Shown: positions 1-64,000 of the stretch, in pieces | How the letters are laid out: each line of letters starts with the position of its first letter | Position numbering within the stretch: the first letter of the stretch is position 1 | IMG/VR virus record: IMGVR_UViG_3300023082_000008 | Coordinates: 1-64,000 of that record | DNA from: a virus | Lineage: Duplodnaviria > Heunggongvirae > Uroviricota > Caudoviricetes | DNA length: 64,000 nt | Direction: 5' to 3' (one strand) | Position numbers and translations under genes: made by a program | Notes under the pieces: model-generated | Databases searched by the model: none | Told to the model about the DNA's origin: nothing | The model's input: the letters and a program-made list of their open reading frames with translations, nothing else

Positions 1-147
1 ACCACGTCTGAGGTTGTGGCTAGGCTAGTAATGCTTGAGCGTGAAGTTCAAGCATTACTAGCCACCATTCAAACTATTCGTACCGATCTTCTAGGAAACG
101 GTGTCATTATGGATGCCGACGACCTAGAACATAACCAGAAAGATTGA
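1..147 (+). CDS. hypothetical protein, 3' end (gene starts upstream of window)
   Basis: Open frame from base 1 to TGA at 145-147; the next genes follow immediately on the same strand. Confidence 0.4.
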   Translation, partial: TTSEVVARLVMLEREVQALLATIQTIRTDLLGNGVIMDADDLEHNQKD

Positions 148-151
148 AACT

Positions 152-400
152 ATGAGCCTTTATTCTGATAAGGGAGAGCGAGAGAGTTATTTCATTTTCA
201 ATACGTTTCTCGCCAGTCTTGTGTTTGTAATCATTCTATTAATTACCGTTTTTGGATTCCGCGCTGGTCATCAGACTGGTGACAATGTCAACAAGACTTC
301 GGTGGCCTGTGTAAAGGCGGGCGGTAGTTGGCTTTACAACGACAATTCCTCTAAGTGGGAGTGCAAGAACAACTATACCAAGACTGAGGTTGTTCAGTGA
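152..400 (+). CDS. small membrane protein with N-terminal TM helix and C-terminal Cys pair
   Basis: 82-aa ORF. Hydrophobic segment LASLVFVIILLITVFGF. The C-terminus CVKAGGSW...WEC is paralogous to the next ORF. Confidence 0.5.
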   Translation: MSLYSDKGERESYFIFNTFLASLVFVIILLITVFGFRAGHQTGDNVNKTSVACVKAGGSWLYNDNSSKWECKNNYTKTEVVQ

Positions 401-564
401 AAGATGTTGACTGGATTGAAATTGCCATTGCGATCTTTCTGGTCATTCTGATCTGCGGACCGCTCGTTTCCAATGCATTTGACGATTACCAAGAAGACAA
501 AAAGGAAACCGCCTGCATTCAAGAGCGCGGCACATGGTCCAAGGATAGGTGTGTATTCCCATGA
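397..564 (+). CDS. small membrane protein, paralogue of 152-400
   Basis: GTG start overlapping the preceding stop (GTGA). TM segment IAIAIFLVILICGPLV followed by C...GTW...C. Ends in ATGA overlap with the next gene. Confidence 0.35.
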   Translation: MKDVDWIEIAIAIFLVILICGPLVSNAFDDYQEDKKETACIQERGTWSKDRCVFP

Positions 565-923
565 AGAACTGGCTAGATCAGGATATTACTATTGGTACTA
601 TTGTTTATCGTCAAGCCGACCGGTACGGATCACGTATTGGCAAAGTCGTCGGGTTTAAGACATTCAGTCCCGGCTCTGCTAGTGAACAAGAAAAGTTGAC
701 TATTCAGTGGTGTCTTGGAGAAACTGGTATTACCCATGTTCGTATTGATGAATTGGTCATTCCAGATTTGACATGGGCATGGGTGGTAGATAAAATGGAA
801 GCCCAGCACAGGGCAGATGTGAAGCGGTATAAAGAAATTGTCGCTAAGCATCCCGACCAGGAAGATAACAAATATTTCTTGCCCCAAGAAACTTGGTGGA
901 GAGAAGAGTTGACAGCATCCTAA
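561..923 (+). CDS. hypothetical protein
   Basis: ORF with ATG at 561; AAGGATAGG upstream. The alternative GTG at 549 is not excluded. Confidence 0.5.
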   Translation: MKNWLDQDITIGTIVYRQADRYGSRIGKVVGFKTFSPGSASEQEKLTIQWCLGETGITHVRIDELVIPDLTWAWVVDKMEAQHRADVKRYKEIVAKHPDQEDNKYFLPQETWWREELTAS

Positions 924-964
924 AGGATGTGTTAGACTTGTACTACGTCCTCAGGATGACGAAA

Positions 965-1037
965 AAGCCTGCTTTGGTCGGTGGGTTGTTGGCATCCCAT
1001 CTTGGCTCTGAACTAAGGCCACGTAGGTTCGATTCCT
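965..1037 (+). tRNA. tRNA-Gln (anticodon CTG)
   Basis: Acceptor TGGTCGG pairs with CCGATCA. Anticodon arm CTTGG-CTCTGAA-CTAAG. T arm GTAGG-TTCGATT-CCTAC. Confidence 0.7.
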
Positions 1038-1064
1038 ACCCGATCAGCGTAGAGAAAGAGAATT

Positions 1065-1262
1065 ATGCCTAGATATGATTACAAATGTGATGCCGTTAAG
1101 CCTAGTTGTGACTACACTACGGAAATAACACACAATTTTGATTATGAACTTACTTTAGAAGAGAAGTTGTGCCCTTGCGGCGATGGATATCTAGTCAAGA
1201 AATTTACTGCAACACCTGTTACCTTCAAAGGTAACGGATTTTACAAGACTGACAACGCTTGA
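1065..1262 (+). CDS. FmdB-family zinc-ribbon protein
   Basis: MPRYDYKCDAVKPSC...CPCGDGYL: two Cys pairs in the layout typical of FmdB-type regulatory zinc ribbons. Confidence 0.55.
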   Translation: MPRYDYKCDAVKPSCDYTTEITHNFDYELTLEEKLCPCGDGYLVKKFTATPVTFKGNGFYKTDNA

Positions 1263-1287
1263 CAGGGCAAGTTCAGTCTGCTAGACT
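1259..1287 (+). promoter_or_regulatory. sigma-70/HrdB-type promoter TTGACA-17-TAGACT driving a tRNA cluster
   Basis: TTGACA 1259-1264, 17-nt spacer, TAGACT 1282-1287. Lies immediately upstream of tRNA-Trp. Confidence 0.6.
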
Positions 1288-1300
1288 AGTAACACAACAT

Positions 1301-1371
1301 AGGCCATAGCGCAGGATGAGTTACAAGGATTCCAAACCCTTCGTACGTCGGTTCGAATCCGACATGGTCTG
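1301..1371 (+). tRNA. tRNA-Trp (anticodon CCA); CCA encoded at 1372-1374
   Basis: Acceptor AGGCCAT pairs with ATGGTCT. Anticodon loop TTCCAAA. T arm GTCGG-TTCGAAT-CCGAC. Discriminator G then CCA. Confidence 0.7.
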
Positions 1372-1402
1372 CCATTCAGGAGTGAATTAAACTACTCAAC
1401 AT

Positions 1403-1478
1403 GCTTGCTGGGACTGCTCGGAGTGGTCACTACCCTGTCACGGTAGATAGCAGGCGGGTTCAAATCCCGTAGCAGGCG
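1403..1478 (+). tRNA. tRNA-Asp (anticodon GTC)
   Basis: Acceptor GCTTGCT pairs with AGCAGGC. Anticodon arm CTACC-CTGTCAC-GGTAG. T loop TTCAAAT. Confidence 0.75.
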
Positions 1479-1479
1479 C

Positions 1480-1508
1480 TTGACACGGTCATACTGATCG
1501 TGTACACT
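1480..1508 (+). promoter_or_regulatory. promoter TTGACA-17-TACACT
   Basis: TTGACA 1480-1485, TACACT 1503-1508. Lies between tRNA-Asp and tRNA-Pro. Confidence 0.5.
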
Positions 1509-1530
1509 AGTAACAACAGCAACACAACCA

Positions 1531-1602
1531 CTGGATATAGGAAAATGGTAATCCGCACGGTTTGGGACCGTGAGACTGAGAGTTCGAGTCTCTCTATCCG
1601 GA
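1531..1602 (+). tRNA. tRNA-Pro (anticodon TGG)
   Basis: Acceptor CTGGATA pairs with TATCCGG. Anticodon arm CACGG-TTTGGGA-CCGTG. T arm GAGAG-TTCGAGT-CTCTC. Confidence 0.8.
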
Positions 1603-1655
1603 CCAGTCGTAAGGTGTAAAAGCCTTGCGATTGACCACTTACAATTAAATAGCAT

Positions 1656-1729
1656 GCCCCGTTAGAGTAGCGGTCCATCTCCCCTGTTTTTCAGGCAGGT
1701 AATCGTCGGTTCGAATCCGACACGGGGTA
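1656..1729 (+). tRNA. tRNA-Glu (anticodon TTC)
   Basis: Acceptor GCCCCGT pairs with ACGGGGT. Anticodon loop TTTTCAG. T arm GTCGG-TTCGAAT-CCGAC. Confidence 0.7.
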
Positions 1730-1989
1730 CTCTGGATTAGTGTAGATTGCACTCCGGTGTTAACCGGGAGCGTTGGGAGAATGGCCCAGCATCTTGAACC
1801 ACTTACCCGGCTTCGTCGAAATACACGGGGCCGGGTACCAAAACTTTCGTTAGCATAAAGCAATGCGGCCCCTTCGGTGGGGTAGATCGAGATTAGCGCT
1901 CTTGACGAAGGACCAACACCTAGTAGTGTACGTTGCACTCTCGGGGCAAACCGAGGAGGCCGTGGTTAAACTCCCGGCTGGGTGGCCAT

Positions 1990-2061
1990 GGGACGGTAGT
2001 ACAATGGTAAGTGCAGTTCTCTGATACGGAACAAACCAAGGTTCAATTCCTTGTCGTCCTA
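1990..2061 (+). tRNA. tRNA-Ile (anticodon GAT)
   Basis: Acceptor GGGACGG pairs with TCGTCCT (two G-U pairs). Anticodon arm GTTCT-CTGATAC-GGAAC. T arm CAAGG-TTCAATT-CCTTG. Confidence 0.75.
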
Positions 2062-2098
2062 CGAGCAGGAGTCACGGGTTCGAATCCCGTACAGGCCG
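2062..2098 (+). other. orphan tRNA 3' half (T arm plus acceptor 3' strand) with no matching 5' half
   Basis: ACGGG-TTCGAAT-CCCGT then ACAGGCC-G, directly abutting tRNA-Ile. No GGCCTGT-like 5' strand lies within 400 nt upstream. Confidence 0.5.
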
Positions 2099-2168
2099 CG
2101 AGAGCGACCGGTTAGTTTAGCGGCAAAATACCTGCGTGTTCTTTTCAACCAACAGAAAGGTCCAGCCA

Positions 2169-2846
2169 ATGACAAACGAGTCGGAGGCTGGGCCTTCTTT
2201 CGTAATAATGGTACATCACAACGATGTCAAGGACTTGACTGAGTACCGCCTGAGCATGACGCACGGTGATCTTGATTTTGAGTTCAAGATGAAGTACTCG
2301 ATCACCACCGAAGCGCTGGTCAAAATGCCAAACGCATTCCTCGCTACTGAAATCATCAGTTACTTTGTCGAAGGAATCACCGAAAAGGCTCCGTGGTACA
2401 ACCCAAACTGGATTCAGAATAAGTTGATGAAGTTTGACACTCTCAACAATAAGCCCATGCTTAGCAATCCTTGCCAAGCGATACCCGCCAGCAGTTTTGC
2501 CTCGGGCGGTACCGTCAAGAGTGCTGGTGAATTCTCTGCTGACTGGGTAGATGCAAAGCCGGTGGACGTTCAGTTGAATGAACTATCAGACCTACTGCCC
2601 GGAATGCAGACCGAGGTAGAGTATCCTTGCGAGTGCCTAGGTCATTTCTTTAAGTCGGAAGACGGTGAGTACATTCCTGCAAAGAAATTGCAGCCTGATC
2701 CGCTTAAGGCTGTGATCATGCACATGAACGACGCTCACTCGAAAGACTGGTCGGATGACCGTATCTGCGAGTGGCTAGATGACCTCCACGACAACGGTGT
2801 CGTGGACCTGAGTATCGAAATTCCCGATAAGGAGATTCAAGTATGA
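2169..2846 (+). CDS. hypothetical protein
   Basis: ORF with ATG at 2169 and a GAAAGG ribosome-binding site 9 nt upstream. The GTG at 2136 would extend it but overlaps the tRNA-like region. Confidence 0.6.
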   Translation: MTNESEAGPSFVIMVHHNDVKDLTEYRLSMTHGDLDFEFKMKYSITTEALVKMPNAFLATEIISYFVEGITEKAPWYNPNWIQNKLMKFDTLNNKPMLSNPCQAIPASSFASGGTVKSAGEFSADWVDAKPVDVQLNELSDLLPGMQTEVEYPCECLGHFFKSEDGEYIPAKKLQPDPLKAVIMHMNDAHSKDWSDDRICEWLDDLHDNGVVDLSIEIPDKEIQV

Positions 2847-3055
2847 ACGTAATTGAGCGCAACACAGAAAAGGTCGCAGAGACGATCAGCACGGAAGACC
2901 TTGAGAAGATGACGCGTCCACTGCGTCTTACCGACCTGCTCCGTGAGGGGCGCGAGGCCGGTATCGAAAAGGCTGTTGGTAGTTGGTCTGACGAGAGCAA
3001 GATGTGCTTCCTCGCCACGGCTGCTACCACGGCAAAGGCTCGCGGTATCTTTTGA
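2843..3055 (+). CDS. hypothetical protein
   Basis: 70-aa ORF with ATGA overlap to the upstream gene. Confidence 0.5.
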   Translation: MNVIERNTEKVAETISTEDLEKMTRPLRLTDLLREGREAGIEKAVGSWSDESKMCFLATAATTAKARGIF

Positions 3056-3056
3056 T

Positions 3057-3479
3057 ATGGAAGAAATAAGAAGTTTTACGGGAGAACATTTCTTCCTCTC
3101 TAACTTCTACCGTGAAAATGGTTCGACGGTAGAACACCGCTTCCAAGCAGCCAAGACCGATCGAATCCATGAAAAGGAACAGATCATGGCTGCTCCAACA
3201 CCAGCCAAGGCAAAGTATTGGGGTAGACGCTGCACCATGAGACCTGACTGGGAGACCGAGAAGGTCAACGTCATGTATCACCTAGTCAAGAACAAGTTTA
3301 GTCACCCCGATTTGGGCCGACGTTTGCTTGAGACGGGCGACGCTTATTTGGTTGAGGGAAACACATGGGGAGATAAATTCTGGGGCGTAGAGACCGATTC
3401 TGGTGAGGGCGAGAACCATCTGGGTATGATTCTGATGCGTGTTCGTGAGGAGTTGACACGGCACCAGCCCCTCGTGTAG
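3057..3479 (+). CDS. NADAR-domain protein (YbiA/DUF1768 family; ADP-ribose or NAD-derivative N-glycosidase type)
   Basis: FFLSNFY...VEHRFQAAK...EQIMAAPTPAKAKYWGRRC...GNTWGDKFWG are NADAR family hallmarks. ATG at 3057 follows the TGA at 3053-3055. Confidence 0.7.
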   Translation: MEEIRSFTGEHFFLSNFYRENGSTVEHRFQAAKTDRIHEKEQIMAAPTPAKAKYWGRRCTMRPDWETEKVNVMYHLVKNKFSHPDLGRRLLETGDAYLVEGNTWGDKFWGVETDSGEGENHLGMILMRVREELTRHQPLV

Positions 3480-3516
3480 TCTGTACGAATCGCCCGCATA
3501 GAGAAAGGCACCATTC

Positions 3517-4665
3517 ATGATCTTTATTGTTATCCTTATGGTCTCAATGATTGCGAGTGGTGCTTTTTTCGTTGCTAGTAAAGATATCAAGATTGGGCCG
3601 TTGAAGAGAAAGACCAAGACAGAAGCCTTTGAGCCCTATGTAGTAGGAATCAACAAGTTTCTCATTCCTCATTCTGAGTGGAGAAAGAACCTTGAATACG
3701 AATTGTCTAAGATGCGAACAATGCACGACAGTATTACATACCCCGAAGACTGGGTGTTGCTTGAGCCACTAGTTGATCCTAAGCCCAATCCATTTAGTGG
3801 CGCGTTTAAAACGCATGATACGAATGACACATATTCAGATCACAAGAACACATACGCCTATCGCTACAAGAAAATGCTTGAGCGTGAGAAGCGTGCGCTG
3901 GAAGACCTCAAGCGCAAGGAAGACGCGAACCACGCCAAAAATAGATACTATCCAAGGGTCGCTAAGAATGTCAGGGTTGGCTACCAGTCTGACAATAACC
4001 TTATGCTCATTGGCTCTATTCCCCATCGGGATAAGAATATGATGGAGCAGGTCTATAAAGATGCTCGCACTAATGAACTCAGGACCGTGTGGACCGCCTT
4101 GCCCTCAACTCAGACACCTATGGTTATTACTACCGGCTCGTCTACGGCTGATACGATCTATGCGGGCACTCGTGTCTGGCCCAAGGAGATTCCTGTCGGA
4201 CCCGAGATGAGTCACGACAACCTGATGAAGTTCAAAAAGGCAGAACTCGTTTCAATGGCCGAGCACTATGGCATTGACGTGAAGTCTAGTTGGACAAAGA
4301 CCGATCTTGTGCAGCACATTCAGGATTTGTCTGACGAGCGTAAAAAGCAAATCGACATTGGTACTTTCCAAGATTACATGTGGAGAAAGTACAATGGTCC
4401 GAAAACTCAGGGTAAAGGACGCAAGTCCCTTGATCACAATTTCAAGAAGTACGACCGTGAGCCCGAGCCGGTAGCCGAAGAGCCCATCGAGTGGACAAAG
4501 GCCATGGAGCCCCTAACAGGTGAAATTCAAATGTCAATGTCTATTCCACCGCCAGTGCTGACGCCTAATGAGTCTCGTGTTGCTCTGCACAAGCACAAGG
4601 ATCGTGTGACAGGCGAGTGGAAAAATCACTTCGCCTATGGCTATTGCGACAAGTGCAATATGTAG
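3517..4665 (+). CDS. hypothetical protein with N-terminal TM anchor
   Basis: 382-aa ORF with an N-terminal hydrophobic segment. An 8-bp hairpin at 4684-4716 follows. Confidence 0.65.
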   Translation: MIFIVILMVSMIASGAFFVASKDIKIGPLKRKTKTEAFEPYVVGINKFLIPHSEWRKNLEYELSKMRTMHDSITYPEDWVLLEPLVDPKPNPFSGAFKTHDTNDTYSDHKNTYAYRYKKMLEREKRALEDLKRKEDANHAKNRYYPRVAKNVRVGYQSDNNLMLIGSIPHRDKNMMEQVYKDARTNELRTVWTALPSTQTPMVITTGSSTADTIYAGTRVWPKEIPVGPEMSHDNLMKFKKAELVSMAEHYGIDVKSSWTKTDLVQHIQDLSDERKKQIDIGTFQDYMWRKYNGPKTQGKGRKSLDHNFKKYDREPEPVAEEPIEWTKAMEPLTGEIQMSMSIPPPVLTPNESRVALHKHKDRVTGEWKNHFAYGYCDKCNM

Positions 4666-4726
4666 TGTAGAATGGTGTGGGTACCGTCCGTGGTTGAACA
4701 TCTACCGTACGGACGGGCGGTATTCA

Positions 4727-4800
4727 TGCGCCATGGACCGAACGGTTTGACGGTGGCTGTCTTATATGCAGTTGGAGCAGGTTCAATTCCTGCATGGCGT
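4727..4800 (+). tRNA. tRNA-Ile (anticodon TAT)
   Basis: Acceptor GCGCCAT pairs with ATGGCGT. D stem ACCG/CGGT. Anticodon arm GCTGT-CTTATAT-GCAGT. T arm GCAGG-TTCAATT-CCTGC. Confidence 0.65.
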
Positions 4801-4803
4801 ACC

Positions 4804-4832
4804 CTTGACAGGGTCGGTAAAGTTAGGTAGAG
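4804..4832 (+). promoter_or_regulatory. promoter TTGACA-17-TAGAGT
   Basis: TTGACA 4804-4809, TAGAGT 4827-4832. Upstream of the 4869 gene. Confidence 0.5.
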
Positions 4833-4868
4833 TACTCTTGTATTGACTCGAAAAGATAGGAATGCTTA

Positions 4869-5204
4869 ATGAAGCGTTGCGGTTTTTGTGGAGAGAACAA
4901 GTCACTGGACCAGTACCGAATGAGGAAGACCCCTCCTATTCAACATTATGCTTACTGTAACTCTTGTGTGTATCATGCTTCAAAGAACAAGGCTAGTTAT
5001 AGCGAAGATGTGCGAGTGATGAGAGAGAAGGCTATTTCTATGCGTGCCTTTACTCCTGATCAAGATAAAGAAATTTACATTCGGGTCCTTTCTGGTACTC
5101 CTAGAACTGTCATTGCTTCCGAACATGGGGTGTCAAATTCATGTGTAGGCAAAGCCTTTAAGCGGGGTCGCTCAATGGAAATCAAAGAGCAAATGAAAAG
5201 TTGA
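4869..5204 (+). CDS. hypothetical Cys-rich protein
   Basis: 111-aa ORF starting MKRCGFCGE...CNSC, with zinc-finger-like Cys pairs. Confidence 0.55.
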   Translation: MKRCGFCGENKSLDQYRMRKTPPIQHYAYCNSCVYHASKNKASYSEDVRVMREKAISMRAFTPDQDKEIYIRVLSGTPRTVIASEHGVSNSCVGKAFKRGRSMEIKEQMKS

Positions 5205-5228
5205 CATTGCCGAATGTATCATGTAGAC
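5200..5228 (+). promoter_or_regulatory. promoter TTGACA-17-TAGACT driving the two Gly tRNAs
   Basis: TTGACA 5200-5205, TAGACT 5223-5228. Confidence 0.6.
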
Positions 5229-5239
5229 TAGAACTACAT

Positions 5240-5312
5240 GCGTGTGAGGCCCATTTGGACGGGCAGGTGATTTCCAATCATCAGGCAGCGAGTTCGAGGC
5301 TCGTCACACGCT
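5240..5312 (+). tRNA. tRNA-Gly (anticodon TCC)
   Basis: Acceptor GCGTGTG pairs with CACACGC. D stem GCCC/GGGC. Anticodon arm GGTGA-TTTCCAA-TCATC. T arm GCGAG-TTCGAGG-CTCGT. Confidence 0.8.
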
Positions 5313-5381
5313 CCATCAGCGGGGTAACGATTAGATGCAGCCACCGTTACTCAAATGAGACTGGGTACGCCCGCTGACTAT

Positions 5382-5452
5382 GTGGTATAAGTGTTCTGGT
5401 TGCACATAACCTTGCCAAGGTTAGGGAGCGAGTTCGATTCTCGTATACCGCA
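5382..5452 (+). tRNA. tRNA-Gly (anticodon GCC)
   Basis: Acceptor GTGGTAT pairs with ATACCGC. Anticodon arm TAACC-TTGCCAA-GGTTA. T arm GCGAG-TTCGATT-CTCGT. Confidence 0.75.
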
Positions 5453-5526
5453 CGACACCAAAAGGTGCTATCGAGGAATGATCCACCCGCGTATGCAAAC
5501 GGATTACAATATGCTAGAATAGATAC

Positions 5527-5682
5527 ATGACAGAGACATTCAAATATCGTGTAGTTTTGGAAGTAGAAGTTGAAGCGTTTGATGCAGATGACGCTTTTGA
5601 CAAATTGCAAGATGCAATCGGAGCGGGAGAAAACCTCGGTGTTCTTATTTCTGATTGTGAATACAAGCCAAAGAAAAGATAA
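5527..5682 (+). CDS. small acidic hypothetical protein (51 aa)
   Basis: ORF MTETFKYRVVLEVEVEAFDADDAFDKLQDAIGAGENLG... Lies between the tRNA-Gly genes and the next ORF. Confidence 0.35.
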   Translation: MTETFKYRVVLEVEVEAFDADDAFDKLQDAIGAGENLGVLISDCEYKPKKR

Positions 5683-5688
5683 ATAGAT

Positions 5689-5877
5689 ATGGACATTGCT
5701 CGTTGGTGTGAAGAGTGTAACTCAGAAGAGGCACTTGTTAGAGTTGTAGAAGATTTGGGTGGTAATCAATGGACTCACAACTGGTGCATCGAATGTGCAA
5801 AAAACAAGGTATTGACAGACGGTGAGTGGACTGCTACAATGGACTTACCACCAGATTTCAAGCCACCAATTGAATAG
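5689..5877 (+). CDS. zinc-ribbon hypothetical protein
   Basis: 62-aa ORF with WCEECN...WCIECA. Confidence 0.5.
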   Translation: MDIARWCEECNSEEALVRVVEDLGGNQWTHNWCIECAKNKVLTDGEWTATMDLPPDFKPPIE

Positions 5878-5883
5878 CAACAT

Positions 5884-5955
5884 GGGGATATAGTAGTAAT
5901 GGTAACACGACAGTTTTGCATACTGTAATCCGGGGTTCGAATCCCCGTATCTCCA
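5884..5955 (+). tRNA. tRNA-Ala (anticodon TGC)
   Basis: Acceptor GGGGATA pairs with TATCTCC. Anticodon arm ACAGT-TTTGCAT-ACTGT. T arm CGGGG-TTCGAAT-CCCCG. Confidence 0.75.
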
Positions 5956-6027
5956 CGCGACCAGTCGTTGAAACTGGTGGGTATCTAGAACCCTTACTTC
6001 TGATACTAGGAACAGATGCTAGAACAT

Positions 6028-6100
6028 GGGTTGTGAGCAGGTTAGGACTTGCGCTAAGTTGAAGCCTTAGAGACACTCGGTTCGAACCCGAGACTTCCCA
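6028..6100 (+). tRNA. tRNA-Phe (anticodon GAA) with two U-U mismatches in the acceptor stem
   Basis: D stem GCAG/CTTG. Perfect anticodon arm CTAAG-TTGAAGC-CTTAG. T arm CTCGG-TTCGAAC-CCGAG. Acceptor GGGTTGT pairs with ACTTCCC at 5 of 7 positions. Confidence 0.55.
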
Positions 6101-6164
6101 CACTGGCAGTCATGCCACGAGATTAAATAGGTCACATAGCCTTAGGGTTCTCAAAAATGACAAT

Positions 6165-6236
6165 GGGTCATTAGTGTTAATGGGAGCACGCTAGTTTTGC
6201 ACTCTAGTAGAGTGGGTTCGAGTCCCACATGTATCC
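6165..6236 (+). tRNA. tRNA, anticodon TGC (Ala-like), with acceptor mismatches; possible pseudogene
   Basis: Anticodon arm CTAGT-TTTGCAC-TCTAG. T arm GTGGG-TTCGAGT-CCCAC. Acceptor GGGTCAT pairs with ATGTATC at 5 of 7 positions. Confidence 0.45.
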
Positions 6237-6357
6237 ACTTTGGGTAGTTTTAATAGAAAACATGCTTTACATATGGCCGGTACCAGCCAGTAAAGCAGAT
6301 GTGGGTATCGAGGCCCACCCTGATTCCACCTAGAACCGTCAACAGAAAGAGGCTATC

Positions 6358-6585
6358 ATGGCTGTAGCAAAGCGTAACGAGAAGCAAAAGGCCATTGGTC
6401 AGGCGTCGTACGCCCGTGCCAAGGCACGCAAGGCCAAGAACATCGAGGAACAAGACCTCAAGACCCGCACGAATGACGTGTTCCGTGCCAAGGGCGAGCG
6501 CACTCCGTATCAGGAGCGTAAGCGCGAGAAGTACCTCGCCCGTCTGGCGAAGAAGTACGGCTCGGAGAGTGTTGACAAGGACTAA
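6358..6585 (+). CDS. small basic hypothetical protein
   Basis: 75-aa Lys/Arg-rich ORF. Its 3' end contains the promoter for the next gene. Confidence 0.5.
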   Translation: MAVAKRNEKQKAIGQASYARAKARKAKNIEEQDLKTRTNDVFRAKGERTPYQERKREKYLARLAKKYGSESVDKD

Positions 6586-6600
6586 GGTCCCTGCTAGACT
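6572..6600 (+). promoter_or_regulatory. promoter TTGACA-17-TAGACT
   Basis: TTGACA 6572-6577, TAGACT 6595-6600. Upstream of the LPXTG-protein gene. Confidence 0.55.
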
Positions 6601-6628
6601 GGTGCTCCGACCTATAGAGGGAGTCTAT

Positions 6629-7828
6629 ATGAAGAAGATTATCCTGCTGGTCATCGCAATGGTTGTGATGACACTCAGCATGGCTACCGGGGCATCGGCC
6701 ACAGAGCAGTCCACTGCTCTTCCTGCCAACGGTGTCACGAGCATTACCCAGAATGGTGACAACTTCACCATCAACCTTGCCAGCGCAGACGCCAGCGAGG
6801 TAAAGTACATCAAGCCCGGTAACACGGTTTTGTGTTCCGAGCATGAGGGCAAGCCAAAGAATGGTCACCCGCTGTGCGACAAGACCAGTTACACGATTAC
6901 GTCCAATGCGGACTGTGTCATGTTTCAGGTTGACTGGACGGACAACAAGCACAACAGTTCCGATCCTGTCAAGTGTCGTGACAAGACTGAGCCGCCAGCA
7001 GAGCCTCCCTTCAAGGATTATGAAGTTCAGGCATGCTGGAAGGTAGATAACTGGAAGGTGGGCGACGACGACTGGCCACAGACTCGTGTCGATTGCCCTA
7101 TCCCCGACAAGGCAACTACTTGTGAGGATGAGCGTTACCAGTTCGACAAGTACTGGATTCGTGACAAGGCAGATGAGGACAAGTTCAATAACCTCAAGAC
7201 GCTAGAGAATTCCGGTTCTGACGGGTCACTAGAGCCGCACGACTACTACGTCAAGACGGTACCCGGAGATAAGACCAAGTGCGCGCCGGTAGACGAAGAG
7301 ATTCCTGTACCCGCGATGCCACAGATTCTTGATCCTTGTGGTCCCGGTAATGCAAGTTGGGTCGTTCCTGCCGACACCGATAAGATCAATTGGGAAATTA
7401 CTAATGGTCCTCTTGGAGAAAAGAGCCTAACCGCTACTGCCAAGGACGGTTACACATTCCCCAACAAGGAAAAGGTTAAGGGATTCGGTAATGCACCGGA
7501 AACTAATCTTGATGCCTGCCCGGTGGTAGAGCCTCCTGTTGTAGTACCGCCGGTTGTTGAGCCTCCTGTGCCCACGCCTCCGGTAGTTACACCGCCCCCA
7601 GTATTGCCGCCAGTGACGGACAACCCGCCAATTGTGGACGAGCCTGAGGGAGAGATTGGTACGCCAATCAGCGAGCGTCGTGACAGCACGCCAGCCTCGC
7701 CGGTATATGACGAGCCAGTCTACAAGGCACTGCCTAATACAGGTGGCCCACAGGCTTGGTACGTCCTCGCAGGACTAGCCCTAGTTGCAGCCGGTACCAC
7801 GGTTGTGCTAAGATTGAGCAAGAAGTAA
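6629..7828 (+). CDS. secreted LPXTG cell-wall-anchored protein with a Pro-rich PPVV repeat stalk
   Basis: N-terminal signal peptide MKKIILLVIAMVVMTLSMATGASA. C-terminal LPNTGG, then a hydrophobic segment, then RLSKK, which is a sortase sorting signal. AGAGGGA ribosome-binding site before the ATG at 6629. Confidence 0.75.
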   Translation: MKKIILLVIAMVVMTLSMATGASATEQSTALPANGVTSITQNGDNFTINLASADASEVKYIKPGNTVLCSEHEGKPKNGHPLCDKTSYTITSNADCVMFQVDWTDNKHNSSDPVKCRDKTEPPAEPPFKDYEVQACWKVDNWKVGDDDWPQTRVDCPIPDKATTCEDERYQFDKYWIRDKADEDKFNNLKTLENSGSDGSLEPHDYYVKTVPGDKTKCAPVDEEIPVPAMPQILDPCGPGNASWVVPADTDKINWEITNGPLGEKSLTATAKDGYTFPNKEKVKGFGNAPETNLDACPVVEPPVVVPPVVEPPVPTPPVVTPPPVLPPVTDNPPIVDEPEGEIGTPISERRDSTPASPVYDEPVYKALPNTGGPQAWYVLAGLALVAAGTTVVLRLSKK

Positions 7829-7945
7829 TCATGGCGAGCCGCCCCGCAGCATTGCGGGGCGGTAGTCAGGGAAAGAGGAAATATGACAGGATTTAACACG
7901 GGCTGATTTCTTTCTAGACTAACGTTTAGAAAGGAGGTAAGCAAA

Positions 7946-8161
7946 TTGCCCGGACCTCAATCCGTCCCAAATGGGGACACAACAATCGTGCGCGGACATG
8001 TGAATGAAGTATTCATGTGTGACCTGCACAATAAAGAGTACGATCACAAGGACCACACAGAAACATATCGCAAGGAAGATGGACTTCTTCTCTGCCGTAT
8101 GGTATCCTTGAGGGAGTACCTAGGCAAGCGTAACAGGCTTGTGACAGGAAAGACAAAGTAA
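7946..8161 (+). CDS. hypothetical Cys/His-rich protein
   Basis: 71-aa ORF containing CDLHNKEYDHKDHTETY...LLC. Confidence 0.45.
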   Translation: MPGPQSVPNGDTTIVRGHVNEVFMCDLHNKEYDHKDHTETYRKEDGLLLCRMVSLREYLGKRNRLVTGKTK

Positions 8162-8169
8162 TCTAGTGA

Positions 8170-8230
8170 CTGATCCCGATAACACGGTACGCACATGAAA
8201 ATGGAGACGTATCCCGGTAGTACGGTCAGC
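8170..8230 (+). repeat. about 61-bp dispersed repeat, copy 1 (partner at 28982-29042)
   Basis: CTGATCCCGATAACACGGTACGCACATGAAAATGGAGACGTATCCCGGTAGTACGGTCAGC matches the second copy at about 80% identity. Confidence 0.6.
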
Positions 8231-8452
8231 ATGGATAATTTAAGATGACTGCCGGTCTATGCTCCACGTAGGGTGCACCTACAAAGTCCTTGAGGCTTGA
8301 TACGGAATGGGGAAGCGCGGTAGTTGTCAACTATAACTGAATAGGTCGGGTGCTATCAACAGCACGGTGGGAATTATCCCTAGGGGAAACCTTATACTCT
8401 GTGTTTGCAAAATGGACGATCTGGTACACAAGTCAGGTCACCCGACCAACAT

Positions 8453-8522
8453 GCCCCACGTGCCGGATGCACAATTGAGCCTTCTAATCTCTATTTGCCG
8501 AGTTCGACTCTCGGGTGGGGTA
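8453..8522 (+). tRNA. tRNA with atypical anticodon arm (possibly TCT, Arg); CCA encoded at 8523-8525
   Basis: Acceptor GCCCCAC pairs with GTGGGGT. T arm CCGAG-TTCGACT-CTCGG. Discriminator A then CCA. Only 70 nt long; the anticodon stem is ambiguous. Confidence 0.5.
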
Positions 8523-8602
8523 CCAGAAATCACAGAGTTAATGACTTTGGTCAAATAGCCTAATTAACTATTTGATTAGCGTATGTGAGATTTCGTTAAT
8601 TT

Positions 8603-8674
8603 GCGCTTGTAGTTCAGAGGCAGAACATTGGTTTCCTAAACCAACGGTCGCGGGTTCGAATCCCGCCAAGCGCA
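8603..8674 (+). tRNA. tRNA-Arg (anticodon CCT)
   Basis: Acceptor GCGCTTG pairs with CAAGCGC. D stem GTTC/GAAC. Anticodon arm TTGGT-TTCCTAA-ACCAA. T arm GCGGG-TTCGAAT-CCCGC. Confidence 0.85.
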
Positions 8675-8938
8675 CGGCGGAAGGTCCGGTGCCAACTCCG
8701 GTACCCTGCATCGAATAGTCTAAAATTGTGAGTACGCGTAGCGGAAAGCATCAACTGACGAAAGAGCAGGCGAAGTTCTCAGTAGAACACCGCATTTATT
8801 TGTACCGTGAGGACCGAAGCGTCTGGCCATAACAAATTCCAGTGGTCGGGTAGCGGGGTGAGGTCTGATACTGTCGAAGGGAATCTCCCAAGAGTAATGG
8901 ATTGTGAGGGAGAGCGGTATAATTTACTTAGAGTCGAC

Positions 8939-8968
8939 TTGACTTTATCATTCACAGTCTGCTAGACT
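8939..8968 (+). promoter_or_regulatory. promoter TTGACT-18-TAGACT upstream of the prs-nadV operon
   Basis: TTGACT 8939-8944, TAGACT 8963-8968. About 80-nt structured leader before prs. Confidence 0.55.
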
Positions 8969-9049
8969 GTACCTAGGAAGTTTTCAGAAGCGTTCGAACA
9001 AGCGGCTTCGCTTCCTCAAGGCCCTTCGTGGCCCAGAAAGGATAAAACA

Positions 9050-9931
9050 ATGTTCACTGATGAAATTCAGGTTGCATATACCACAAAGTTTGTGCATCCT
9101 TCAAATATGCTACCGACTCGTAACGATTTGGTAAAATTCAACGCTGATCTAGGATCATACCCAGACGGTATGCCCTTTATCAAGCAAGACGCTGTTCGTG
9201 ATCTGCACAAGGCAGACCTTACAGTCGTTATTCGCCAGAAGAGCCTAGAGTCGTTCGTTACCGGCCTGTTTATGGTGGATGCCCTACGCGAACGAGGCAA
9301 CTTTGTTCGCAAGTTGGTGCTGCCATTCATTCCCGCAGCACGACAGGATCGGATCAACCCCGAGGGAGATTATCTCTTTACCCTCAAGTCCGTTGCGAAG
9401 ATGATCAATGATCGCAACTTTGATGAGGTTGTTGTCCTTGATCCTCACAGCACAGTGGCCACGGCTCTTATTGACCGTGTCCGCGTTTTCCCAATCGCAG
9501 ATATGCTGCACAAGTTCTGGGTTGGATATGACGCTGTCATCGCTCCCGATAAGGGCGCGGTAGGACGTGCACAGGAAGCAGCCGATGCCCTAAACATCAT
9601 TAACGGAACCAACATGCCCGTTATCCACGCAGACAAGACACGTGACGTTGCTACTGGCAAGTTGACCGGGTTCGATGTTAGCGTAGAGGCAGGCAAGCAC
9701 TACCTTGTCTTTGACGATATTTGCGACGGTGGTGGTACCTTTATTGGTCTTGGAGACAAGATCGTACAGCAAGGTGCTTCGGCTGGACTCTTCGTCACCC
9801 ATGGTGTATTCTCCAAGGGCACAGGAGTGCTAAGCAACATTTACGGTGCAATTACAACAACAGACTCCACACTATTCGACAAGCACGACGTTCGGGTCAT
9901 CCCGGTCGTTGAAAGGATGATCATTTCATGA
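9050..9931 (+). CDS. prs: ribose-phosphate pyrophosphokinase (PRPP synthetase)-like
   Basis: VVLDPHS and LVFDDICDGGGT (PRPP-binding loop) motifs. Classic phage pairing directly upstream of nadV with ATGA overlap. Confidence 0.75.
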   Translation: MFTDEIQVAYTTKFVHPSNMLPTRNDLVKFNADLGSYPDGMPFIKQDAVRDLHKADLTVVIRQKSLESFVTGLFMVDALRERGNFVRKLVLPFIPAARQDRINPEGDYLFTLKSVAKMINDRNFDEVVVLDPHSTVATALIDRVRVFPIADMLHKFWVGYDAVIAPDKGAVGRAQEAADALNIINGTNMPVIHADKTRDVATGKLTGFDVSVEAGKHYLVFDDICDGGGTFIGLGDKIVQQGASAGLFVTHGVFSKGTGVLSNIYGAITTTDSTLFDKHDVRVIPVVERMIIS

Positions 9932-11388
9932 GCGCAGCAGACGCACTATTTTACACAGACGGTTACAAGTTGGGTCACATTCACATGTACCCCGAGAAGA
10001 CAGAGTTTGTTCTGTCCAACTTCACTCCCCGTACCAGCCGCATCAAGGATATCGACAATGTCGTGTTCTTCGGTCTACAGCACTGGCTGGCTGAGACGCT
10101 GGGTGAAACGTGGGGTCGCTTCTTCGCTGGTGACATTGAAGAGATTGTCGCTGAGTACGAGGACTTCCTGTCCAACTACCTCGGACCCAACACGGTTGGT
10201 TCGCAGCAGTGGCGCGACCTGCACGCTCTGGGCTACCTGCCACTAGAATTCCGCGCGGTACCTGAGGGTTCCAGCGTTCCCCTGCGAGTTCCTATGTTTA
10301 CCGTAGAGAACACGCACAAGGACTTCTACTGGCTGGTGAACTACCTTGAGACCAGCATGTCCAACGCTCTGTGGATGCCTTGCACGTCGGCAACCATTGC
10401 CAAGCGTATGCGCACAATGCTGAATGAAAAGGCACTCAAGACCGGCAAGACGGTAGATGACGTGGCATTTGGTGGTCATGATTTCTCCATGCGCGGTATG
10501 AGCGGACTTGATGCCTGCCAGACCAGCGGAGCAGCACACCTTGTTTCCTTTACGGGAAGTGACAGCCTGCCTGCCATTCGATTTGTTAAGAAGTTCTACC
10601 CAACCGATTCGTTCATTGGTGGTGGCGTTCCTGCAACTGAGCATGCCGTGATGTGCGCGGGCGGTAAGGAATCCGAGATTGAGACATTCCGTCGTCTTCT
10701 TCGTGACAACCCCACAGGTATCCTAAGTGTTGTTTCTGACACATGGGACCTATGGCGAGTACTCACGGTCTACCTGCCAGAACTCAAGGATGAGATTATG
10801 GCTCGTGAGGGCACGCTGGTTATTAGACCAGACTCCGGTAACCCTTCGAATATCCTGATGGGTGATCCGGACGCTGAGGCAGGCTCGCCAGCATCCAAGG
10901 GTGTTGTCAACCTGCTCGCAGAGGTCTTCGGAACCACGACCAACGAGGCAGGATTCAAGAGCCTTGACAGCCATGTCGGTGCTATTTACGGTGATTCGAT
11001 TAACTTCGAGCGTGCCGACGATATCACCAACCGTCTGATTGAGCAGGGCTACGTTGCTACGCAGGTTGTTCTGGGAATGGGTAGTTACGGCTACCAGATG
11101 AACACTCGTGACACGTTCGGCTTCGCTATCAAGGCGACGAATGTCGTTATTGATGACGTCGAGACGCCCATCTTCAAGGACCCGATCACGGACGACGGCA
11201 CGAAGAAGTCTCTCAAGGGACGTATCGCGGTGTTCGAAAACTCTAGTGGTGAGTTGGCGGTTGCAGACAATCAGGCTCCGGGCAGTGCAATGCTGGATAA
11301 CAGCCTGCTCAAGCCGGTATGGAGAAACGGAAAGTTCATCAAGGAATACACCTTTGATGAGGTCCGTGAAAATGCCCTCCGAGCATAG
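9928..11388 (+). CDS. nadV: nicotinamide phosphoribosyltransferase (NAMPT/NadV)
   Basis: Full-length similarity to NAMPT: DGYK at the N-terminus, FGLQ, AVPEG, FTVENT, DFSMRG, AHLVSF and IRPDSGNP blocks. Confidence 0.9.
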   Translation: MSAADALFYTDGYKLGHIHMYPEKTEFVLSNFTPRTSRIKDIDNVVFFGLQHWLAETLGETWGRFFAGDIEEIVAEYEDFLSNYLGPNTVGSQQWRDLHALGYLPLEFRAVPEGSSVPLRVPMFTVENTHKDFYWLVNYLETSMSNALWMPCTSATIAKRMRTMLNEKALKTGKTVDDVAFGGHDFSMRGMSGLDACQTSGAAHLVSFTGSDSLPAIRFVKKFYPTDSFIGGGVPATEHAVMCAGGKESEIETFRRLLRDNPTGILSVVSDTWDLWRVLTVYLPELKDEIMAREGTLVIRPDSGNPSNILMGDPDAEAGSPASKGVVNLLAEVFGTTTNEAGFKSLDSHVGAIYGDSINFERADDITNRLIEQGYVATQVVLGMGSYGYQMNTRDTFGFAIKATNVVIDDVETPIFKDPITDDGTKKSLKGRIAVFENSSGELAVADNQAPGSAMLDNSLLKPVWRNGKFIKEYTFDEVRENALRA

Positions 11389-11473
11389 GTACAAGTACAC
11401 AGTGATCTTCCGGGACGGTACGTTTTATCAGGGGGATGTGCCGCCACCGGAGAAAACTGCTTGGGATTATCCC

Positions 11474-11502
11474 TTGACACACCTGTTCCTGTCGTATAAA
11501 AT
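11474..11502 (+). promoter_or_regulatory. promoter TTGACA-17-TAAAAT
   Basis: TTGACA 11474-11479, TAAAAT 11497-11502. Upstream of a small membrane-peptide gene. Confidence 0.4.
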
Positions 11503-11564
11503 GACTGGTACACGAATTGTTCAAGCCTACAAAGACTTGGCAATCACAACCATTAGGAGTCAAC

Positions 11565-11675
11565 ATGCTTGGATTCGCTCTCATTGTCATCGCTGGTCTG
11601 GTCACCAAGGTCGTTAAGGACGTTACCAACCTGCCCAACCCTGTTACTCCTGAGAATCAGGGCGCGATCCTTTAG
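11565..11675 (+). CDS. small membrane peptide (36 aa)
   Basis: MLGFALIVIAGLVTKVV... with an AGGAGT ribosome-binding site 5 nt upstream. Confidence 0.45.
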   Translation: MLGFALIVIAGLVTKVVKDVTNLPNPVTPENQGAIL

Positions 11676-11715
11676 TTGACACACACATGGAGCCTGTGTT
11701 AAACTGGTTCTACAA

Positions 11716-11787
11716 GCCCGAATGGTCCAATGGACATGACGCGACGCTACGGACGTTGAGATGGAGGTTCGATTCCTCTTTCGGGTA
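11716..11787 (+). tRNA. tRNA-Arg (anticodon ACG)
   Basis: Acceptor GCCCGAA pairs with TTCGGGT. Anticodon arm CGACG-CTACGGA-CGTTG. T arm GGAGG-TTCGATT-CCTCT. Confidence 0.75.
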
Positions 11788-11789
11788 CT

Positions 11790-11861
11790 GTGTACGTGGC
11801 AGATAGGTAATGCCCTCGGTTGTGATCCGAGACCATGCGGGTTCAAATCCCGTCGTACACC
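11790..11861 (+). tRNA. tRNA-His (anticodon GTG)
   Basis: Acceptor GTGTACG pairs with CGTACAC. Anticodon arm CTCGG-TTGTGAT-CCGAG. T arm GCGGG-TTCAAAT-CCCGT. Confidence 0.8.
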
Positions 11862-11895
11862 CCATTTGAACCGTCACCTAGAGTAAGGCTATGTT

Positions 11896-12102
11896 ATGAA
11901 AATTAGGCCACTCAGCCGCAGGATGGAAAATTTTCTGTTTATTTCAATCGTGTTAATTGTTGTACTAGTAATTCCAACAATTATAGTTGCTTACACATAT
12001 GAAGAAAAGCCAAGTTCTCACCAACAGTGCCGAGTCGCTAACGGCCAGTGGGTTGACGGACCTGCAACGCGCCCGTACTGCATCTACCCTAGGGGATATT
12101 AA
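11896..12102 (+). CDS. small membrane/secreted hypothetical protein
   Basis: 68-aa ORF with TM segment FLFISIVLIVVLVIPTIIVAY and Cys residues in the C-terminal part. Confidence 0.5.
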   Translation: MKIRPLSRRMENFLFISIVLIVVLVIPTIIVAYTYEEKPSSHQQCRVANGQWVDGPATRPYCIYPRGY

Positions 12103-12542
12103 TGAAGGTTACAGAAATTCAGGGTGATCTATTTGCAGACCTTAAGGTAGGTGATGCAGTAGCGCATGGAGCGAACTGCCGTGGAATCATGGGAGCCGGT
12201 GTGGCAAAAGCAATCAAGGCCAAATTCCCCCAGAACTTTAATTACTACAATCAGTTTTGCAATCGAGATATGTTTAAGCCCGGAGACATTATCCCTTTTC
12301 AGGAAAATGGCTTTGTAATCTACAACCTTGGCACTCAGTATGAACTCGGTGCTGATGCCAAGGTTGAAAACGTCAGGGTCTCTGTCCGTTCCATGGTTTC
12401 TCACGCAGCGACATACACGGACCTTAAGCAGATCAAGACCGTGCGTCTGGGCTGTGGAATCGGTGGTCTGGACTGGGACGAAGTGAAGCCGGTACTTGAA
12501 GAGATTCCCTCGGAACTAGAATTAATCGTTTATTACTTCTAA
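12102..12542 (+). CDS. macro-domain protein (ADP-ribose binding or hydrolase)
   Basis: GDLF...AHGANCRGIMGAGVA is the macro-domain nucleotide-binding loop. 146 aa, typical length for a stand-alone macro domain. Confidence 0.7.
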   Translation: MKVTEIQGDLFADLKVGDAVAHGANCRGIMGAGVAKAIKAKFPQNFNYYNQFCNRDMFKPGDIIPFQENGFVIYNLGTQYELGADAKVENVRVSVRSMVSHAATYTDLKQIKTVRLGCGIGGLDWDEVKPVLEEIPSELELIVYYF

Positions 12543-12579
12543 AGGTTGCTATTAAGCATTCACGTGGTATGATTGAGAC

Positions 12580-13041
12580 ATGCTAAGCACAGTTCAGCGC
12601 TATCTCAACCGCCTTGTATGGAAAACTCCTCGACAGCGGTTTACCACATTTCTTCAAATTGGAATTATTCACACATTAATTTTTGGCCTGGCATTTACAC
12701 TTTTTTCAGGCACACATATTGTAGATGAATTACAGTTGTTTCAATTTACATCAGAATATTTGCCAAACATACCTGGAAATTTGTGGGGAGCCTTACTATT
12801 ATTGGTAGTTTTTGGACATATTTGCGAAATGATATTCAGAGGTAAAGGAATCGGTTCTGTTACGGCCATGATAGGATTCATGTTGTGGTTGTACGCGGCA
12901 TTGTCTTATATCTCTTTAGGATTGTACGCGTCAGTATTTTTAGTTTGTTTTTGGCCTGTTTGTTTTTGGATTTGGTATTATGCTTCGGCAATTATCTACA
13001 AGAAACAACTTGACAGGGGCCTCATCAAGCCTGTAGACTAG
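12580..13041 (+). CDS. polytopic membrane protein, family paralogue 1 (related to 36703 and 37128)
   Basis: Four predicted TM helices. Shares the C-terminal FWxW...Y motif with the two tandem paralogues. Confidence 0.6.
   Translation: MLSTVQRYLNRLVWKTPRQRFTTFLQIGIIHTLIFGLAFTLFSGTHIVDELQLFQFTSEYLPNIPGNLWGALLLLVVFGHICEMIFRGKGIGSVTAMIGFMLWLYAALSYISLGLYASVFLVCFWPVCFWIWYYASAIIYKKQLDRGLIKPVD
13010..13039 (+). promoter_or_regulatory. promoter TTGACA-18-TAGACT
   Basis: TTGACA 13010-13015, TAGACT 13034-13039. Drives the tRNA-Cys cluster. Confidence 0.55.
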
Positions 13042-13045
13042 AAGT

Positions 13046-13144
13046 GTCAGTCCGAGGGTGGGCGATGATAAGGCAGAACTGGACCTGTTAGTTGCGAGAC
13101 TAGCCGTTTACGACCATTAGGGGACGAGTTCGTGTAGGACTGAC
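13046..13144 (+). other. tRNA-sized imperfect stem-loop without a canonical T loop
   Basis: GTCAGTCC at 13046-13053 pairs with GGACTGAC at 13137-13144, enclosing internal helices. No TTCGA-type loop is present. Confidence 0.3.
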
Positions 13145-13150
13145 ATTCAT

Positions 13151-13222
13151 GGCGCTGTGACCGAGTGGCATAGGTAGTGGATTGCAACTCCACTTACGTC
13201 GGTTCAATTCCGACCTGCGTCT
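13151..13222 (+). tRNA. tRNA-Cys (anticodon GCA); CCA encoded at 13223-13225
   Basis: Anticodon arm GTGGA-TTGCAAC-TCCAC. T arm GTCGG-TTCAATT-CCGAC. Acceptor GGCGCTG pairs with CTGCGTC with one mismatch. Discriminator T then CCA. Confidence 0.7.
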
Positions 13223-13422
13223 CCATCAATCTTGAGAGGGCGGTAGGTGAAAAAGGGATTATAGTAGCCAGTCAACCAAACCAGAATCCCCGAAAGACAC
13301 AGGTTGAATGTCGTGAGACAACAATGCTAACTGTTAGGGTTGACACCAACTTTTCAACATGCTACACTTGACTTGTCAGGGAATCAGAGGATTGGCATTA
13401 ACCTCTATAAACATTGCCTCAT

Positions 13423-13495
13423 GCCGATTTAACTCAGTGGTTAGAGTGTCTCGTTTACACCGAGAGGGTCGGGGGTTCGAATCCCTCAATCGGTA
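13423..13495 (+). tRNA. tRNA-Val (anticodon TAC)
   Basis: Acceptor GCCGATT pairs with AATCGGT. D stem ACTC/GAGT. Anticodon arm TCTCG-TTTACAC-CGAGA. T arm GGGGG-TTCGAAT-CCCTC. Confidence 0.8.
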
Positions 13496-13695
13496 CAAAA
13501 GCGGTAAAGTACACATCGCTTAGCAGGGTAATATCCAGTTACGCCGGAAGTCCCGGCCTCTGTCTGGTTCCTGTGTCATGGTCCTGGGGCCGGTGCCCTA
13601 TTATCTTTTACACGGATTTGAGTCGGGATCAACACCCGGTGGGACTACGTACAGCCAGACCAAGGCTAAAGCCGGTATTAATCGGAAGGTCACAT

Positions 13696-13763
13696 GCCAG
13701 TAGTAGGCTTACGAAAGATCACTCATAACGATCTTGCATGGAGTTCAAATCTCCTTACTGGTA
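13696..13763 (+). tRNA. tRNA-Met (anticodon CAT), short D arm
   Basis: Acceptor GCCAGTA pairs with TACTGGT. Anticodon loop CTCATAA. T loop TTCAAAT. 68 nt. Confidence 0.55.
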
Positions 13764-13765
13764 CT

Positions 13766-13834
13766 GCGGAGTAGTGAAATGGTATCACGCGGGGCTCATA
13801 ATCCCGAATTCCTGTTCGAGTCAGGCTACCGCCT
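13766..13834 (+). tRNA. tRNA with CAT anticodon and initiator-like GGG/CCC anticodon stem; CCA follows at 13835-13837; acceptor pairing poor
   Basis: Anticodon arm CGGGG-CTCATAA-TCCCG. T loop TTCGAGT. The 5' strand GCGGAGT pairs with the 3' end only with a bulge. The three G-C pairs next to the loop resemble initiator tRNA. Confidence 0.45.
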
Positions 13835-13886
13835 CCATTTGCCCACCTGTGCATCAAAATATGGACATGCACAGTTGGGTTTTGTT

Positions 13887-13940
13887 CCCCACCGTTTCTA
13901 GAAAAATATTTCTAGGAATTGGTGGGGATTTTTATATTTT
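13887..13940 (+). terminator. rho-independent terminator closing the tRNA cluster
   Basis: CCCCACC...GGTGGGG stem containing the inner palindrome TTCTAGAAAAATATTTCTAGGA, followed by ATTTTTATATTTT. Confidence 0.6.
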
Positions 13941-13958
13941 CAATGTTACAATTGAAGT

Positions 13959-14513
13959 ATGAAGAGATTACTTGTTGCCCTTGCCATTTTCTTTGCCTTT
14001 TTTATTCCCGTGCCGGCTCAGGCTGATACGTGTGTGGACGACTTGATCAACCTAGGAACTGGTCTTTGTCTTTATGGTGGACCACAATTGCCCCGTATTT
14101 TACCTCTTGATCCTCCGCTGATTAGCAGACCAACGCCTGCGCCTACCACACCAGCACCGCAGGCCACACAGTCTCCACGTGCCTCTCAGCCAACGCAGCA
14201 GCCTGCTCAACCGGCTCCAAAAAAGACCACTGCGCCTCGACCACAGCCAAAATCAGGCAGTGTCACACAGGCTCCCAAGACCTCTGGTCCTGCAACTCCG
14301 CGTCCTTCCGCGACACCATCACGTGCTACGGTTACGCCAAGCGCGGCGGCACCAACCAAGACAGCGACACCTAAGATAGAAGAGAAACGAATTATTGTTG
14401 TACAGAAAGAGCCCAACACAATCACGGTTGGATACACTCTTGCCACGGTGCTAGGAATCGTTGCGATTGCAGTGTGTGCATCATTCCTGATCTTTTATCG
14501 CCGCCGCTCTTGA
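13959..14513 (+). CDS. secreted Pro/Thr-rich protein with C-terminal membrane anchor
   Basis: Signal peptide MKRLLVALAIFFAFFIPVPAQA. P/T/A-rich linker. C-terminal TM segment followed by RRRS. Confidence 0.65.
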   Translation: MKRLLVALAIFFAFFIPVPAQADTCVDDLINLGTGLCLYGGPQLPRILPLDPPLISRPTPAPTTPAPQATQSPRASQPTQQPAQPAPKKTTAPRPQPKSGSVTQAPKTSGPATPRPSATPSRATVTPSAAAPTKTATPKIEEKRIIVVQKEPNTITVGYTLATVLGIVAIAVCASFLIFYRRRS

Positions 14514-14538
14514 CACCCTGACGTTCATGCACTAGAGT
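14510..14538 (+). promoter_or_regulatory. promoter TTGACA-17-TAGAGT
   Basis: TTGACA 14510-14515, TAGAGT 14533-14538. Confidence 0.5.
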
Positions 14539-14577
14539 GGTACTCACAACAACTTGACCACCAACGTTAGGAAACAC

Positions 14578-15102
14578 ATGACTGACTTCGTAAAGGGCCA
14601 GACCGCTACATTCAGTGCTCGCACTAGTGTTCCTCTGTATGTCAACTCGCACAACTTCAAGACTTTCCAGAAGGGCACCACGGGAGTCATCACGGTTGTT
14701 CGAAAGAACACCATTGGTGTCACGCTTCCCTACGACGAGAAGACCAATTACGTTTTCTCTGTTCCTCGCTCGGTGCTTGAGACCCCCAACGGTGAGGTCT
14801 GGACACCCGTTGTGAAGCCAGCCACACGCAAGATTGGTGATAAGCCAGAGGGTGATCATTTGGACAAGGATGATCCCCGTATCCAGTGGATTTTCGAGGA
14901 TGCTGCACGTGTTGCCAAGAATTCGGGACATTGCTGGGAGTACGACAACCTTTGTGATCGTCTCGGTATTCCGGGTCGTCTTCGTGACATTGAGGTCAAG
15001 ACCACGATCAATGGCCTGTCCATTGTCTCGACAGTCAAGGCACGTTCCAAGGACGAGGCAGAGAAGATCGTCAAGGAAAAGATTACCGCTGCAAAGGCTT
15101 GA
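14578..15102 (+). CDS. hypothetical protein
   Basis: ORF with ATG at 14578 after an AGGAAACA ribosome-binding site. The track's TTG at 14554 would extend it. Confidence 0.6.
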   Translation: MTDFVKGQTATFSARTSVPLYVNSHNFKTFQKGTTGVITVVRKNTIGVTLPYDEKTNYVFSVPRSVLETPNGEVWTPVVKPATRKIGDKPEGDHLDKDDPRIQWIFEDAARVAKNSGHCWEYDNLCDRLGIPGRLRDIEVKTTINGLSIVSTVKARSKDEAEKIVKEKITAAKA

Positions 15103-15127
15103 CTCAGGTCGAGCGATAGTGTAGAGT
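15099..15127 (+). promoter_or_regulatory. promoter TTGACT-17-TAGAGT
   Basis: TTGACT 15099-15104, TAGAGT 15122-15127. Confidence 0.5.
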
Positions 15128-15512
15128 AGAACTTGTACCGCGCAGACCCTGACGATATGAGTCGATCACGGAAGCGCAAGCAATGTAGGCGCGGTACAAC
15201 CACGGGGATGATTTGGTATTCGACTCCGTCAATTAAATATAGATACGCAGCCAGTGTTACGGCGTTTACCAGACACTTAAAAGAGGTACGCCAAAAAATA
15301 AATGACGACTATGATGTTGTCGCAGGGGCAGAGGCTATCCTAGCCAACGCTTCGCTCGTTACAGTTTGATCCTTAGGGATTAAAGGCGGTAACGATAAGG
15401 TGGCTACCACCTTACTAACCAAAACGTAGCACCAACAGTTTATCCGTATCTGCTAAACGGATTGGTGGAATCGTTGACCGGCTTAAGCAACCGTTCAGCC
15501 CCAGTAATACCG

Positions 15513-15588
15513 GGAGCGGTACTCAATGGCTGTAATTCGTACTACAGGAAAATGACGGAACACCGGGGTTCGACTCCCCGCATCTCCA
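15513..15588 (+). pseudogene. tRNA-like element with canonical T arm but no foldable anticodon arm (probable pseudo-tRNA)
   Basis: CGGGG-TTCGACT-CCCCG then CATCTCC-A. The best 5' partner, GGAGCGG, has two mismatches. No X5-L7-X5' anticodon arm was found. Confidence 0.35.
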
Positions 15589-15605
15589 CAACAGACAGGA
15601 AACTC

Positions 15606-15920
15606 ATGGACGTTTATGAGCGTGCAGCCCAGTATCTTTTAGATAATGGCTGGGCTAAGGGCCAAATGGGTGGTAGTGGAAATCCATCTTGTTTACTAGG
15701 TGCTATTCAAGAAGTTTCTAGTTATCAGGAATTGCATATTCTTTCACGCCTACCCCGCGCGGTAGCACTAGACCTTTACCCAGAACGTGCCAATGCAAAC
15801 CTTTCAGAAGAGTATGCTACTATGAGGGGCAACCTGGTGAAGTTTAACGATCATCCGGACACAGTTCTGGCAGATATTCTAATGATTCTACGGGAATCTT
15901 CGAACAGGAGTAATTTATGA
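15606..15920 (+). CDS. hypothetical protein
   Basis: In-frame ATG (MDVYERAAQYLL...) with a CAGGAAAC ribosome-binding site, placed after the tRNA-like element. The longer track ORF would overlap that element. Confidence 0.5.
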   Translation: MDVYERAAQYLLDNGWAKGQMGGSGNPSCLLGAIQEVSSYQELHILSRLPRAVALDLYPERANANLSEEYATMRGNLVKFNDHPDTVLADILMILRESSNRSNL

Positions 15921-16462
15921 ATGCGCTAAATGAAGCAGCACGTGGTGTTAATAATGCATGGTGTAAGGGAGACCTCCGTAAAGAGGCAGAGTCGAAGGAT
16001 TCCGGCGATCAGTACTGTTCTGTGAGTCATCTAGCCCTTTCTTTGGCCAAGGCTCAGGGTCTAGAACTTTCCATTGATGGAGAGCATGTCGGTTTTTCTG
16101 AAATGATTGATAAGTATAATAAATGGTTCCTCGATGATTTCGACGGTAATGCTCCAGAAGGACTTGATGATGATACACTTGAGGGTTCTTATACTTTCAT
16201 CGACAACACTACTGAGGGCAAGTTGCTGGCCGATACCATCAAGGCAAATTTTTCCGACCGCCTTAAGGATATTCACGTAGACAATGTTTCGGATTCTTAT
16301 ATCATCTGGAATTTCAACGATCACGGCGATACTACTCGCGAAGAGGTTATTTCTATGATGGAAAAGGCAGCGGCATCCGTTGATGAACAGAGTGCATTTG
16401 AGGAAAAGACTTCTGATGACCTTGTTGCAGAGATGGATGAACTTCTCAATGAGAAGGTTTGA
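15917..16462 (+). CDS. acidic hypothetical protein
   Basis: 181-aa ORF with ATGA overlap to the upstream gene. A terminator hairpin follows. Confidence 0.6.
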   Translation: MNALNEAARGVNNAWCKGDLRKEAESKDSGDQYCSVSHLALSLAKAQGLELSIDGEHVGFSEMIDKYNKWFLDDFDGNAPEGLDDDTLEGSYTFIDNTTEGKLLADTIKANFSDRLKDIHVDNVSDSYIIWNFNDHGDTTREEVISMMEKAAASVDEQSAFEEKTSDDLVAEMDELLNEKV

Positions 16463-16488
16463 CAGTCACAGCAAGACTATGCTAGACT
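16459..16488 (+). promoter_or_regulatory. promoter TTGACA-18-TAGACT
   Basis: TTGACA 16459-16464, TAGACT 16483-16488. A GC-rich hairpin at 16499-16528 lies between the promoter and tRNA-Asn. Confidence 0.55.
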
Positions 16489-16533
16489 AGTAACACAAGC
16501 GGGGCCGGTACGAAAGTACCGTCCCCGCACCAT

Positions 16534-16605
16534 TGCTCAGTAACTCAGCGGCAGAGTAGGGTGCTGTTAACACCAAAGTCGTAGGTTCGATCCCTACCTG
16601 AGCAG
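16534..16605 (+). tRNA. tRNA-Asn (anticodon GTT); CCA encoded at 16606-16608
   Basis: Acceptor TGCTCAG pairs with CTGAGCA. Anticodon loop CTGTTAA. T arm GTAGG-TTCGATC-CCTAC. Discriminator G then CCA. Confidence 0.75.
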
Positions 16606-16651
16606 CCATTCGGGCGCGAATCTAAACACGTAAAACATTAAAGGGGTTAAA

Positions 16652-16966
16652 ATGGTAGACGAATTAATCGGTACTCGCAAGGGTACAATCAAGGTAACAC
16701 AGGTTGCTTGCATTGAAGTGGACCTTGATAAAACCATTTCAAACGTTTTCCCTTTGGCAGGAATTAACGAGCCTGTGTCATCTCTGGAAGACTTGCTGGT
16801 TATTTTTAAAAAGAATGCCCAAGCGGCAATTGATTGGAATCCAGGATCAAAGTTTGAAACTGTTGATGTAACTATTCTTGCACCAGAAGTGCAAGAGCAA
16901 GTAGATTTGCTTCGCAAAAAAGCACAAGATGCCCTAGACGAAGCAAACCAACTTATCAAAGGCTAA
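16652..16966 (+). CDS. hypothetical protein
   Basis: 104-aa ORF. Confidence 0.55.
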   Translation: MVDELIGTRKGTIKVTQVACIEVDLDKTISNVFPLAGINEPVSSLEDLLVIFKKNAQAAIDWNPGSKFETVDVTILAPEVQEQVDLLRKKAQDALDEANQLIKG

Positions 16967-16972
16967 ATTCAT

Positions 16973-17057
16973 TGAGGTATAGACCGTAATTGGCAGCGGG
17001 CTCCCCTGTTAAGGGAGTGTTTAACAGACCTTGTAGGTTCGAGTCCTACTTCCTCAG
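16973..17057 (+). tRNA. tRNA-like, GTT anticodon loop, 85 nt with an unpaired 15-nt variable region (atypical)
   Basis: Acceptor TGAGGTA pairs with TTCCTCA at 6 of 7 positions. Anticodon arm CTCCC-CTGTTAA-GGGAG. T arm GTAGG-TTCGAGT-CCTAC. Confidence 0.4.
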
Positions 17058-17082
17058 CGCAAAAGAAAGTCAAGAGAAAGAC

Positions 17083-17111
17083 TTGACACCCACTGGTCAG
17101 TAAGATAGACT
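17083..17111 (+). promoter_or_regulatory. promoter TTGACA-17-TAGACT driving an ~850-nt non-coding transcript and tRNA-Lys
   Basis: TTGACA 17083-17088, TAGACT 17106-17111. Confidence 0.6.
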
Positions 17112-17950
17112 GGTGGAACACCAAGCGGGCCGAATGTTGGCCGATACCATAGGATTCGTCCTCGGAGTCGTAGCACCGGCGCTTGGTTCATAATTTAAAA
17201 CAGGCATGGCTGATAAGTGCGGGTGACCGTACAGAAAGGCTAGATGACTTCTAGTCGCCAGTGACGCAAGTCGCGGGTAAACCATGCAATCTGCAACTAC
17301 CAAGAGTCTTGAAAGAGGTTCTAACCCGGTGAGCAGGGAACGGCCAGCGCCTAGCGGTGAGGTCAACGGTGTACCCAAGCCAAGGTTTCCATACGCAAAT
17401 CGGCAAAGTAGGACAGAAGGATATGCTAGTCCAAGGCTGCAACCGAGGGCGGTATCCATGTTCAGGAGAAAGTGGACTGCGGAGTTCATGAGTACTCGTT
17501 ACGATTGTCAGTAGCCGCAAGCGAACGCATATTGATGGTGTGAGACATTCTTTAGCCCAAAAGGCTACGGACTCTCAGGGAAACCACATCGTCTGTCGGA
17601 ACCCTTTGGGGCCGGGCTAGCGCCCCATCCAACCATTTGAAGGTTATCAAATATAAAAGCAAAAGTGTTTCCCCGCTGTAAGCGTAAGTGTCCAAATGCT
17701 AGACCGCAAGGAATCTAGCCTGTACCGCGCCGCAAGCAACGTACAGTCTGTATGAAAGTAGTTCAACCTAGAGGCTTGCTACCTTTGGGCCAAACCAAAT
17801 CAGCAGAGTAGGTTACAGCGTAAAAGAATGGTAGACTCAAACTACCGGGCATGGTAACTAGTGCGGGAACGTACTGGAAAAGTTGGGAAACAATAATCCA
17901 ACGAAAGGTTACCAGCCGGGGAGAGTATTCTCATCTCCCCGGTACAACAT
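17112..17950 (+). ncRNA. candidate large structured non-coding RNA (no convincing ORF)
   Basis: No ORF has a ribosome-binding site or is operon-consistent. Many hairpins, e.g. CCGGGGAGAGTATTCTCATCTCCCCGG, GGGGCCGGGCTAGCGCCCC and CCAAGCG...CGCTTGG. It is promoter-driven and ends at tRNA-Lys. Confidence 0.4.
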
Positions 17951-18022
17951 GGCTCTCAGACCATCCGGTTTGGTACCTCGCTCTTAACGAGAATGTATAG
18001 GGTTCGATTCCCTAGGGAGCCA
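17951..18022 (+). tRNA. tRNA-Lys (anticodon CTT)
   Basis: Acceptor GGCTCTC pairs with GGGAGCC. D stem ACCA/TGGT. Anticodon loop CTCTTAA. T arm TAGGG-TTCGATT-CCCTA. Confidence 0.75.
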
Positions 18023-18157
18023 CCGAGCAAGTCTTTACGACTATAAGCCTCAGGTGACGTGTGATAAGTGATCATAAGCGCACGGTGTACTAAGGTGAAT
18101 CATCCCAGTGATGCGAACTGCTCGACCAACTTGAACCGTCAACAGTTAGGTACACAC

Positions 18158-18484
18158 ATGAGTTACATGAGAAATGCAACCAATGACAATGTGTACCGGG
18201 CCACTATTGTGGTTGAGCAGAGGCTCCTGAAAGACGACAGCGTTGTCCAGACATGGACCGCACACTCCCGCGCATACAACACCACGTCTGCTGGTGCTAC
18301 CATGTGGCTCAACGAGCAGGTACGGGATCTTGGAGACGTTGAGAAAAGAGTCCGGGACGAATACCGCACCGACATTTATCGGACCGGTAAATCGAAGCAC
18401 AAGACGTATGAGACGCTGGTAGAAGGTACCGGAGTATTTGTCGCTACCGGTTGGACTCCCAAGCCAAAGAAAGGTAGAAAGTAA
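18158..18484 (+). CDS. hypothetical protein
   Basis: ORF from the ATG at 18158. Confidence 0.5.
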   Translation: MSYMRNATNDNVYRATIVVEQRLLKDDSVVQTWTAHSRAYNTTSAGATMWLNEQVRDLGDVEKRVRDEYRTDIYRTGKSKHKTYETLVEGTGVFVATGWTPKPKKGRK

Positions 18485-18687
18485 TGTACGCATTCACACC
18501 TAATCAGTTGCGAGCACTGGCAGATTCTATCGAGGCTCTGAATGACGGTCTTGTGGGAGATTCTTTGACAGAACTGGCCTATGACGATGTTCCAATTACC
18601 AACATGAACAACGATCTAATTGGTAAGATCAGTTACGATGAAAACGGAGCCTATGGCTTCATGGTCAAAAAGAAGTGGGGATACTAA
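18484..18687 (+). CDS. hypothetical protein
   Basis: 67-aa ORF with overlapping stop-start. Confidence 0.5.
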   Translation: MYAFTPNQLRALADSIEALNDGLVGDSLTELAYDDVPITNMNNDLIGKISYDENGAYGFMVKKKWGY

Positions 18688-19049
18688 TGGCTCGAACATT
18701 TGCTGACGATGAGGTTATCTACCGGGCGGTAGTCAAGACCGAATACCGTCACCTACAGAGCAACAAGCCTTTCATCCTTAATGAGGGAACTGAGCATGCC
18801 ACTACCGGCTATTACCGAATTAACGGGCCTTACAGTAGTACGGCAGCAGCCAAGCGTCAGTTGAAAAGCCTCTTACGCGATCCTCATAGCAAAGAAGACG
18901 TTGAGGCACAGAACAAAAGACGCGTTGAGCAGAATGCCCGCCTCGCGCAAATGGGACGCAACCCGTATCCAATGCGCGAGTATTATGAGATAGTAACTGA
19001 CTTTGGTATTGACAAAGTTGAACCATCAGACTGGAGGAGGGTTGTATGA
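18675..19049 (+). CDS. hypothetical protein
   Basis: 124-aa ORF. Confidence 0.55.
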   Translation: MGILMARTFADDEVIYRAVVKTEYRHLQSNKPFILNEGTEHATTGYYRINGPYSSTAAAKRQLKSLLRDPHSKEDVEAQNKRRVEQNARLAQMGRNPYPMREYYEIVTDFGIDKVEPSDWRRVV

Positions 19050-19369
19050 GCGTTCAAAAATTTGATTGGGGCGACAAATACTATACAGCAGCCTTCAAAT
19101 TCGTTCATACTACCGACCCTACAGTTTCTTTTATTAGATACTATGGTGTCTGGAAGACTACAAGAAATCCTAATCAGTATATCAAAACAACACTTAACTG
19201 GCAGCATAGATTTCAAAAGGCTCGTGCCGAGGGTGTGACTAAGTACATTCGATCGCCCAACGATGCGTGCTATCCTGTTCAGCACGCATCCTACAAAATT
19301 ACACATGCATGGATTTCTGTCATCGACGCCGGTACGGAAACAGTTGACAACTCCATGATCACAGTGTAG
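19046..19369 (+). CDS. hypothetical protein
   Basis: 107-aa ORF with ATGA overlap. Confidence 0.55.
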   Translation: MSVQKFDWGDKYYTAAFKFVHTTDPTVSFIRYYGVWKTTRNPNQYIKTTLNWQHRFQKARAEGVTKYIRSPNDACYPVQHASYKITHAWISVIDAGTETVDNSMITV

Positions 19370-19372
19370 ACT
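19344..19372 (+). promoter_or_regulatory. promoter TTGACA-17-TAGACT
   Basis: TTGACA 19344-19349, TAGACT 19367-19372. The -10 overlaps the stop codon of the upstream gene. Drives two tRNAs. Confidence 0.55.
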
Positions 19373-19424
19373 AGAAGTATCACGACTGGTAGTCGTTCTG
19401 TGCAGGAAGGCTACCAGTTCTCAT

Positions 19425-19497
19425 GTACACGTATTCCAATGGTAGAGAAACATCGTTGAGGACGATGCCAGTGAGGGTTCGATTCCCTTCGTGTGCA
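19425..19497 (+). tRNA. tRNA with anticodon GAG (Leu-type) but class I length; CCA encoded at 19498-19500
   Basis: Acceptor GTACACG pairs with CGTGTGC. Anticodon arm CATCG-TTGAGGA-CGATG. T arm GAGGG-TTCGATT-CCCTT. Discriminator A then CCA. No long variable arm. Confidence 0.6.
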
Positions 19498-19501
19498 CCA
19501 T

Positions 19502-19575
19502 GGCGCTCAGGTTATACGGCATTTAACATCTGACTTTTAATCAGAGGGCAGTGGGTTCGATTCCCACGGGCGCCA
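19502..19575 (+). tRNA. tRNA-Lys (anticodon TTT); CCA encoded at 19576-19578
   Basis: Acceptor GGCGCTC pairs with GGGCGCC. Anticodon arm TCTGA-CTTTTAA-TCAGA. T arm GTGGG-TTCGATT-CCCAC. Then A and CCA. Confidence 0.85.
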
Positions 19576-19653
19576 CCAAAATTTTCATGTTGACCAGTCG
19601 GTCCACATGTGCTATGCTTCTAGCACATTCCCACCAAGGAAAGGCAATCATTT

Positions 19654-21558
19654 ATGATTCCACAGAAGACCAATGCCACTGTCGAGGGTTCGCTCGGGGG
19701 TCGAACCGCTGCTGCTACTGTCCGTCCTGAGGACATGGCACATATCATGCAGGTTCTTACTGACTTGTATTCAGACAATGCTCTGGCCGTACTTAGAGAG
19801 TACAGCACCAACGCTCGCGACGTGCACATCAAGTACAAGATTGCACGTCCTATTGAGGTCACGCTACCTTCGCGCCTATCCAACACCCTGACGATCAAGG
19901 ATTTTGGTCCCGGCATGGACGGTGATGACATGGAAATCACTTATACCCATTACGGACGCTCCAACAAGCGTGAGTCTGCCGATGAAAATGGCTTTTTGGG
20001 TCTGGGCTCCAAGTCGGCCCTGACTTATACAACCACTTTCACGGTTGTTTCCGTCAAGGATGGAATTAAGACTCAGGCTGTCGTCTTTCGCGATGAGGAG
20101 GGACTGCTCCACATTAACATTGTGGCAGAATCTCCCACGACCGATCTTTCAGGAACGATTGTCACCATTCCAACAAAGTTGGGTGACAACTTTACCGATA
20201 AGGCCAGAGAGTTTTACAAGGTTTGGGACAAGGGCACGGTTCTGGTCAACGGCGAGCAGCCAAAGCACATCAGTGAAGAGGATGGTTGGACTGTCCTCGG
20301 TGATCACTACATTCGTATAAACCAGAATGGCTACCGCTCCGAGTCTCGCATGAACGTTGTCATGGGCAACGTCACCTACAAGGTTGAAATGCCGACTCCA
20401 TCATCGTTCCGTGTTGGAATTGAGACATTTACTTTCGTTCCCAACGGCTCGGTGAAGTTCGTTCCCTCTCGTGAGGCTCTGGACCTCAAGCCGTCCACAA
20501 AGGCTGTTGTAGACAATGCGTGGGATGACATGGCTACTCGCTACCTCGCTTATTTCAAGGACGGTCTGGCCAAGGCTCAGACGATTGAGGATGCCGTCAA
20601 GGTCTTCCTTCCTATGATGAGCGTGCTCGGTCACCAGCAGGGACTTGAGTGGCGCGGTATCAAGTTGCAGGAAACGAATCGCTACAATGGACGAGAGTGG
20701 TCCAAGGGCTGGCAGAACAACGGTATTGGTGCAACTCAGATGCGTGACAATGTATCTTTGTCTACCGCATATGCCAGCGACACGGCATTTATCACCAACC
20801 GTACCTCCAAGTCTTCGCTGAGTTCTGGTGAAAAGGCACGTTTGGCTCAATACTTGACCGCAAATGGCGGCGGTATTACGCGGGTTTACTTCAATGGAGA
20901 TGAACTCGATGTATTCAAGGGTGCGAAGAAGATTGATTGGCAGGTCGTTCTGACCTCGACTCAGTCTCCGACCACTCCCAAGACCACGCGTCCCAAGGAT
21001 CAATGGGAGTATTACACGACGGACGGTACCTCTCGTACCCGTCAGTTCGGCTCGGTACCGGCAGGCAAGACAGTCCTGTACGGCTCCAACACCGAACTCC
21101 GTCTAGATACTTGGAATCCCATTGACCTTGATTTTCTTAATCACATGGGTCCGCAGTACGTTTGGTTCAATGTGGCGCTGAATCGTCAGGAGAAGTTCAA
21201 GCGGGACAATCCCGGAGCGGAGCATTTCCGTACGCATCTTGACAAGTTTGTCGAGAAGGTCCGACACAGTCTGACAGAGGAAGAGAAGTTGGCTTACAAG
21301 GCTTACGATCTAGGGGATTCTCTTCTCTATGACAGTCTTCTCGGCAAGACTGATGACCCGCTTATTGACCTGATTCATGGTACAATGGGAGTAGCAAAGG
21401 TAAAGGGAGAGAAGGTAAATCGCATCCTGCGACTGGTTCGCAAGGGTTCGTTCTCAGTGCCCGGTGAAGATTACATTGCAGAGAATTACCCTCTTGCAAC
21501 ACGTGATCATATCGACCACAGCATTCTCTACATCAACTACATCAAGAATGGAAAGTGA
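19654..21558 (+). CDS. rIIA: rIIA-like protein with N-terminal GHKL (histidine-kinase-like) ATPase fold
   Basis: Bergerat-fold motifs EYSTNARD (N box), DFGPGM (G1) and GFLGLGSKS (G2). The 634-aa size and the rIIB-like gene directly downstream fit the T4 rIIA/rIIB arrangement. Confidence 0.55.
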   Translation: MIPQKTNATVEGSLGGRTAAATVRPEDMAHIMQVLTDLYSDNALAVLREYSTNARDVHIKYKIARPIEVTLPSRLSNTLTIKDFGPGMDGDDMEITYTHYGRSNKRESADENGFLGLGSKSALTYTTTFTVVSVKDGIKTQAVVFRDEEGLLHINIVAESPTTDLSGTIVTIPTKLGDNFTDKAREFYKVWDKGTVLVNGEQPKHISEEDGWTVLGDHYIRINQNGYRSESRMNVVMGNVTYKVEMPTPSSFRVGIETFTFVPNGSVKFVPSREALDLKPSTKAVVDNAWDDMATRYLAYFKDGLAKAQTIEDAVKVFLPMMSVLGHQQGLEWRGIKLQETNRYNGREWSKGWQNNGIGATQMRDNVSLSTAYASDTAFITNRTSKSSLSSGEKARLAQYLTANGGGITRVYFNGDELDVFKGAKKIDWQVVLTSTQSPTTPKTTRPKDQWEYYTTDGTSRTRQFGSVPAGKTVLYGSNTELRLDTWNPIDLDFLNHMGPQYVWFNVALNRQEKFKRDNPGAEHFRTHLDKFVEKVRHSLTEEEKLAYKAYDLGDSLLYDSLLGKTDDPLIDLIHGTMGVAKVKGEKVNRILRLVRKGSFSVPGEDYIAENYPLATRDHIDHSILYINYIKNGK

Positions 21559-22445
21559 ATCAATTGACTCAATACAATCACACAATTCACACTACCGAAG
21601 ATAGTACATTTGCTATCCTCACGGTAGATGGTGAAATTAAGGTTGCCACAGACGACAACCCGCAGATCAACGAAATTGTTGAACTGCTTCGCTCAGCCGA
21701 GACTGCAAAGTCTCGCAAGAAGAATTCGTCTGATTTTTATGCCAAGGCTCTGAGCCTGTTCGACGTTCGTGCTGCTGTTGTCAGTGCCTACGAAACCCTC
21801 TCAGACCGCATCAAGGTGGGCAATGACGACCGCGTTTATTTCGACGGGGACCGTCTGCCCGAGGTTATCGAGAACATCATCATTCGTTCTCTGCATGAGA
21901 AGAACGGTGGACATGTGTCCGTTGTCAACTTCATCGAGAAGGTTTACAGCAACGTGTCAGCACACGTGCGCGAGCACCTGTTCAACTGGCTCTTGCAGGA
22001 AGATTTCACCATCACAACAAATGGTGATATTGTAGCCTATAAGGGTCTGAACCGTGATCTTGGCTCGATTACTCGCGGTCCTGCTGTTGTGGACGGCGTG
22101 CCTGTCAACGGCTCGGTTCCAAACCTTCCCGGCTCGGTTATTGAGATTCGTCGTAGCGATGTTGTTGACAATCCTCGTGTTGGCTGTGCATTCGGTCTTC
22201 ACGCTGGAACATACGGCTATGCTTCGGACTTTGCTCGCGGTGCACTGGTAGAGGTTCACATCAACCCTCGCGATGTTGTGTCGGTTCCTACCGATTGCAG
22301 CAGCCAGAAGATGCGTGTATCTCGATACCGCGTTGTTCAGGAAGTCACGGGCAAGTACAGTCAGAGCATTGTAGCGTCACACGCTGACGACGATGTAGAC
22401 GATGACTTCTCGGTCGAGTACGACGAGTCAATTCCAGTTTACTGA
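21555..22445 (+). CDS. rIIB: rIIB-like protein (assigned by position and size)
   Basis: 296-aa ORF overlapping the rIIA-like stop (ATGA), followed by a terminator hairpin. No motif was recognised by eye. Confidence 0.4.
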   Translation: MNQLTQYNHTIHTTEDSTFAILTVDGEIKVATDDNPQINEIVELLRSAETAKSRKKNSSDFYAKALSLFDVRAAVVSAYETLSDRIKVGNDDRVYFDGDRLPEVIENIIIRSLHEKNGGHVSVVNFIEKVYSNVSAHVREHLFNWLLQEDFTITTNGDIVAYKGLNRDLGSITRGPAVVDGVPVNGSVPNLPGSVIEIRRSDVVDNPRVGCAFGLHAGTYGYASDFARGALVEVHINPRDVVSVPTDCSSQKMRVSRYRVVQEVTGKYSQSIVASHADDDVDDDFSVEYDESIPVY

Positions 22446-22465
22446 GTTTTCTCTGGTGGGAAAGT

Positions 22466-22503
22466 GGGGACCAGCGCTGTAGAGTTGCGCTGGTCCCTTT
22501 CCT
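22466..22503 (+). terminator. terminator hairpin after the rII pair
   Basis: GGGGACCAGCGC...GCGCTGGTCCC stem followed by TTTCC. Confidence 0.55.
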
Positions 22504-22504
22504 A

Positions 22505-22533
22505 TTGACAAGGCTCGGGCGGTAGGCTAGGAT
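22505..22533 (+). promoter_or_regulatory. promoter TTGACA-17-TAGGAT
   Basis: TTGACA 22505-22510, TAGGAT 22528-22533. Confidence 0.45.
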
Positions 22534-22563
22534 GGTCACACAAGCCCACGAAAAGGAACCACT

Positions 22564-22716
22564 ATGGATGAAGAAATGAAGGAAGCAGTTATTCGTAAAT
22601 TGAATAAACTGCACTACATCACCGACGATATTCTTTATGTCAACCATTCTCCCGAGAGCCTTAAGGAAGAGTTGGATTCTATCGACGCACTTATTTCTAA
22701 GTTGGAGAATGCATGA
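22564..22716 (+). CDS. small hypothetical protein (50 aa)
   Basis: First of three small ORFs with 4-nt overlaps leading into the HAD phosphatase gene. Confidence 0.35.
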   Translation: MDEEMKEAVIRKLNKLHYITDDILYVNHSPESLKEELDSIDALISKLENA

Positions 22717-22895
22717 GATTCAACTTCCTGCATCGTCGCTCTAAGACCGCACCCGGCACTGAGAAGCACGCTGTGGCCTTTGGAGCCAAGTTTGGTTATT
22801 GGCCCTGCCACCGGGGTCCATTCATTACCATCGAGGCCGGTACGCACAGAATCGACATGTGGTACGGTACCCCTAGCATTGAGAGGCAGTCATGA
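22713..22895 (+). CDS. small hypothetical protein
   Basis: 60-aa ORF with ATGA overlaps on both sides. Confidence 0.4.
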   Translation: MRFNFLHRRSKTAPGTEKHAVAFGAKFGYWPCHRGPFITIEAGTHRIDMWYGTPSIERQS

Positions 22896-23044
22896 GCCTA
22901 GACGAGTTTCGAGCCCTGTCGTCGTCAGAGATGGAAGAGCACTTGCTTTCCGTCACTGCCCTGTGCTACGATGGTGCACCCAAGTCCCTTGCTCGCAAGG
23001 TTGAACTTTACATCCAGCGAATTAGAAATGAGCGAAGCCGATGA
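22892..23044 (+). CDS. small hypothetical protein (50 aa)
   Basis: Operon-consistent with ATGA overlaps. Confidence 0.35.
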   Translation: MSLDEFRALSSSEMEEHLLSVTALCYDGAPKSLARKVELYIQRIRNERSR

Positions 23045-23490
23045 AGAAGATGAGAGACGCTGTCATTTTTGACATGGACGGCACACTGGCTGACGTGTCG
23101 AGCATCCGTCACCACGTAACCGCTGGTCAGACCGACTTTCACGCGTTCCACATGGCCTCGGTCGACGTGCCTGCGCATCAGGACATCGTTGAGGAACTGT
23201 ACCGTCATCAGGCTGACAACAAGGCAATTGTGATTGTCACGGCTCGGAACGAGCGGTACATGAACGTGACCGTGTGGTGGTGCCTGTTCGCCGGTATCAC
23301 GTACGATCAAATGTACTTCCGCCCTAGGGACGATCAGCGTCCTGACGTGGAGGTCAAGCGCGACATTCTGGCTCAACTGCGCAAGGATGGATTCAACCCT
23401 GTCCACGCCTACGATGACAACCCGAGCATCGTGAACCTGTGGGCTGAGGAAAACATTCCTTGCACCGTCGTTCCGGGGTGGATCGAGTGA
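23041..23490 (+). CDS. HAD-superfamily phosphatase (Pnk 3'-phosphatase-like)
   Basis: VIFDMDGTLAD (DxDGT motif I), IVIVTAR (motif II) and YDDNPS (motif IV). 149 aa. Lies two genes upstream of the CCA-adding enzyme. Confidence 0.65.
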   Translation: MKKMRDAVIFDMDGTLADVSSIRHHVTAGQTDFHAFHMASVDVPAHQDIVEELYRHQADNKAIVIVTARNERYMNVTVWWCLFAGITYDQMYFRPRDDQRPDVEVKRDILAQLRKDGFNPVHAYDDNPSIVNLWAEENIPCTVVPGWIE

Positions 23491-23726
23491 CTCTCGTAGA
23501 TAAGAAAATTTCCGACATGCACTTCGAGTGTTCGCTACAAACGCACAATTTCAAGCGGGGCGGTACGGCAATGAGCGATTGTTGCCGCCGTCCCGCTACA
23601 GCAGCCGTCATTATGCCTAATGGTGATAAGATGTGGCGCTGTGGTGCACATTACAATGTTCGATCCATTATGCCTTTGGCTATGGGACCATGGGTCTTCA
23701 AGATTAAGGTGCCTAATGATCTTTAG
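23487..23726 (+). CDS. Cys-rich hypothetical protein
   Basis: GTGA overlap start. Contains CCRRP and CGAHY. An ATG at 23517 is an alternative start. Confidence 0.4.
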   Translation: MTLVDKKISDMHFECSLQTHNFKRGGTAMSDCCRRPATAAVIMPNGDKMWRCGAHYNVRSIMPLAMGPWVFKIKVPNDL

Positions 23727-23916
23727 TGATAAATGGGGTGAGCACCAGCACGAAGTTTCAGTGCCGGGAAGACCTTATGATCCATCTAGGCCGATCACTT
23801 GCGCTTCCTGCATCAATAGGCTAGACTCTTCCATGAACGCATGGTTAGACAAACTGACCAAGCGCGAGAATCTCCCTCCCAAATTCTGGGACGGATACAA
23901 GTTTTCTTGGAGTTAA
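23717..23916 (+). CDS. small Cys-containing hypothetical protein
   Basis: 66-aa ORF containing CASCINRL. Confidence 0.4.
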
Positions 23917-23917
23917 T

Positions 23918-24673
23918 ATGCAGATGTACGAAGTGGGCGGTTGCGTCCGAGACGAACTGATGGGCCACAAGTCCAGCGATATTGACTTTACCGTTGAGTT
24001 GTCTGGAAATGAAGATGCTTGGCACACGCCTCTCGGTACCGACCCCTTCCTTGTGATGGTGGCAGAACTTGAGCGTCGTGGATTTCAGATTTTTGCCACT
24101 ACGCCTCACTTTTTTGTGGCCAAGGGCAAGTTCCCCAAGACTCCTGAGTTTGCTCATTACGGTGGGCTCGTGGCTGACTTCGTGCTGGCCCGCAAAGAAT
24201 CCACTTACAGTGACGGTCGTCGTCCCGACGTAGTTGCCGTTGGCAATTTGTACGATGACCTCGCCCGTCGTGACTTCACGATGAATGCCATTGCCAAGGC
24301 AGAGGACGGCACGCTGATCGACCCGTTTGGTGGCCAGGCAGCGATTGAGGGCCGGTTTATTCAGACCGTGGGTGACCCTCACCTTCGTTTTCAGGAGGAC
24401 GCTCTGCGGGCCGTGAGGGCTCTTAGGTTCAGCGTGACAAAGGGCTTCCGCATCGCGGACGGTACGAAGTTTGCCATGGAGTCCATGGCTGTGCTTCACG
24501 CTATCAACACGAACATCTCTGACGAGCGCATCATGGCAGAACTATCTAAGATGTTCCGATTCGATACCATTGATTCGCTTGCTGCACTCAACAAGTTTCC
24601 GCAGTTGACTCGCGCCATGTTTTCTGGTAAGGTCAACCTTGACGCAACGATGAAGACCAAGAACAGGGGTTGA
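23918..24673 (+). CDS. cca: tRNA nucleotidyltransferase (CCA-adding enzyme), head domain, class II Pol-beta type
   Basis: N-terminal YEVGGCVRDELMGHKSSDIDFTV matches the GGxVRD...DxD signature of class II CCA-adding and poly(A) polymerases. RRD and ERI motifs are also present. Confidence 0.75.
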   Translation: MQMYEVGGCVRDELMGHKSSDIDFTVELSGNEDAWHTPLGTDPFLVMVAELERRGFQIFATTPHFFVAKGKFPKTPEFAHYGGLVADFVLARKESTYSDGRRPDVVAVGNLYDDLARRDFTMNAIAKAEDGTLIDPFGGQAAIEGRFIQTVGDPHLRFQEDALRAVRALRFSVTKGFRIADGTKFAMESMAVLHAINTNISDERIMAELSKMFRFDTIDSLAALNKFPQLTRAMFSGKVNLDATMKTKNRG

Positions 24674-24918
24674 TTATGGTAGCGACACTGGGCGATCTAC
24701 AGAGCATGTACGAGCGCGGCAACACTGGCGAATTCAGTCACATGATTATCAAGATGGACGTAATGGATTACTCCGATTATCCTGTTTACGTTGCCAAGGG
24801 TGAAAACCCACGTGAGGTTTCCCAGAACGAGGGCGGTAGGACCATGGAGTGCTACAGTTACGCTCTCGGCTGGGAGATTCAGTCCAAGGAAATTCGAGCC
24901 AATCACTGGGAGATGTAA
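24670..24918 (+). CDS. hypothetical protein
   Basis: 82-aa ORF with ATGA overlap. Confidence 0.5.
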   Translation: MIMVATLGDLQSMYERGNTGEFSHMIIKMDVMDYSDYPVYVAKGENPREVSQNEGGRTMECYSYALGWEIQSKEIRANHWEM

Positions 24919-25238
24919 TGGGAAACCGAACAACCATGTCTCTGAGCGAGATTTACGTCAAGCGTCAGCGGGCCATGGATGAACTGTCTGACCTTGAAAA
25001 GGCTGAGGCTGAAATCAAGGCTCAGTACAAGGACTTGGCCATGGCCATGCACAACACCTTGTGTTCCCAGAATCATACCGACGTCTGTGGCTGGGACTAC
25101 GAGGGAAACGACTGGACCAGTTACGCGCATGCCAAGTGGCTCAAGCGTGCTCAGGCATTCATGGCTGAATGTAGCGAATCCACTGAGGATGAACTCGTGG
25201 CTCTGATGGGTGCTCTCAAGCGAAGCAAGTCAGTCTGA
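24918..25238 (+). CDS. hypothetical protein
   Basis: In-frame ATG overlapping the upstream TAA (TAATG). Confidence 0.5.
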   Translation: MGNRTTMSLSEIYVKRQRAMDELSDLEKAEAEIKAQYKDLAMAMHNTLCSQNHTDVCGWDYEGNDWTSYAHAKWLKRAQAFMAECSESTEDELVALMGALKRSKSV

Positions 25239-25606
25239 TGGGGCACCGTCACGAGTATGGTACGGTGCTGTTTACGGTATTTGAGGCTTGGGTTCCAAAC
25301 GGGGCCGGTACAATGAAATGCGTCGGTCAGTGGTCTGCGACTAAGGATGCCTATATTAGCGCTCGGTCTGATCCCGATAAGTACTCTGTACCGGCTGACG
25401 GAGAAATCCGTGAAATTATCTACACCTCTTGCGGTGTGACTCATATACAGTGCAACTATGTTTGCGTGCTTAAGCAGCGCGTTTACAACGGCAACCAGTC
25501 TTACTGGAAGCCGGGTGAGAATGGTTGGTCACTCAAGCACGACCCTCGCAAGGATGACCCGGAATACCAGCAGTATCTTGCTCTCAAAAAGAAGTTCGAA
25601 AAATGA
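25238..25606 (+). CDS. hypothetical protein
   Basis: 122-aa ORF with ATGA overlap. Confidence 0.5.
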   Translation: MGHRHEYGTVLFTVFEAWVPNGAGTMKCVGQWSATKDAYISARSDPDKYSVPADGEIREIIYTSCGVTHIQCNYVCVLKQRVYNGNQSYWKPGENGWSLKHDPRKDDPEYQQYLALKKKFEK

Positions 25607-25795
25607 GGCACAAAATTGTATCCAACGTTAGCCTGTGGGCTACAAATCCTTGGAGAGGTCTTGCCAAGGCCGACACATCTGTGCTACTCTATGATTCCTC
25701 CCACAGCATGCCGGACACTTTTCGGCTAGGGTTCGGGATTATTTTCCTCGGACTTGACATCATTTTTTTCAAGAAAAACTAGCAAAGGACTGAAT

Positions 25796-26056
25796 ATGTC
25801 GAACTGGACTCAGAAGCCTCATAACATCACCAACAAGGCGCACGTCCTTGACTACGTTACCAAGGCTGGTGCCAAGGGCGTGACCGTTGTTGAGGTTCGC
25901 CGCGATACCGGTTTCCATCACGGGCAGGCCTCTGGCTCGCTCTCAATGCTTGACCTTGACGACAAGGTTTCTCGCTTGTATGAGAAGCGTGACGGTTACT
26001 CGATTTACGTTGTCGCTGGCTCCGAGGCTGGTCGCACGGTTATTGCGCGCTCATGA
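25796..26056 (+). CDS. hypothetical protein (possible winged-helix DNA-binding)
   Basis: ATG at 25796 with an AAAGGAC ribosome-binding site. 86 aa. Confidence 0.5.
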   Translation: MSNWTQKPHNITNKAHVLDYVTKAGAKGVTVVEVRRDTGFHHGQASGSLSMLDLDDKVSRLYEKRDGYSIYVVAGSEAGRTVIARS

Positions 26057-26316
26057 AGTACCTCAAGCCGGTACATTTCATTGTAGGGTTTTTGCGGGCC
26101 TTTATTCTTCCTTACAACTATCGCTCTTTGTTCATGGGAAAAATCAAGGTCGCGGTGTACCTGCACGGTGGTACGATTTTGTATATCAAGTGTTCAAAGT
26201 ACACTATTACCCTTGGTGATGAAACCGCTAAGTACAATTTCTCTGACTTTCAAGAACAGTTCAAGATCAAGCCTACGCACATCGAGGCCATTCGTGTAGT
26301 TGACTGGTTCCGGTAG
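26053..26316 (+). CDS. hypothetical protein
   Basis: 87-aa ORF with ATGA overlap. Confidence 0.5.
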   Translation: MKYLKPVHFIVGFLRAFILPYNYRSLFMGKIKVAVYLHGGTILYIKCSKYTITLGDETAKYNFSDFQEQFKIKPTHIEAIRVVDWFR

Positions 26317-26345
26317 TTGACAGACTAATTTCAGTCTGATACACT
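26317..26345 (+). promoter_or_regulatory. promoter TTGACA-17-TACACT
   Basis: TTGACA 26317-26322, TACACT 26340-26345. Drives a tRNA cluster. Confidence 0.5.
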
Positions 26346-26428
26346 TGAGAGAACAAATACAGGGGACTAGTAATCTAACAGATCACTGGCTGGTTAAAGG
26401 CAGCCGTTACTAGGAACCGGATATTTAT

Positions 26429-26501
26429 GGGTTATTAGCACAGTGGTTACTGCATTCGGTTCTTACCCGAAGGAACCTCGGTTCGAATCCGAGATAACCC
26501 A
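26429..26501 (+). tRNA. tRNA-Lys (anticodon CTT), second copy
   Basis: Acceptor GGGTTAT pairs with ATAACCC. Anticodon arm TTCGG-TTCTTAC-CCGAA. T arm CTCGG-TTCGAAT-CCGAG. Confidence 0.75.
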
Positions 26502-26623
26502 CAAAGACAGAAGTCGACGTCTGTCTAGTAAGTGGCACGACGGTGCTGGTTCTTCGGAACTATTGAATATGCTGGACAACACATAGAAACCGAGTATTCA
26601 TCCTTACGTGAAAATTGCAGTTT

Positions 26624-26695
26624 GTTACATTCGACGAATTGGTTAAGTCACATGAGTAATATCTAGAGATGCAGGTTCGAGTCCTGCATGTGACG
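26624..26695 (+). pseudogene. tRNA-shaped gene with perfect acceptor, D and T arms but no foldable anticodon arm (pseudo-tRNA or atypical)
   Basis: Acceptor GTTACAT pairs with ATGTGAC 7 of 7. T arm GCAGG-TTCGAGT-CCTGC. The anticodon region CATGAGTAATATCTAGAGAT does not fold. Confidence 0.4.
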
Positions 26696-26709
26696 GCTGC
26701 AACAATCAT

Positions 26710-26782
26710 GTCCCATTAGAGTAGCGGTTATCTCGTTTGATTCTCAGTCAAAAGATCGTCGGTTCGAATCCGACATGGGATG
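26710..26782 (+). tRNA. tRNA-Glu (anticodon CTC)
   Basis: Acceptor GTCCCAT pairs with ATGGGAT. Anticodon arm TTTGA-TTCTCAG-TCAAA. T arm GTCGG-TTCGAAT-CCGAC. Same scaffold as tRNA-Glu(TTC). Confidence 0.8.
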
Positions 26783-26813
26783 CATTTTACCATCTACAGA
26801 AAGAACCGTCATT

Positions 26814-27029
26814 ATGGAAAATGTTCGTCACGCCTCTGGTGAAAACACCGAGGTTTATTGCATTGAGGTTCCTACAGAGAATCCCGACTATGCCGCCGTG
26901 CTTTTCGAGAAGTTGGCCAAGTTGGTTGCCAAGAGCCACCCTGAGGGTCGATATGTTTCCGCTCTCAATGGTCCCTACTTCGTTGACTATGACTCGCACT
27001 ACGTCATTGACGTACACTTCTCTGTCTGA
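26814..27029 (+). CDS. hypothetical protein
   Basis: ATG at 26814 after an AGAAAGAACC ribosome-binding site, immediately downstream of tRNA-Glu. Confidence 0.5.
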   Translation: MENVRHASGENTEVYCIEVPTENPDYAAVLFEKLAKLVAKSHPEGRYVSALNGPYFVDYDSHYVIDVHFSV

Positions 27030-27067
27030 TAGACTCTGTCTACACCCTCTAAAGAAAGAGTTCTACT

Positions 27068-27478
27068 ATGAGTGATATCTTCGGTTCCCCTCGTCCACGA
27101 CCTCCCCGTCCCGGCTACCGTTACCGTCGTAGCAGTGATCATGGGTTCCTTATCCTGCTCGTGGTGCTTGCTATCTTCGCTGCAATTGTCGTTGGTTTTG
27201 TAGTCAAGGCGTATTACGGCGAGGACCAGCACACGGCCTGTGTTGTCTCTGATAAGGATCGTGTATCCAAGAGCGAGGGCGGTAGCGAGATGCGAGTCTA
27301 CACTGACAACTGCGGAACCTTCGTAGTATCAGATGGAGTCATCAAGACAGACTTCAATTCGGCTGATCGGTATGCTAAGATTAAGGTTGGAAAGACCTAC
27401 GACATTACTTCATATGGTTTTCGCTTCGGTTTGACAAGTTCTTTCCCCAAGATCATTGACGCCACCGAAGTCAAGTGA
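27068..27478 (+). CDS. membrane-anchored hypothetical protein
   Basis: Basic N-terminus followed by TM helix FLILLVVLAIFAAIVVGFVV. 136 aa. Confidence 0.55.
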   Translation: MSDIFGSPRPRPPRPGYRYRRSSDHGFLILLVVLAIFAAIVVGFVVKAYYGEDQHTACVVSDKDRVSKSEGGSEMRVYTDNCGTFVVSDGVIKTDFNSADRYAKIKVGKTYDITSYGFRFGLTSSFPKIIDATEVK

Positions 27479-27534
27479 TAGACTCCTACTCGTAGCAGCA
27501 ATACTTTCCCGTCCGTTAAACAGTTAGGAAATAC

Positions 27535-28437
27535 ATGTTTTCAATTTTTGTCATGGCAGCCTTCATTGCCATTGCGGCTTTTCTCCTCATCAAGGGTCGT
27601 ATCACTTGGACCAAGCAATCTGGCTACAGCGATGTAAGTGAACACTCACATTCACTCCGACCATACGCTGCTATTCCAATTGTTCTTCTGCTGCTCGTTG
27701 CTTTCTTCTCGTTTACAACGCGCGTTGAGGCCAAGCAGGTTGGTGTTCTTAGCACATTTGGCAAGCCTTCTGACAAGACATACGGTTCCGGTCTGGCATT
27801 CCACATGCCTTGGCAGGAGATGACCCAGATCGACGCCACAACTCAGACCAATGAGTATCACGGTGGCAACGCTCTCAAGGTCATTCTGGCTGACAAGAAC
27901 ACGGCTGACATTTCAGTTACTATCCGATGGGCTGTCAACCCGAAGAACGCGAACGACGTGTATGCTGACTTCCGTTCGAATGATCCCACCGAATCGTTGC
28001 GCAAGGCTGTTGTTTCAACACAGTTGAAGGCTGCACTGAACACGGTATTCAATGGTTACGACGCCACGGCTGAAAAGCCCGCAACGCCTGATGACCTTTC
28101 CAAGCAGGTTGAGAGCATCCTCAAGACCCGCACGGACGAACTGGTCAACATCAAGTCGATTACGATTTCTTACATCAAGCCTGACGCGACCGTTCAGAAG
28201 AAGATTGATCAGTTGCAGAGCCAAAAGGCCCAGACCAAGGTGGCAGCCGAGAAGGTTCTTACCGCTGATCAGGAAGCACAGGCCAACCGTAAGTTGTCCG
28301 AATCAGTTAGCAATGATCCGAACGTGCTTGTTTCCAAGTGCCTCGACCTCATTGCCGATGGTGACCTTAACCCTCCCGCTGGTTTCTCTTGCTGGCCGGG
28401 ACAGGGCGGTAGCGTAGTAATTCCCTCAACTAAGTAG
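27535..28437 (+). CDS. SPFH/band-7 (prohibitin/HflK-like) membrane protein
   Basis: Two N-terminal TM segments then an SPFH-like core (VEAKQVGVLSTFGKPSDKTYGSGLAFHMPW...) and a coiled-coil tail. Confidence 0.6.
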   Translation: MFSIFVMAAFIAIAAFLLIKGRITWTKQSGYSDVSEHSHSLRPYAAIPIVLLLLVAFFSFTTRVEAKQVGVLSTFGKPSDKTYGSGLAFHMPWQEMTQIDATTQTNEYHGGNALKVILADKNTADISVTIRWAVNPKNANDVYADFRSNDPTESLRKAVVSTQLKAALNTVFNGYDATAEKPATPDDLSKQVESILKTRTDELVNIKSITISYIKPDATVQKKIDQLQSQKAQTKVAAEKVLTADQEAQANRKLSESVSNDPNVLVSKCLDLIADGDLNPPAGFSCWPGQGGSVVIPSTK

Positions 28438-28467
28438 TTGACAGCACTCGAAAGAGTGTGATAGACT
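28438..28467 (+). promoter_or_regulatory. promoter TTGACA-18-TAGACT (spacer contains the hairpin CACTCGAAAGAGTG)
   Basis: TTGACA 28438-28443, TAGACT 28462-28467. Drives the Tyr/Ser tRNA cluster. Confidence 0.5.
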
Positions 28468-28515
28468 ACTAGAAGTTGATTGGTGGGAGTCACCAAGTAA
28501 AACTAAAACTCACTT

Positions 28516-28586
28516 GGCGTACAGCGTAGGCTGTGTCGGCGTGGCTGTAAACCACCTCCGTTCCGGTTCGAATCCGGGGTACGCCA
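28516..28586 (+). tRNA. tRNA with GTA anticodon loop (Tyr-like) but class I length, weak D arm; possible pseudogene
   Basis: Acceptor GGCGTAC pairs with GTACGCC 7 of 7. Anticodon arm GTGG-CTGTAAA-CCAC. T arm TCCGG-TTCGAAT-CCGGG. Confidence 0.5.
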
Positions 28587-28597
28587 CAGAGCAGTTA

Positions 28598-28620
28598 CAA
28601 GGTGCAACCTTGATTTTTTG
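28598..28620 (+). terminator. rho-independent terminator inside the tRNA cluster
   Basis: CAAGGT-GCA-ACCTTG hairpin followed by ATTTTTTG. Confidence 0.55.
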
Positions 28621-28691
28621 GAGTCGCGTCTAGAAATTAGCGGGGCTGGGTCTCAGTACCCAGTTACACGTGCAACTGCCGACAAATTCAT

Positions 28692-28774
28692 GCATCATTA
28701 TTCCGTAGGGGTAGCGGGACTGGCTGTAAACCAGTTGTCATTAGACTCGGGTGGTTCGACTCCATCATGGTGTA
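28692..28774 (+). tRNA. tRNA-Tyr (anticodon GTA), class II
   Basis: Acceptor GCATCAT pairs with ATGGTGT. Anticodon arm ACTGG-CTGTAAA-CCAGT. Variable-arm hairpin GTC-ATTA-GAC. T arm GGTGG-TTCGACT-CCATC. Confidence 0.75.
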
Positions 28775-28881
28775 CAAACGGTGTCCCCTCGCACAGAGGG
28801 AAATCACAGTGAGGTAATAGCCCGTATGAGTCCTCACAACCTTACCCAGCAATGATTCTGTGCGGATCAGGTAAGGACATT

Positions 28882-28972
28882 GGAGAGTTATCCGGACAGG
28901 CGACGCCGGTGCTGCCTTGAAAACAGTTAGGTCCGTTAGTAGCGGGCTGGGGTTCAAATCCTCAACTCTCCG
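28882..28972 (+). tRNA. tRNA-Ser (anticodon TGA), class II; CCA encoded at 28973-28975
   Basis: Acceptor GGAGAGT pairs with ACTCTCC. Anticodon loop CTTGAAA. Long variable arm GTCCG...CGGGC. T arm TGGGG-TTCAAAT-CCTCA. Then G and CCA. Confidence 0.7.
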
Positions 28973-28981
28973 CCACACTGA

Positions 28982-29042
28982 CTGATCCCGAACGTACGGT
29001 ACGCAAATGTAAGAATCGACGTATCCCGGTTACACGGTCAGC
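28982..29042 (+). repeat. about 61-bp dispersed repeat, copy 2 (partner at 8170-8230)
   Basis: CTGATCCCGAACGTACGGTACGCAAATGTAAGAATCGACGTATCCCGGTTACACGGTCAGC. Confidence 0.6.
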
Positions 29043-29085
29043 GGTGTTTATACATTAGTAAGAACCGTCAATAGAAAGTAATCCT

Positions 29086-29949
29086 TTGAATATTATTGCA
29101 ATGGATCAAGAGAGAAAGGGTCTTGACGTTATCGTCAATGGCGCTGATCCTATCTATGTAACTGATCCGCATTCTTTGATCCTACCGTCCGGTGGCGGGG
29201 TCATTGTTGCTGATGGAAATGTTTGGGGACTACCCAACGGACTTTCTGTTTCCCAGTTTGTCTGGACTGACAAAGAGGACCGCAACGATTTCATAGAGTC
29301 GGCGGTAGCACAGGGCTACGCTTGCAGATCAGTCAATACCAAGTATGCTGAGGGTCTGTACAAGATTCGTAAAATGGAACCAGAAGATGCTGTTATTGCC
29401 TTGTATGATAAGGTCAAGGCCAGTTATGATGAAAAGGGTCGTTACGATTCCGCTAAGGCGGTACGTGACTCTCGCGGAGATATCTCTTTTGGTCAGCAGC
29501 AGATCGTTGTTGGTGATTTTCTAAGAATTCAAAATCTTGATAACTATGATTCTGACTTCATGCGCAATGGCATTCAGATTGCATGGGATGCTCTGGACAA
29601 GCCCGGAAGAGAGATGTTTGGTATGACCAAGACGCTTCCCAAGATGGGCGCTAATAAAACCCCCAATCGAATCGCCGCAGTACTGGCTTGCACACACGAT
29701 CCTGCCACTGGCGAGCGCAGGGAATTCAATGGTCTGCCATGGGGCAAGCAGTTTATTATCAGGCGCGTGATCGGCCTTTCTGGCATGATGAGAGGTACTG
29801 GGCCAACCGCACCGGGCAACCCAATGCGCGCGGTACTCAGAATCCTTGGCCGTAGAAGCACCAATAGCATTAATGTAGAAGAGAGAAAGCAGATGGACAA
29901 ATACGTTGCCCAACTGATTGACGCTTTTCAACAGCATCCAACAATTTAG
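29086..29949 (+). CDS. hypothetical protein
   Basis: 287-aa ORF. Confidence 0.6.
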   Translation: MNIIAMDQERKGLDVIVNGADPIYVTDPHSLILPSGGGVIVADGNVWGLPNGLSVSQFVWTDKEDRNDFIESAVAQGYACRSVNTKYAEGLYKIRKMEPEDAVIALYDKVKASYDEKGRYDSAKAVRDSRGDISFGQQQIVVGDFLRIQNLDNYDSDFMRNGIQIAWDALDKPGREMFGMTKTLPKMGANKTPNRIAAVLACTHDPATGERREFNGLPWGKQFIIRRVIGLSGMMRGTGPTAPGNPMRAVLRILGRRSTNSINVEERKQMDKYVAQLIDAFQQHPTI

Positions 29950-30139
29950 ACTTGTGAGGGTCGAGACTAACCCCGTTGGTATGGTTGGCATGCAGAAATG
30001 TTATGACCAACCCCGGAGACATGGCCAGCAGGCCCTCACAAACCATTTTACCGACCAACCCCGACGACATGGCTGGCACATAGAAATATGGTGATCAACC
30101 CCGGACGTATGGCTGGCGGTAATTCAATTTAGGAGAATA

Positions 30140-30325
30140 ATGAGCACGTGGAATGATAGAATTACTACCGCCCAGTGCTACTGTGGTTCTCGTCATTTCA
30201 CCATCTGGATTTCTTTCGATGAGGATGGTACACTAGCAACACATAGTCTAGATATGAACTGTCTAGAATGTGGGGCTAAATTCAATATTCCAACAGCACT
30301 TGACCCTGCTGCTGATTTACGCTAG
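30140..30325 (+). CDS. small zinc-ribbon-like hypothetical protein
   Basis: 61-aa ORF containing CYCGSRH and CLECGAKF. Confidence 0.45.
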   Translation: MSTWNDRITTAQCYCGSRHFTIWISFDEDGTLATHSLDMNCLECGAKFNIPTALDPAADLR

Positions 30326-30334
30326 GATGGTTTC

Positions 30335-30703
30335 ATGAGCAAATGGGATGAATACGGAACAAAAGACCCCGACGCGCCATGGAATCGTGAGTACCCTCGT
30401 GCTTTCAACCGACGCAAAAAGACCAACAAATGGTGTAAGGGCAAGGTTGGAGTGAAGCACGAGTACGCTCTCAAGGATCGCTGGGATTGTTTCTGGGAAG
30501 TAAAAACCAACACATATGTTGGACGATACCCCAACTGGAAGCGCGGCATCCGTGCAATTTGGCGCTGCGGTTGTCAGTTGCGTTGCGTAGGATGCAATAA
30601 GCACAGTTGGACTTCATCTTTTTATGGAGATTGTTTGCACCTTGATGATAAGGTTCGAACCCGTCCAAAGGCTGATGAGTACGAAATGTATCACTGGCGC
30701 TGA
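30335..30703 (+). CDS. Cys-rich hypothetical protein
   Basis: 122-aa ORF with several Cys, including CKGKVG and CGCQLRCVGC. Confidence 0.5.
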   Translation: MSKWDEYGTKDPDAPWNREYPRAFNRRKKTNKWCKGKVGVKHEYALKDRWDCFWEVKTNTYVGRYPNWKRGIRAIWRCGCQLRCVGCNKHSWTSSFYGDCLHLDDKVRTRPKADEYEMYHWR

Positions 30704-30704
30704 C

Positions 30705-30733
30705 TTGACGGGCCGGTAGCAAGATGCTACACT
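30705..30733 (+). promoter_or_regulatory. promoter TTGACG-17-TACACT
   Basis: TTGACG 30705-30710, TACACT 30728-30733. Confidence 0.5.
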
Positions 30734-30760
30734 TGTTACGCACAGCAAGGAAGTGATTGA

Positions 30761-30820
30761 ATGTATATCGGACTAGGCACTCTTGTGGTAGTAGTTGTAC
30801 TGCTCATCATCTTTCTATAA
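30761..30820 (+). CDS. tiny hydrophobic peptide (19 aa)
   Basis: MYIGLGTLVVVVVLLIIFL with a strong AAGGAAG ribosome-binding site 7 nt upstream. Confidence 0.35.
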   Translation: MYIGLGTLVVVVVLLIIFL

Positions 30821-31085
30821 CTAAATATTTTGATCAATACGGACTATCGCGCACACGAGTAACACAACATGTCGTGTGGGAGGAACCTCCGGACTGCTAC
30901 GACAGAGCCGTGTAGTTTTGCTTTGACAAGCGCTACTAAGCCCAATTTAAAAAACAGGGTGCAGGCATATGGCAGCAATCTCAAGCAGTATGAGCGACTG
31001 TCGTCGTGATGAAATACGGGTAGAGAGCAAAGGTGGATGATAGTCTTAAATGACAGAATCCGGGGTATGTGATTGGTCAATTCAT

Positions 31086-31168
31086 GCTAGCGTGGTGGAA
31101 TGGTATGCACAGTCGTCTCAAAAGCGACCGGTCGAAAGATCATGCGGGTTCGACTCCCGTCGCTAGTA
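31086..31168 (+). tRNA. tRNA-Leu (anticodon CAA), class II
   Basis: Acceptor GCTAGCG pairs with CGCTAGT. Anticodon arm GTCGT-CTCAAAA-GCGAC. Variable-arm hairpin. T arm GCGGG-TTCGACT-CCCGT. Confidence 0.75.
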
Positions 31169-31590
31169 CAAACTGTAAAAGAACTGCCAGCACAGGCCCG
31201 GTAATGCGCCGGTATACAGTGAAAACGTGTTACAGGTTATAGGGCTTACGCGTCCGGTACCGTGCCTCTTGGCCTTGGCTATGTAACTACTGGAAACCGC
31301 AACAGGATAAGGGAGTAACGGCCCAAGCGGACAAGGAAAGTCAGCCCGGTGGGCTCCGGGAACATCTTGCTAAGATGATTGGTCCTGAAAGGGACTGGGG
31401 ATCGTGCCCTCGGCTTTCCGCTGAAATTGCTACTACCCCCGGCACTTCGGTGCGTCTGTCATAATAATGTAGTTTAAACAGGGGCCATGGTTGACTCCCT
31501 TGGGCAATTTCAACATCTTGGGGATGGTCGCAACAGCGCATCTTAAATGAGGGTTTTGTCCCCGCCCAAGTCCAATGAAATGGAGGCGTC

Positions 31591-31797
31591 ATGAGACAGG
31601 AACCGGCCCCGTGTCCGTTCATTGAGGCATGGAAAGGCGTCTGCGGAAAGCCTACCAGACTAGGATATTGCCCTGAGCACCTAGGCATCTCTTGTTTTCG
31701 TTGTGACATACAAGCCAATAGAAATTGCGCACACACCGGCTATGGTGTGTGCTTAACCCCAATGTGTGACGACCATCGCCACCATTCAGATGGATAG
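31591..31797 (+). CDS. Cys/His-rich small protein
   Basis: 68-aa ORF with at least 8 Cys. Confidence 0.45.
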   Translation: MRQEPAPCPFIEAWKGVCGKPTRLGYCPEHLGISCFRCDIQANRNCAHTGYGVCLTPMCDDHRHHSDG

Positions 31798-31803
31798 GAT
31801 AGT

Positions 31804-32073
31804 ATGAAGTATATTAAGACGAACGTACCCGAGCCTGCACCGGTACCGCCTCTAACGCACACGATTGAAATCACTCAAGAAGAACTTGATTTTATCGTGT
31901 CAGCGTCGCACGCTTTTGGCAAACAGGGTTTTAATCTAATTGGTGCTGGCGATTTTTTCAATGGACAAGAGCACGAAGTAATAAGCGAGTATAAAGAAGT
32001 AGCGTTTCGTTTGGCAGATGAATTGTTAACTGTCCGTACCCATAGCCCTGTTTTCAGAAAGATCGGTAAATAA
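31804..32073 (+). CDS. hypothetical protein
   Basis: 89-aa ORF. Confidence 0.5.
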   Translation: MKYIKTNVPEPAPVPPLTHTIEITQEELDFIVSASHAFGKQGFNLIGAGDFFNGQEHEVISEYKEVAFRLADELLTVRTHSPVFRKIGK

Positions 32074-32289
32074 ATGCTAGACGAAAAGCGTGAGTACGTC
32101 TTGTACTCTTCGTACACAGGTGATACACTAGGCAAGTTCGACAGCCGCAAGGAAGCCAATGTCGAGCGTAACATTTCAGAGCGTGACGGAGACTATTCCA
32201 CACGTATTCGTACTATCGTCACACAGGTAGAAAGATTTCCTGTGAAGCCGGTATCGACAGAAAGTAATCACAATGAGCCTTCTTCGTAA
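32074..32289 (+). CDS. hypothetical protein
   Basis: 71-aa ORF. Confidence 0.45.
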   Translation: MLDEKREYVLYSSYTGDTLGKFDSRKEANVERNISERDGDYSTRIRTIVTQVERFPVKPVSTESNHNEPSS

Positions 32290-33256
32290 TAAGTCCGACG
32301 AGGTCGTCAAGAAGGGCGTCCTTGATCGTGGAGAGTTTAACCCTCCTGCCGATTCGTTCCATCTCAAGATGTATAAGTACTGGGAGCGGAATACCGGCGC
32401 TAGGATTCCCAAGACAGAGAACTTTTGCCATTACTGGCGCGTTGTTGCGCTGTGGAGTCCTCTTACTTTCATTCGTGAGAAGTTCCTCGATGCAATTGTT
32501 GTCAGCACTACGTGGCTGATTCTGACAGCCCTGTATGTTCTTGGTGCTATTGCGCTGGGCGTGTTCTCATCGTTCTGGTTCCCGGTTATTATGCTGGGTG
32601 TCCCTTACATTCTCGCTGGTATTGTTTCAGGCGGTGTCTCCTATACAACAGGAGAAGGATTCGGAAATCTTGATGAAGATGATACGGTGGACAAGCGTGC
32701 ATTCAAGTTAGCCACATTTATTACCGCTCCCATTAGCCTAGCACTGTACGGTATTCTCAACTTCTTCGAATTTGTTGGGGACAAGGCTGACGATATGTCT
32801 AATAAGACCAAGAAGCGTCTTGACGATGTTTTCAAAATTTTTATTGGCCTAATTATTGTAGGTTTAATTTCTATTCTTGCAATTGCTGGTGTTTCTGATT
32901 TTGGATGGATTTTCTTCGCTTACGCAGCCGGTGCTATTGTTGCCCTTCTAGCATTCGTTGTTGGTGCGTCATTCCTGATTGCCAAGATCGAGGCTATTGG
33001 CAACGCAAAGCGTGAGGCCAAGAGAGAGCGCCGCGAGAAGTACATTAATGGTGAAATTACTGCCGAGGAGTACTTTGGAAATTCGTGGGAGCCGGGTAAG
33101 ATTTACAATTTCTTCGACCGATTCCTATTTACGCCCGCTGCTAAGGTTCTGACGCCTGTGGGAGACTTCCTTGTGCTGGCATGGAACGTGGTGCGAGTCA
33201 AGAAGTGGAAGATTTGCCCCATTGTGAACATTCCTGCGGAGCGCGTTTCCGAGTAG
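32273..33256 (+). CDS. polytopic membrane protein
   Basis: 327-aa ORF with at least 6 hydrophobic helices and a KREAKRERREK charged segment. Confidence 0.6.
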   Translation: MSLLRNKSDEVVKKGVLDRGEFNPPADSFHLKMYKYWERNTGARIPKTENFCHYWRVVALWSPLTFIREKFLDAIVVSTTWLILTALYVLGAIALGVFSSFWFPVIMLGVPYILAGIVSGGVSYTTGEGFGNLDEDDTVDKRAFKLATFITAPISLALYGILNFFEFVGDKADDMSNKTKKRLDDVFKIFIGLIIVGLISILAIAGVSDFGWIFFAYAAGAIVALLAFVVGASFLIAKIEAIGNAKREAKRERREKYINGEITAEEYFGNSWEPGKIYNFFDRFLFTPAAKVLTPVGDFLVLAWNVVRVKKWKICPIVNIPAERVSE

Positions 33257-33292
33257 AGTGCGGTAGGAACGGTACAGACTTATACTTAATGC

Positions 33293-33541
33293 ATGAGAAT
33301 GTACCGTTCCTACCAGACCTTTATCACATGGTATAGACACCCTGCTCAGCAGCGTGTACTATACAAGTACCGCAAATGGTTCTGGGTGTTACTATTGGCA
33401 GCATCCATTCCAACAGGGTGGATTCTTTCAACAGCGTTCATCTCGGCGTTGTCTATTATCGCTTTGTTCATTGGTGACAGCAGCGCTGAAATGGCAGCAG
33501 AAGGAACACTTGAGCAGAAAAAGTTGACAGAGTCAGACTGA
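33293..33541 (+). CDS. small membrane protein
   Basis: 82-aa ORF with two TM helices. Confidence 0.5.
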   Translation: MRMYRSYQTFITWYRHPAQQRVLYKYRKWFWVLLLAASIPTGWILSTAFISALSIIALFIGDSSAEMAAEGTLEQKKLTESD

Positions 33542-33612
33542 GCATGTTAGACTTGACGTAGTCAATGACAGCCGCCAATTGTAAGGGGCGGGGTAAAAAT
33601 ACCAAACACCAT

Positions 33613-33685
33613 GGTTGCGTATTCCAACGGCAGAGAAACACGGCTTAGACCCGTGACAGTGTGGGTTCGAATCCCACCGCAACTA
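33613..33685 (+). tRNA. tRNA with anticodon TAG (Leu-type) but class I length
   Basis: Acceptor GGTTGCG pairs with CGCAACT. Anticodon arm CACGG-CTTAGAC-CCGTG. T arm GTGGG-TTCGAAT-CCCAC. A canonical class II tRNA-Leu(TAG) follows at 33958. Confidence 0.55.
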
Positions 33686-33690
33686 CAATG

Positions 33691-33954
33691 TACGATGCCA
33701 AGAAAGCAGATAAGATTCGTGCTGACGAGAAACGTCAGGCATTGAGGGCATATCTTCTAGAAAAGGGTTGTACAGATTGTGGCTATAATGTCCATTATGC
33801 TGCTTTAGAATTCGATCACCTACCCGAGTTTGAAAAGTTGCAGAACGTTATGGCTTTGTGTTACGCTTCATGGGAAAGAATCTGGGCCGAAGTTGCCAAG
33901 TGCGAAGTTGTTTGTAGCAACTGTCACAGTATTCGGACTCATGAGCGCAAGTAA
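33691..33954 (+). CDS. HNH endonuclease
   Basis: CTDCGYNVHYAALEFDHLPEF...CSNCH is the HNH motif with flanking Cys pairs. Start placed at the ATG directly after the tRNA. Confidence 0.65.
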   Translation, partial: YDAKKADKIRADEKRQALRAYLLEKGCTDCGYNVHYAALEFDHLPEFEKLQNVMALCYASWERIWAEVAKCEVVCSNCHSIRTHERK

Positions 33955-33957
33955 TAT

Positions 33958-34042
33958 GGGGATATGGTGGAATTGGTAGTCACGTGGGCTTTAGGTGCCC
34001 ATGCGTTAGTAGCGCGTGCAGGTTCGAGTCCTGTTATCCTCA
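33958..34042 (+). tRNA. tRNA-Leu (anticodon TAG), class II
   Basis: Acceptor GGGGATA pairs with TATCCTC. Anticodon arm TGGGC-TTTAGGT-GCCCA. Long variable arm. T arm GCAGG-TTCGAGT-CCTGT. Confidence 0.75.
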
Positions 34043-34044
34043 CT

Positions 34045-34123
34045 TAGCGAGTGGTGGAAAGGTATACACTCCCTTGATCAGGGAACCGAAAGGTGTTTGT
34101 AGGTTCGAATCCTACCTCGCTGA
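34045..34123 (+). tRNA. tRNA with 14-nt variable hairpin and apparent GAT anticodon (identity uncertain)
   Basis: Acceptor TAGCGAG pairs with CTCGCTG. D stem GTG/CAC. Anticodon arm TCCC-TTGATCA-GGGA. Variable arm ACC-GAAA-GGT. T arm GTAGG-TTCGAAT-CCTAC. Confidence 0.5.
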
Positions 34124-34160
34124 TTTTTATAGCAAGAACCGTCAATAGATTGGAAATAAT

Positions 34161-34358
34161 ATGACCGAGCAGCCCAACTCTTTTCTTGAGGGAATCCAGA
34201 ACGTCATCAAGTGGGCAGAGTTTAATCACGAACTTAAGGCCGCTGTTGATTCGGGCGAGGGTATCGTGCTTGACAGTCAGCAGGTTAAGGCTGTAGCATT
34301 TGGTATCAGCACTTTGGCCCAGGTGGCTAAGGAGTCTGGACTTCTAGACCGCCCGTGA
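34161..34358 (+). CDS. hypothetical protein
   Basis: 65-aa ORF. Confidence 0.45.
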   Translation: MTEQPNSFLEGIQNVIKWAEFNHELKAAVDSGEGIVLDSQQVKAVAFGISTLAQVAKESGLLDRP

Positions 34359-34394
34359 CATCAAATTATTTTCCCCTAACAGTTAGGAAAAGTT

Positions 34395-34565
34395 ATGGAT
34401 AACATCATGCAGGCTCTTAAGTTAATCGAGGATTTTGCGGCTCTTACAGCACGTTTGCAGGAGGCGGAGGATGCCAAGACCGGCATCGAGTTGTCGCTCT
34501 CTGAAATTGGTACGCTGGGTGACGTACTAGAGACATATAATTTTATGTTGAAGAGCCAGGGATGA
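34395..34565 (+). CDS. small hypothetical protein
   Basis: 56-aa ORF with ATGA overlap to the next gene. Confidence 0.35.
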   Translation: MDNIMQALKLIEDFAALTARLQEAEDAKTGIELSLSEIGTLGDVLETYNFMLKSQG

Positions 34566-34720
34566 GTCTCTTCCTGTGGCTGCTGATTTATGCGGCAGTA
34601 GTCACACCCTTCGCCATTTTGATGGTGCCCAAGGTTCACGTATGGACAGCACCGCTGTATTTTGTGCTGATCTTTGCCTCATGTTATGCAGTGTCTTTTG
34701 TGCCCGGTGTGTCTGGTTGA
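34562..34720 (+). CDS. small membrane protein
   Basis: 52-aa ORF with two hydrophobic segments. Confidence 0.35.
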   Translation: MSLFLWLLIYAAVVTPFAILMVPKVHVWTAPLYFVLIFASCYAVSFVPGVSG

Positions 34721-34746
34721 CATACTGCTAGCAGAGATGCTACACT
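34717..34746 (+). promoter_or_regulatory. promoter TTGACA-18-TACACT driving the Thr/Gln tRNA array
   Basis: TTGACA 34717-34722, TACACT 34741-34746. An 11-bp stem hairpin at 34751-34802 forms the leader. Confidence 0.5.
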
Positions 34747-34802
34747 GTACTTACCGGCCCGCAATGATTTGGGCAACCTCTCTACGCGGGTCGGTATTCA
34801 GT

Positions 34803-34873
34803 GCCTCTTTCGCTTAATGGTAAAGCCCGTACCTTGTAAGTACGAGCCGTCAGTTCGATTCTGACAAGAGGCC
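34803..34873 (+). tRNA. tRNA-Thr (anticodon TGT)
   Basis: Acceptor GCCTCTT pairs with AAGAGGC. Anticodon arm CGTAC-CTTGTAA-GTACG. T arm GTCAG-TTCGATT-CTGAC. Confidence 0.8.
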
Positions 34874-34911
34874 CGTAGTCGGAAACAAAGGTTCAATTCC
34901 TTTACACTACT
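34874..34911 (+). other. T-arm/acceptor minihelix (tRNA 3'-half-like) abutting tRNA-Thr, copy 1
   Basis: CGTAGTCGGAAACA-AAGG-TTCAATT-CCTT-TACACTAC. GTAGT pairs with ACTAC. A second copy of the same motif lies at 35341. Confidence 0.45.
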
Positions 34912-35137
34912 GCTCCAAGTGGTCGTGTTAGTTTAATGGCAAAACACCGGCGTTAATTTTGGTAGTAATGTCAGCGCGGTACTTAATGATAGGCCGTGGC
35001 GGTTACTACCGAATAACAAGGACGAATGTCTGAAAGCAACAATAGCCCAATTAGAGGCAGCCTGACAATGGAGTGTCCCACCAATAAGCGTTTAAAGCGG
35101 TGGGTAGTGGTGGTGAAAACCCATCTTGTTGCCAAAT

Positions 35138-35209
35138 GGTTCCTTAGTATCAACGGTAGAACGATTGTTTCGTAATCAATTAGTGTCAGTTCGACTCTGA
35201 CAGGAACCT
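35138..35209 (+). tRNA. tRNA-Thr (anticodon CGT)
   Basis: Acceptor GGTTCCT pairs with AGGAACC. Anticodon arm ATTGT-TTCGTAA-TCAAT. T arm GTCAG-TTCGACT-CTGAC. Confidence 0.65.
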
Positions 35210-35268
35210 CTGGGACTTAATCAGTCTCGCGGGTAAGGTTGGTTGATTACCTTCCAAATCCCGTACCT

Positions 35269-35340
35269 GCCTCAATGGCGCAGTGGTAGCGCACATCCTT
35301 GGTAAGGATGAGGTCATGGGTTCAATCCCCATTTGAGGCT
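35269..35340 (+). tRNA. tRNA-Thr (anticodon GGT)
   Basis: Acceptor GCCTCAA pairs with TTGAGGC. D stem GCGC/GCGC. Anticodon arm CATCC-TTGGTAA-GGATG. T arm ATGGG-TTCAATC-CCCAT. Confidence 0.85.
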
Positions 35341-35379
35341 CGTAGTCGGAAATATAAGGTTCGATTCCTTATGAATGCC
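35341..35379 (+). other. T-arm minihelix, copy 2, followed by a duplicated tRNA 5'-half-like fragment
   Basis: CGTAGTCGGAAATAT-AAGG-TTCGATT-CCTT-ATGAATGC. The downstream TAGTTTAATGGTAAAACACCGGCGTTA matches 34931-34955. Confidence 0.4.
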
Positions 35380-35423
35380 TCATATAAAGGCCTAGTTTAA
35401 TGGTAAAACACCGGCGTTACCAA

Positions 35424-35494
35424 TGGGGGCTGTGCTGGCGCGCAACTCGGACTTTGAATTCGAGCCATGGTAGGATCGAAACCTACGCCCCCAG
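35424..35494 (+). tRNA. tRNA-Gln (anticodon TTG) with A54 T-loop variant; CCA encoded at 35495-35497
   Basis: Acceptor TGGGGGC pairs with GCCCCCA 7 of 7. Anticodon arm TCGGA-CTTTGAA-TTCGA. T arm GTAGG-ATCGAAA-CCTAC. Then G and CCA. Confidence 0.6.
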
Positions 35495-35499
35495 CCATT

Positions 35500-35534
35500 G
35501 GCCTTGATCCTCGCGGGTCAGGGCCATTTCTTTT
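35500..35534 (+). terminator. rho-independent terminator closing the tRNA array
   Basis: GGCCTTGA-TCCTCGCGGG-TCAGGGCC stem followed by ATTTCTTTT. Confidence 0.65.
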
Positions 35535-35549
35535 ACACATAGGAGATAA

Positions 35550-36209
35550 ATGAGCGACTTTACAGATGAAGAACTACGCCGTCTAGGCGAGGAATATCTC
35601 AAAGAGCATCCTGACCTAGTTGAGCGATACTTGGCTGAAAAGGCCAAGGAACGAGCAGATCAGACTGAGACCACAGAAGTACAGGATGCGGCTCTGGTGG
35701 CTTCGGAAAATGAAGAGGTCCAGCCGGTAGCAGAAGATAATCCTGAGCCCGAGAAGACCGGTCTAGAGGCTTACAAGGCCAAGTCAGACGAACTGATCGC
35801 CATTGTCTACCCCGTCTCATGGCCAAGTCCAACAGAGGACGTTCCGAATCCTCACAGCACCTTGATCTTCCTCGGGCCGGTAGAAGATGCTACCTTTACC
35901 AAGGATGACCTTAAGGCTGTACTAAAGGTATTCATTTGGGAGCCTTTCGACGCAGCCCTTGGTGAGGTTAAGATGTTCACAGACGATGACGGTAACGACA
36001 CAATTCCTGTTGTTACCCTGCTGGGTGAGCAGTTGTATGTAAACCGTCAGACGCTTGAGGAAGAACTTGGAAAGCATGGTATCAAGGATGCTTCTGAACA
36101 TGAGTACAGTCCTCACATTACCGTCGATCCCGTGTCCATGCAGTCCGTTCCTCTCATGAGCGTTCGTCTGGGCAAGCCTCAAATCTGGTGGGGCACTGAT
36201 CGTGGCTGA
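35550..36209 (+). CDS. 2H phosphoesterase (LigT / cyclic phosphodiesterase-like) with acidic N-terminal extension
   Basis: Two H-x-T/S-x motifs (PHSTLIFLG and SPHITVDP) with the spacing typical of 2',3'-cyclic phosphodiesterase / 2'-5' RNA ligase family. 219 aa. Confidence 0.55.
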   Translation: MSDFTDEELRRLGEEYLKEHPDLVERYLAEKAKERADQTETTEVQDAALVASENEEVQPVAEDNPEPEKTGLEAYKAKSDELIAIVYPVSWPSPTEDVPNPHSTLIFLGPVEDATFTKDDLKAVLKVFIWEPFDAALGEVKMFTDDDGNDTIPVVTLLGEQLYVNRQTLEEELGKHGIKDASEHEYSPHITVDPVSMQSVPLMSVRLGKPQIWWGTDRG

Positions 36210-36651
36210 TCCAAAATTTTTGGTTCCTTGGTTTACAGAATTTTTTAGTTCCAAGCGTTGGTATGATGGTTCATTCCATCAAAGGGTAAATCGTACATTG
36301 CCAAATCAAGGCCGTCTCTTAAATGGTGGACTGGACGAAGAGGGTAATAAGTGTTGGGCGGTACGCTTGGACTTTGAGGTTGATATGGATATTAATGGGC
36401 TCGGTCCGTCCAATCAGGAGGCTCGTCGTCAAATGATTGAGGTTATGGCTAAAGACATGGCAGACCTCGTGGTTAATGGAAATCGTTCCGGTACCGACCC
36501 GCATCTTAAGATGTATGATGGTGAAAAGCGCACCGGGCTGCAATTAGTAGATTTTGAATCTAACCATGTTGTGTACTACAAGGTTCCCAAGCCCAAGAAG
36601 CACACTATTGAATATAACGCTTGGACGATCATCAAGCCCGTCTTCAAGTGA
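36202..36651 (+). CDS. hypothetical protein
   Basis: 149-aa ORF whose start overlaps the upstream stop. Confidence 0.55.
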   Translation: MADPKFLVPWFTEFFSSKRWYDGSFHQRVNRTLPNQGRLLNGGLDEEGNKCWAVRLDFEVDMDINGLGPSNQEARRQMIEVMAKDMADLVVNGNRSGTDPHLKMYDGEKRTGLQLVDFESNHVVYYKVPKPKKHTIEYNAWTIIKPVFK

Positions 36652-36702
36652 CTAAAGTCCCTTTGTTTGCAATCTAAAAATACCCAATGGTATAATTAAA
36701 GA

Positions 36703-37128
36703 ATGAAGATTAAATGGGATAATTTTGCAAAGGGTAGCGGCGATGCGCCAATTAACCCATTTATGTATGTTTTTACGTACATAACCGCCGTGTTCGGCAT
36801 CTGTTTTACATTCTTTCCTCACGTTTCAGGAGCATATCAGACATTCCTTTACGAACTGACAACCCTCCAAACGCAAGAGTTTACTACAAGTATTTGGGGA
36901 CTTTGTGCTATTGTAGCCGTTGTTATTGGTCTGGTGGCTCTCAACTACCGCAAGCGCTGGATGGGTAATGCCGCGTCCATGTTTGGTTTCTTGGTATGGT
37001 TGTTTGCTGCTGTGACATATGCTGTGGGAGGATTTTGGTTTGGCTTTCTTGTGGCAGCCCTGCCAAACGTTTACTTCTGGGCATGGATGTATTTCAAAAC
37101 GGAGCAGTATCATCGTAGATACGGCTAA
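36703..37128 (+). CDS. polytopic membrane protein, family paralogue 2
   Basis: Four TM helices. C-terminal YFWAWMYF...YHRRYG matches the family motif. Confidence 0.6.
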   Translation: MKIKWDNFAKGSGDAPINPFMYVFTYITAVFGICFTFFPHVSGAYQTFLYELTTLQTQEFTTSIWGLCAIVAVVIGLVALNYRKRWMGNAASMFGFLVWLFAAVTYAVGGFWFGFLVAALPNVYFWAWMYFKTEQYHRRYG

Positions 37129-37607
37129 TGACTATTAAGCGCGCTTGGCACAGACTTAGATATTTACACGGCAAGCAAACAGTCAATCCGCTTTTATACA
37201 TTTTTGTGTACTTTTCATTCATTACCGGCTTGGCTTTTACATATCTGACGTTGGCCGGTACGGAGCACGGTTTAACCATGTACCAAGTCATGCTAGACTC
37301 GGCAGGATACGGCGGAACGCTCATGTGGGGTGTTCTGATGACTCTGGCAGCCATTGGAATTGTCGCCTCGCTAATCCTTCGCACACGTATTATTGCGGAG
37401 AGCACGGCGTTTCTTGGATTCGGTCTATGGTTCTGCCTTGGCTGGGTCTATGGACTTGATGGCTACCTAGATGGTATACTCATCACAGTTGTGCCTAACA
37501 TTGCTTTTTGGGTCTGGTTTAGTTTGAGGATTGAGTGGTACCGTCGCGTGGTTGTGCCGGTAAGAAAGCAGCAGCGAAGTGTTGACATGTACAACGATGG
37601 CTGCTAG
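37128..37607 (+). CDS. polytopic membrane protein, family paralogue 3 (tandem)
   Basis: Same topology, with AFWVWFSLRIEWYRR at the C-terminus. ATGA-type overlap with paralogue 2. Confidence 0.6.
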   Translation: MTIKRAWHRLRYLHGKQTVNPLLYIFVYFSFITGLAFTYLTLAGTEHGLTMYQVMLDSAGYGGTLMWGVLMTLAAIGIVASLILRTRIIAESTAFLGFGLWFCLGWVYGLDGYLDGILITVVPNIAFWVWFSLRIEWYRRVVVPVRKQQRSVDMYNDGC

Positions 37608-37620
37608 ACTGGTGGTTCAA
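37592..37620 (+). promoter_or_regulatory. promoter TTGACA-17-TAGACT
   Basis: TTGACA 37592-37597, TAGACT 37615-37620. Drives tRNA-Leu(TAA). Confidence 0.55.
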
Positions 37621-37658
37621 GGGCTGGGTAACCCTTGTAAAAATTTAACTGCCCGCTT

Positions 37659-37742
37659 GCCTGAGTGGTGGAATGGTATACACCGTCGCCTTAAAAGCGA
37701 CCGAGATTTAATCTCATGCGGGTTCGACCCCCGTCTTAGGCA
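37659..37742 (+). tRNA. tRNA-Leu (anticodon TAA), class II
   Basis: Acceptor GCCTGAG pairs with CTTAGGC. Anticodon arm GTCGC-CTTAAAA-GCGAC. Variable arm GAGAT-TTA-ATCTC. T arm GCGGG-TTCGACC-CCCGT. Confidence 0.8.
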
Positions 37743-37766
37743 CTTCTACAACAGTTAGGAACCGTC

Positions 37767-38228
37767 ATGTTTTTCATCAATCCTGTTCACAAGTTCATGA
37801 CCTACGCGTCCATGCTTGTCGGCGCTGTTGCGATGATGTTCTCGCTTACGGCCTGTTCTGACTATGAGAATGTGAGTGAGACTTATCCGCTCCGTGAGAT
37901 TGTTCTAGGCAACCAGAAAGATATGAATGGCAGTTACTTCCTGATTGCGGGCGGTGTAGGAAAGCACACGAACGCCTATTACCAGTTCTATGTAGAATCT
38001 CCTGATGGTACAATTGCTCTGCATAAGAACAAGGCAGAGGACGTGACGTTGCGTCTGCGCAAGGAAGGTACCAAGCCTTTTATCAAGTGCTCCGGTGATC
38101 GTATTGATATTCAGCCCGGAGAGCGCTACGATTTTAATGGATCATACACCAAGTACCACTGCGTGTTCAATGTGCCTGAGTCTGCTATCGGTACGACTGT
38201 TGATATCGACATTACAAAGGTAAAGTGA
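37767..38228 (+). CDS. lipoprotein
   Basis: Signal peptide with lipobox: MLVGAVAMMFSLTAC. 153 aa. Confidence 0.6.
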   Translation: MFFINPVHKFMTYASMLVGAVAMMFSLTACSDYENVSETYPLREIVLGNQKDMNGSYFLIAGGVGKHTNAYYQFYVESPDGTIALHKNKAEDVTLRLRKEGTKPFIKCSGDRIDIQPGERYDFNGSYTKYHCVFNVPESAIGTTVDIDITKVK

Positions 38229-38393
38229 TGAATCCCCTACTTAAGAATGACCTCAAGGCTCTTGTCAAGGAGTACACCGATCAGCGTGGCGAAGAAAACG
38301 GTACCCAGTGGGGCTATGCCCGTGGTACATCGTTCGATGACTTTTGCGATTGGCTCAATGGTAAGCCCACGAACAACAACAGGAGTTATTGAT
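38229..38393 (+). CDS. small hypothetical protein (54 aa)
   Basis: Operon-consistent small ORF. The overlapping - strand track ORF is rejected. Confidence 0.35.
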
Positions 38394-38494
38394 GAGCGAA
38401 TGCTCTTGCAATGGACATAGCCCACGTCCTGTAGTAAAGTGGACCATGTATGGGCCACCTATTCCCCGAGTTGAATGGTATTGTGAGGATTTTT

Positions 38495-38725
38495 ATGTTT
38501 GAGCCGCTGGTTGAAGATATTCAGGTGCAGATTGACATTGTCGAAGGCTTTATTGCCGTGGCCAAGGCTAAGGGTAAGACGCTGCAAATGTTCGGCCTAC
38601 AGGACGTGCGCCTTGAACTTATGCGAGCGCGTGACAACGTCAAGGAAGCCGGTAGGAAGGTAGAAGACGTGCACGCCCTAGACAAGAAACTGAATAAGAC
38701 CAAGGTCTTGACTTCAACCTCCTGA
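38495..38725 (+). CDS. hypothetical protein
   Basis: ATG at 38495 after a TGAGGA ribosome-binding site. 76 aa. Confidence 0.45.
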   Translation: MFEPLVEDIQVQIDIVEGFIAVAKAKGKTLQMFGLQDVRLELMRARDNVKEAGRKVEDVHALDKKLNKTKVLTSTS

Positions 38726-38736
38726 CCTGCTAATAT
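38708..38736 (+). promoter_or_regulatory. promoter TTGACT-17-TAATAT
   Basis: TTGACT 38708-38713, TAATAT 38731-38736. Confidence 0.45.
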
Positions 38737-38742
38737 AGACAC

Positions 38743-38922
38743 ATGAGAAACATTAAGGGTAATTCCCTCTTCGCTAATGCGTACGTGCGAGACGGTGAGC
38801 ACACGTACTACAAGGACGCAATGCTCATTGCAGTTCTTTCACACACTCACGGTGACAGCCGTGAAGGTGCGCAGGGCAAGATTCTGCGCAAGATGCTAGA
38901 CGACGTTAACCTAGATGGTTGA
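38743..38922 (+). CDS. small hypothetical protein (59 aa)
   Basis: ORF MRNIKGNSLFANAYVRDGEHTYY... with stop overlapping the next start. Confidence 0.4.
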   Translation: MRNIKGNSLFANAYVRDGEHTYYKDAMLIAVLSHTHGDSREGAQGKILRKMLDDVNLDG

Positions 38923-39862
38923 CGCATACGGGCATGAACTAGACTTCAATGGCTGGACTGATGAGGTTTGGGCCATTCATGTCAAGCAACAGAAAAATTT
39001 GGCATTGCTTATAGGCATGCCATTCGAAGAGCCTGAGAGGCCGGTACAAGAGGTGACAAATCCCGAGGTAATGATCATTGGTGACACCCATGGCGATCTA
39101 AATGAGTACATGAAGTTGCTCAAAATCGCCAAGAGCGAGGGTGTCACGAAGATTTTTCAGGCTGGCGACTGCGGTCTATTTCCTGCATTCCCCGGCTACG
39201 CCCAGTGGCTTGATGCTATTCAGGAGGAAAGTTCTTCACTTGGTATCAAGAATTACTGGATTCGTGGAAACCATGATGACCCTGACGAGTGGCAGCACGT
39301 GATTGATCGTCATGCCACCACCAATGGCTGGGGCACGCTACGCTCCACTATCTTCCTCGCACCCCGCGTACACTACTTCAAGCACAATGGCGTAAGATTC
39401 CTGGGAGTGGGCGGCGCGGTAAGCATTGACAAGGTGAGTCGTCTGGCCCGTGAGCGCAAGCCCGGTACTGAGTGGTGGCCTAACGAAATCATCACGGTTG
39501 AGGACGTAGCCGCCGTTGAGCGCCGTCACATCGACGTTCTTATTACTCACGAGTGTAGCAACTACACCCATTTCCATGGCCGTGTGAAAAACGATTCTGA
39601 CAGTGAGAGCAACCGTCGTCGTCTTGACGAGGTGCTTAAGCGCAGCACACCGGACTGGCATTTCCACGGTCACATGCACACTAAGTACGATTGGGACAAC
39701 TACATGGTTCACGAGATGAATCATAACACCCGCACAATCGGACTTGAGTGCAATCAGGACGCTATGTGGCACAACGGTCCGAGCACCGGCAATAACTGGG
39801 GTATCTTTGATACCAACACGTTGACGTGGCGCTGGCAGGGTAAGTTCAACGATCCAAAGTAA
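38915..39862 (+). CDS. calcineurin-like metallophosphoesterase
   Basis: Phosphoesterase motifs GDTHGD, GDCG and GNHD in canonical order. 315 aa. Confidence 0.75.
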   Translation: MVDAYGHELDFNGWTDEVWAIHVKQQKNLALLIGMPFEEPERPVQEVTNPEVMIIGDTHGDLNEYMKLLKIAKSEGVTKIFQAGDCGLFPAFPGYAQWLDAIQEESSSLGIKNYWIRGNHDDPDEWQHVIDRHATTNGWGTLRSTIFLAPRVHYFKHNGVRFLGVGGAVSIDKVSRLARERKPGTEWWPNEIITVEDVAAVERRHIDVLITHECSNYTHFHGRVKNDSDSESNRRRLDEVLKRSTPDWHFHGHMHTKYDWDNYMVHEMNHNTRTIGLECNQDAMWHNGPSTGNNWGIFDTNTLTWRWQGKFNDPK

Positions 39863-39941
39863 GGTAATAGTTAGACACAATGGTACCGGCTGGAAGATGG
39901 TCGGTACCATTGTGCATTCCAAAGAAAGAAAAGGGAAAATA

Positions 39942-40157
39942 ATGCGCGTTACATGGGATGAGTCCGATAAGTTCGTCGCAGAGCAGCAGGCCAAGGGAAA
40001 TGATTTCCATTGGGACGGGTACGAGATTGTACATTTCGATCCGCACCCGGCTGGCTTCTACAAGGGCGTGTACCGTAATGGCGAGTACGGTTTTGAAAAG
40101 CGCTTTGAAGTCAACGCCAAGGGTGATTATCACATCACTAGGAGATTAACCACATGA
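39942..40157 (+). CDS. hypothetical protein
   Basis: ATG at 39942 with an AAAGGGAAAATA ribosome-binding site. Confidence 0.45.
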   Translation: MRVTWDESDKFVAEQQAKGNDFHWDGYEIVHFDPHPAGFYKGVYRNGEYGFEKRFEVNAKGDYHITRRLTT

Positions 40158-40291
40158 AGCACAAGAAAGACATAGTAAAAGTAGAAAGACAGGCATTGCT
40201 TGATATTTTTCGCTTTGCCAGAGATGAAGGTCCAAATGACATCACATTCCAAATGTCATTGCTGGACGTTGCGGAGGCGCTGTCCAAGTGA
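40154..40291 (+). CDS. small hypothetical protein (45 aa)
   Basis: ATGA overlap. Operon-consistent. Confidence 0.3.
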   Translation: MKHKKDIVKVERQALLDIFRFARDEGPNDITFQMSLLDVAEALSK

Positions 40292-40560
40292 GTTGGAGAG
40301 ATTTCGCACTATGTCAGTCAGGAGTTCCCGTCGAACACTTCTTCGATACGTACAAGGATGATGAGGCAGTAGCCAAGGCAGTTGATGCAATGTGCATCTC
40401 CTGCCCGGTCTTCCAGCAGTGCAATGAAGAGGCGATGCAGAACAAGGAATACGGCGTATGGGCCGGTATCTTTCGAAAGAATGGTATGCCATATAAAAAA
40501 AGAAACATGCACAAGACGCCAGAGGTATGGGCAGCAATTAAGGAACGTATTGAAGAATGA
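40288..40560 (+). CDS. whiB: WhiB-like (Wbl) Fe-S transcription factor
   Basis: Four Cys in the Wbl spacing (C...C-x2-C-x5-C: ALCQSG...CISCPVFQQC), followed by the G-[VI]-W-[AG]-G turn (GVWAGI). This family is restricted to Actinobacteria and their phages. GTG start. Confidence 0.65.
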   Translation: MSWRDFALCQSGVPVEHFFDTYKDDEAVAKAVDAMCISCPVFQQCNEEAMQNKEYGVWAGIFRKNGMPYKKRNMHKTPEVWAAIKERIEE

Positions 40561-40793
40561 TTTTTCATAGTACATTTGTTCAAAACGAATTAGATATTTT
40601 GATTAAAGACGTACCAGAGTTAGTTATTGGTATGAGGGAAGAAAATGAAACTTTTATTCTTATTCTACCCAACAGTTTCGATAATCTTCCAACACTGGCC
40701 CGTGTTAGTGCATTCCATAAAATAAACGGAATGATGCAGAGGCTAACAGCAGCCGGTATTCGTGTATCCATGGAACGTACAAACATGGTATAA
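40557..40793 (+). CDS. hypothetical protein
   Basis: 78-aa ORF with ATGA overlap. Confidence 0.45.
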   Translation: MIFHSTFVQNELDILIKDVPELVIGMREENETFILILPNSFDNLPTLARVSAFHKINGMMQRLTAAGIRVSMERTNMV

Positions 40794-40830
40794 TTGACAT
40801 TCACCCAAAATCATAGCAAGTAGGAGTTAA

Positions 40831-41067
40831 ATGAGCAACGTCAAGTGCACATCGTGTGGAGAGCAGCGCTTCGAACTCAAGAATGTTCAGTCAAAACTGC
40901 TTCCCTCAATGAAGTTTCTGATGTGCACACAGTGCATCACCAAGGGATGGGAGCCAAGATGGGCGATCATCATGGCAGGACAGCAGTTCGGCAACGACTT
41001 GATTAAGTCGTATATCTCTAAAGGTAAGTATCATGGAGAAAAGATTTTACTAGAAGAAGTTCTTTAG
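40831..41067 (+). CDS. zinc-ribbon hypothetical protein
   Basis: CTSCG...CTQC pair of CxxC. Confidence 0.5.
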   Translation: MSNVKCTSCGEQRFELKNVQSKLLPSMKFLMCTQCITKGWEPRWAIIMAGQQFGNDLIKSYISKGKYHGEKILLEEVL

Positions 41068-41140
41068 TTCATTTTGAAGTAGGACCAGCAGCATGTTAAA
41101 ATTAAGGCATGAACACCGCCGAGATTCTCCCTAACCCACA

Positions 41141-41491
41141 ATGTCAACTGCCCTAATTGTGCTTGTTGGCACTCTATTCGGCGGGGCGGGGCTGAAACTA
41201 CTAGAGTTGCTCTGGTCCAGATTTCAAGAGGGCCGACTTGAGCGTAAAGCCGCTAATCAGCGGTTTGAATTACGTGCTCAAGAACTACAAGACAAGCAAT
41301 TGGAAGGTCTTGCAGAAACATTAAAAACAGCGCAAGATAATTTACGAGCAGCAGAAGCAGAAATTGATAAATGGCGCGAAGAATATTTCGATGTTCGTAC
41401 CGAACAACTCAAGCAACTGGCTGACCTACAGGCAGCACTTCTCAAGATTAAGGAGTTGGAGAATGAAATTAACCGACTCAAGAGTATTTAG
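41141..41491 (+). CDS. membrane-anchored coiled-coil protein
   Basis: N-terminal TM helix ALIVLVGTLFGGAGL followed by a long heptad-rich helix. Confidence 0.55.
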   Translation: MSTALIVLVGTLFGGAGLKLLELLWSRFQEGRLERKAANQRFELRAQELQDKQLEGLAETLKTAQDNLRAAEAEIDKWREEYFDVRTEQLKQLADLQAALLKIKELENEINRLKSI

Positions 41492-41690
41492 CAGAAACGA
41501 AGATCGCTGTGACCGCTGCGGAGCCGAGGCTATGTATGCAGCGGTTCACAGCGACTCTGAATTGGAATTGCTGTTTTGTGTCCATCACTTCACATCCAAC
41601 AGCAGCGCATTGATTCAGCAAGGATTCCTGTTCATCAAGAATCCCAAGGCAATCGCCCACACACAGGGCTTGACCGGCGTCACATCGTAG
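41463..41690 (+). CDS. hypothetical Cys-containing protein
   Basis: In-frame ATG (MKLTDSRV...) overlapping the upstream gene end. Confidence 0.4.
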   Translation: MKLTDSRVFSRNEDRCDRCGAEAMYAAVHSDSELELLFCVHHFTSNSSALIQQGFLFIKNPKAIAHTQGLTGVTS

Positions 41691-41697
41691 TGTAGAG
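41669..41697 (+). promoter_or_regulatory. promoter TTGACC-17-TAGAGT
   Basis: TTGACC 41669-41674, TAGAGT 41692-41697. Confidence 0.4.
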
Positions 41698-41705
41698 TCA
41701 TCTGC

Positions 41706-42215
41706 ATGATGACAACAGACCAGCGCAAGGCGCTATTTGACACCTACCGCGATCCTGATGCCACACAGGCAGCCAAGGACGAGGCTAAGCGTGCTCTCCT
41801 ACAGGATGCCGAAGAGCAGAGGAATGCTCAGGTGGAGGCCAATAAGCGTTTTCTAGAGACGTATGAGCCCCGAGACGAATTCGAGCGACGCACCTTTGAG
41901 CGTGCCAAGAAAACCAATACTCACATTATGAATGCATCCGTGCCTCGTGGCTGGAACAAGCGCGTCGATGGTCTGGTCGATGAGATTCTCTACCTTGACC
42001 CGAACGCAACCTTCTCTCAGTTCAAGAGTAAATTCGGTGTACTGCGAGTCTACGGCACATTTAACGAGGCCGCTCAGAACGCTGTCAGGCAGGCTGAGGC
42101 CGACTGTGAGTCGCTGTGCTTCTGGTGTGGTGACCACGCCGAGGACCGTTGGAACTCCGAGCCTGCTTGTGCCAACCACAAGAAGGGTGTGTTTGATCCT
42201 CATGACGAATACTAA
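41706..42215 (+). CDS. hypothetical protein
   Basis: 169-aa ORF. Confidence 0.55.
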   Translation: MMTTDQRKALFDTYRDPDATQAAKDEAKRALLQDAEEQRNAQVEANKRFLETYEPRDEFERRTFERAKKTNTHIMNASVPRGWNKRVDGLVDEILYLDPNATFSQFKSKFGVLRVYGTFNEAAQNAVRQAEADCESLCFWCGDHAEDRWNSEPACANHKKGVFDPHDEY

Positions 42216-42454
42216 GACCATCATGCTACCGCCCGTCGCGCCGGTATTGACAGACCTCAAACAGTACGAGGATAATCTTTACCAACGCATCCGACAGGCC
42301 ATTGAAAATGCTAGGAGACTACGATGACACCAAGCCAGCAGGCACAGATTGACAAGTGGCAGAAGGAACTGCTAGAGTCTCAGAACAGCGGAGAGTACAC
42401 GGCCATGTCTATTCTGCTCATTCGACTGGACACACTACAGAAGTTGGGATTGCT

Positions 42455-42625
42455 ATGAACGCTCGTACGGTTGGTAGGTTAGAGGATATCCGGTCTTCTA
42501 TGTTTGTTGCCGCGAACGAATACCCCGACATGCCCACGGATGAGTGGAGTGCTTTGGCTCGAATGATTGGAACGCTTGACTCAATGATCAACAAGTATTG
42601 GATGGACTATAATGCTGGCCTATGA
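42455..42625 (+). CDS. small hypothetical protein
   Basis: ATG at 42455. Two smaller ORFs at 42206-42340 and 42324-42458 precede it. Confidence 0.35.
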   Translation: MNARTVGRLEDIRSSMFVAANEYPDMPTDEWSALARMIGTLDSMINKYWMDYNAGL

Positions 42626-42818
42626 AGTAAGCAATGGTGCAAGGATCAAGTGGAACGGCTTCGCCCATCATGTCATCTCTGTACCGCCTCCCAATCTAGA
42701 AAATGCAAAGACCAAGACGCCCATGATGTGTAAGTTCATGCTTGCTACACGCCTGGGACACCACGGTACCGTCATTGAGATTGCCGTACCCTTCGATGAA
42801 GAAATGGAAGTACTATGA
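42612..42818 (+). CDS. hypothetical protein
   Basis: 68-aa ORF. Confidence 0.45.
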   Translation: MLAYEVSNGARIKWNGFAHHVISVPPPNLENAKTKTPMMCKFMLATRLGHHGTVIEIAVPFDEEMEVL

Positions 42819-43183
42819 GAAAGACACTTACTTATGATGACGCCGTTGCACTGCTAGATCGTGCTGTAGCCGAAAAGGGTGCCGACTATGTGTATCCCGA
42901 GGAAGAGAAGCGTGAGGGCGGGGAATTTGGCAGTATGATGTGTCAGTACCGCACCGATAGTGGTGGACCCTCATGCATCATCGGATTCGTCGGCAACTAC
43001 CTCGGCGTGCTGGACCAATTCACCGAAGCCAAGCCCGGTGTAGAAAACCTCAAGAATGCAGGGTACGATTTTGATAATCGCACATATGCTCTGCTTGATG
43101 AGTCCCAGTCAGATCAGGACTGGGGTATTACTTGGGGAGAATCTGTCGAGCGGGCAAAGAACCACGTATCGAACGGGCTATGA
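42815..43183 (+). CDS. hypothetical protein
   Basis: 122-aa ORF with ATGA overlap. Confidence 0.5.
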   Translation: MRKTLTYDDAVALLDRAVAEKGADYVYPEEEKREGGEFGSMMCQYRTDSGGPSCIIGFVGNYLGVLDQFTEAKPGVENLKNAGYDFDNRTYALLDESQSDQDWGITWGESVERAKNHVSNGL

Positions 43184-43243
43184 TAACATGAAAGATCGTG
43201 CTATGGGTAAACTCGGTATGTGTCTGCTCAAGGTGTTGAGAGA

Positions 43244-43474
43244 ATGACTTCGCTATGGATTGAAGGATATGCGGCTACCGGCGACGGTGGTCCAGCACAA
43301 TACCTTGGAGAATATGAGGGTGAATACTTCGAGGCGGTAGCCAAATGGGCTATTGAGAAGAACTCAAGGCAGGAATGGGGCACACTGCGTTATGACACAG
43401 ACACAAAGGTCTGGTCAGCGTGGGGCTGTCGCATCTTCGACAATGAGTCAGAGGCTAGGAGCGCATTCGGGTGA
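43244..43474 (+). CDS. hypothetical protein
   Basis: ATG at 43244 after AAGGTG. The track GTG at 43220 is an alternative. Confidence 0.45.
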   Translation: MTSLWIEGYAATGDGGPAQYLGEYEGEYFEAVAKWAIEKNSRQEWGTLRYDTDTKVWSAWGCRIFDNESEARSAFG

Positions 43475-43848
43475 TCGCATGGATAATCCTTGCTCATCTT
43501 GTAGGGGACTACCTTTTACAAACTGACTGGATGGCTCAGGAAAAAACTAAACGTTGGCTACCGGCCATTCTGCACGGTCTGGCGTACACTCTACCGTTCT
43601 TGTTGATCACAACCTCGCCATGGGCGTTGCTGGTCATTGGTGGCACACACATTGTAATCGACCGGTACAGACTGGCCAAGCATGTGGTATGGTTCAAGAA
43701 CCAGTTGCAGCCCAAGCGTTATCGTCCAGGCCACACTCCGACCGGTATGCTAGAAGAGACACCTGACTGGTTGGCCTACTGGCTACTCTTTATCCAAGAT
43801 AACATTATCCATATTCTAATCAACGTATTGGCGGTAGTATACCTATGA
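43471..43848 (+). CDS. DUF3307-like membrane protein
   Basis: AHLVGDYLLQTDWMA followed by TM helices. 125 aa. Confidence 0.45.
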   Translation: MIAWIILAHLVGDYLLQTDWMAQEKTKRWLPAILHGLAYTLPFLLITTSPWALLVIGGTHIVIDRYRLAKHVVWFKNQLQPKRYRPGHTPTGMLEETPDWLAYWLLFIQDNIIHILINVLAVVYL

Positions 43849-43984
43849 CAAATATTGAATTTAGATTCCCCGGTGGGCGTTGGGAGCCCGTGCCACCCCA
43901 GTACACAGTCACCCAAGCATTTATTATGTACGCTAACTATGATCTTCGTGTAGAGGGAGAAATCTACTTAGCACAGGGAGAAGA

Positions 43985-44656
43985 ATGACAAACAACCCAT
44001 TCAGCGATATTTTTGGGGAAGAGCCCAAAAATACAGGGCCAATCGTGAAGAATGCACCCGCAAACTTCATGGTTTTGAACCAACTCAACCCTTTCTTGGC
44101 AGGGACAAAGGGATTTGTGGCTGGTGGAGTGTTCAAAAACATCTTTACGCAGACACCTTTTAGAGATGTCGACGTATTCTTTCGCTCGGAGGCTGACTTC
44201 AACGAGGCTGACCGTGATTTTGAGGACATTCAAAACCTAGAATTGATTTATGAGAACGACAAGGTACGTGCATTCCGTAAGAACGGTGTGCGTGTTGAGT
44301 TGATTCGTCACACATTTGGTGAGCCACAGGACTTGCTGACCAACTTTGACTTCACAATTACGAAGTTTGCGTATGGTTTTGCTCTTCCTGACCCCAATTC
44401 CACTGAAAAAGTGCAGATTACACCTCGTTTTGTATGGCATCACGAAGATTTCTTCGAGCACTTGGCCATGAAGCGCCTTGTGATTGATGATAGACTGGTT
44501 TTGCCTGTCAATTCTTGGGAAAGATCGTACAAGTATGCTCGTCAAGGCTACAATCTGTGCAAGGACAGCAAGATTACCCTGCTCAGTGAGATTATTCGAC
44601 GCGGACCGGTAGAGGAAAGCGATCTACAGGCTGGCCTATACGCAGGGATTGACTAA
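43985..44656 (+). CDS. Pol-beta-superfamily nucleotidyltransferase (second NTase, distinct from the CCA enzyme)
   Basis: GFVAGGVFKNIFTQTPFRDVDVFF fits the hG[GS]-x(9-13)-Dh[DE]h NTase signature. 223 aa. Confidence 0.55.
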   Translation: MTNNPFSDIFGEEPKNTGPIVKNAPANFMVLNQLNPFLAGTKGFVAGGVFKNIFTQTPFRDVDVFFRSEADFNEADRDFEDIQNLELIYENDKVRAFRKNGVRVELIRHTFGEPQDLLTNFDFTITKFAYGFALPDPNSTEKVQITPRFVWHHEDFFEHLAMKRLVIDDRLVLPVNSWERSYKYARQGYNLCKDSKITLLSEIIRRGPVEESDLQAGLYAGID

Positions 44657-44814
44657 ATGATCACTAACAATGAGTTCTATCGCTGGAAGACCATGTATTT
44701 GGCTAATCGCTACCGCTTTGTGGCCAGGCGTGGTCATCTTATGTCTGCTGATTACAGGCAAGGAATGTTGGATGCGCTAAAACATCTCGAAAATAACATG
44801 AGAATTGAGGGATC

Positions 44815-45099
44815 GTGAATAAAGTAGTGGCCGGTAGTTTAAATGGCTCACATCTAGGACGCCTTTTGTCTAAAGACGAAATTGCTAAGACAACGGGACT
44901 GCTCCCTCTTCAAGGACACTTTTGGTATGGAATTATCACAAATATTCAGCATACCAAGGATGGTTCGGTGACAGTTCTGTTAAGCATTCCTCCAAAGATG
45001 CAGGATTTGAAGAAAATCGTCTCTAATCGTAATCCTTATACAAGACAGCATCACATGTACTTGTCTCAGGATCAGGAAATTGAGTTAGTGGCATCGTGA
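44815..45099 (+). CDS. hypothetical protein
   Basis: 94-aa ORF. Confidence 0.45.
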   Translation: MNKVVAGSLNGSHLGRLLSKDEIAKTTGLLPLQGHFWYGIITNIQHTKDGSVTVLLSIPPKMQDLKKIVSNRNPYTRQHHMYLSQDQEIELVAS

Positions 45100-45512
45100 A
45101 ACGTTTACTAATTACCGGCTCGCGTAATTTTACAGACGCGAATGCAATGACAATCTATCTTCGTGGTGCGTATCGCAAACTCAAACGAGATATCAAAATT
45201 CTTGAGGGAGTTGTTGCACCGATCACTCTGGTGTCAGGGAACGCACCCGGTGCCGATCTAATGGCTGAGGATATTTGGAGCCGGTATGTCAGCACCGAAT
45301 TAATCGAACGCTGGCCAGCCAAGGATTTTTCTCACCCGCTTAAGCGCAACGATCACATGGTAGGTCTCGGTGCTGATATGTGTGTGGCCTTTCCAACGTG
45401 GTGCGTGCAACTCAAGTGCAAAGGCAGACCGAAGCACTACAGCCATGGCACAGACTACACGATCAAAAAAGCACAGACCGCAGGTATTGACACACGCGTT
45501 CTCATGCCCTAG
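45096..45512 (+). CDS. SLOG/DUF2493-like Rossmann-fold protein
   Basis: LLITGSRNF...VSGNAPGADLMA resembles the YspA/DprA-like SLOG nucleotide-binding core. Confidence 0.45.
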   Translation: MKRLLITGSRNFTDANAMTIYLRGAYRKLKRDIKILEGVVAPITLVSGNAPGADLMAEDIWSRYVSTELIERWPAKDFSHPLKRNDHMVGLGADMCVAFPTWCVQLKCKGRPKHYSHGTDYTIKKAQTAGIDTRVLMP

Positions 45513-45514
45513 AC
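45486..45514 (+). promoter_or_regulatory. promoter TTGACA-17-TAGACT
   Basis: TTGACA 45486-45491, TAGACT 45509-45514. Confidence 0.5.
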
Positions 45515-45544
45515 TGGTGGCACACCAACGAACTAGGAGTGACT

Positions 45545-45775
45545 ATGATTAAGGTCCAGTACGTCATGAGATACCTGAACGGTCTGTACGTGCAGCGTGA
45601 TGACTCTACCGGCCCCATGTCCACCGGAGGCTACCCGACCCCCGTTCCCGACATCGAGGACGCGACGGTATGGGACGATCTTGAGTCTGCCATGAAGTAC
45701 CAGCAGATGTTTATTCGATCTACTCCATTCGAAATCTTTCAGGTCACTGTTACCTACAGCGTGGAGGCTATCTGA
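45545..45775 (+). CDS. hypothetical protein
   Basis: ATG at 45545 after AGGAGTG. Confidence 0.5.
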   Translation: MIKVQYVMRYLNGLYVQRDDSTGPMSTGGYPTPVPDIEDATVWDDLESAMKYQQMFIRSTPFEIFQVTVTYSVEAI

Positions 45776-45935
45776 TGGACACTTGGCATTACCAACTCGG
45801 TAGCCCAGCCACGACGACCCAGACCCAAGGCACCGTTCAGGCGGTAGACTGGTACGGTGCGCTTAACGAAGTGACCAGGGTCATCAAGGACTCGGGTCTT
45901 GAGCCCAACGAGGTTTACGTTTGGAGTGATGACGC

Positions 45936-46202
45936 GTGAGTAATTCAGCCAAGGACGTTTCAGGAATGCTCTGGGACGATATTCGCAAGACCTTGCGTGA
46001 CGCCGAGAAAGGGGTATTCACCAGGGATGATTACTGGAACCTGGTTCATCTGATTAACGATTATGGATTTGCCATGCAGGTCGCCGGTATCCGTGGAGAA
46101 GTCCATTCAGAAGCCAGAGAGCGCGTGTTCTCCAACATTATGGGTGCAACTCCCGGTGTTGATGCTCGTGAAGATAGGGAGAAGTACAACTATGGCGGTT
46201 GA
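45936..46202 (+). CDS. hypothetical protein
   Basis: 88-aa ORF. Confidence 0.45.
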   Translation: MSNSAKDVSGMLWDDIRKTLRDAEKGVFTRDDYWNLVHLINDYGFAMQVAGIRGEVHSEARERVFSNIMGATPGVDAREDREKYNYGG

Positions 46203-46206
46203 GCGT

Positions 46207-46491
46207 ATGATCTGTTGTGGCGAACTGACCCACGTGTACGGTGACGCTGGTAATCGCCCACACGCAAAGAACTGCAAGAATTACAACCCTCGCAAGATGG
46301 ACATTGAGACGTTCCTGACCGAGTACCCTGAGCGCCTGCGCCGTCAACTCAAGTCGCTAGAGGTCAAGGCGCAGGAATATGAGCGTTCCTATGGTGGAGG
46401 TGGCTACGATCCGTCAGAACTGACCCGCATTGCCGGTAAGATCGAGGGAATCAATATTGCCCTGTCCAACTGGTCGGAGATGTGCCAGTAG
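46207..46491 (+). CDS. hypothetical protein
   Basis: ATG at 46207 (MICCGELTHVY...). Confidence 0.45.
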   Translation: MICCGELTHVYGDAGNRPHAKNCKNYNPRKMDIETFLTEYPERLRRQLKSLEVKAQEYERSYGGGGYDPSELTRIAGKIEGINIALSNWSEMCQ

Positions 46492-46645
46492 TGGCTAGGT
46501 CAGGATGGTGCATCGAGAACACCAAGCACACCGAAGAACTAGAGGCGTGCAAGTGGGATAAGTGTGATTGCAAATGCCATAACGCCAACGGTACCGGCAT
46601 CAACCCAACAAAGCGCAAGCCCACCAAGAGAAAAGGTAAGTACTA

Positions 46646-46825
46646 ATGTTCGTTCTGTTCATCATTGCAGCAGTTATCGCTGGTCTTCAAGGCATTGTTC
46701 GTATCTTCAATATGATTGTTGCAATTGAGGAAGACCTTGAGGATGAGTTTACTTCGGCCTTCTTTGGGTTCGTCTGGGCAGTGTTCTTTGTCGTTATGTT
46801 CATTCTGGCAGCGATACATGTTTAA
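46646..46825 (+). CDS. small membrane protein (59 aa)
   Basis: Two hydrophobic helices and an AAAAGGTAAG ribosome-binding site. Confidence 0.4.
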   Translation: MFVLFIIAAVIAGLQGIVRIFNMIVAIEEDLEDEFTSAFFGFVWAVFFVVMFILAAIHV

Positions 46826-46996
46826 GCGTTATCAAACATTGGGGCTGATTACACTACCTGAGCCACCAGACACTACCATCCGTCGTGCTCACTTGACAAT
46901 CTATGGTGGTCTATGGCATCGTAGAAGTATGATCCGACTGTACCGCCAGCGGTACGGGAGGCATCATGTCATTGTACACAAATCTAGGAGAAAATC

Positions 46997-47254
46997 ATGA
47001 CAGAGTTTCGAGCGAAGCACGGCAAGGTGCTCATTAACCTTACCGATGTACCTTCTCCACCTGACAATGTATACTCAGAACTCCTAAAGGAAGAGGCTAG
47101 CCGATACCGCCCCACATGGGACGCGTCTACTTTTTGGAATATTGTCAATTCTCTGGTTGATTTTGGGTACATTGAAATTGTCAATGATGTTGAATTGAAA
47201 CTGACCAACGATGGAAAGTTTCGCAGAGAATTCTTCATCAAAGAACAGGATTGA
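46997..47254 (+). CDS. hypothetical protein
   Basis: 85-aa ORF. Confidence 0.45.
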   Translation: MTEFRAKHGKVLINLTDVPSPPDNVYSELLKEEASRYRPTWDASTFWNIVNSLVDFGYIEIVNDVELKLTNDGKFRREFFIKEQD

Positions 47255-47269
47255 TGTTACAATAGTTCT

Positions 47270-47485
47270 ATGAGCCTTTTTAGAACACAGGAAGAACTAG
47301 TGGGACACGTCTCACAGATAATGGAAGCAAATGGTTGGCATAAGGAATGGGTAAACATTTCCACCGCTGGCACATGCCTCATTAGATGGTCCAAGGCAGG
47401 TTACGATTTCACCATGTCGTTGGAAGACATGCTTGGACTTGATGGTACACCCCTTCCAGATGTTTCAGACTTACTCGTAGACTAA
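47270..47485 (+). CDS. hypothetical protein
   Basis: 71-aa ORF. Confidence 0.45.
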   Translation: MSLFRTQEELVGHVSQIMEANGWHKEWVNISTAGTCLIRWSKAGYDFTMSLEDMLGLDGTPLPDVSDLLVD

Positions 47486-47494
47486 GGATCAATC

Positions 47495-47749
47495 ATGGAA
47501 TTCAAGGATGGCGACCGCGTACATGGCCAATACGGTAACGTGTGGGAACGCCGCAGCGGACGATGGGTCAATGTAGAGACAGCGTCTCCGTTGACTTCAT
47601 GTTCAGACTCAACAATGGAATACCTGTTGGGTCTTAAAGTCGACTACCCAAAGCCTACCGAAACCAAAGGTCCGAAGAAACTCTCCAAAAGCGCGCCGGT
47701 AGAAGTTCCTATTTACGTTTACAAGTTCACTCTTAAGCAGGGAGAGTAA
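47495..47749 (+). CDS. hypothetical protein
   Basis: 84-aa ORF. Confidence 0.45.
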   Translation: MEFKDGDRVHGQYGNVWERRSGRWVNVETASPLTSCSDSTMEYLLGLKVDYPKPTETKGPKKLSKSAPVEVPIYVYKFTLKQGE

Positions 47750-47979
47750 TGTCAACTTCAACACTGGAAATGATTGAAACCAACAAGAATGCAGAAATCA
47801 ATGATATTGCTCATTTGTACTGCGGAGAATGCTACCCTTACGACCCAGACTGCACACACGCCATGTGTGGTCATGAGTTTGAATCAGAATGGGCCGATGA
47901 CAGCGCGATAGAAGACGATGAATGCGTTGTTTGTGTAGATTTGTTTGAAACGCATTGTTATAGGGAGCACGGGGAATGA
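47749..47979 (+). CDS. Cys-rich hypothetical protein
   Basis: 76-aa ORF with several Cys pairs. Confidence 0.45.
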   Translation: MSTSTLEMIETNKNAEINDIAHLYCGECYPYDPDCTHAMCGHEFESEWADDSAIEDDECVVCVDLFETHCYREHGE

Positions 47980-48266
47980 TCGTGCATATTGGTCGTTCGT
48001 GGGAGCCAGACCAGCATCTAGAGATTGCTTGCCCTTGTCCAAAGGCCCCTTGCGGACTCGTATTAATGTCGGGGACTAATGATCCAGACATTATTTACTG
48101 TGAGCAGCACGACCCTGCTGAGGCCCGCACAATGCGCCAGATTCATAATGACACTCACTGTCCTTCCATGGATCATGCAATTTCTGAGGAAGCCGCAGCC
48201 CAATGGAGAGAATGGGCGGTAGAGCAAGGTGCAGAGGTTGTTGACACGTCCGATCTGTTCCGCTAG
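47976..48266 (+). CDS. Cys-rich hypothetical protein
   Basis: 96-aa ORF with CPCPKAPCG. Confidence 0.45.
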   Translation: MIVHIGRSWEPDQHLEIACPCPKAPCGLVLMSGTNDPDIIYCEQHDPAEARTMRQIHNDTHCPSMDHAISEEAAAQWREWAVEQGAEVVDTSDLFR

Positions 48267-48269
48267 ACT
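48241..48269 (+). promoter_or_regulatory. promoter TTGACA-17-TAGACT
   Basis: TTGACA 48241-48246, TAGACT 48264-48269. Confidence 0.5.
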
Positions 48270-48296
48270 GTAGTCACACAGACCTTAGGAGAAATT

Positions 48297-48680
48297 ATGG
48301 ATGTTAAGTCATTCGAGCAGGTTCAAGAGCCTAGCAGCGAGAATGTGCAGATGGTTCATGCCTTCACCCTTGGTCGTCAGGACCGCACGCTCGTCTATGG
48401 CTATACCCTTGAGCGTGAGACGTTTCACGTGTATGTGCGCGGTGGAGAGATTCATGTGCACATCTACAATCACAGGGGAGAGACGCTCAGCCACATTCAT
48501 GGTGATGAGTTGCCTGCTGAGGCTTTACGTCCATCCAAGCGTGCATACCCGGCTCTTACTGAGTATGCTTTTGCTCAGTATATGAAGAGCATTGGTTTTC
48601 CGTTAACGTTTACTACATTCAACCAGAATCAGTACGACAAGAACCTTTTCGCTACTTACTATGGAAAGTTGGCCCCATGA
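48297..48680 (+). CDS. hypothetical protein
   Basis: 127-aa ORF. Confidence 0.5.
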   Translation: MDVKSFEQVQEPSSENVQMVHAFTLGRQDRTLVYGYTLERETFHVYVRGGEIHVHIYNHRGETLSHIHGDELPAEALRPSKRAYPALTEYAFAQYMKSIGFPLTFTTFNQNQYDKNLFATYYGKLAP

Positions 48681-48847
48681 GCGATTCATCTATTTTTGCT
48701 GTTGCACGGTCCATTCAAGATATGGCTCAGCAGAAGCGCGTCGAAAACATTCTTGAACTGGCCAGCATGTATAATGCCAAGGGTAATCGAAGACTGGCTG
48801 AGTCCTACATGACCAGGGCAGGCGAAGAACTTGGACTGAACACATGA
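48677..48847 (+). CDS. small hypothetical protein
   Basis: 56-aa ORF with ATGA overlaps on both sides. Confidence 0.35.
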   Translation: MSDSSIFAVARSIQDMAQQKRVENILELASMYNAKGNRRLAESYMTRAGEELGLNT

Positions 48848-49047
48848 GGACCGAGGAGTTGACCAAGCGCTTGCATGATCTGCGCATGGCTCAGGAGATT
48901 TTCATTCGACAGGGTGATATCAAGTCTGCTATGATCATGACGGTTGCGATTGGCGAGGCCAGTCGTGAGTCAAGCAATTCGAATCGTCGTGCGCGGTACC
49001 TAGAGTATCAGAACAGGAAGCGTCACTATGAGCCTGCGAGGCATTGA
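48844..49047 (+). CDS. hypothetical protein
   Basis: 67-aa ORF. Confidence 0.4.
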   Translation: MRTEELTKRLHDLRMAQEIFIRQGDIKSAMIMTVAIGEASRESSNSNRRARYLEYQNRKRHYEPARH

Positions 49048-49228
49048 AAGTCAACTTAGACGCATTGCTAACGCTTTAGAGGTAATGGCCGGTACAGAAA
49101 GTACCGCTCAAATAAGAGTGCGCCGTCAGAGACAAACAGAGCGAGAAATCTACGGCAATCCTGACATAGCATGCGGCAAGCAAATTTGTGGCCTAGGAGA
49201 TGGTCACCTAGGAAAGTGCAGGTATTAG
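49028..49228 (+). CDS. hypothetical protein
   Basis: 66-aa ORF. Confidence 0.35.
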   Translation: MSLRGIESQLRRIANALEVMAGTESTAQIRVRRQRQTEREIYGNPDIACGKQICGLGDGHLGKCRY

Positions 49229-49510
49229 ATGGCGATCATGGATACTGACTTCGATTTTTTCACTTTTGAAGATTTGGATGTGGAGTGTGAAGCGCTTCAT
49301 CACGAAAAGTATGGGAATGGACCTGCTATTGCATTGGTTACTAAAATTCATCCTTGTTGCGGATACAAGAATAATTACTACTTTTGTGCAGGATGCGTTT
49401 TCGATATTACCACTTCAACAAAGCAAATTATTCATAGCCTAGGCCCTCGGCCTTGTGGTGGACGTTACACGCCCAAAAAGATTGCTGTCAAGAAAGTAGA
49501 GTACTTATGA
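49229..49510 (+). CDS. Cys-rich hypothetical protein
   Basis: 93-aa ORF with HPCCGYKNNYYFCAGC. Confidence 0.45.
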   Translation: MAIMDTDFDFFTFEDLDVECEALHHEKYGNGPAIALVTKIHPCCGYKNNYYFCAGCVFDITTSTKQIIHSLGPRPCGGRYTPKKIAVKKVEYL

Positions 49511-49698
49511 ATAAATATGAACTGTGGACGGAGCAGGACGGTATTGAGTGCAAGAGTCTAGTTAATGACCTAATGCCCGAAGAACTAGAGACGCTTGAGA
49601 GCGCCCAGAATATTGCTAACGAAATGAACGCCGTCGCGGTAGAGAAGAGAGACCCCGACGATCGCATGTTCTATTTCGTCAAGGAAATCCTAGAGTGA
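49507..49698 (+). CDS. hypothetical protein
   Basis: ATG at 49507 with ATGA overlap. Confidence 0.4.
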   Translation: MNKYELWTEQDGIECKSLVNDLMPEELETLESAQNIANEMNAVAVEKRDPDDRMFYFVKEILE

Positions 49699-49958
49699 TG
49701 AATGAGAAGTTGGAAGAGTACTGGCTTGTCACCTACCGCACGCTAGAGCGTGTAAAGACTGAGATGAGCCACATGGGTGATCACTGGGACGCTGTTAATT
49801 TAGGTGAGTGGGAGACGCTACCTCATAATTTTGAAGCCCGTCAATCCGCTGCTGCGGCCTTCTGGGCGTACGTTGATCAAGGATACGACTGTCGATTCAA
49901 GCACGTTCTGGTGAGAAAGGAAATCACCAACGAGCCTGCTCCACAGAGGCCCAAGTGA
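49695..49958 (+). CDS. hypothetical protein
   Basis: 87-aa ORF. Confidence 0.45.
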   Translation: MMNEKLEEYWLVTYRTLERVKTEMSHMGDHWDAVNLGEWETLPHNFEARQSAAAAFWAYVDQGYDCRFKHVLVRKEITNEPAPQRPK

Positions 49959-50164
49959 ACGAGGAATACCTTCTTCGTATTCGATTTTGTCAGGCGGCAC
50001 GCACAACACGTCATGCCATTGCTGACGAACTGGGATATAACCCACCAAAGGCGGGCGGTAGCGATTTCGGTTGGGACGGAGAAGTTTTAAGACTCATAAA
50101 AGAAAACAATCAGATGGACCGCCTTAAACGAATACTAATTAAGAGAGGGATTCTACGTGACTGA
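49955..50164 (+). CDS. hypothetical protein
   Basis: 69-aa ORF. Confidence 0.4.
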   Translation: MNEEYLLRIRFCQAARTTRHAIADELGYNPPKAGGSDFGWDGEVLRLIKENNQMDRLKRILIKRGILRD

Positions 50165-50319
50165 CGAAAAGTGGGCCGGTAGAATTTGTATTATGTGTAA
50201 CGGTACGGGCATCCATCACATTCTTGATCCCGACACACCTCCCATGACAACAACGCGCCGTGACATAGCGACCAATCTTAATTGCCCAACATGCAATGGA
50301 CATGGAAGGGAACCAGCGG

Positions 50320-50523
50320 ATGACTGATTTTGAGTATGAGATGTTTGAGATGCGTAAGGCCAAGACATACGCTATTGAAAATCAGGTGTCAGTCATGTTC
50401 ACTCACAAAACCAAAGGCGCTCAGAGGTGCCACTGCGGGCGGTACAAAGGCAGGCAAGGGCCCTGCTCCTTAGAGTTCAAAGTATACAGAGACGGATCAT
50501 TCATGGGATGGGAACACTATTGA
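50320..50523 (+). CDS. hypothetical protein
   Basis: ATG at 50320. Confidence 0.4.
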   Translation: MTDFEYEMFEMRKAKTYAIENQVSVMFTHKTKGAQRCHCGRYKGRQGPCSLEFKVYRDGSFMGWEHY

Positions 50524-50620
50524 TGAAGAGACTCATTAACCGCATACGCAATCACTGGCGAAAGCATTGGGCCATGGAACCAGAAGAGATTCATGATGCT
50601 TCCAGATGGGGTGATAGGTA

Positions 50621-50950
50621 ATGCCTAGCACAACCAAGCATGTGTGTATTAAGCACAGAACCGTCAACAAGCCATGCTGTGATGAACCCAAGGCCAGCAC
50701 GCATCACTCGTGGAGACCTCCAAAGAAGAACGACGACAGGGCATGGAAGCGCATTGAAAATGGTGACTGGCTCTGGGATCACCGTATTATTGACAGTCGT
50801 CAGGAGGGCGGTAGAATGAGACTAGACCCAGATCGTTGGACCGAGGGCGGATTTAATGGCTACAATCATTGGGCAGAATGGATGAGAGAGTCAGCACCCT
50901 ACATGTCGCGGGAAATGAAAGCAGCATGGTACAGGAGTCTCAATGATTGA
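50621..50950 (+). CDS. hypothetical protein
   Basis: 109-aa ORF, Trp-rich. Confidence 0.45.
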   Translation: MPSTTKHVCIKHRTVNKPCCDEPKASTHHSWRPPKKNDDRAWKRIENGDWLWDHRIIDSRQEGGRMRLDPDRWTEGGFNGYNHWAEWMRESAPYMSREMKAAWYRSLND

Positions 50951-51137
50951 TAATTTTCATAATTGTTACGAAGGGCACTGCCCTGACTACCCGTTGATTA
51001 AGGTTATTAACGACGCTATAGAGAAGAGAAAAGACATGTCCAAGGCGTGGGTGGAAGGATACCGTGCTGCTATCAATGACACTGGTGCCATGTACGTTTA
51101 TGAGGTAACTCCAAATCCCTATGAAGATAATGACTGA
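50943..51137 (+). CDS. hypothetical protein
   Basis: 64-aa ORF. Confidence 0.4.
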   Translation: MIDNFHNCYEGHCPDYPLIKVINDAIEKRKDMSKAWVEGYRAAINDTGAMYVYEVTPNPYEDND

Positions 51138-51525
51138 TTTCAAGAACAACAAATACCTGAGTGCCATGTTAGCATGGGGACTTTTGTGCTGGGCATTTCT
51201 GGCCTACAAATTTTGGGGATGGATTTTTCGGTTTGCAATTTTTGAGTTTGAAAATTTCGGTTCTGAATTTTCGGTCACGAAAAACCGGTCAGGAAATTTC
51301 GGTCAGCACAAACCGAGCATGATGGACTGGGAAGCACCAGACGGTGTGCTAGAATTCAGTCATGAAGAAACGGAAGCCCACGTGGCCAAACTCCTAGAAG
51401 AACAGGTGCCCAAGGACGGGCTGGTACAGATGCTACACTCTGGATACAAACCCCAACACTACGACACAACAGACATTCGTATGGTGGTAAGGAAGAACAG
51501 ACGCGGAAAAGGGAGAACATGGTAG
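51121..51525 (+). CDS. membrane-anchored hypothetical protein
   Basis: 134-aa ORF with TM helix LSAMLAWGLLCWAFLAY. Confidence 0.5.
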   Translation: MKIMTDFKNNKYLSAMLAWGLLCWAFLAYKFWGWIFRFAIFEFENFGSEFSVTKNRSGNFGQHKPSMMDWEAPDGVLEFSHEETEAHVAKLLEEQVPKDGLVQMLHSGYKPQHYDTTDIRMVVRKNRRGKGRTW

Positions 51526-51725
51526 TAACGATTGTGGGAGTGGTGCTGCTTGTGATAGCATTCCTGTGCCCACTCATTCATGACATGTTTTTCAATCCAA
51601 AGATCATTGCAGCGAGGCACGAGCGCCAAGAGTGCAGGGCTAGAGCCTTTGATCAGGTGTGGGATGAGAACTGGAAGGGCTCCGATGAAGACAGCCCTGA
51701 TGGATTCAATAACGCCTTGAAGTAG
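51519..51725 (+). CDS. small membrane protein
   Basis: 68-aa ORF with an N-terminal TM helix. Confidence 0.45.
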   Translation: MVVTIVGVVLLVIAFLCPLIHDMFFNPKIIAARHERQECRARAFDQVWDENWKGSDEDSPDGFNNALK

Positions 51726-52192
51726 AGCCGGGCGGTATGAATAGACCAACTGATACATAGAAGAACTAAGAGATGCTATAGAGCATATGCCTGTTTGATA
51801 ACTTAACACAGACTGTCACAACCTCCCACATGTGTTAAGACCTGTGGCTGTGTGCATGACAGTGAAAAGATGCTACTTGTGATCAATGCTTCGCTGTTCT
51901 ACGGACATTGGATACCTAAAAAGAGTCCAATCCAAGTGTAGTTTGTCCAGTATGTGAGATATGATCTATCGAATAACGATAGATAGATATTTAGGTGTAA
52001 TAGATCAATAACATAAAAAGGCTCTTTTTTCCCTCCAATTGCAGTGTTTTTTGGCCATAGCGTTCAAAAGTTGGCCAAAACTGCCACAATTTGTACTAAA
52101 AGTGTAACATTTTGAACATTTTCCACAATTGCGACAAATATAGCCAATTTAGAGGCCAATTAGAGAAATTGTAGCGGCGCCCAGCAGTTTTT

Positions 52193-52270
52193 CAAAATCC
52201 CCAGAAATTCAAAAGACCCTTGTAATATGTACAAAATCCCCAGAAATTTGAAAAGTCCCTGTAATATGTA
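52193..52270 (+). repeat. tandem 39-bp direct repeat (2 copies) in an AT-rich non-coding region
   Basis: CAAAATCCCCAGAAATT(C/T)GAAAAG(A/T)CCCT(T)GTAATATGTA occurs twice in tandem. Confidence 0.7.
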
Positions 52271-52457
52271 ACTCATATGTGAGATACGGGTCAGGATTTT
52301 CCCCGGGGTCAGATCAACCAAAACAGGCCAAATCTACAATCCTACCCGATCCGTGAGATATTTTCAACCCATTTGCCACATTTTGAGACAAAATCTTTCC
52401 TGTCCACACTCTGAGACAGGACTATACAGGCCGATACAGAGTGTGTATGTTTGACCT

Positions 52458-52721
52458 ATGAGCACACAAACAGTTTACGCAAACATCTCTACCGGCCGCC
52501 TTGCAGCAAGGGTCGCCACCGACGACGCCTCGCTTGTGTCCGTATGGATTCCCAACGGTCCGGTGCTGGGGTTCTACAAGTTGAGCCGATTCGGTGGAGC
52601 GCTTTCCTCTAAGAGGCTTGCCAGACTTTTCGAGGCCAAGTGTGCGGGATGCTTTCACGCTACGGGTGGACGCTACAAGGGATGCCCGACAAGACAGAAT
52701 GGCACGCCGAACTACAACTAG
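52458..52721 (+). CDS. hypothetical protein
   Basis: 87-aa ORF downstream of the palindrome sites at 52376-52418. Confidence 0.45.
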   Translation: MSTQTVYANISTGRLAARVATDDASLVSVWIPNGPVLGFYKLSRFGGALSSKRLARLFEAKCAGCFHATGGRYKGCPTRQNGTPNYN

Positions 52722-52857
52722 ACAACCATCCATCCATAGGCTAAGATCGAACCATGATGCAAAACATCCTCGCAGTTCTTCCCTACATGGTAGGTTTGGC
52801 ATTCGTCGCCGCTACCGTCGCTCTCGCAGCGCACATGATTGAAAAGGATATGAGAAA

Positions 52858-53088
52858 ATGAGTTACACTCTCGGTTTCTTCGAACTGTCCGACGATCTAG
52901 CGCATGATCCGGACCCGGTGGAACTCTCCCACGGTGAGAATGTTACGCTACTCATGCGCGAGGCCATGGAAAAGTACAGTGTGCATACGTGGCGATTCGA
53001 CGGCGATTGCTGGGAGTCGGATAACACAACCCGATTCAATCACTCCCGTTGTGCAGGACGTTTTTACGTCATGGACAATTTCGACTAG
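52858..53088 (+). CDS. hypothetical protein
   Basis: 76-aa ORF. A strong hairpin at 53105-53147 follows. Confidence 0.45.
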   Translation: MSYTLGFFELSDDLAHDPDPVELSHGENVTLLMREAMEKYSVHTWRFDGDCWESDNTTRFNHSRCAGRFYVMDNFD

Positions 53089-53364
53089 TCCACCCTCTAG
53101 GGTTGAGAGGGAAGGGAAAATTTGTGGTGGATTTTCCCTTCCCCTCCCCGCACATGTGTGCTAGGATCAAGTCATGAAAACTTACCTGGTGGCAGTGCTC
53201 GGATATGACTATGACAGTGACGAAAGGGTCACCCTGTCATTCTTTGTCGAGGCCGGTAGCCATGAAAAGGCTAAAGACATAGTAGGATCATACAATCGTG
53301 TACGTACCCTTGAAAGGGTTACATTCATGGAAGCAAAACAACTCTAATCCTTTAAGGGGAATTC

Positions 53365-53580
53365 ATGTTTAAGACAATTGATACCGTACCGGCCCATACG
53401 TTGGAAGCGGGTGACGTATTCGATTCGGACAGTGACGGTATTGTTACTGTCGTGTCAGTTGATGATGAAGGTGACAATCTGACCGTTACTGCAACGGATT
53501 CTTTCGATGATACAATCGAATTCACCTTGAATCCCATTCGGGATATTCCTATTCTTCAAGAAGTAGATGACGAAGAATAA
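53365..53580 (+). CDS. acidic hypothetical protein
   Basis: 71-aa ORF. A 57-aa ORF at 53174-53347 precedes it. Confidence 0.45.
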   Translation: MFKTIDTVPAHTLEAGDVFDSDSDGIVTVVSVDDEGDNLTVTATDSFDDTIEFTLNPIRDIPILQEVDDEE

Positions 53581-53583
53581 TTG

Positions 53584-53632
53584 TCCACATTCTGAGACAG
53601 ACCTTGACAGGCTTAGACAGAGAGCATAGTCT
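53584..53632 (+). promoter_or_regulatory. palindrome site TCCACATTCTGAGACA plus promoter TTGACA-17-TAGTCT
   Basis: Inverted repeat at 53584-53599. TTGACA 53604-53609, TAGTCT 53627-53632. ATG of the downstream gene at 53639. Confidence 0.55.
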
Positions 53633-53638
53633 TTAGTC

Positions 53639-54193
53639 ATGAACACAGACACCGCAGTCAGGAACATCATCGCTACCGCCCGCAAGGCTACTGCCGCAGA
53701 GATTGAAGCGGGTGCCGAATGGTACGGCGTGGCACATGACGCTGCCAAGGATATGTCGTCTCTCGAAATGGGTGCGGGTGTGATTGCAGCACTGTCACCT
53801 ATGATGGGATGGGATCGAAACGTCATGCTTGCATACCGCGCATTCGCAGACGGAACAGCGTCCGGTGCTATGGGTGCCAGCGTCCGTAAGGCTAATGCAA
53901 TCATGACCGGAAACGACCCCCTGGACATTCTCGGCGGTGCTAAGGTACGATCGTTCTATGCAAACATCGTCAACCCTATGGGCGCGGACGTGACCATTGA
54001 TCGGCACGCGTTCGATATCGTTTACGGTCGTGCTACCGACGACAAGACTCGTGGCATTCTGTCCCGCAAGGGCATGTATGAGTTGCACGCCGACGCGTAC
54101 AGGCAGGCCGGTATGATGCTGGGTGGACTCACTGGCGCACAAATGCAGGCCATTACCTGGGTTGCGTGGCGCCGCATTAAGGGGATCAAGTGA
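53639..54193 (+). CDS. hypothetical protein
   Basis: 184-aa ORF. Confidence 0.6.
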   Translation: MNTDTAVRNIIATARKATAAEIEAGAEWYGVAHDAAKDMSSLEMGAGVIAALSPMMGWDRNVMLAYRAFADGTASGAMGASVRKANAIMTGNDPLDILGGAKVRSFYANIVNPMGADVTIDRHAFDIVYGRATDDKTRGILSRKGMYELHADAYRQAGMMLGGLTGAQMQAITWVAWRRIKGIK

Positions 54194-54288
54194 GATATGC
54201 GCAATATTGTTGCGTTTGTGGATGCTTGCATGAACATGACTTGCATAGGCCTAAGTCACCCAAACCTACATACCCACCAAGATTCTAA

Positions 54289-54338
54289 TCTCACATACTG
54301 AGACACCACTATACAAACCTCACACGATAGGCTACACT
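54289..54338 (+). promoter_or_regulatory. palindrome TCTCA-CATAC-TGAGA plus weak-minus-35 promoter TATACA-17-TACACT
   Basis: Inverted repeat 54289-54305. TATACA 54310-54315, TACACT 54333-54338. A small basic ORF at 54346-54492 follows. Confidence 0.5.
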
Positions 54339-54491
54339 AGAACCATGAAGAACAACCGTCGCCCCCAGACCCCCAAGTCCACCCCGCGCGCATTCGCTGG
54401 CAAGTACCGCGAATCGGACGACTTCAACACACCTACCGCGCGGTACGATCGTTCCGACGATCGTCGCGCTCGACAGAACGGATACAAGTAA

Positions 54492-54866
54492 ATGACAAAT
54501 ACGTATGCTCTAGGCATTAACGAAACAAATGCAGATACACACCTATGGATTAAGGTGGACGGTCCAGACAATGAGATTGTCTTTACCTCATTCGCCGAAG
54601 CCCTTAAGTCGAATGTTGAGGGATCGTTTGCAGTAGCAGACGTCATTGCAAACCTTAAGGCCGATCACCTTAAGATTCTGGCTATCTATGTCGATAGCGT
54701 TCCTACCGTCGATCATACTCCGCATCTTTTCAGTGAGGCAGACCTCAGCGTTACCCTATTCGATAAGGAATCGGGTGACTACCTAGTCACTCGTGGCATT
54801 GAGTCGTGGGCCGGTATCTATGGCGTACGTGTCACGGTCCCTGACCATGGTATCAGTGTCCACTAG
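54492..54866 (+). CDS. hypothetical protein
   Basis: 124-aa ORF. A rho-independent terminator at 54886-54920 follows. Confidence 0.55.
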   Translation: MTNTYALGINETNADTHLWIKVDGPDNEIVFTSFAEALKSNVEGSFAVADVIANLKADHLKILAIYVDSVPTVDHTPHLFSEADLSVTLFDKESGDYLVTRGIESWAGIYGVRVTVPDHGISVH

Positions 54867-54885
54867 TCCTAGCACATAAGTCTAT

Positions 54886-54920
54886 CCCCTGTCTATACCG
54901 GCAGGGGATTTTCTTTTCTC
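54886..54920 (+). terminator. rho-independent terminator
   Basis: CCCCTG-TCTATACCGG-CAGGGG followed by ATTTTCTTTTCTC. Confidence 0.65.
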
Positions 54921-54929
54921 AAATTTCTA

Positions 54930-54979
54930 TCTCAACATGTGAGATAGAGGTAGACAGGGCATGATATCCCTAGTATTGT
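54930..54979 (+). promoter_or_regulatory. palindrome TCTCA-ACATG-TGAGA plus TAGACA promoter
   Basis: Inverted repeat 54930-54944. TAGACA 54951-54956. A -10 candidate TATTGT 54974-54979. Confidence 0.45.
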
Positions 54980-55019
54980 TCTATTTGTAAGGAAAACACA
55001 CACTCACAAAGGGAAAATC

Positions 55020-55274
55020 ATGCGTATCACTCGCAAGATGGTCGATGCTCGGATCGAATCGGTCAACGTTCTTTTGGGCCACGGTGAGAATCCGGCCTAT
55101 AGCACGGTGGGCGCGGTTACTCTCGGTTCCGCCTACGGTGGATACAGGGTGGAACGATACTGCAATGATGCCGGGGCGGTCTCGACTCTCACCAATGGAT
55201 ATGGTACTCTGCGAGAGGCCTATGGTTTCTTGCAGGGCATGCTTTCCGGTCTGAGAATCTCGAAGGAGATTTAA
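55020..55274 (+). CDS. hypothetical protein
   Basis: 84-aa ORF. Confidence 0.5.
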   Translation: MRITRKMVDARIESVNVLLGHGENPAYSTVGAVTLGSAYGGYRVERYCNDAGAVSTLTNGYGTLREAYGFLQGMLSGLRISKEI

Positions 55275-55324
55275 TCTCACATTCTGAGATTCCACTAGAC
55301 AAGCCAATCAGGATAGGCTAGATT
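55275..55324 (+). promoter_or_regulatory. palindrome TCTCA-CATTC-TGAGA plus promoter TAGACA-17-TAGATT
   Basis: Inverted repeat 55275-55289. TAGACA 55296-55301, TAGATT 55319-55324. ATG at 55331. Confidence 0.55.
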
Positions 55325-55330
55325 AGAGAC

Positions 55331-55675
55331 ATGAAAACAAACACCGCAAGAGAATACCTCGTCGGAAAGGGCCTCGCAAAGGCCGGACGGGGAAAGTTCT
55401 CCAACGCTGCAAAAGAGCACCTGTCGGAAGCAATCGCCGCCGGTATGGTATTCTCTGATTACTCTGAAAAGGGTTCATCTGCTAAGGTGAACATGACAGA
55501 AGAATCGTACGAAATTGCTCCCATGACGTGGCCCAATGGGTCCGCCCGATTTGTCGAAAACGGCAAAAAAATTTCCATGAAAAGTGCTTGCAATTCATGC
55601 GGATACAGTCTAGGCTGGTGTGAGTGCGCAACGCCTCGTGTCTACAGTAAGGTCGTGGTCATATCAGCAAACTAA
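55331..55675 (+). CDS. hypothetical protein with C-terminal Cys cluster
   Basis: 114-aa ORF with CNSCGYSLGWCEC. Confidence 0.5.
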   Translation: MKTNTAREYLVGKGLAKAGRGKFSNAAKEHLSEAIAAGMVFSDYSEKGSSAKVNMTEESYEIAPMTWPNGSARFVENGKKISMKSACNSCGYSLGWCECATPRVYSKVVVISAN

Positions 55676-55868
55676 GCAAGGCCGCAAATGTGGGAATTTA
55701 CGGTGCCGCGTCAACTGTTGCACTGGCACTGATTATTCCCGCTGCGATTCTGTTCGGATTGTTCGCAGTCTTTTTGAAGGCACTTGTCTAAAAGACTTGA
55801 TTCGAACGCGAAACACTGATACACTCAAAACACACCGCAAAACACACACTCATAGAAAAGAGAATCAC

Positions 55869-56189
55869 ATGTCGAACAACACCAACGCCCCCGTCCTGGT
55901 CTCCGCTTCCTACGTCCGCGATTGGGCCGTCCGTACCGGTCTCCGGTCCGCTGAGGCCAAGGTCATCGGAAAGTTGACCAACGCCGAGGTTTCGGCTTTC
56001 AACAGCAAGCACAAGAGCAAGGCGTACAAGCCCGGCCAGGCTCCGGCGAGTACCATCGCCGTCAAGGTCGGTCGAAAGGTTGTCCACGTCGAGAGTGCCA
56101 CGCTGCGGTCCGCGATCGGTGCCGGTAAGCGTGGAAAGGTCAACGCGAGCAAGGCCGCTGAGTACGTCATCGGTGCCGGTCTGGTCTGA
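55869..56189 (+). CDS. possible Lsr2-like DNA-binding protein
   Basis: SYVRDWAVRTGLRSAEAKVIGKLTNAEV resembles the Lsr2 DNA-binding helix region [23 protein letters not shown]. Basic, 106 aa. Confidence 0.3.
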   Translation: MSNNTNAPVLVSASYVRDWAVRTGLRSAEAKVIGKLTNAEVSAFNSKHKSKAYKPGQAPASTIAVKVGRKVVHVESATLRSAIGAGKRGKVNASKAAEYVIGAGLV

Positions 56190-56207
56190 TACGGGCCAAA
56201 AAGTTTT

Positions 56208-56250
56208 GAGAAAAATTCTCCCTAGAACTTCCCTAGGGAGAATTTTTCTG
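56208..56250 (+). terminator. bidirectional terminator palindrome
   Basis: GAGAAAAATTCTCCCTAG...CTAGGGAGAATTTTTCT: a perfect 18-bp inverted repeat flanked by A- and T-runs. Confidence 0.65.
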
Positions 56251-56293
56251 TTATGCTAGTTTTACAAGCCAATCACGAACAGAGGAAAATGAA

Positions 56294-56503
56294 ATGAAGT
56301 CCACTATTGCTACCATCGTTGTCGCCCTGTCTTTTGTTGTCGTTTCCCCGGCCTCGTCTGCGGATGCGCACGAAAGCGGTAAGCGGACCGAAACCGTGTA
56401 CGGAAAGATCAAGATGAACAAGACAAGCAAGTTCATCTGCAAGGGCAACACGTTCGATTCTGCTCCTTCGGGTCGCCTCTGCAAGACCAACAAGTGGCAG
56501 TAA
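56294..56503 (+). CDS. small secreted protein
   Basis: Signal peptide MKSTIATIVVALSFVVVSPASSADA. 69 aa with two Cys. Confidence 0.5.
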   Translation: MKSTIATIVVALSFVVVSPASSADAHESGKRTETVYGKIKMNKTSKFICKGNTFDSAPSGRLCKTNKWQ

Positions 56504-56719
56504 AAAAGTGGCCGGTAGGACTAGACACCTACCGGCCACTAGGCTAGACTCTAGATATGAACACAAACACAAGCGGACAGACCGACTACTGCGACTACTG
56601 CGAAACTACGGTTACGATCGTAGACGACTCCATCGAATCTGACGACATGGGTTTTGAGTATCATGTTTACATGTTTTCTTGTGGCCACGATTCCGCCCTG
56701 AAATTGTTCTAAAAAGATT

Positions 56720-56749
56720 CCCCAATCTGCGGATTGGGGCTTTCTTTTG
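56720..56749 (+). terminator. rho-independent terminator
   Basis: CCCCAATC-TGCG-GATTGGGG followed by CTTTCTTTTG. Confidence 0.65.
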
Positions 56750-56791
56750 CTCCGATTCTGTACTAGGATGGGTTTGGTGCCTGAAAATAAA

Positions 56792-56843
56792 TCTCACTAT
56801 GTGAGATGGCCCTATACAGGGTGGCCGGTATGTGCATAGAAAA
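56792..56843 (+). promoter_or_regulatory. palindrome TCTCA-CTATG-TGAGA plus TATACA promoter
   Basis: Inverted repeat 56792-56806. TATACA 56813-56818. Upstream of the 56940 gene. Confidence 0.45.
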
Positions 56844-56939
56844 TTCAAAGATATTCAAAATAGGGCTTGCATAGACTATCCCCATACCCTAGACTGTAGA
56901 TACAAGGTAACAACAACCCACACACACATAGGACATACC

Positions 56940-57287
56940 ATGCTCAACCTTGATACCTACTACTACGGCACCGGATACAAGGGCACCAATGCGGTGGCCT
57001 ATGAGACGGGTACGGGTGTGCAGGCGGTAGCAGTAGGGGATACTATGGCCGATGCAGTGCACAAGATGACTATGTGTGCTAGTGATGATGAAACAAACAT
57101 CATTGACTATGTGTGGATGGATGCAGCACAACATGTCTCATATGTCTCTCTCATGAACGCATATGATGGATGCCGCGTCGCTTGCGACTCATGCAACGAC
57201 CCGGTGACGCTTGAAGTTGTCGACTGGATCGACGCGCGGGGCACGTGCGAGTCTTGCGGTAGTGAGGTGACTTACTACGACTTCTAA
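56940..57287 (+). CDS. Cys-rich hypothetical protein
   Basis: 115-aa ORF with several Cys pairs in the C-terminal half. Last + strand gene before the strand switch. Confidence 0.5.
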   Translation: MLNLDTYYYGTGYKGTNAVAYETGTGVQAVAVGDTMADAVHKMTMCASDDETNIIDYVWMDAAQHVSYVSLMNAYDGCRVACDSCNDPVTLEVVDWIDARGTCESCGSEVTYYDF

Positions 57288-57294
57288 GGCATGT

Positions 57295-57326
57295 GGGAGG
57301 CCCGCTAAGGGCCTCCCATTCCTTTT
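57295..57326. terminator. bidirectional terminator between convergent gene blocks
   Basis: GGGAGGCCC-GCTAA-GGGCCTCCC followed by ATTCCTTTTAGG. Lies between the + strand gene ending at 57287 and the - strand gene ending at 57438. Confidence 0.65.
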
Positions 57327-57437
57327 AGGTTCGTCAGTATATCGGCGCACTAAAGGGTCTCAGATCGCAATATTTGCGGCCTGTATCATCCAAGAATATC
57401 CAGATGTTAACCCTAGCAATATTTAGAAAGTTAACAA

Positions 57438-58085
57438 TTACTTTGTATCGACGCCGCGCATGTCAACGCCATTTCTTAACTTGCTGACAATGACTTTTGA
57501 GACTCCGTACTTTTCTGCCATAGACTTTCCAGAACCACGACTGTATGGTTTTGTGAGGATATCTGCTACAGCCTCAGGAGAGAGTTTGCTACGATACTGT
57601 TGGCGAGGTATGTTTCGATTCTCTCCACCGGTATAGAATTCAAAAGACCGACCGGTAAGGATTCTTCTAACCAGTTCTTCTGAGACATTGTACTGCTGTG
57701 CCAAGTCAACGACCATTGTCTTAGTAATGGGAGAATTGTAAATGTTCTTCACGTCTTTGATCGGAAGAAGATTGTGTCCTCTTTCCTTTGACAATTTATC
57801 GTCACTGTTGACCTTGGCTGTGCCTAGAAAAAGATGTTCGGGACGAACACATTTTCGATTGTCACACTTGTGGCACACCTGAAATCCTGTAGGATCACCA
57901 TTGAAAACCTCGTATGTTATCCTGTGAGCGCCAATGGTTTTTTGTCTACCCGTGAAGTCGCGCAGATTTCCGTATCCCGTGCGAGTGTTCTTGGTCCACT
58001 CCCAGCAGTGCCCCAGTTCCGGTCGCACGATGGTACCAGTTTTGTCAACGTTATCCCAGAACCAGTCTGGTATTAAAATAGTCAT
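57438..58085 (-). CDS. HNH homing endonuclease (HNH_3 type)
   Basis: [15 protein letters not shown]...[11 protein letters not shown]...[18 protein letters not shown] core with a C-terminal DNA-binding region. Confidence 0.7.
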
Positions 58086-58112
58086 GGTCTAATGATACCA
58101 CACAAAAGTTAA

Positions 58113-58337
58113 CTATAGTCGCAATCTGTAAAACCATTTTACATGCTGCGTGGTTTGAGGCTCCCATCCAAGAGTGGCAAGTGCCGCGCCAAAAGCAGTT
58201 CTTCGAACAGGAAGCCATTCTCCAGTCTTGAACATGATATGTTTGGGTTCTTTCCAAAATTTGATGAATCGCCCTACGACCAAAATGATACTGAGAGTTG
58301 TTAGACCCCAGACACCAAATTGTAAGAAAAGAATCAT
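58113..58337 (-). CDS. small membrane protein
   Basis: 74-aa ORF with two hydrophobic helices. Confidence 0.45.
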   Translation of the reverse strand: MILFLQFGVWGLTTLSIILVVGRFIKFWKEPKHIMFKTGEWLPVRRTAFGAALATLGWEPQTTQHVKWFYRLRL

Positions 58338-58504
58338 CCCATAAAATTTCTGAACTTGTAAATGAAGTACGCCAGCGAGCCCAGCACGCCAACAACCACA
58401 CCGGCGATGGTGCTCAAAATTACTGCGATCATATGTCCTCTTTCATGCAGGGAATTTACTAGGGTTTCTAAGAGAGTTAAAAATGAGGGAATCTATGAGG
58501 GTTA

Positions 58505-58729
58505 CTACAACCGACCAATAAGTAGACCTTCGGCCACTTCCCAATTCAGTTCACCCTTGTCGAGAGCGACAGAGTAGGCACATTTCCGAAGGTCGATGCC
58601 CGTGTTGACGCATTCGTGCGAGTGCATGATATAAATAGTACCAGCCTTGAATAACAGAAGATGATAGTCTTCATGGCGTGGTACGCCGAAAATCTTTTCA
58701 ATCTTCTTTGGGTCCACGAGTTCAGTCAT
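58505..58729 (-). CDS. hypothetical protein
   Basis: 74-aa ORF. Confidence 0.45.
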   Translation of the reverse strand: MTELVDPKKIEKIFGVPRHEDYHLLLFKAGTIYIMHSHECVNTGIDLRKCAYSVALDKGELNWEVAEGLLIGRL

Positions 58730-59060
58730 TACTCAAAACCCATTTATGACTAAAGTCTCCCAGCGTCATACGCTTATAGTCTGCGGCGAGTATTACGTCA
58801 TCCATGCTAAATCCGAATTCATCGCACATGGTGCGCATAACCTCGTACACGTCGCCCAGTTCTAAAATCGTATCAGTCCACACCCCGGACTTTGGGCTTG
58901 TGCTGGCTACCTCTTCGGCTTCTTCGATCAACTTGGCCTTGAGCAGCGCGCGGTAATCGTTGTTTTCTATCTGGCTTCGCGCTGTGAACCCAACATTCTC
59001 AGGCTTGCTAGGCCAGTCATAAACTCTACGCCCTATAACGTTTCTAACTAATTTGCGCAT
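58722..59060 (-). CDS. MazG-like nucleotide pyrophosphohydrolase
   Basis: KLIEEAEEV...ELGDVYEVM matches the MazG/HisE-type EExxE...D helix motifs. 112 aa. Confidence 0.55.
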   Translation of the reverse strand: MRKLVRNVIGRRVYDWPSKPENVGFTARSQIENNDYRALLKAKLIEEAEEVASTSPKSGVWTDTILELGDVYEVMRTMCDEFGFSMDDVILAADYKRMTLGDFSHKWVLSND

Positions 59061-59422
59061 TAGTATTCTCCGTATCCTCTGCTAGGAATTGAGGGTGGGT
59101 TTTGCCTACCGCCGTACTGTACTAGTGATGTGTGAATCCATAAGTTCTCCACGTGGGGATTCCCAATGAGCAGCATGTCTCCCAAATTGGCGATGACAGC
59201 GTAGGTGCGGTCTTCGTATTCAACCGTGTGGGTTCTGTTAAGGCCGTTGAAATATGTGCTCATGGAATAATCTTTCTGTCTGAGGTCTCTACCTGTAGCC
59301 AACCATAGCCATAATTGTCTAGGTCTTTGTATACCTGGCGGCTGTACTGTACCGCGCGGGACTTTTTGAATTGGTCCCACCACTGGATCATTTTCCCGGC
59401 TGCTCTCCGTACGTTTCAGCAT
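59060..59422 (-). CDS. hypothetical protein
   Basis: 120-aa ORF. Confidence 0.5.
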   Translation of the reverse strand: MLKRTESSRENDPVVGPIQKVPRGTVQPPGIQRPRQLWLWLATGRDLRQKDYSMSTYFNGLNRTHTVEYEDRTYAVIANLGDMLLIGNPHVENLWIHTSLVQYGGRQNPPSIPSRGYGEY

Positions 59423-59702
59423 TGGTTGCTACTGCCGTATTGGTCGTTGTAATGTCAGCCCAAATCGCAGGCTTGATGCCTGGACTAATGTAAGGATTCG
59501 GTTGAGCCGGTACTTTGGGAGCAATATACGGAGTTGTGTTAAGTTTTGGCTTTTCATTCCTAGCCTCAATATCGTTGGCAATAGACCGTAGTAGTCCCGC
59601 AATAACCTCAGCAGGCAACTGTGACTCCAAAATATTAACGTACTGTACGTATTCTTGGTCTGGCGTATCTTGATTGTCCAAAATTTCAATTGAAATCTGC
59701 AT
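59388..59702 (-). CDS. hypothetical protein
   Basis: Start placed at the internal Met (MQISIEILDN...) to avoid overlap with the upstream gene. Confidence 0.4.
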   Translation of the reverse strand: MQISIEILDNQDTPDQEYVQYVNILESQLPAEVIAGLLRSIANDIEARNEKPKLNTTPYIAPKVPAQPNPYISPGIKPAIWADITTTNTAVATNAETYGEQPGK

Positions 59703-60088
59703 TAAATGTCTCCCCATTCTCTCCACACCTTGGTGTGCTCTCTTAAGTATCTATGACGAATGCTAAATTTTCCATTTTTGTCAGTCGGTACGTGATTCTC
59801 AACAAACAACTCAGCGTCATCGAGGGTATCGAATGGTCCATGCTGTTCTAATTTTCCGGCAATGCGCTCACTGCCGTAGTTAAACTCGTTCGTTTCAAAC
59901 GTGTCGGGCCACTTTTCTTCCACCAACCATTTTTCATCAATCAGCGGGAACGACTTAATCTTGTCGTGGCGTTTCTTTGCATCCAAACGCATTCTTTCCA
60001 TGAAACCGATTTGAGGATTAGGATTTTTAGGCTTCGCCATTAGGAAACCAAGTATGAAGACGTGTTTGCGACCCAACGGTTGCGCCAA
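59702..60088 (-). CDS. hypothetical protein
   Basis: 128-aa ORF. Confidence 0.5.
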   Translation of the reverse strand: MAQPLGRKHVFILGFLMAKPKNPNPQIGFMERMRLDAKKRHDKIKSFPLIDEKWLVEEKWPDTFETNEFNYGSERIAGKLEQHGPFDTLDDAELFVENHVPTDKNGKFSIRHRYLREHTKVWREWGDI

Positions 60089-60399
60089 GACCAGTCATCA
60101 AGGACATAATTAGCAAATTCTGTCTCGTCAAGGTCAACATGACTTTCAACTTCCCAGTCTAGACGCTTGAGCGCGGTATCGTAGGACTTGATAAACGACT
60201 CTGGCTTAGGAAGATCAGAAATAGGCATCTGAACACTATCAAAATTGCCCTCTAGGCTTTCTCCAAGCACTTCACGCAGACGAGCAACAACCTTTTCTTC
60301 CCACAGGGCGCGGGCGGCTCGGTACTCGGTCCAGTGCTTTTTGCGATTTGACTCCAAAGTCTCTCTAAGTCGTAATACTTCTACTGTGGTTGTGTTCAT
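60040..60399 (-). CDS. hypothetical protein
   Basis: 119-aa ORF. Confidence 0.5.
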   Translation of the reverse strand: MNTTTVEVLRLRETLESNRKKHWTEYRAARALWEEKVVARLREVLGESLEGNFDSVQMPISDLPKPESFIKSYDTALKRLDWEVESHVDLDETEFANYVLDDWSWRNRWVANTSSYLVS

Positions 60400-60425
60400 T
60401 TAACTCCTATATGTGATATTGGTCA

Positions 60426-60866
60426 CTAAATTACTTCGCCGCGCGACTTAATTCGCTGTAACGCCGCTGCTCGGTCGTCTACACTAAAAGAATATAGCCG
60501 ATCAAAGGCCTTGTTCTCTTCCAGTGACGCTTTTCTATAATCTCTTAGTGCTTTTTCAACGGCAATCTCGTGCGTTGCCTCACCAGACAGGCCGGTATAG
60601 GCTTCGGGAACCTCGACAGTCTCGAAACTCTTGACGCAAGCCGTAACAGTACCGGGCTCAACCTCGGTACGACCCTGATCTTGAAAGTATACACCATTGA
60701 GGGCATTCTCAACAATACGTGTAGGAGACTCCTGCAAAACGATTACCGCGCCGTGGTCAGTGTGACCATAGTGATCCAGCGCAACGTGCACAGCGTGTGC
60801 TGCCTGCTTACCTCGTGACATATTCTTGTTCACGAGAATGACCATGCGGCCCTCTGTTTCAGTCAT
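60426..60866 (-). CDS. PTH2-family peptidyl-tRNA hydrolase-like
   Basis: N-terminal MVILVNKNMSRGKQAAHAVHVAL parallels the PTH2 core (MVLVVRTDL-MGKGKIAAQCSHAA). Confidence 0.45.
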   Translation of the reverse strand: MTETEGRMVILVNKNMSRGKQAAHAVHVALDHYGHTDHGAVIVLQESPTRIVENALNGVYFQDQGRTEVEPGTVTACVKSFETVEVPEAYTGLSGEATHEIAVEKALRDYRKASLEENKAFDRLYSFSVDDRAAALQRIKSRGEVI

Positions 60867-60999
60867 AGTACCTTCTCAAAATAGCGTTCGATGATCTTGA
60901 CAACGATTCTGGCATCCTTAGGAGTGAGGCTGGTGTTTGAAGACCAGTCCGCATTCTTTTTGAGATTTTCTAGAATCTTGGCAACTTCCTCAATTGAGG

Positions 61000-61269
61000 T
61001 CATCCGGGGTATGCCTCGTCAATCTTCTTGTCGACGGCGTCGAGGCCCATTTGCTGCCAAAGTGCTACATCAGCAGCGTCTGGTCCAAAGATTGCACCGT
61101 ATGAAATATCTACCGGCTCGTTGAGGATGATTTCGCCTTCTTTTACACCGTAGATATTCCGCAAAGCAGTGACGACAATGGTTCCTTTTCGGTCGGTGTC
61201 GTCGTCATAGATGACCTCCAACTTCCAATCACCCTTGTCGATGGTGTTAATGTAAGCCATATCACTCAT
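61000..61269 (-). CDS. hypothetical protein
   Basis: Start at internal Met (MSDMAYINT...) to avoid a long overlap with the upstream gene. Confidence 0.4.
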   Translation of the reverse strand: MSDMAYINTIDKGDWKLEVIYDDDTDRKGTIVVTALRNIYGVKEGEIILNEPVDISYGAIFGPDAADVALWQQMGLDAVDKKIDEAYPG

Positions 61270-61558
61270 CAGGTGCTCCATAGCGCTCGCGGAGGCGATC
61301 CACAAGGGACTTTTCCTCCATGTTGTAGAAATTGGTAGCCGTGGTACGGTCGTCGCCGGTAACGTCACGCAGATTCCAGAGCAACTGAGTGAGTCTCATG
61401 TCTGGGTACATACGCCAAACACGCTTGACTTCGTCCAAAACGTCATCAATTCGCTCAATAGGACGAGTTGTGCGCTGGGTAATTTCACTACCGGGGACAA
61501 CAGACGCGCCGGTGCGTGTAATCTTGACCTTTGGGTCTTTTGGATCAGCCATTAGCAC
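61262..61558 (-). CDS. hypothetical protein
   Basis: 98-aa ORF. Confidence 0.45.
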   Translation of the reverse strand: MLMADPKDPKVKITRTGASVVPGSEITQRTTRPIERIDDVLDEVKRVWRMYPDMRLTQLLWNLRDVTGDDRTTATNFYNMEEKSLVDRLRERYGAPDE

Positions 61559-62049
61559 TCCGTGAAATAGTTGTAAATCTCACGCATGGCGCGAACATCG
61601 CCACCAGCGGTGTGATCGGGCGTTGAAATCTCAATACCCTGCTCTTCGAACCAGTTGAAGATGCCCTTCATGCCCATAGGAGCCCGCGTGTTATCAATCT
61701 GGGCCGTGGCCCACGACTCAATATCCAAGAGCCTGTAGTGAGCGGGAAATGAGCCCCAGCGTGCAAGCAACTTGTCCCGGTCAAAGGATGGGTTGGCTGC
61801 GATGATGGTTGTCTCGGGCGTGATCATGGAGAAGAGACGGTGTTCTTCCTTCGGTTCCCACACGAACGGGTTGGATGCGCCACGGTTGACGTAATCTGTC
61901 ATTTCAAGAGCCTTTTCACTGGCTCCTACAGTCGTGTGAGAAACAAAGAATGATCGAACCGGGCCGGTGAGTTCGGCGTAGCCAATCTCCCATACCTGAT
62001 GATGGGGCTCAAGACCCGTGGTCTCGGTGTCTAGAAACAGGAAACTCAT
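61552..62049 (-). CDS. DnaQ-like 3'-5' exonuclease (DEDDh)
   Basis: Exo I motif FLDTETTGL near the N-terminus, then Exo II/III-type HTAGGDV near the C-terminus. 165 aa. Confidence 0.7.
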   Translation of the reverse strand: MSFLFLDTETTGLEPHHQVWEIGYAELTGPVRSFFVSHTTVGASEKALEMTDYVNRGASNPFVWEPKEEHRLFSMITPETTIIAANPSFDRDKLLARWGSFPAHYRLLDIESWATAQIDNTRAPMGMKGIFNWFEEQGIEISTPDHTAGGDVRAMREIYNYFTEC

Positions 62050-62261
62050 TTGATTAATCCTTTAAGGTGATTGATTTGGGCGTTGCATTCTCTAACGTTG
62101 GCTTCAAGTACGTTGATTTTGCCGTCGATATATGCGATGGTCGTGTTTTTCTTCTTTGTGGCTCGCTTTTTCATCGGTGAGATGATAGCGTTTTGGCTCG
62201 CATATTTTAGTGCCTCTGAGTACGGAATGCAGTGACAAACCGTAATGACGTCAAGTCTCAT
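62046..62261 (-). CDS. hypothetical protein
   Basis: 71-aa ORF. Confidence 0.4.
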   Translation of the reverse strand: MRLDVITVCHCIPYSEALKYASQNAIISPMKKRATKKKNTTIAYIDGKINVLEANVRECNAQINHLKGLIK

Positions 62262-62399
62262 ACTCCCGGCCAGTTTCTGCGCGGAGAGTCAACGTCCATG
62301 CGTCCCTGAGGTAGGGCGGTAACGACGGACAGGATGATGAGAATGAACGAGGCGACGAACACGATCCAGAAGAATGTCATGGCAACAGCCTACAGGGTA

Positions 62400-62657
62400 T
62401 CAGTGGTCTTTGTCAAGGTCTTCTACAGGAATAGTTTTGACGGGCTCCATGATGCCGCAGGCGAAAATTTCTTCGCGTGGACCAATGGTATCAAGGTATT
62501 CACTGATGGTCATAAGTAGGACATGACTTTTACCGCTCGGCATGTGAGCGACAATGACTTGGCGATCTTCGCCGCCTATAAACATGGTCGAAGGCGTAAT
62601 TGCCTCAACCATGTCAGTATTGATGCGAGTTTTAGCCCGAGTCTTAAGGTATGTCAC
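62400..62657 (-). CDS. hypothetical protein
   Basis: 85-aa ORF. Confidence 0.45.
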   Translation of the reverse strand: MTYLKTRAKTRINTDMVEAITPSTMFIGGEDRQVIVAHMPSGKSHVLLMTISEYLDTIGPREEIFACGIMEPVKTIPVEDLDKDH

Positions 62658-62814
62658 AAGAGTTCTCCCTTGCCTGCCTTAATGTAGGCATCGACGTAGA
62701 AATCGGTCAACACCATGAGATGCCATGCACCACCCTTGCGCTGGTATGTCAAGGGAATACCGGCAGCCTTGATAACAACCTTGTCGCCGTCGCTGTAATT
62801 CATTTCAGTCATTC

Positions 62815-63033
62815 TTACTCCTGAGAAAGGATATTGATAGGATTGAAGTTGGGAATAGGAGCACCTAGACCTCCCTCACGATGGAGAGTTTCTAGGCGTT
62901 CTGCACCAGCGGGGTTATCCTCGCGGTACATTGCCATAAGTACATCATAGATGCGGAGCAGTGTCAAGGTCTGAGCATCCTGATCAGATGCGTCGGGACG
63001 CTCATCCTTTTGTTCAGAATTACCAAAGATCAT
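62815..63033 (-). CDS. hypothetical protein
   Basis: 72-aa ORF. Confidence 0.45.
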   Translation of the reverse strand: MIFGNSEQKDERPDASDQDAQTLTLLRIYDVLMAMYREDNPAGAERLETLHREGGLGAPIPNFNPINILSQE

Positions 63034-63212
63034 GCAAGCCTCAAACTAAAAACATCGTCCCATACAACAGCAACTTCGACACGACCAACGGCTACCTCAA
63101 TAGCGGTATCATCAATGTGTACAATAGGTCCGTTGGCAACAGCCTTGCGACCGGTACCAAACTTTGACTCGTATGCAAGGATAACCTTGTCGCCTACCTT
63201 AAATTCATCCAT
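63030..63212 (-). CDS. hypothetical protein
   Basis: Start at internal Met (MDEFKVGDKVIL...). The longer version would overlap the upstream gene by 89 nt. Confidence 0.4.
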   Translation of the reverse strand: MDEFKVGDKVILAYESKFGTGRKAVANGPIVHIDDTAIEVAVGRVEVAVVWDDVFSLRLA

Positions 63213-63411
63213 GTGGGGTTCCAATCTTGGAAGTGGGTTTGTCAATGGTTTTGCGAGTGTACTGTATGCGCTCGATGCTCTCAATCTCATCATAGCGAAA
63301 AAAAGAGTCTCCTAGCATGAAAGCAGCGTCCGTGGGGTCATTCCAGAAAAACTGGCCGACGTAAATTTCTCCCAATTCGTCGGTAATTTTGTACCAATTG
63401 CCTACTTGCAT
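63205..63411 (-). CDS. hypothetical protein
   Basis: 68-aa ORF. Confidence 0.45.
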   Translation of the reverse strand: MQVGNWYKITDELGEIYVGQFFWNDPTDAAFMLGDSFFRYDEIESIERIQYTRKTIDKPTSKIGTPHG

Positions 63412-63510
63412 TTTTCTCCTAGTTATTCATAGTCCATGTTCTGACAGTAATGAGAATCTCCCAAGAGCAGTACCCAGCACCAGCAGCGAGTACAAAAATA
63501 GCGAGGGTAG

Positions 63511-63936
63511 TTAGCCATTATCCTTGTTAGGATTAGACCAATTTACCGGCAACCATGTCCCTAAAGGGAGGTCGACCTGCAATTTCTTGACCTTCTCCAC
63601 ACGACAATGCAGAGACCTCTGTAGAATTTCGAGGATGGCGGACTCGGAATAGAAGATATTGTAATATCCATCGTCGTCCCAACCCACGTAGCGAGAGGTT
63701 TCCGCAACAACCTCGGTCCCGTTAACAACGGTACGAGCGGTGTAGATCAGTCGTTCATTGTCGGTCTTCTCGATCTTGGCACCAGAGTCATCGGTTTCAG
63801 TGAAAGTGCGGTATTCCTTCCTAACCTCCACCGGAGTGTCGATGTAATAGGTGGGCTCTGCCTCAATTGGCTCTCCCGTGTAAGGATGCTTGTCCTTCTT
63901 CTTGAACCAACTCATAGTTTGTTGTCCTTCTTCCAC
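63511..63936 (-). CDS. hypothetical protein
   Basis: 141-aa ORF. Confidence 0.55.
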   Translation of the reverse strand: MEEGQQTMSWFKKKDKHPYTGEPIEAEPTYYIDTPVEVRKEYRTFTETDDSGAKIEKTDNERLIYTARTVVNGTEVVAETSRYVGWDDDGYYNIFYSESAILEILQRSLHCRVEKVKKLQVDLPLGTWLPVNWSNPNKDNG

Positions 63937-64000
63937 TTCTTGTAGGCCTTGAACTCTTGGTAGTCTTCAATGCTAGCACGGTAGGCCTTGTTGGTCAAGG
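63930..64000 (-). CDS. hypothetical protein, 3' end (gene continues beyond the window)
   Basis: Open frame on the - strand running off the window edge. Stop overlaps the 63936 start. Confidence 0.3.

Follow-up and report, generated by a model that had tools for sequence, protein, structure and literature searches.

The genes at positions 9050–9931 and 9928–11388 almost certainly constitute, on sequence comparison, NARP1: a phage system that is known rather than new, made up of an Adps-like ADP-ribose pyrophosphokinase with the PRPS fold and a Namat-like nicotinamide ADP-ribose transferase with the Nampt fold. They lie in a stretch of 64,000 nucleotides (hereafter the window) from an uncultured, tRNA-rich phage of about 126 kb, for which no close relative was found in INPHARED or IMG/VR. 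A sequence-only reading had called the genes prs and nadV and grouped them with a NADAR gene (3057–3479) and a macro-domain gene (12102–12542). All four open reading frames are present on the + strand, and profile searches of the four proteins matched each predicted Pfam family (NADAR, Pribosyltran, NAPRTase and Macro). The locus is nevertheless a known system and no new four-gene module, with the NADAR gene a loosely linked neighbour. We infer all enzymatic activities and anti-defence phenotypes from characterised homologues.

The probable Adps–Namat pair and its promoter

The first protein of the pair matches Pfam Pribosyltran (1.6e-6), with the Prs N-domain (0.0075) under its cut-off. It also scores below cut-off with each of the 11 NCBIfam Prs models and reaches only about 50 bits against solved PRPS enzymes; against PHROG 619 it scores 210 bits. 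Identity is 36% to DyoEdafos gp77 and 38% to the Gary-type Adps (validated Adps), compared with 24% to Escherichia coli Prs. With PMC13586617 as the reference, the conserved residues are K196, R98, H133, D167, D222, D223 and D226, and the catalytic lysine K196 aligns with Gary K192 and ICP1 K185. The motif DDICDGGGTF, which holds the DDICD ribose loop, and the lid phenylalanine are present, and the short C terminus lacks the PRPS C-terminal module. The RF loop has no aligned aromatic residue equivalent to ICP1 Phe92.

The second protein matches Pfam NAPRTase (3.5e-36) and NAMPT_N. Its top structure matches are solved phage Namats (SpbetaL1 9w5x/9w5w, 460 bits; 9ke8, 419 bits), whereas true Nampts all score about 224–237 bits, the human and Xanthomonas enzymes about 234. 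The 11-residue SCH motif GSYGYQMNTRD matches the GSXphiXphiXphiTRD consensus of the Namat adenine clamp, and both SCL Arg38 and the catalytic core (D11, Y13, F186, R189, D212, H239, R300 and D302, compared with PMC12774641) are kept. Position 7 of the SCH motif is methionine and not aromatic; the validated DyoEdafos Namat has histidine there and the solved 9ke8 protein has arginine. The DyoEdafos Namat, to which our protein is 51–52% identical, converts ADP-ribose (ADPR) to NAD+ in vitro together with its Adps. The motif may discriminate NARP1 incompletely: it occurs in 80 of 80 bacterial chromosomal homologues, only 33 of which have an Adps gene within 3 kb.

The two genes overlap by four nucleotides, ATGA, as had been read from the sequence (...TCATGAGC...), and Adps adjoins Namat in 75 of 80 related IMG/VR loci. 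A promoter of their own, previously placed at 8939 and described as consensus, was recovered at 8939–8968 (+ strand; TTGACT-N18-TAGACT; 9/12 match), with the extended −10 element TGCTAGACT, TG included. The promoter stands but the sigma-70 consensus does not: the site belongs to a phage-specific class, TTGACW-N16–18-TAGACT, with 14 copies in place of the 0.01 expected, every one on the + strand. Its −10 block is retained 5′ of Adps in two relatives, L119 and L121. We found no terminator-like site on the + strand from 9050 to 12880. The NARP1 operon would be expressed from this early-type phage promoter.

The pair shares with characterised NARP1 systems (Osterman et al.; PMC12774641, PMC13586617) the adjacent, translationally coupled order of Adps then Namat, the PRPS-like and Nampt-like folds, the catalytic lysine, DDICD loop, truncated C terminus, selectivity-clamp motif and SCL arginine, the absence of an NMN adenylyltransferase (NMNAT) and a place in the early or accessory region of a phage genome. 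It differs in sequence (only 36–38% identity for Adps and 43–52% for Namat to characterised members), in an SCH motif with glycine at phi-1 as well as methionine at position 7, in the unaligned RF-loop aromatic and in its carrier, a tRNA-rich lineage without close relatives in those two databases.

The NADAR gene and the cluster question

The protein encoded at 3057–3479 (+ strand) matches Pfam NADAR (1.2e-24), has YbiA (2b3w) as its best solved match and belongs to the YbiA subfamily of NADAR N-glycosidases. Its start at 3057 is correct, as the protein opens MEEIRSFTGEHFFLSNFY right after the upstream stop. The ADPR-site residues of PnNADAR are matched at E26, K33, R57, W65, K69, E100, D106 and W109, and the protein is an intact YbiA-type enzyme that plausibly resembles AdfN. 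Like the orphan phage NADARs that counter DarTG1 (AdfN; PMC11825919), it is small and stand-alone and keeps the catalytic Glu and Lys, with E26 and K33 spaced as E36 and K43 are in T4 AdfN. In contrast to them it is of the YbiA subfamily, its Glu standing at a site taken by His in T4-type phage NADARs and by Asp in DarG1. Members of several phage NADAR clades neutralise DarTG1; this one would most likely strip ADP-ribose from guanine in DNA, as an AdfN-like counter to DarTG1 that works independently of NARP1.

There is a considerable chance, if one short of even, that its substrate is instead a small molecule, such as an intermediate of the riboflavin pathway, the case of YbiA, or an immune signal derived from ADPR, and not ADP-ribosylated DNA. 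Membership of the YbiA subfamily, a Glu at the E125 position and a score of 72.9 bits on TIGR02464 (riboflavin-intermediate N-glycosidase), slightly below its cut-off of 73.7, all point that way, as does the finding that the E. coli YbiA-type NADAR gave no protection from DarT1 in vivo. Iyer et al. see soluble ADP-ribose derivatives as the main targets of phage NADARs. Set against this, all four NADAR subtypes tested hydrolyse guanine-ADP-ribose in vitro, and three unrelated phage NADARs counter DarTG1.

The NADAR gene forms a separate transcription unit, probably outside that of NARP1. The spacing given earlier is accurate, with the NADAR gene ending 5.6 kb 5′ of Adps and the macro gene starting 714 bp 3′ of Namat. 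The proposal that the four genes form one coordinated cluster found no support: each of the three units has a promoter-like site of its own, and NADAR and NARP1 lie near each other in only 2 of 80 Namat loci and none of 31 NADAR loci. One close relative retains the NADAR and macro genes without NARP1.

The macro gene downstream of Namat

The macro gene (12102–12542, + strand) encodes a stand-alone domain of 146 amino acids that matches Pfam Macro (7.3e-12) and PHROG 335, ‘phosphatase’ (128 bits), and resembles Adpp, T4 Tk.4 and Poa1p. DarG and TARG1 have a catalytic lysine (K80 and K84, respectively); the protein has Q79 at this position, and glutamine is likewise found in 11 of 11 aligned Adpps. 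Its H22 and N25 align with Gary Adpp H24 and N27, the positions picked for Adpp mutants in Table S4 of the NARP1-AP study (bioRxiv 10.64898/2026.01.28.702374), the main text of which reports that Adpp mutations abolish anti-aRES activity. On an Adpp HMM it scores 79.9 bits. By overall similarity the protein falls between Adpp and DarG, with 80 bits on the NCBIfam DarG model and 51.5 bits on a purpose-built DarG HMM, above the score of every Adpp. Because it keeps the two essential Adpp residues and has Gln in place of the DarG/TARG1 Lys, we favour an ADPR-1′′-phosphate phosphatase, as in NARP1-AP, over a DNA de-ADP-ribosylase. A role for the NADAR and macro genes in ADP-ribose biology, as originally suggested, holds, but reversal of DarT-type DNA ADP-ribosylation by the macro protein is unlikely.

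Between Namat and the macro gene are tRNA-Arg(ACG) and tRNA-His(GTG) (11716–11864, + strand) and a gene for a 68-residue predicted membrane protein (11896–12102, + strand), for which no family match was found and whose TAA stop overlaps the macro ATG (TAATG). A motif scan placed two promoter-like sites (11474–11705, + strand), TTGACA-17-TAAAAT at 11474 and TTGACA-18-TAAACT at 11676, around a 36-residue open reading frame, between Namat and the tRNA and macro genes.

The arrangement agrees with NARP1-AP in that the macro protein stands alone, has about 150 residues, belongs to the same family and carries the family-typical Gln along with the His and Asn mutated in Gary Adpp; its gene is on the same strand 3′ of Namat, and no terminator-like site separates the two. 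The arrangement differs in that the gene lies neither in nor directly beside the operon, beyond two genes from NARP1 (the published operational criterion), with the two tRNA genes, two or three small open reading frames and the two promoter-like sites intervening. Identity to published Adpps, none of which comes from Mycobacterium, Rhodococcus, Gordonia, Streptomyces or Microbacterium phages, is only 26–32%. Of 80 loci, 15 have a macro gene no more than 10 kb from NARP1, in keeping with the published share of 15%, and the order Adps–Namat–macro is kept in L119 and L121.

The macro protein could instead be a lineage-conserved enzyme that works outside NARP1 and sits beside it through inherited synteny, a possibility that we take seriously while doubting it. 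Candidate roles are clearance of ADPR-1′′-P or ADPR-cyclic-P after RNA repair (Tpt1/2H/Poa1p-type), O-acyl-ADPR deacylation, or removal of ADP-ribose from protein or RNA. Among the five loci of its closest homologues (54–65% identity), three (L123, L124 and L125) lack NARP1 within 10 kb, and in L124 the gene has Rnl1, PNKP and another RNA ligase close by. Homologues of the T4 Tk.4 type are present in about 2,200–2,700 phage records, mostly without NARP1. The window encodes a 2H phosphoesterase, a PNKP-type phosphatase, a CCA-adding-type enzyme and 36 tRNAs, and the best solved match of the protein is TARG1, an O-acyl-ADPR deacylase. However, its His, Asn and Gln signature is identical to that of a proven Adpp, KptA/Tpt1 and RNA ligase were not found in the window, and NARP1 is directly upstream of the macro gene in all three lineage members that have it.

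A DarG-like DNA ADP-ribosyl glycohydrolase that mimics the antitoxin against DarTG2 is very improbable. Phage DarG mimics are known, the GxGxGGLDW(D/E)(E/D)V motif is almost that of Mycobacterium tuberculosis DarG and the NCBIfam DarG model gives 80 bits over the macro part. But this score is far under the 250 that the model requires, the catalytic Lys has given way to Gln79, and the FPTKKHW motif and the DarT-binding C-terminal domain are absent from a protein of this length.

The proposed route back to NAD+

The pair had been cast as a counter to NAD+ depletion, which stands in outline, acting from ribose 5-phosphate (R5P) through PRPP to NMN, which does not: this Pfam-based mechanism was overturned for the NARP1 gene pair by Osterman et al. 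(Nature 2024 / bioRxiv 10.1101/2024.02.11.579819), and the pair fits NARP1. It is very improbable that a true Prs here makes PRPP from R5P and a true Nampt makes NMN from nicotinamide and PRPP, with a host or unseen phage NMNAT completing NAD+ (NARP2-like or classical salvage). The Pfam and NCBIfam names of both proteins agree with such salvage, Namat enzymes retain PRPP-dependent NMN synthesis in vitro at about half the NMN-forming activity of Nampt, many motif-bearing bacterial homologues have no Adps nearby, and about 60 kb of the genome lie outside the NMNAT search. Yet the Prs-like protein reaches none of the curated Prs cut-offs and groups with Adps enzymes that have been validated, and the second protein scores twice as high with Namat as with Nampt. 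Moreover, according to Osterman et al., purified SpbetaL1 Adps lacks Prs-type activity and forms ADPR-PP from ADPR and ATP, host PncC/NadR are dispensable for Bas63 counter-defence, and phages with NARP2 Nampts have no Prs-like gene. NARP2 itself (Nampt plus a bifunctional NMNAT/Nudix, for example KVP40 NadV/NatV) shares with our locus a Nampt-fold enzyme for NAD+ restoration, but here the partner is Prs-like and the Nampt-fold enzyme groups with Namat instead of Nampt.

Searches of window open reading frames of at least about 75 residues, and of the 8 kb past the window end, turned up no NMNAT, Nudix or KptA domain, in line with the earlier remark that no NMNAT was seen in the window. This absence is expected and leaves no gap, because NARP1 runs from ADPR through ADPR-PP to NAD+.

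We therefore return to NARP1. A highly probable account of the whole locus combines a NARP1 operon, a likely Adpp-type macro helper and a NADAR enzyme that acts independently. A host NADase defence of the SIR2, TIR, SEFIR or DSR type would break NAD+ into ADP-ribose and nicotinamide; Adps would load the beta,gamma-pyrophosphate from ATP onto position 1′′ of ADP-ribose, and Namat would join the resulting ADPR-PP to nicotinamide, regenerating NAD+ in a single step without NMNAT. The macro protein would convert ADPR-1′′-P, the product of RES-type NAD+ phosphorylases (aRES), to ADP-ribose, extending NARP1 as in NARP1-AP. A stand-alone role would be compatible with this, since ADPR-1′′-P of any source yields ADPR, the substrate of NARP1.

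Adps and Namat homologues

The locus is a new, divergent member of the NARP1 family, in which an Adps and a Namat convert ADP-ribose (ADPR) through ADPR-PP to NAD+, and an independent NADAR gene lies in the same early arm. The biology is known and the phage lineage is new; no new kind of system is revealed. All four open reading frames of the sequence-only reading exist on the + strand as it described them, encoding a NADAR protein (3057–3479), a Prs-like protein (9050–9931), a Nampt-like protein (9928–11388) and a macro-domain protein (12102–12542), and the Pfam families that it predicted (NADAR, Prs, NAPRTase/Nampt and Macro) were matched, with the Prs N-terminal domain under its cut-off.

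Pfam assigns NAPRTase (3.5e-36) and NAMPT_N to the Nampt-fold protein. In a search of solved structures, it scored 460 bits (9w5x/9w5w) and 419 bits (9ke8) against phage Namats, and 224–237 bits against all solved Nampts (human, rodent and Xanthomonas); it is 45–52% identical to the SpbetaL1 and DyoEdafos Namats. The core residues D11, Y13, F186, R189, D212, H239, R300, D302, G355 and D356 align with the SpbetaL1 core (in the same order, D13, Y15, F189, R192, D215, the catalytic His, R306, D308, G360 and D361). The SCL reads PRTSR, and its R38 aligns with SpbetaL1 R40, a loop arginine that stacks on adenine (PMC12774641). The 11-residue clamp (SCH) motif, GSYGYQMNTRD, fits the consensus GSXphiXphiXphiTRD: its length is correct, Tyr stands at positions 3 and 5, and Q, N and TRD are kept. 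Position 7 is Met, not an aromatic residue; the 9ke8 protein has Arg there and the DyoEdafos Namat, for which activity has been shown in vitro, has His. These alignments assign the protein to the Namat group, not to Nampt.

Bacterial chromosomal homologues from a scan of genome contigs bear on how the motif is to be read. The sequence GS[FY]TYQ[YF][NV]TRD is carried by all 80 Namat-like genes (L126–L205, mostly Bacteroidota), only 33 of which have an Adps within 3 kb, so that the motif alone may fail to distinguish Namat from Nampt; our predicted Namat identity rests on the motif combined with the Adps partner. Some of these bacterial genes occupy ordinary metabolic neighbourhoods, for example in Kordia algicida, and the one in Aquimarina muelleri has genes for an ADP-ribosylglycohydrolase and a calcineurin-like phosphoesterase as neighbours.

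The partner protein had been taken for a canonical Prs, an identity that profile searches do not bear out: none of the 11 NCBIfam Prs models reaches its cut-off (best score 84.9 versus 113), and Pfam reports only Pribosyltran (1.6e-6), with Pribosyltran_N at 16.6 versus a cut-off of 25. It reaches approximately 50 bits against solved PRPS enzymes, although nothing in the solved-structure library outscores canonical PRPS, and 210 bits with the phage family PHROG 619. Its identity to validated Adps enzymes is 36% (DyoEdafos) and 38% (Gary-type), compared with 24% to Escherichia coli Prs. For the comparison of residues, the Gary-type and DyoEdafos Adps served as references, the ICP1 Adps being absent from the first 50 kb of HQ641347. 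The catalytic Lys is K196, in the context K-T-R-D-V-A-T-G (Gary K192, K-I-R-D-V-L-T-G), and it is accompanied by R98, H133, D167, D222, D223, D226 and the lid residue F231. The PP-loop reads DDICDGGGTF, and the acceptor residues and DDICD loop are as described for ICP1 Adps; an aromatic equivalent to Phe92 fails to align. Only 21 residues follow the conserved D272, compared with approximately 43 in E. coli Prs. This short C terminus reflects loss of the alpha11–alpha12 module, which is a signature of the Adps family (PMC13586617). These sequence features assign the PRPS-fold protein to the Adps clade rather than to the canonical Prs enzymes.

Osterman et al. (bioRxiv 10.1101/2024.02.11.579819) began with the same Pfam annotations and expected NMN as the product. 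In their hands, counter-defence did not depend on PncC and NadR, by which the host turns NMN into NAD+; the purified Prs-like protein failed to act as a Prs and pyrophosphorylated ADPR instead, and the Nampt-like enzyme joined ADPR-PP and nicotinamide to give NAD+. We place the pair studied here in NARP1 on the basis of the Nampt-like protein, the Prs-like protein and the gene arrangement taken together. By analogy, the Adps-like protein would convert ADPR and ATP to ADPR-PP, the Namat-like protein would combine this with nicotinamide to form NAD+, and the pair would provide rescue from NAD+-depleting defences. The anti-NAD+-depletion role first proposed survives in spirit, as counter-defence; the proposed mechanism, synthesis of PRPP and then NMN, was wrong and gives way to NARP1.

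Domain searches across the window and 8 kb past its end detected neither an NMNAT nor a Nudix or KptA domain, which agrees with the original failure to see an NMNAT. The absence was then read as a gap; under NARP1 it is expected. A NARP2 system, in which Nampt is accompanied by an NMNAT (NadM/Nudix) gene and Adps is lacking, does not fit: no CTP_transf_like or Nudix match occurs across the same span, and an Adps is present.

The Adps-like and Namat-like genes overlap by ATGA, as had been noted, with a single promoter upstream, and are translationally coupled behind it. Adps lies beside Namat in 75 of the 80 best Namat loci in IMG/VR. The promoter proposed at 8939 is real, although its −10 element differs from the textbook hexamer: the site (8939–8968) reads TTGACT-N18-TAGACT and is one of 14 matches to TTGACW-N16-18-TAGACT in the window (909, 1259, 5201, 6572, 8939, 13010, 16459, 17083, 19344, 28438, 33524, 37582, 45487 and 48241), all on the + strand and often with a TG(C) extended −10, versus 0.01 expected by chance. 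The −10 block of the 8939–8968 site is also conserved upstream of Adps in two related phages, and we accept the site as a promoter of a phage-specific class.

The downstream macro-domain protein

The macro protein (12102–12542) matches Pfam Macro at 7.3e-12. Among solved structures, human TARG1 matches it best, ahead of DarG macro domains and of yeast Poa1p, which aligns over the N terminus. The Poa1p link consists of this N-terminal PDB match (29 bits) and of shared motifs; a search of the protein with Pfam Macro_2, the Poa1p family, gave no match even at E = 1. The subfamilies cannot be told apart by overall similarity, as an Adpp HMM scores 79.9 bits for the window protein, 67 for DarG and 57 for TARG1, and the protein is 26–32% identical to Adpps and 35% identical to TARG1. 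Searches with the Gary Adpp and with the window protein lead to one large family in both cases, the T4 Tk.4 ‘phosphatase’ family.

We aligned the protein with published Adpp sequences, TARG1 and two DarG macro domains (the Mycobacterium tuberculosis sequence, identical to PDB 5m3i, and that of Thermus aquaticus, from the 5m31 alignment). H22 and N25 align with H24 and N27 of the Gary Adpp, positions that have been mutated; Adpp mutations abolish anti-aRES activity (bioRxiv 10.64898/2026.01.28.702374). Q79 falls in the column of DarG K80 and TARG1 K84, and Gln occupies this column in 11 of 11 Adpps aligned; the local sequence is NLGTQYEL, where the DarG-type motif is FPTKKHW. At 146 amino acids, the protein consists of the macro domain only and lacks the DarT-binding domain that DarG has at its C terminus; its 80 bits with the NCBIfam DarG model fall far short of the cut-off of 250. 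The sequence-only reading had allowed for a DarG-type de-ADP-ribosylase. Given the His/Asn and Gln79 alignment, with the catalytic Lys absent, we reject a DarG-type DNA glycohydrolase and favour a predicted ADPR-1''-P phosphatase.

Osterman et al. (2026 preprint, bioRxiv 10.64898/2026.01.28.702374) observed a macro protein at 15% of the NARP1 operons and showed that the one from Vibrio phage Gary, Adpp, removes the phosphate from ADPR-1''-phosphate, which the RES-domain defence aRES produces, and so restores the NARP1 substrate. By analogy, the window protein would act with NARP1 in rescue from aRES. Its gene starts 714 bp downstream of Namat on the same strand with no terminator-like site between them, and the interval holds two promoter-like sites, a 36-amino-acid open reading frame, tRNA-Arg, tRNA-His and a 68-amino-acid membrane open reading frame. 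The published definition of NARP1-AP places the macro gene within two genes of NARP1, whereas two or three small open reading frames and two tRNA genes intervene here. Together with the macro protein downstream, the locus probably works as a NARP1-AP system. None of the published NARP1-associated phosphatases comes from a phage of Mycobacterium, Rhodococcus, Gordonia, Streptomyces or Microbacterium, the five actinobacterial genera that were compared.

Although a scan of IMG/VR with the macro protein as the single query returned no confirmed relative, a search of 5.8 billion proteins found homologues 54–66% identical, on contigs of approximately 77–126 kb. The gene order Adps–Namat–macro is shared by two close relatives, L119 and L121, whose Namats are 77% and 89% identical. 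A third, L123 (Logan SRR22868774), has macro and NADAR at their backbone positions and no NARP1 within 10 kb, and its NARP1 position is occupied by rIIA/rIIB. Two further loci with almost no DNA similarity to the window (L124 and L125) also have the macro gene and no NARP1 within 10 kb; in L124, it lies near RNA ligases and PNKP. These loci do not clearly tie the evolution of the macro gene to NARP1. Because relatives carry macro either with or without it, the macro gene can be seen as the conserved element and NARP1 as a cassette that is swapped in and out next to it; in this phage lineage, NARP1 is a variable cassette.

In the relative L121 (JGI 3300063171), a SIR2-family gene (5742–6455) is inserted directly upstream of Adps, and an HNH homing-endonuclease gene (7639–8073) lies between Adps and Namat. 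The SIR2 gene beside NARP1 and macro suggests that phage-made O-acyl-ADPR is recycled.

The NADAR gene and its linkage to NARP1

The protein encoded at 3057–3479 matches Pfam NADAR at 1.2e-24 (87.8 bits). Its FLSNF-type N terminus begins directly after the upstream stop codon, so that the start given at 3057 is correct, and it is a compact NADAR of the YbiA subfamily. A NADAR only 47% identical to it is encoded by a Microbacterium phage of 191,968 bp. Residues E26, K33, R57, W65, K69, E100, D106 and W109 align with E43, K50, R79, W89, R93, E125, D130 and W133 of PnNADAR, and all ADP-ribose-binding residues of the Phytophthora NADAR structure are conserved. The protein has Glu where DarG1 has Asp and T4-type phage NADARs have His. 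Phage NADARs drawn from three clades and named AdfN neutralize DarTG1 by removing ADP-ribose from guanine (PMC11825919). All four NADAR subtypes tested hydrolysed guanine-ADPr in vitro, although E. coli YbiA was not protective in vivo. By analogy, an AdfN-like role is plausible for the window protein, but it may instead act on a small-molecule substrate (Iyer et al.).

The NADAR gene and NARP1 belong to different transcription units; NADAR is the upstream one, at a distance of 5.6 kb that spans about ten genes. Within 10 kb on either side, NADAR and NARP1 occur together in 2 of 80 Namat-centred loci and in none of 31 loci centred on the closest NADAR homologues, linkage counts on which we reject a conserved NADAR–NARP1 module. 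NADAR stands at one and the same backbone position in L119, where NARP1 is present, and in L123, where it is absent; in L121, that position is just beyond the DNA examined. The coordinated module of four genes that had been proposed thus gives way on these counts and on L123, which keeps NADAR and macro without NARP1.

There are exceptions. The IMG/VR locus L065 (9944–14080) has a contiguous run of Namat, Adps, macro, NADAR and Nuc_deoxyri_tr2 (nucleoside-deoxyribosyltransferase-like), and L083, also from IMG/VR (6018–11551), has NADAR, GIY-YIG, Adps, Nuc_deoxyri_tr2, endonuclease VII and Namat. These two are rare compact clusters of NARP1, NADAR and a SLOG-like gene. NadV-type genes are common in large phage genomes, where Macro, NADAR, Nudix and SLOG genes co-occur above chance (Iyer et al.).

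Phage setting and ADP-ribose salvage

The phage is uncultured, and the window corresponds to its early/accessory arm. The exact Namat protein occurs on the ENA metagenome contig ERZ27228600:k141_1069415, which is 126,220 bp long, as well as on one from Logan, and the best match in an IMG/VR scan with this protein is 58% identical. Megablast of 8800–12600 and 19000–43000 against 50,697 phage records gave no match, which indicates that there is no cultured close relative, and an exact-protein look-up with the open reading frame at 63511–63936 found no match on record. The 36 tRNA genes, all on the + strand (975–37743) and scattered among many small open reading frames, are a very large set for a phage of approximately 126 kb. 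Other genes encode a rIIA-like GHKL ATPase and a rIIB-like protein (19654–22445), a PNKP-type HAD phosphatase (23041–23490), a CCA-adding-type nucleotidyltransferase (23918–24673), an SPFH/Band-7 protein (27535–28437) and a calcineurin-like phosphoesterase (38915–39862).

A secreted protein (approximately 6632–7828, +) without a family match has a signal peptide, a Pro-rich stalk and a C-terminal sortase-type anchor (LPNTGG, a hydrophobic stretch and RLSKK). The anchor hints at a Gram-positive host, and there are hints that the host of the lineage is Gram-positive and possibly actinobacterial. A weak SLOG-family match (YAcAr, PF10686; 45096–45512, +) reaches 22.3 bits where the cut-off is 28.2; in phages, SLOG proteins reportedly accompany Macro and NADAR (Iyer et al.). 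In L087, a locus that reaches past the end of the window, a HIT-family hydrolase gene (7057–7410, approximately 3 kb beyond that end) adjoins ThyX, and further along are genes for a glutaredoxin, a class II-type ribonucleotide reductase, a glycosyltransferase and an Amidase_2 lysin.

A 2H phosphoesterase (35550–36209, +) matches 2_5_RNA_ligase2 at 28.5 bits and TIGR02258 at 30 bits, the latter below cut-off; on these matches, it could open 2',3'- or 1'',2''-cyclic phosphates of ADPR or RNA. Its gene is 23 kb from the macro gene. We think it unlikely that the macro protein, this phosphoesterase and NADAR all feed ADP-ribose into NARP1 as a single salvage hub. In such a hub, the phosphoesterase would convert ADPR-1'',2''-cyclic-P, including species that would arise spontaneously from labile ADPR-PP, to ADPR-1''-P, the macro protein would convert ADPR-1''-P to ADPR, NADAR would free ADPR from guanine-ADPr DNA, and the ADPR released by each reaction would return to NAD+ through NARP1. 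Were this so, NAD+ spent by NADases, RES phosphorylases and DarT would be recycled by the phage, and the Namat–Adps–macro–NADAR–SLOG-like cluster of L065 would be a compact version of that design.

For phage genomes more widely, the assignment of the pair to NARP1 corrects a tempting mis-annotation: ‘Prs + Nampt’ pairs in phages are to be read as Adps and Namat, and a missing NMNAT beside such a pair is diagnostic and not puzzling. A further, divergent NARP1 thus comes from a tRNA-rich, uncultured phage lineage of approximately 126 kb, and an Adpp-type phosphatase probably goes with it. The comparison of relatives, in which NARP1 is swappable and the neighbouring macro gene is conserved, offers a way to ask whether Tk.4-type macro proteins serve an independent role.

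Follow-up and report, generated by a model that had tools for sequence, protein, structure and literature searches.

Results

Organization of the locus

The window (the whole 64-kb stretch of phage DNA that was analyzed) contains 37 tRNA genes, comprising 36 predicted by ARAGORN and a further one at 17951-18022, plus one tmRNA gene. Within this island, a predicted promoter is followed on the + strand by a leader, a two-domain RNA and, after a short spacer, a tRNA-Lys(CUU) (Table 1). Judged from its sequence, the stretch from 17203 to 17942 (+) is a GOLLD RNA gene, a divergent new member of a known family. The conserved RNA is about 740 nt long and is divided into a 5' domain of 330 nt and a 3' domain of 410 nt. 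The presence of a second structured domain on the 5' side brings the element into the size range of GOLLD RNAs (about 700-850 nt), and its position within the tRNA island of a phage agrees with the location of the family in or beside phage and prophage tRNA islands. The preliminary description of this DNA had regarded the whole of about 0.85 kb as a single element; this holds for 17203-17942, which is conserved, but not for 17112-17202, which is an unconserved leader.

Table 1. Features of the GOLLD locus and its upstream tmRNA, in window coordinates
Feature	Position	Strand	Remarks
Phage-encoded tmRNA	15204-15591	+	RF00023, 66.2 bits (gathering score 47)
Putative SigA/sigma-70-type promoter, TTGACA-17-TAGACT	17083-17111	+	10/12 consensus positions; activity predicted
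5' leader outside conserved GOLLD	17112-17202	+	91 nt, unconserved
GOLLD 5' domain, actinophage/mycobacterial type	17203-17532	+	330 nt; HMM and covariation
P1	17204-17209 with 17282-17287	+	GCAUGG with CCAUGC
P2	17217-17232	+	GUGA loop
Invariant GAAAGG	17234-17239	+
P3	17239-17255	+
P4	17257-17278	+	Window copy extended by an inner GCAA hairpin
Middle subdomain	17290-17417	+	Closed by UCUG/CAGA and CUAC/GUAG; single-sequence MFE fold
Conserved block AGUCC..GGCGGnnnCCAUG	about 17428-17460	+
3' hairpins of the 5' domain	17473-17489, 17505-17530	+
GOLLD 3' domain	17533-17942	+	RF02032 match 17533-17937
First hairpin	17533-17594	+	A-rich loop CAAAAG at 17558-17563
Variable linker (J13/15)	about 17595-17658	+	Without embedded tRNA
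GCAAAAG	17659-17665	+
Long-range helix, CGCUGUAA with UUACAGCG	17674-17681 with 17813-17820	+
Two hairpins with CGCAAG loops	17705-17710, 17731-17736	+
GAGUAG	17806-17811	+
GGGAAACAAUAAUCC	17885-17899	+
Terminal hairpin	17916-17942	+	Conserved loop GUAUUCUCA
8-nt spacer UACAACAU, last GOLLD hairpin to tRNA	17943-17950	+	Presumed tRNA 5' leader
tRNA-Lys(CUU), second diverged copy	17951-18022	+	Rfam tRNA, 39.7 bits (gathering score 29)

Identification of the RNA

For identification of the RNA, positions 16000-19700 were compared with all 4227 Rfam families by cmscan at E<=1. GOLLD (RF02032) was the sole strong non-tRNA match in this interval, aligning to 17533-17937 (+) at 187.7 bits (gathering score 150, E 1.7e-52) and spanning model positions 1-416 of 416 above the curated threshold. 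An identical match was recovered when the whole window was searched at gathering thresholds. RF02032 models the conserved 3' domain only, and the 5' domain of the RNA falls outside the Rfam model. tmRNA, RNase P RNA, group I and group II introns, ROOL, OLE and HEARO gave no match at E<=1 in 16000-19700, nor was ROOL found anywhere in the window at its gathering threshold; tmRNA, RNase P and group I introns had already been set aside in the preliminary description. The same description had proposed a large structured non-coding RNA, to be tested with cmscan against Rfam (GOLLD included) and by covariation with relatives, and the full-length GOLLD match above the gathering score bears the proposal out. 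The novelty that it implied was not supported, as the GOLLD family was first described in 2009 and its structure was solved by cryo-EM in 2025.

All of the 3'-domain signatures of the family could be located by a combination of the cmscan alignment and the sequence, including GAGUAG, GGGAAnnnAUAAUCC and the GUAnUCUCA terminal loop. The long-range helix of this domain encloses the hairpins with CGCAAG loops, as the GOLLD signature requires. Positions of the 3'-domain motifs in Table 1 were read off the sequence. The stretch of 833 nt from 17118 to 17950 has a minimum free energy of -278 kcal/mol (z = -2.6), with none of 20 shuffled sequences as stable. This agrees with the abundance of hairpins noted previously, and the predicted fold energy is by itself weak evidence, the covariation described below being much stronger.

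Relatives of the window GOLLD

A blastn search (word 11) with 16900-18200 against 50,697 phage records returned no matches, because identity to the window is only 47-56%. With the family too divergent for BLAST, relatives were instead gathered by conserved-motif scans of viral and genome collections, followed by nhmmer screening. About half of the matches in genome contigs, and most of those from the first viral scan, were due to chance; the real genomes were only those of Mycobacterium and Mycolicibacterium. A single metagenome scan, employing a pattern specific to the window and its best relative (L121), returned only a chance match in eukaryote-like coding sequence (L193) and no close relative.

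The relatives include the cluster M mycobacteriophages MrMagoo (L060, which is 100% identical to that phage), Aziz (L064), Rey (L123), Reindeer (L125) and Bongo (L129), together with M. abscessus prophages, Mycobacterium and Mycolicibacterium genomes (L142, L149, L164 and L171) and uncultured viral contigs. Best among them was the uncultured viral contig L121, with 56% identity to the window. All 11 loci that were tested exceeded the RF02032 threshold, with scores of 162-306 bits; canonical members scored 273-306 bits and cluster M phages 162-201 bits, which places the window near the low end of the family.

Several observations were made on the relatives themselves. A jumbo viral contig of 345 kb (IMGVR_UViG_3300045988_179014) carries two GOLLD copies with about 54% mutual identity (L074, 10883-11679, and L111, 1501-2368), both above the Rfam threshold. 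In MrMagoo, where the GOLLD region L060 corresponds to 57941-58710 of the phage record, a 35-nt sequence resembling the 5' half of a tRNA (GCTCGCTTAGCTCAGTCGGCAGAGCGCCCGCGTTA, at about 7022-7057 of L060) ends 6 nt before GOLLD; the same is seen in Rey and Reindeer. A sequence resembling it also occurs in Aziz, there within a complete tRNA-Asn farther upstream of GOLLD, whose 3' end contains GGCATGGCG, resembling the GOLLD 5' motif. From these sequences, the tRNA-half fragment in front of the cluster M GOLLD may be a recombination scar.

A conserved 5' domain

The 5' domain was examined with an HMM built from 14 relatives, with the window excluded. A single match was obtained in the 64 kb, at 17202-17516 (E 2.5e-20). 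nhmmer alignments to L121, MrMagoo, Aziz, the viral locus L090 and others begin at about 17197 of the window, and some two dozen loci align across both halves of the RNA, starting at about 17197-17203 with the motif GGCATGGCnnATAAG. Among the family members measured, the length of this domain is 321-349 nt.

An alignment of 15 sequences, the window and 14 relatives, was prepared with MAFFT and analyzed with RNAalifold, which returned 46 consensus pairs, 38 of them with compensatory double changes. Standard pairs occupy 90.5% of the pair cells, compared with 33-43% when the partners were slid by 1-3 columns, and the covariation score is 0.58, whereas sliding gives at most 0.14 and shuffling 0.23 (of 500 shuffles, none reached the observed values). 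These counts are to be read in the light of the consensus structure having come from the same alignment that was scored. In P1, the GCAUGG/CCAUGC of the window is replaced in relatives by GCAUGA/UCAUGC and GCUUGA/UCAAGC, and up to six pair types are found per position of P2. The 5' domain is thus a covariation-supported fold homologous to the 5' domains of GOLLD RNAs in cluster M phages and Mycobacterium tRNA arrays. The region has been kept through compensatory changes, including the half that is absent from Rfam; poor conservation without such changes, the outcome named as refuting in the preliminary description, was not seen.

Some coordinates of this domain were taken from the sequence rather than the alignment. 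The window row of P3 was off by one base, and the long-range helix of the middle subdomain (columns 151-159 with 253-261) was unpaired in the window row. As the middle part (17290-17417) was badly aligned by MAFFT, independent single-sequence folds were relied on instead; in all members, these contain a long-range helix that closes the subdomain and three hairpins, one of 8-11 bp, one in two tiers and one with a UACNCA loop.

Coding potential

Open reading frames within 17097-17950 were found on both strands, encoding 130, 89 and 47 amino acids on the minus strand and 76 and 49 amino acids on the plus strand. None of these gave a Pfam match, and no protein-level conservation of the frames could be detected by tblastn in the homologous regions of relatives. 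The tblastn matches at the locus were stretches of 20-38 amino acids, mostly 20-32, that mirror conserved RNA motifs. The earlier view that these roughly 840 nt hold no credible gene therefore stands.

Predicted promoter and leader

The promoter named in the preliminary description, TTGACA-17-TAGACT, was confirmed by promoter scan at 17083-17111. TTGACA-N16-18-TAGACT occurs in 13 copies in the 64-kb window, all on the + strand (positions 909, 1259, 5201, 6572, 13010, 16459, 17083, 19344, 28438, 33524, 37582, 45487 and 48241), against 0.04 expected from shuffled sequences. The majority of the copies lie 11-60 nt 5' of tRNA genes, and in many TG precedes the -10 hexamer. This excess over expectation, together with the location mostly before tRNA genes, points to a recurrent phage promoter and not to chance, and in its sequence the motif looks like a phage promoter family serving RNA genes and early genes. 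The GOLLD transcript would probably start near 17118. A comparable element, TTGACA-N17-TTAGAGT, is located about 38 nt upstream of GOLLD in one of the relatives (L122).

The leader can fold as a long irregular hairpin with the closing pair CCAAGCG/CGCTTGG, the energy of which is unexceptional (-28.8 kcal/mol, z -1.5). No Rfam match was obtained for the leader at E<=10 and no homologue by nhmmer among the 228 fetched loci; with an ordinary fold as well, its origin as a decayed tRNA or another known RNA was rejected as unsupported. In most relatives, the 3' end of a tRNA lies 5-26 nt upstream of the start of the conserved GOLLD; in L122, the promoter-like element takes its place.

3' end and tRNA-Lys(CUU)

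Directly downstream of GOLLD, the minimum free energy fold of 17951-18022 is a cloverleaf (z -2.3). The tRNA-Lys(CTT) had been called well formed, which is correct for the cloverleaf, the CUU anticodon and the Rfam score, but A8 replaces U8 and the anticodon stem contains a C-A mismatch. The gene was missed by ARAGORN, A8 and a weak D arm being the probable cause, and also by the whole-window Rfam run with default filters. A better copy of tRNA-Lys(CUU) is found at 26429-26502 (64.6 bits, Rfam).

The distance from GOLLD to this tRNA could be compared across loci by means of the GGAAnnnATAATC anchor. Among 34 other GOLLD loci, 17 have an ARAGORN-predicted tRNA that starts 46-56 nt past the anchor, the window value being 53 nt. 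The identity of the downstream tRNA varies across loci and includes Met, Glu, Arg, Ala, Gly and Lys. Based on the general mechanism of RNase P, the 3' end of GOLLD is probably set by cleavage of the tRNA precursor.

tmRNA, tRNA-Asn and phage context

The upstream tmRNA was detected by ARAGORN at a lowered threshold, not at the default; its tag was not identified by this program, and a candidate is DDYDVVAGAEAILANASLVTV*. Between the tmRNA and GOLLD, a second tRNA-Asn(GUU) is found at 16973-17058 (+). At 86 nt it scores 31.3 bits with the Rfam tRNA model and folds no better than shuffled sequences (z -0.4), and it may be an odd or decaying copy with an insertion. The order tmRNA, tRNA-Asn, GOLLD, tRNA is found in the window, MrMagoo, Aziz and L090. 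More broadly, among 54 GOLLD-positive viral loci, 12 had a tmRNA gene in the flanking sequence that was fetched, as against 0 of 108 chance viral loci; the counts are from ARAGORN, which undercounts tmRNA genes, and the comparison is crude, since tRNAs abound at GOLLD loci as well.

Genes for rIIA, rIIB, a phosphoesterase, WhiB and others are collinear with those of Streptomyces phage Coruscant (Stanwilliamsviridae), with 29-55% protein identity; this collinearity makes an actinobacterium the most likely host of the phage. Among cultured phages, Coruscant comes closest in gene order, and it has a large tRNA set. No GOLLD or tmRNA match was found in its record (MT711976.1, 45000-132361; L227 and L228). 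As this phage is rich in tRNAs yet has no GOLLD in that span, the RNA appears to move between actinophage tRNA islands.

Discussion

GOLLD, a rare RNA, is among the largest non-coding RNAs of bacteria and phages, and it assembles into RNA-only cages bigger than a ribosome. To our knowledge, no function has been assigned to it in the 17 years since its discovery. The locus described here is very likely to be a GOLLD gene in the tRNA island of an actinobacteria-infecting phage, expressed and assembled along the lines proposed below.

Host RNA polymerase would start near 17118 from the TTGACA-17-TAGACT promoter and transcribe through the 91-nt leader, GOLLD and then tRNA-Lys(CUU). RNase P would cut between 17950 and 17951, by which the tRNA would be freed and the 3' end of GOLLD set, and the leader might either be trimmed off or be retained as a lineage-specific tail. 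By analogy with the env-38 14-mer and the Streptococcus agalactiae 12-mer, the 5' and 3' domains would fold separately. Kissing loops and A-minor contacts would then link copies of the RNA into a cage, closed and hollow, with the linker pointing inward.

The cryo-EM structure of env-38 GOLLD is a closed D7 14-mer cage, 380 Å across, in which the 5' domains (residues 1-420) form the caps and the 3' domains (residues 421-833) the rings, with a disordered linker inside (PMC12286853). S. agalactiae GOLLD is a 12-mer, and its 3' domain alone is mainly a 10-mer (PMC12286853, PMC12990946); cage stoichiometry varies with the composition of the 5' domain (PMC12990946). Three motifs are conserved both in the window and across its relatives: GAAAG after P2 (17234-38), the CAAAAG loop (17558-63) and the CGCAAG loop (17731-36). 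By position, these correspond to the inter-chain contact residues A34/A35 (contact B1), A447/A448 (contact B6) and the G656:C657 palindrome (contact B8) of env-38 (PMC12286853), respectively. The mapping is only approximate: the copy of the env-38 sequence taken from the supplement of that paper comprises 816 of 833 nt, about 17 nt having been lost, and the 5' domain of env-38 does not align to this family. By comparison with these structures, the window GOLLD would be expected to form a homo-oligomeric cage. The 5' domain of the window cannot be aligned to that of env-38, and the quaternary contacts and stoichiometry of env-38 are consequently not transferable to it.

Previous work places GOLLD RNAs near phage and prophage tRNA islands, as 12- or 14-mer cages of unknown function that increase during lysis (PMC12286853, PMC12990946, PMC6582537). 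Roles proposed for the family are the holding of tRNAs, ribosomes or other cargo and the storage of embedded tRNAs (PMC12286853, PMC12990946). In the present phage, the most likely role, albeit speculative, would be that of a lytic-phase RNA tied to the takeover of translation, with the cage storing, shielding or sequestering tRNAs, ribosomes or other cargo. The notion of a tethered tRNA cargo is inapplicable to the linker here, as it contains no tRNA.

Two alternatives would deny the locus a working RNA. It could encode one or more small proteins, for example from the 130-amino-acid frame at 17097-17489 (-) or the 76-amino-acid frame at 17284-17514 (+); frames of such size do exist at the locus, and cluster M GenBank records show a hypothetical protein over the homologous region. 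Open frames are, however, a property of the GOLLD region in all relatives (the longest being 84-186 amino acids), and no shared protein emerged from tblastn. With DNA conserved where protein is not, no Pfam match, and substitutions that are compensatory for base pairs rather than codon-like, the protein reading has a negligible chance of being right. It could also be the relic of a GOLLD, in decay and non-functional, that persists as a passenger of the tRNA island, for which speak a Rfam score just 38 bits over the threshold and the absence of GOLLD from Coruscant, which suggests a dispensable, horizontally gained element. Against decay, the whole model is matched with few non-canonical pairs, cluster M GOLLDs score similarly (162-201 bits), and the gene has its own copy of the recurrent promoter of the phage. 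The testable helices of the 5' domain are also all intact in the window once alignment shifts are put aside, and a relic is accordingly considered highly improbable.

The remaining readings accept a functional GOLLD and differ on what it does. Its action could be chiefly in cis, as a scaffold on which tRNA-Lys(CUU) is processed or stored. Folding or multimerization of GOLLD would then delay or gate RNase P and thereby time the release of the tRNA, with the free cage secondary. The downstream tRNA is in a fixed register in 17 of 34 loci as well as in the window, relatives carry tRNAs inside the linker, and the storage of embedded tRNAs was proposed in a 2026 review (PMC12990946). The downstream tRNA nonetheless differs in identity from locus to locus (Met, Glu, Arg, Ala, Gly or Lys), at half of the GOLLD loci ARAGORN predicts no tRNA in register, and a better tRNA-Lys(CUU) is encoded elsewhere in the window (64.6 bits). 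A conserved two-domain fold of 740 nt also far exceeds the needs of a processing signal, and a mainly cis role is regarded as unlikely. A further, joint reading, held only as a tentative suggestion of about the same low standing, is that the actinophage-type GOLLD is both a distinct structural subclass and part of a conserved translation module, of which the window holds a minimal copy. Under this joint reading, the 5' domain of about 330 nt could give a cage with stoichiometry or geometry unlike those of env-38, and within the module of tmRNA, tRNA-Asn, GOLLD and tRNA, the functional partner of GOLLD may be either the tRNA that flanks it on the 3' side or the tmRNA pathway; the promoter of its own, the private 91-nt leader and the tRNA-free linker would then mark the window copy as the minimal module. 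A GOLLD gene whose product assembles into a free cage remains the preferred explanation.

GOLLD has already been described, along with its architecture and its setting in phages and near tRNAs, and no new kind of system is revealed by this locus. What it adds is a divergent GOLLD, with no relative found above 56% identity, in a Stanwilliamsviridae-related lineage whose nearest cultured relative is without the RNA, and, through the comparison set, evidence that GOLLDs of the actinobacterial subtype have a conserved 5'-domain fold supported by covariation. The fixed-register tRNA on the 3' side and the frequent tmRNA neighbor sharpen the hypotheses of RNase P processing and of a link to translation. 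Residual interest lies in the function of GOLLD and in the actinophage-specific 5' domain. On a practical note, hypothetical-protein CDSs and tRNAs are annotated across a GOLLD that is itself unannotated in the GenBank entries of cluster M phages (MrMagoo, Aziz, Rey, Estes, Reindeer, Bongo and others).

Comparison with known systems

ROOL RNA (RF03087 class) resembles GOLLD in its occurrence in phage tRNA islands and its assembly into an RNA-only cage (PMC12286853), but its sequence and fold are unrelated to those of the window GOLLD. The GOLLD RNAs of known structure, env-38 from a marine metagenome (PDB 9MEE) and that of S. agalactiae (PDB 9L0R), share the same Rfam 3'-domain model with the window, including CAAAAG, CGCAAG, GAGUAG, GGGAAnnnAUAAUCC and the terminal loop GUAUUCUCA. 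Both env-38 and the window also have GAAAG after the second 5'-domain helix. The hairpin equivalent to L24/L25 differs, with a GGAA tetraloop in the window in place of a CAAAAG-type loop. In length, the primary transcript predicted for the window (about 17118-17950, 833 nt) is close to env-38 (833 nt), whereas the conserved RNA of about 740 nt is nearer to S. agalactiae GOLLD (700 nt). The 5' domains of the window and env-38 are 330 and 420 nt long, respectively, and a sequence HMM aligns only pieces of the 3' domain between the two RNAs.

The closest match in architecture is with the GOLLD RNAs of cluster M phages, M. abscessus prophages and Mycobacterium tRNA arrays. Like the window copy, these have two domains with a 5' domain of 321-349 nt, the 5' start GGCATGRCnnATAAG, P1-P4, GAAAGG, GCGGnnnCCATG and the same 3' core, and the gene order of tmRNA, tRNA-Asn, GOLLD and tRNA is also as in the window. 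They are nevertheless just 47-50% identical to it. The window linker contains no tRNA, whereas those of L121 and the cluster M phages do, and the window GOLLD is further set apart by an extended P4, its own promoter and the 91-nt leader; in most relatives, a tRNA immediately precedes GOLLD instead.
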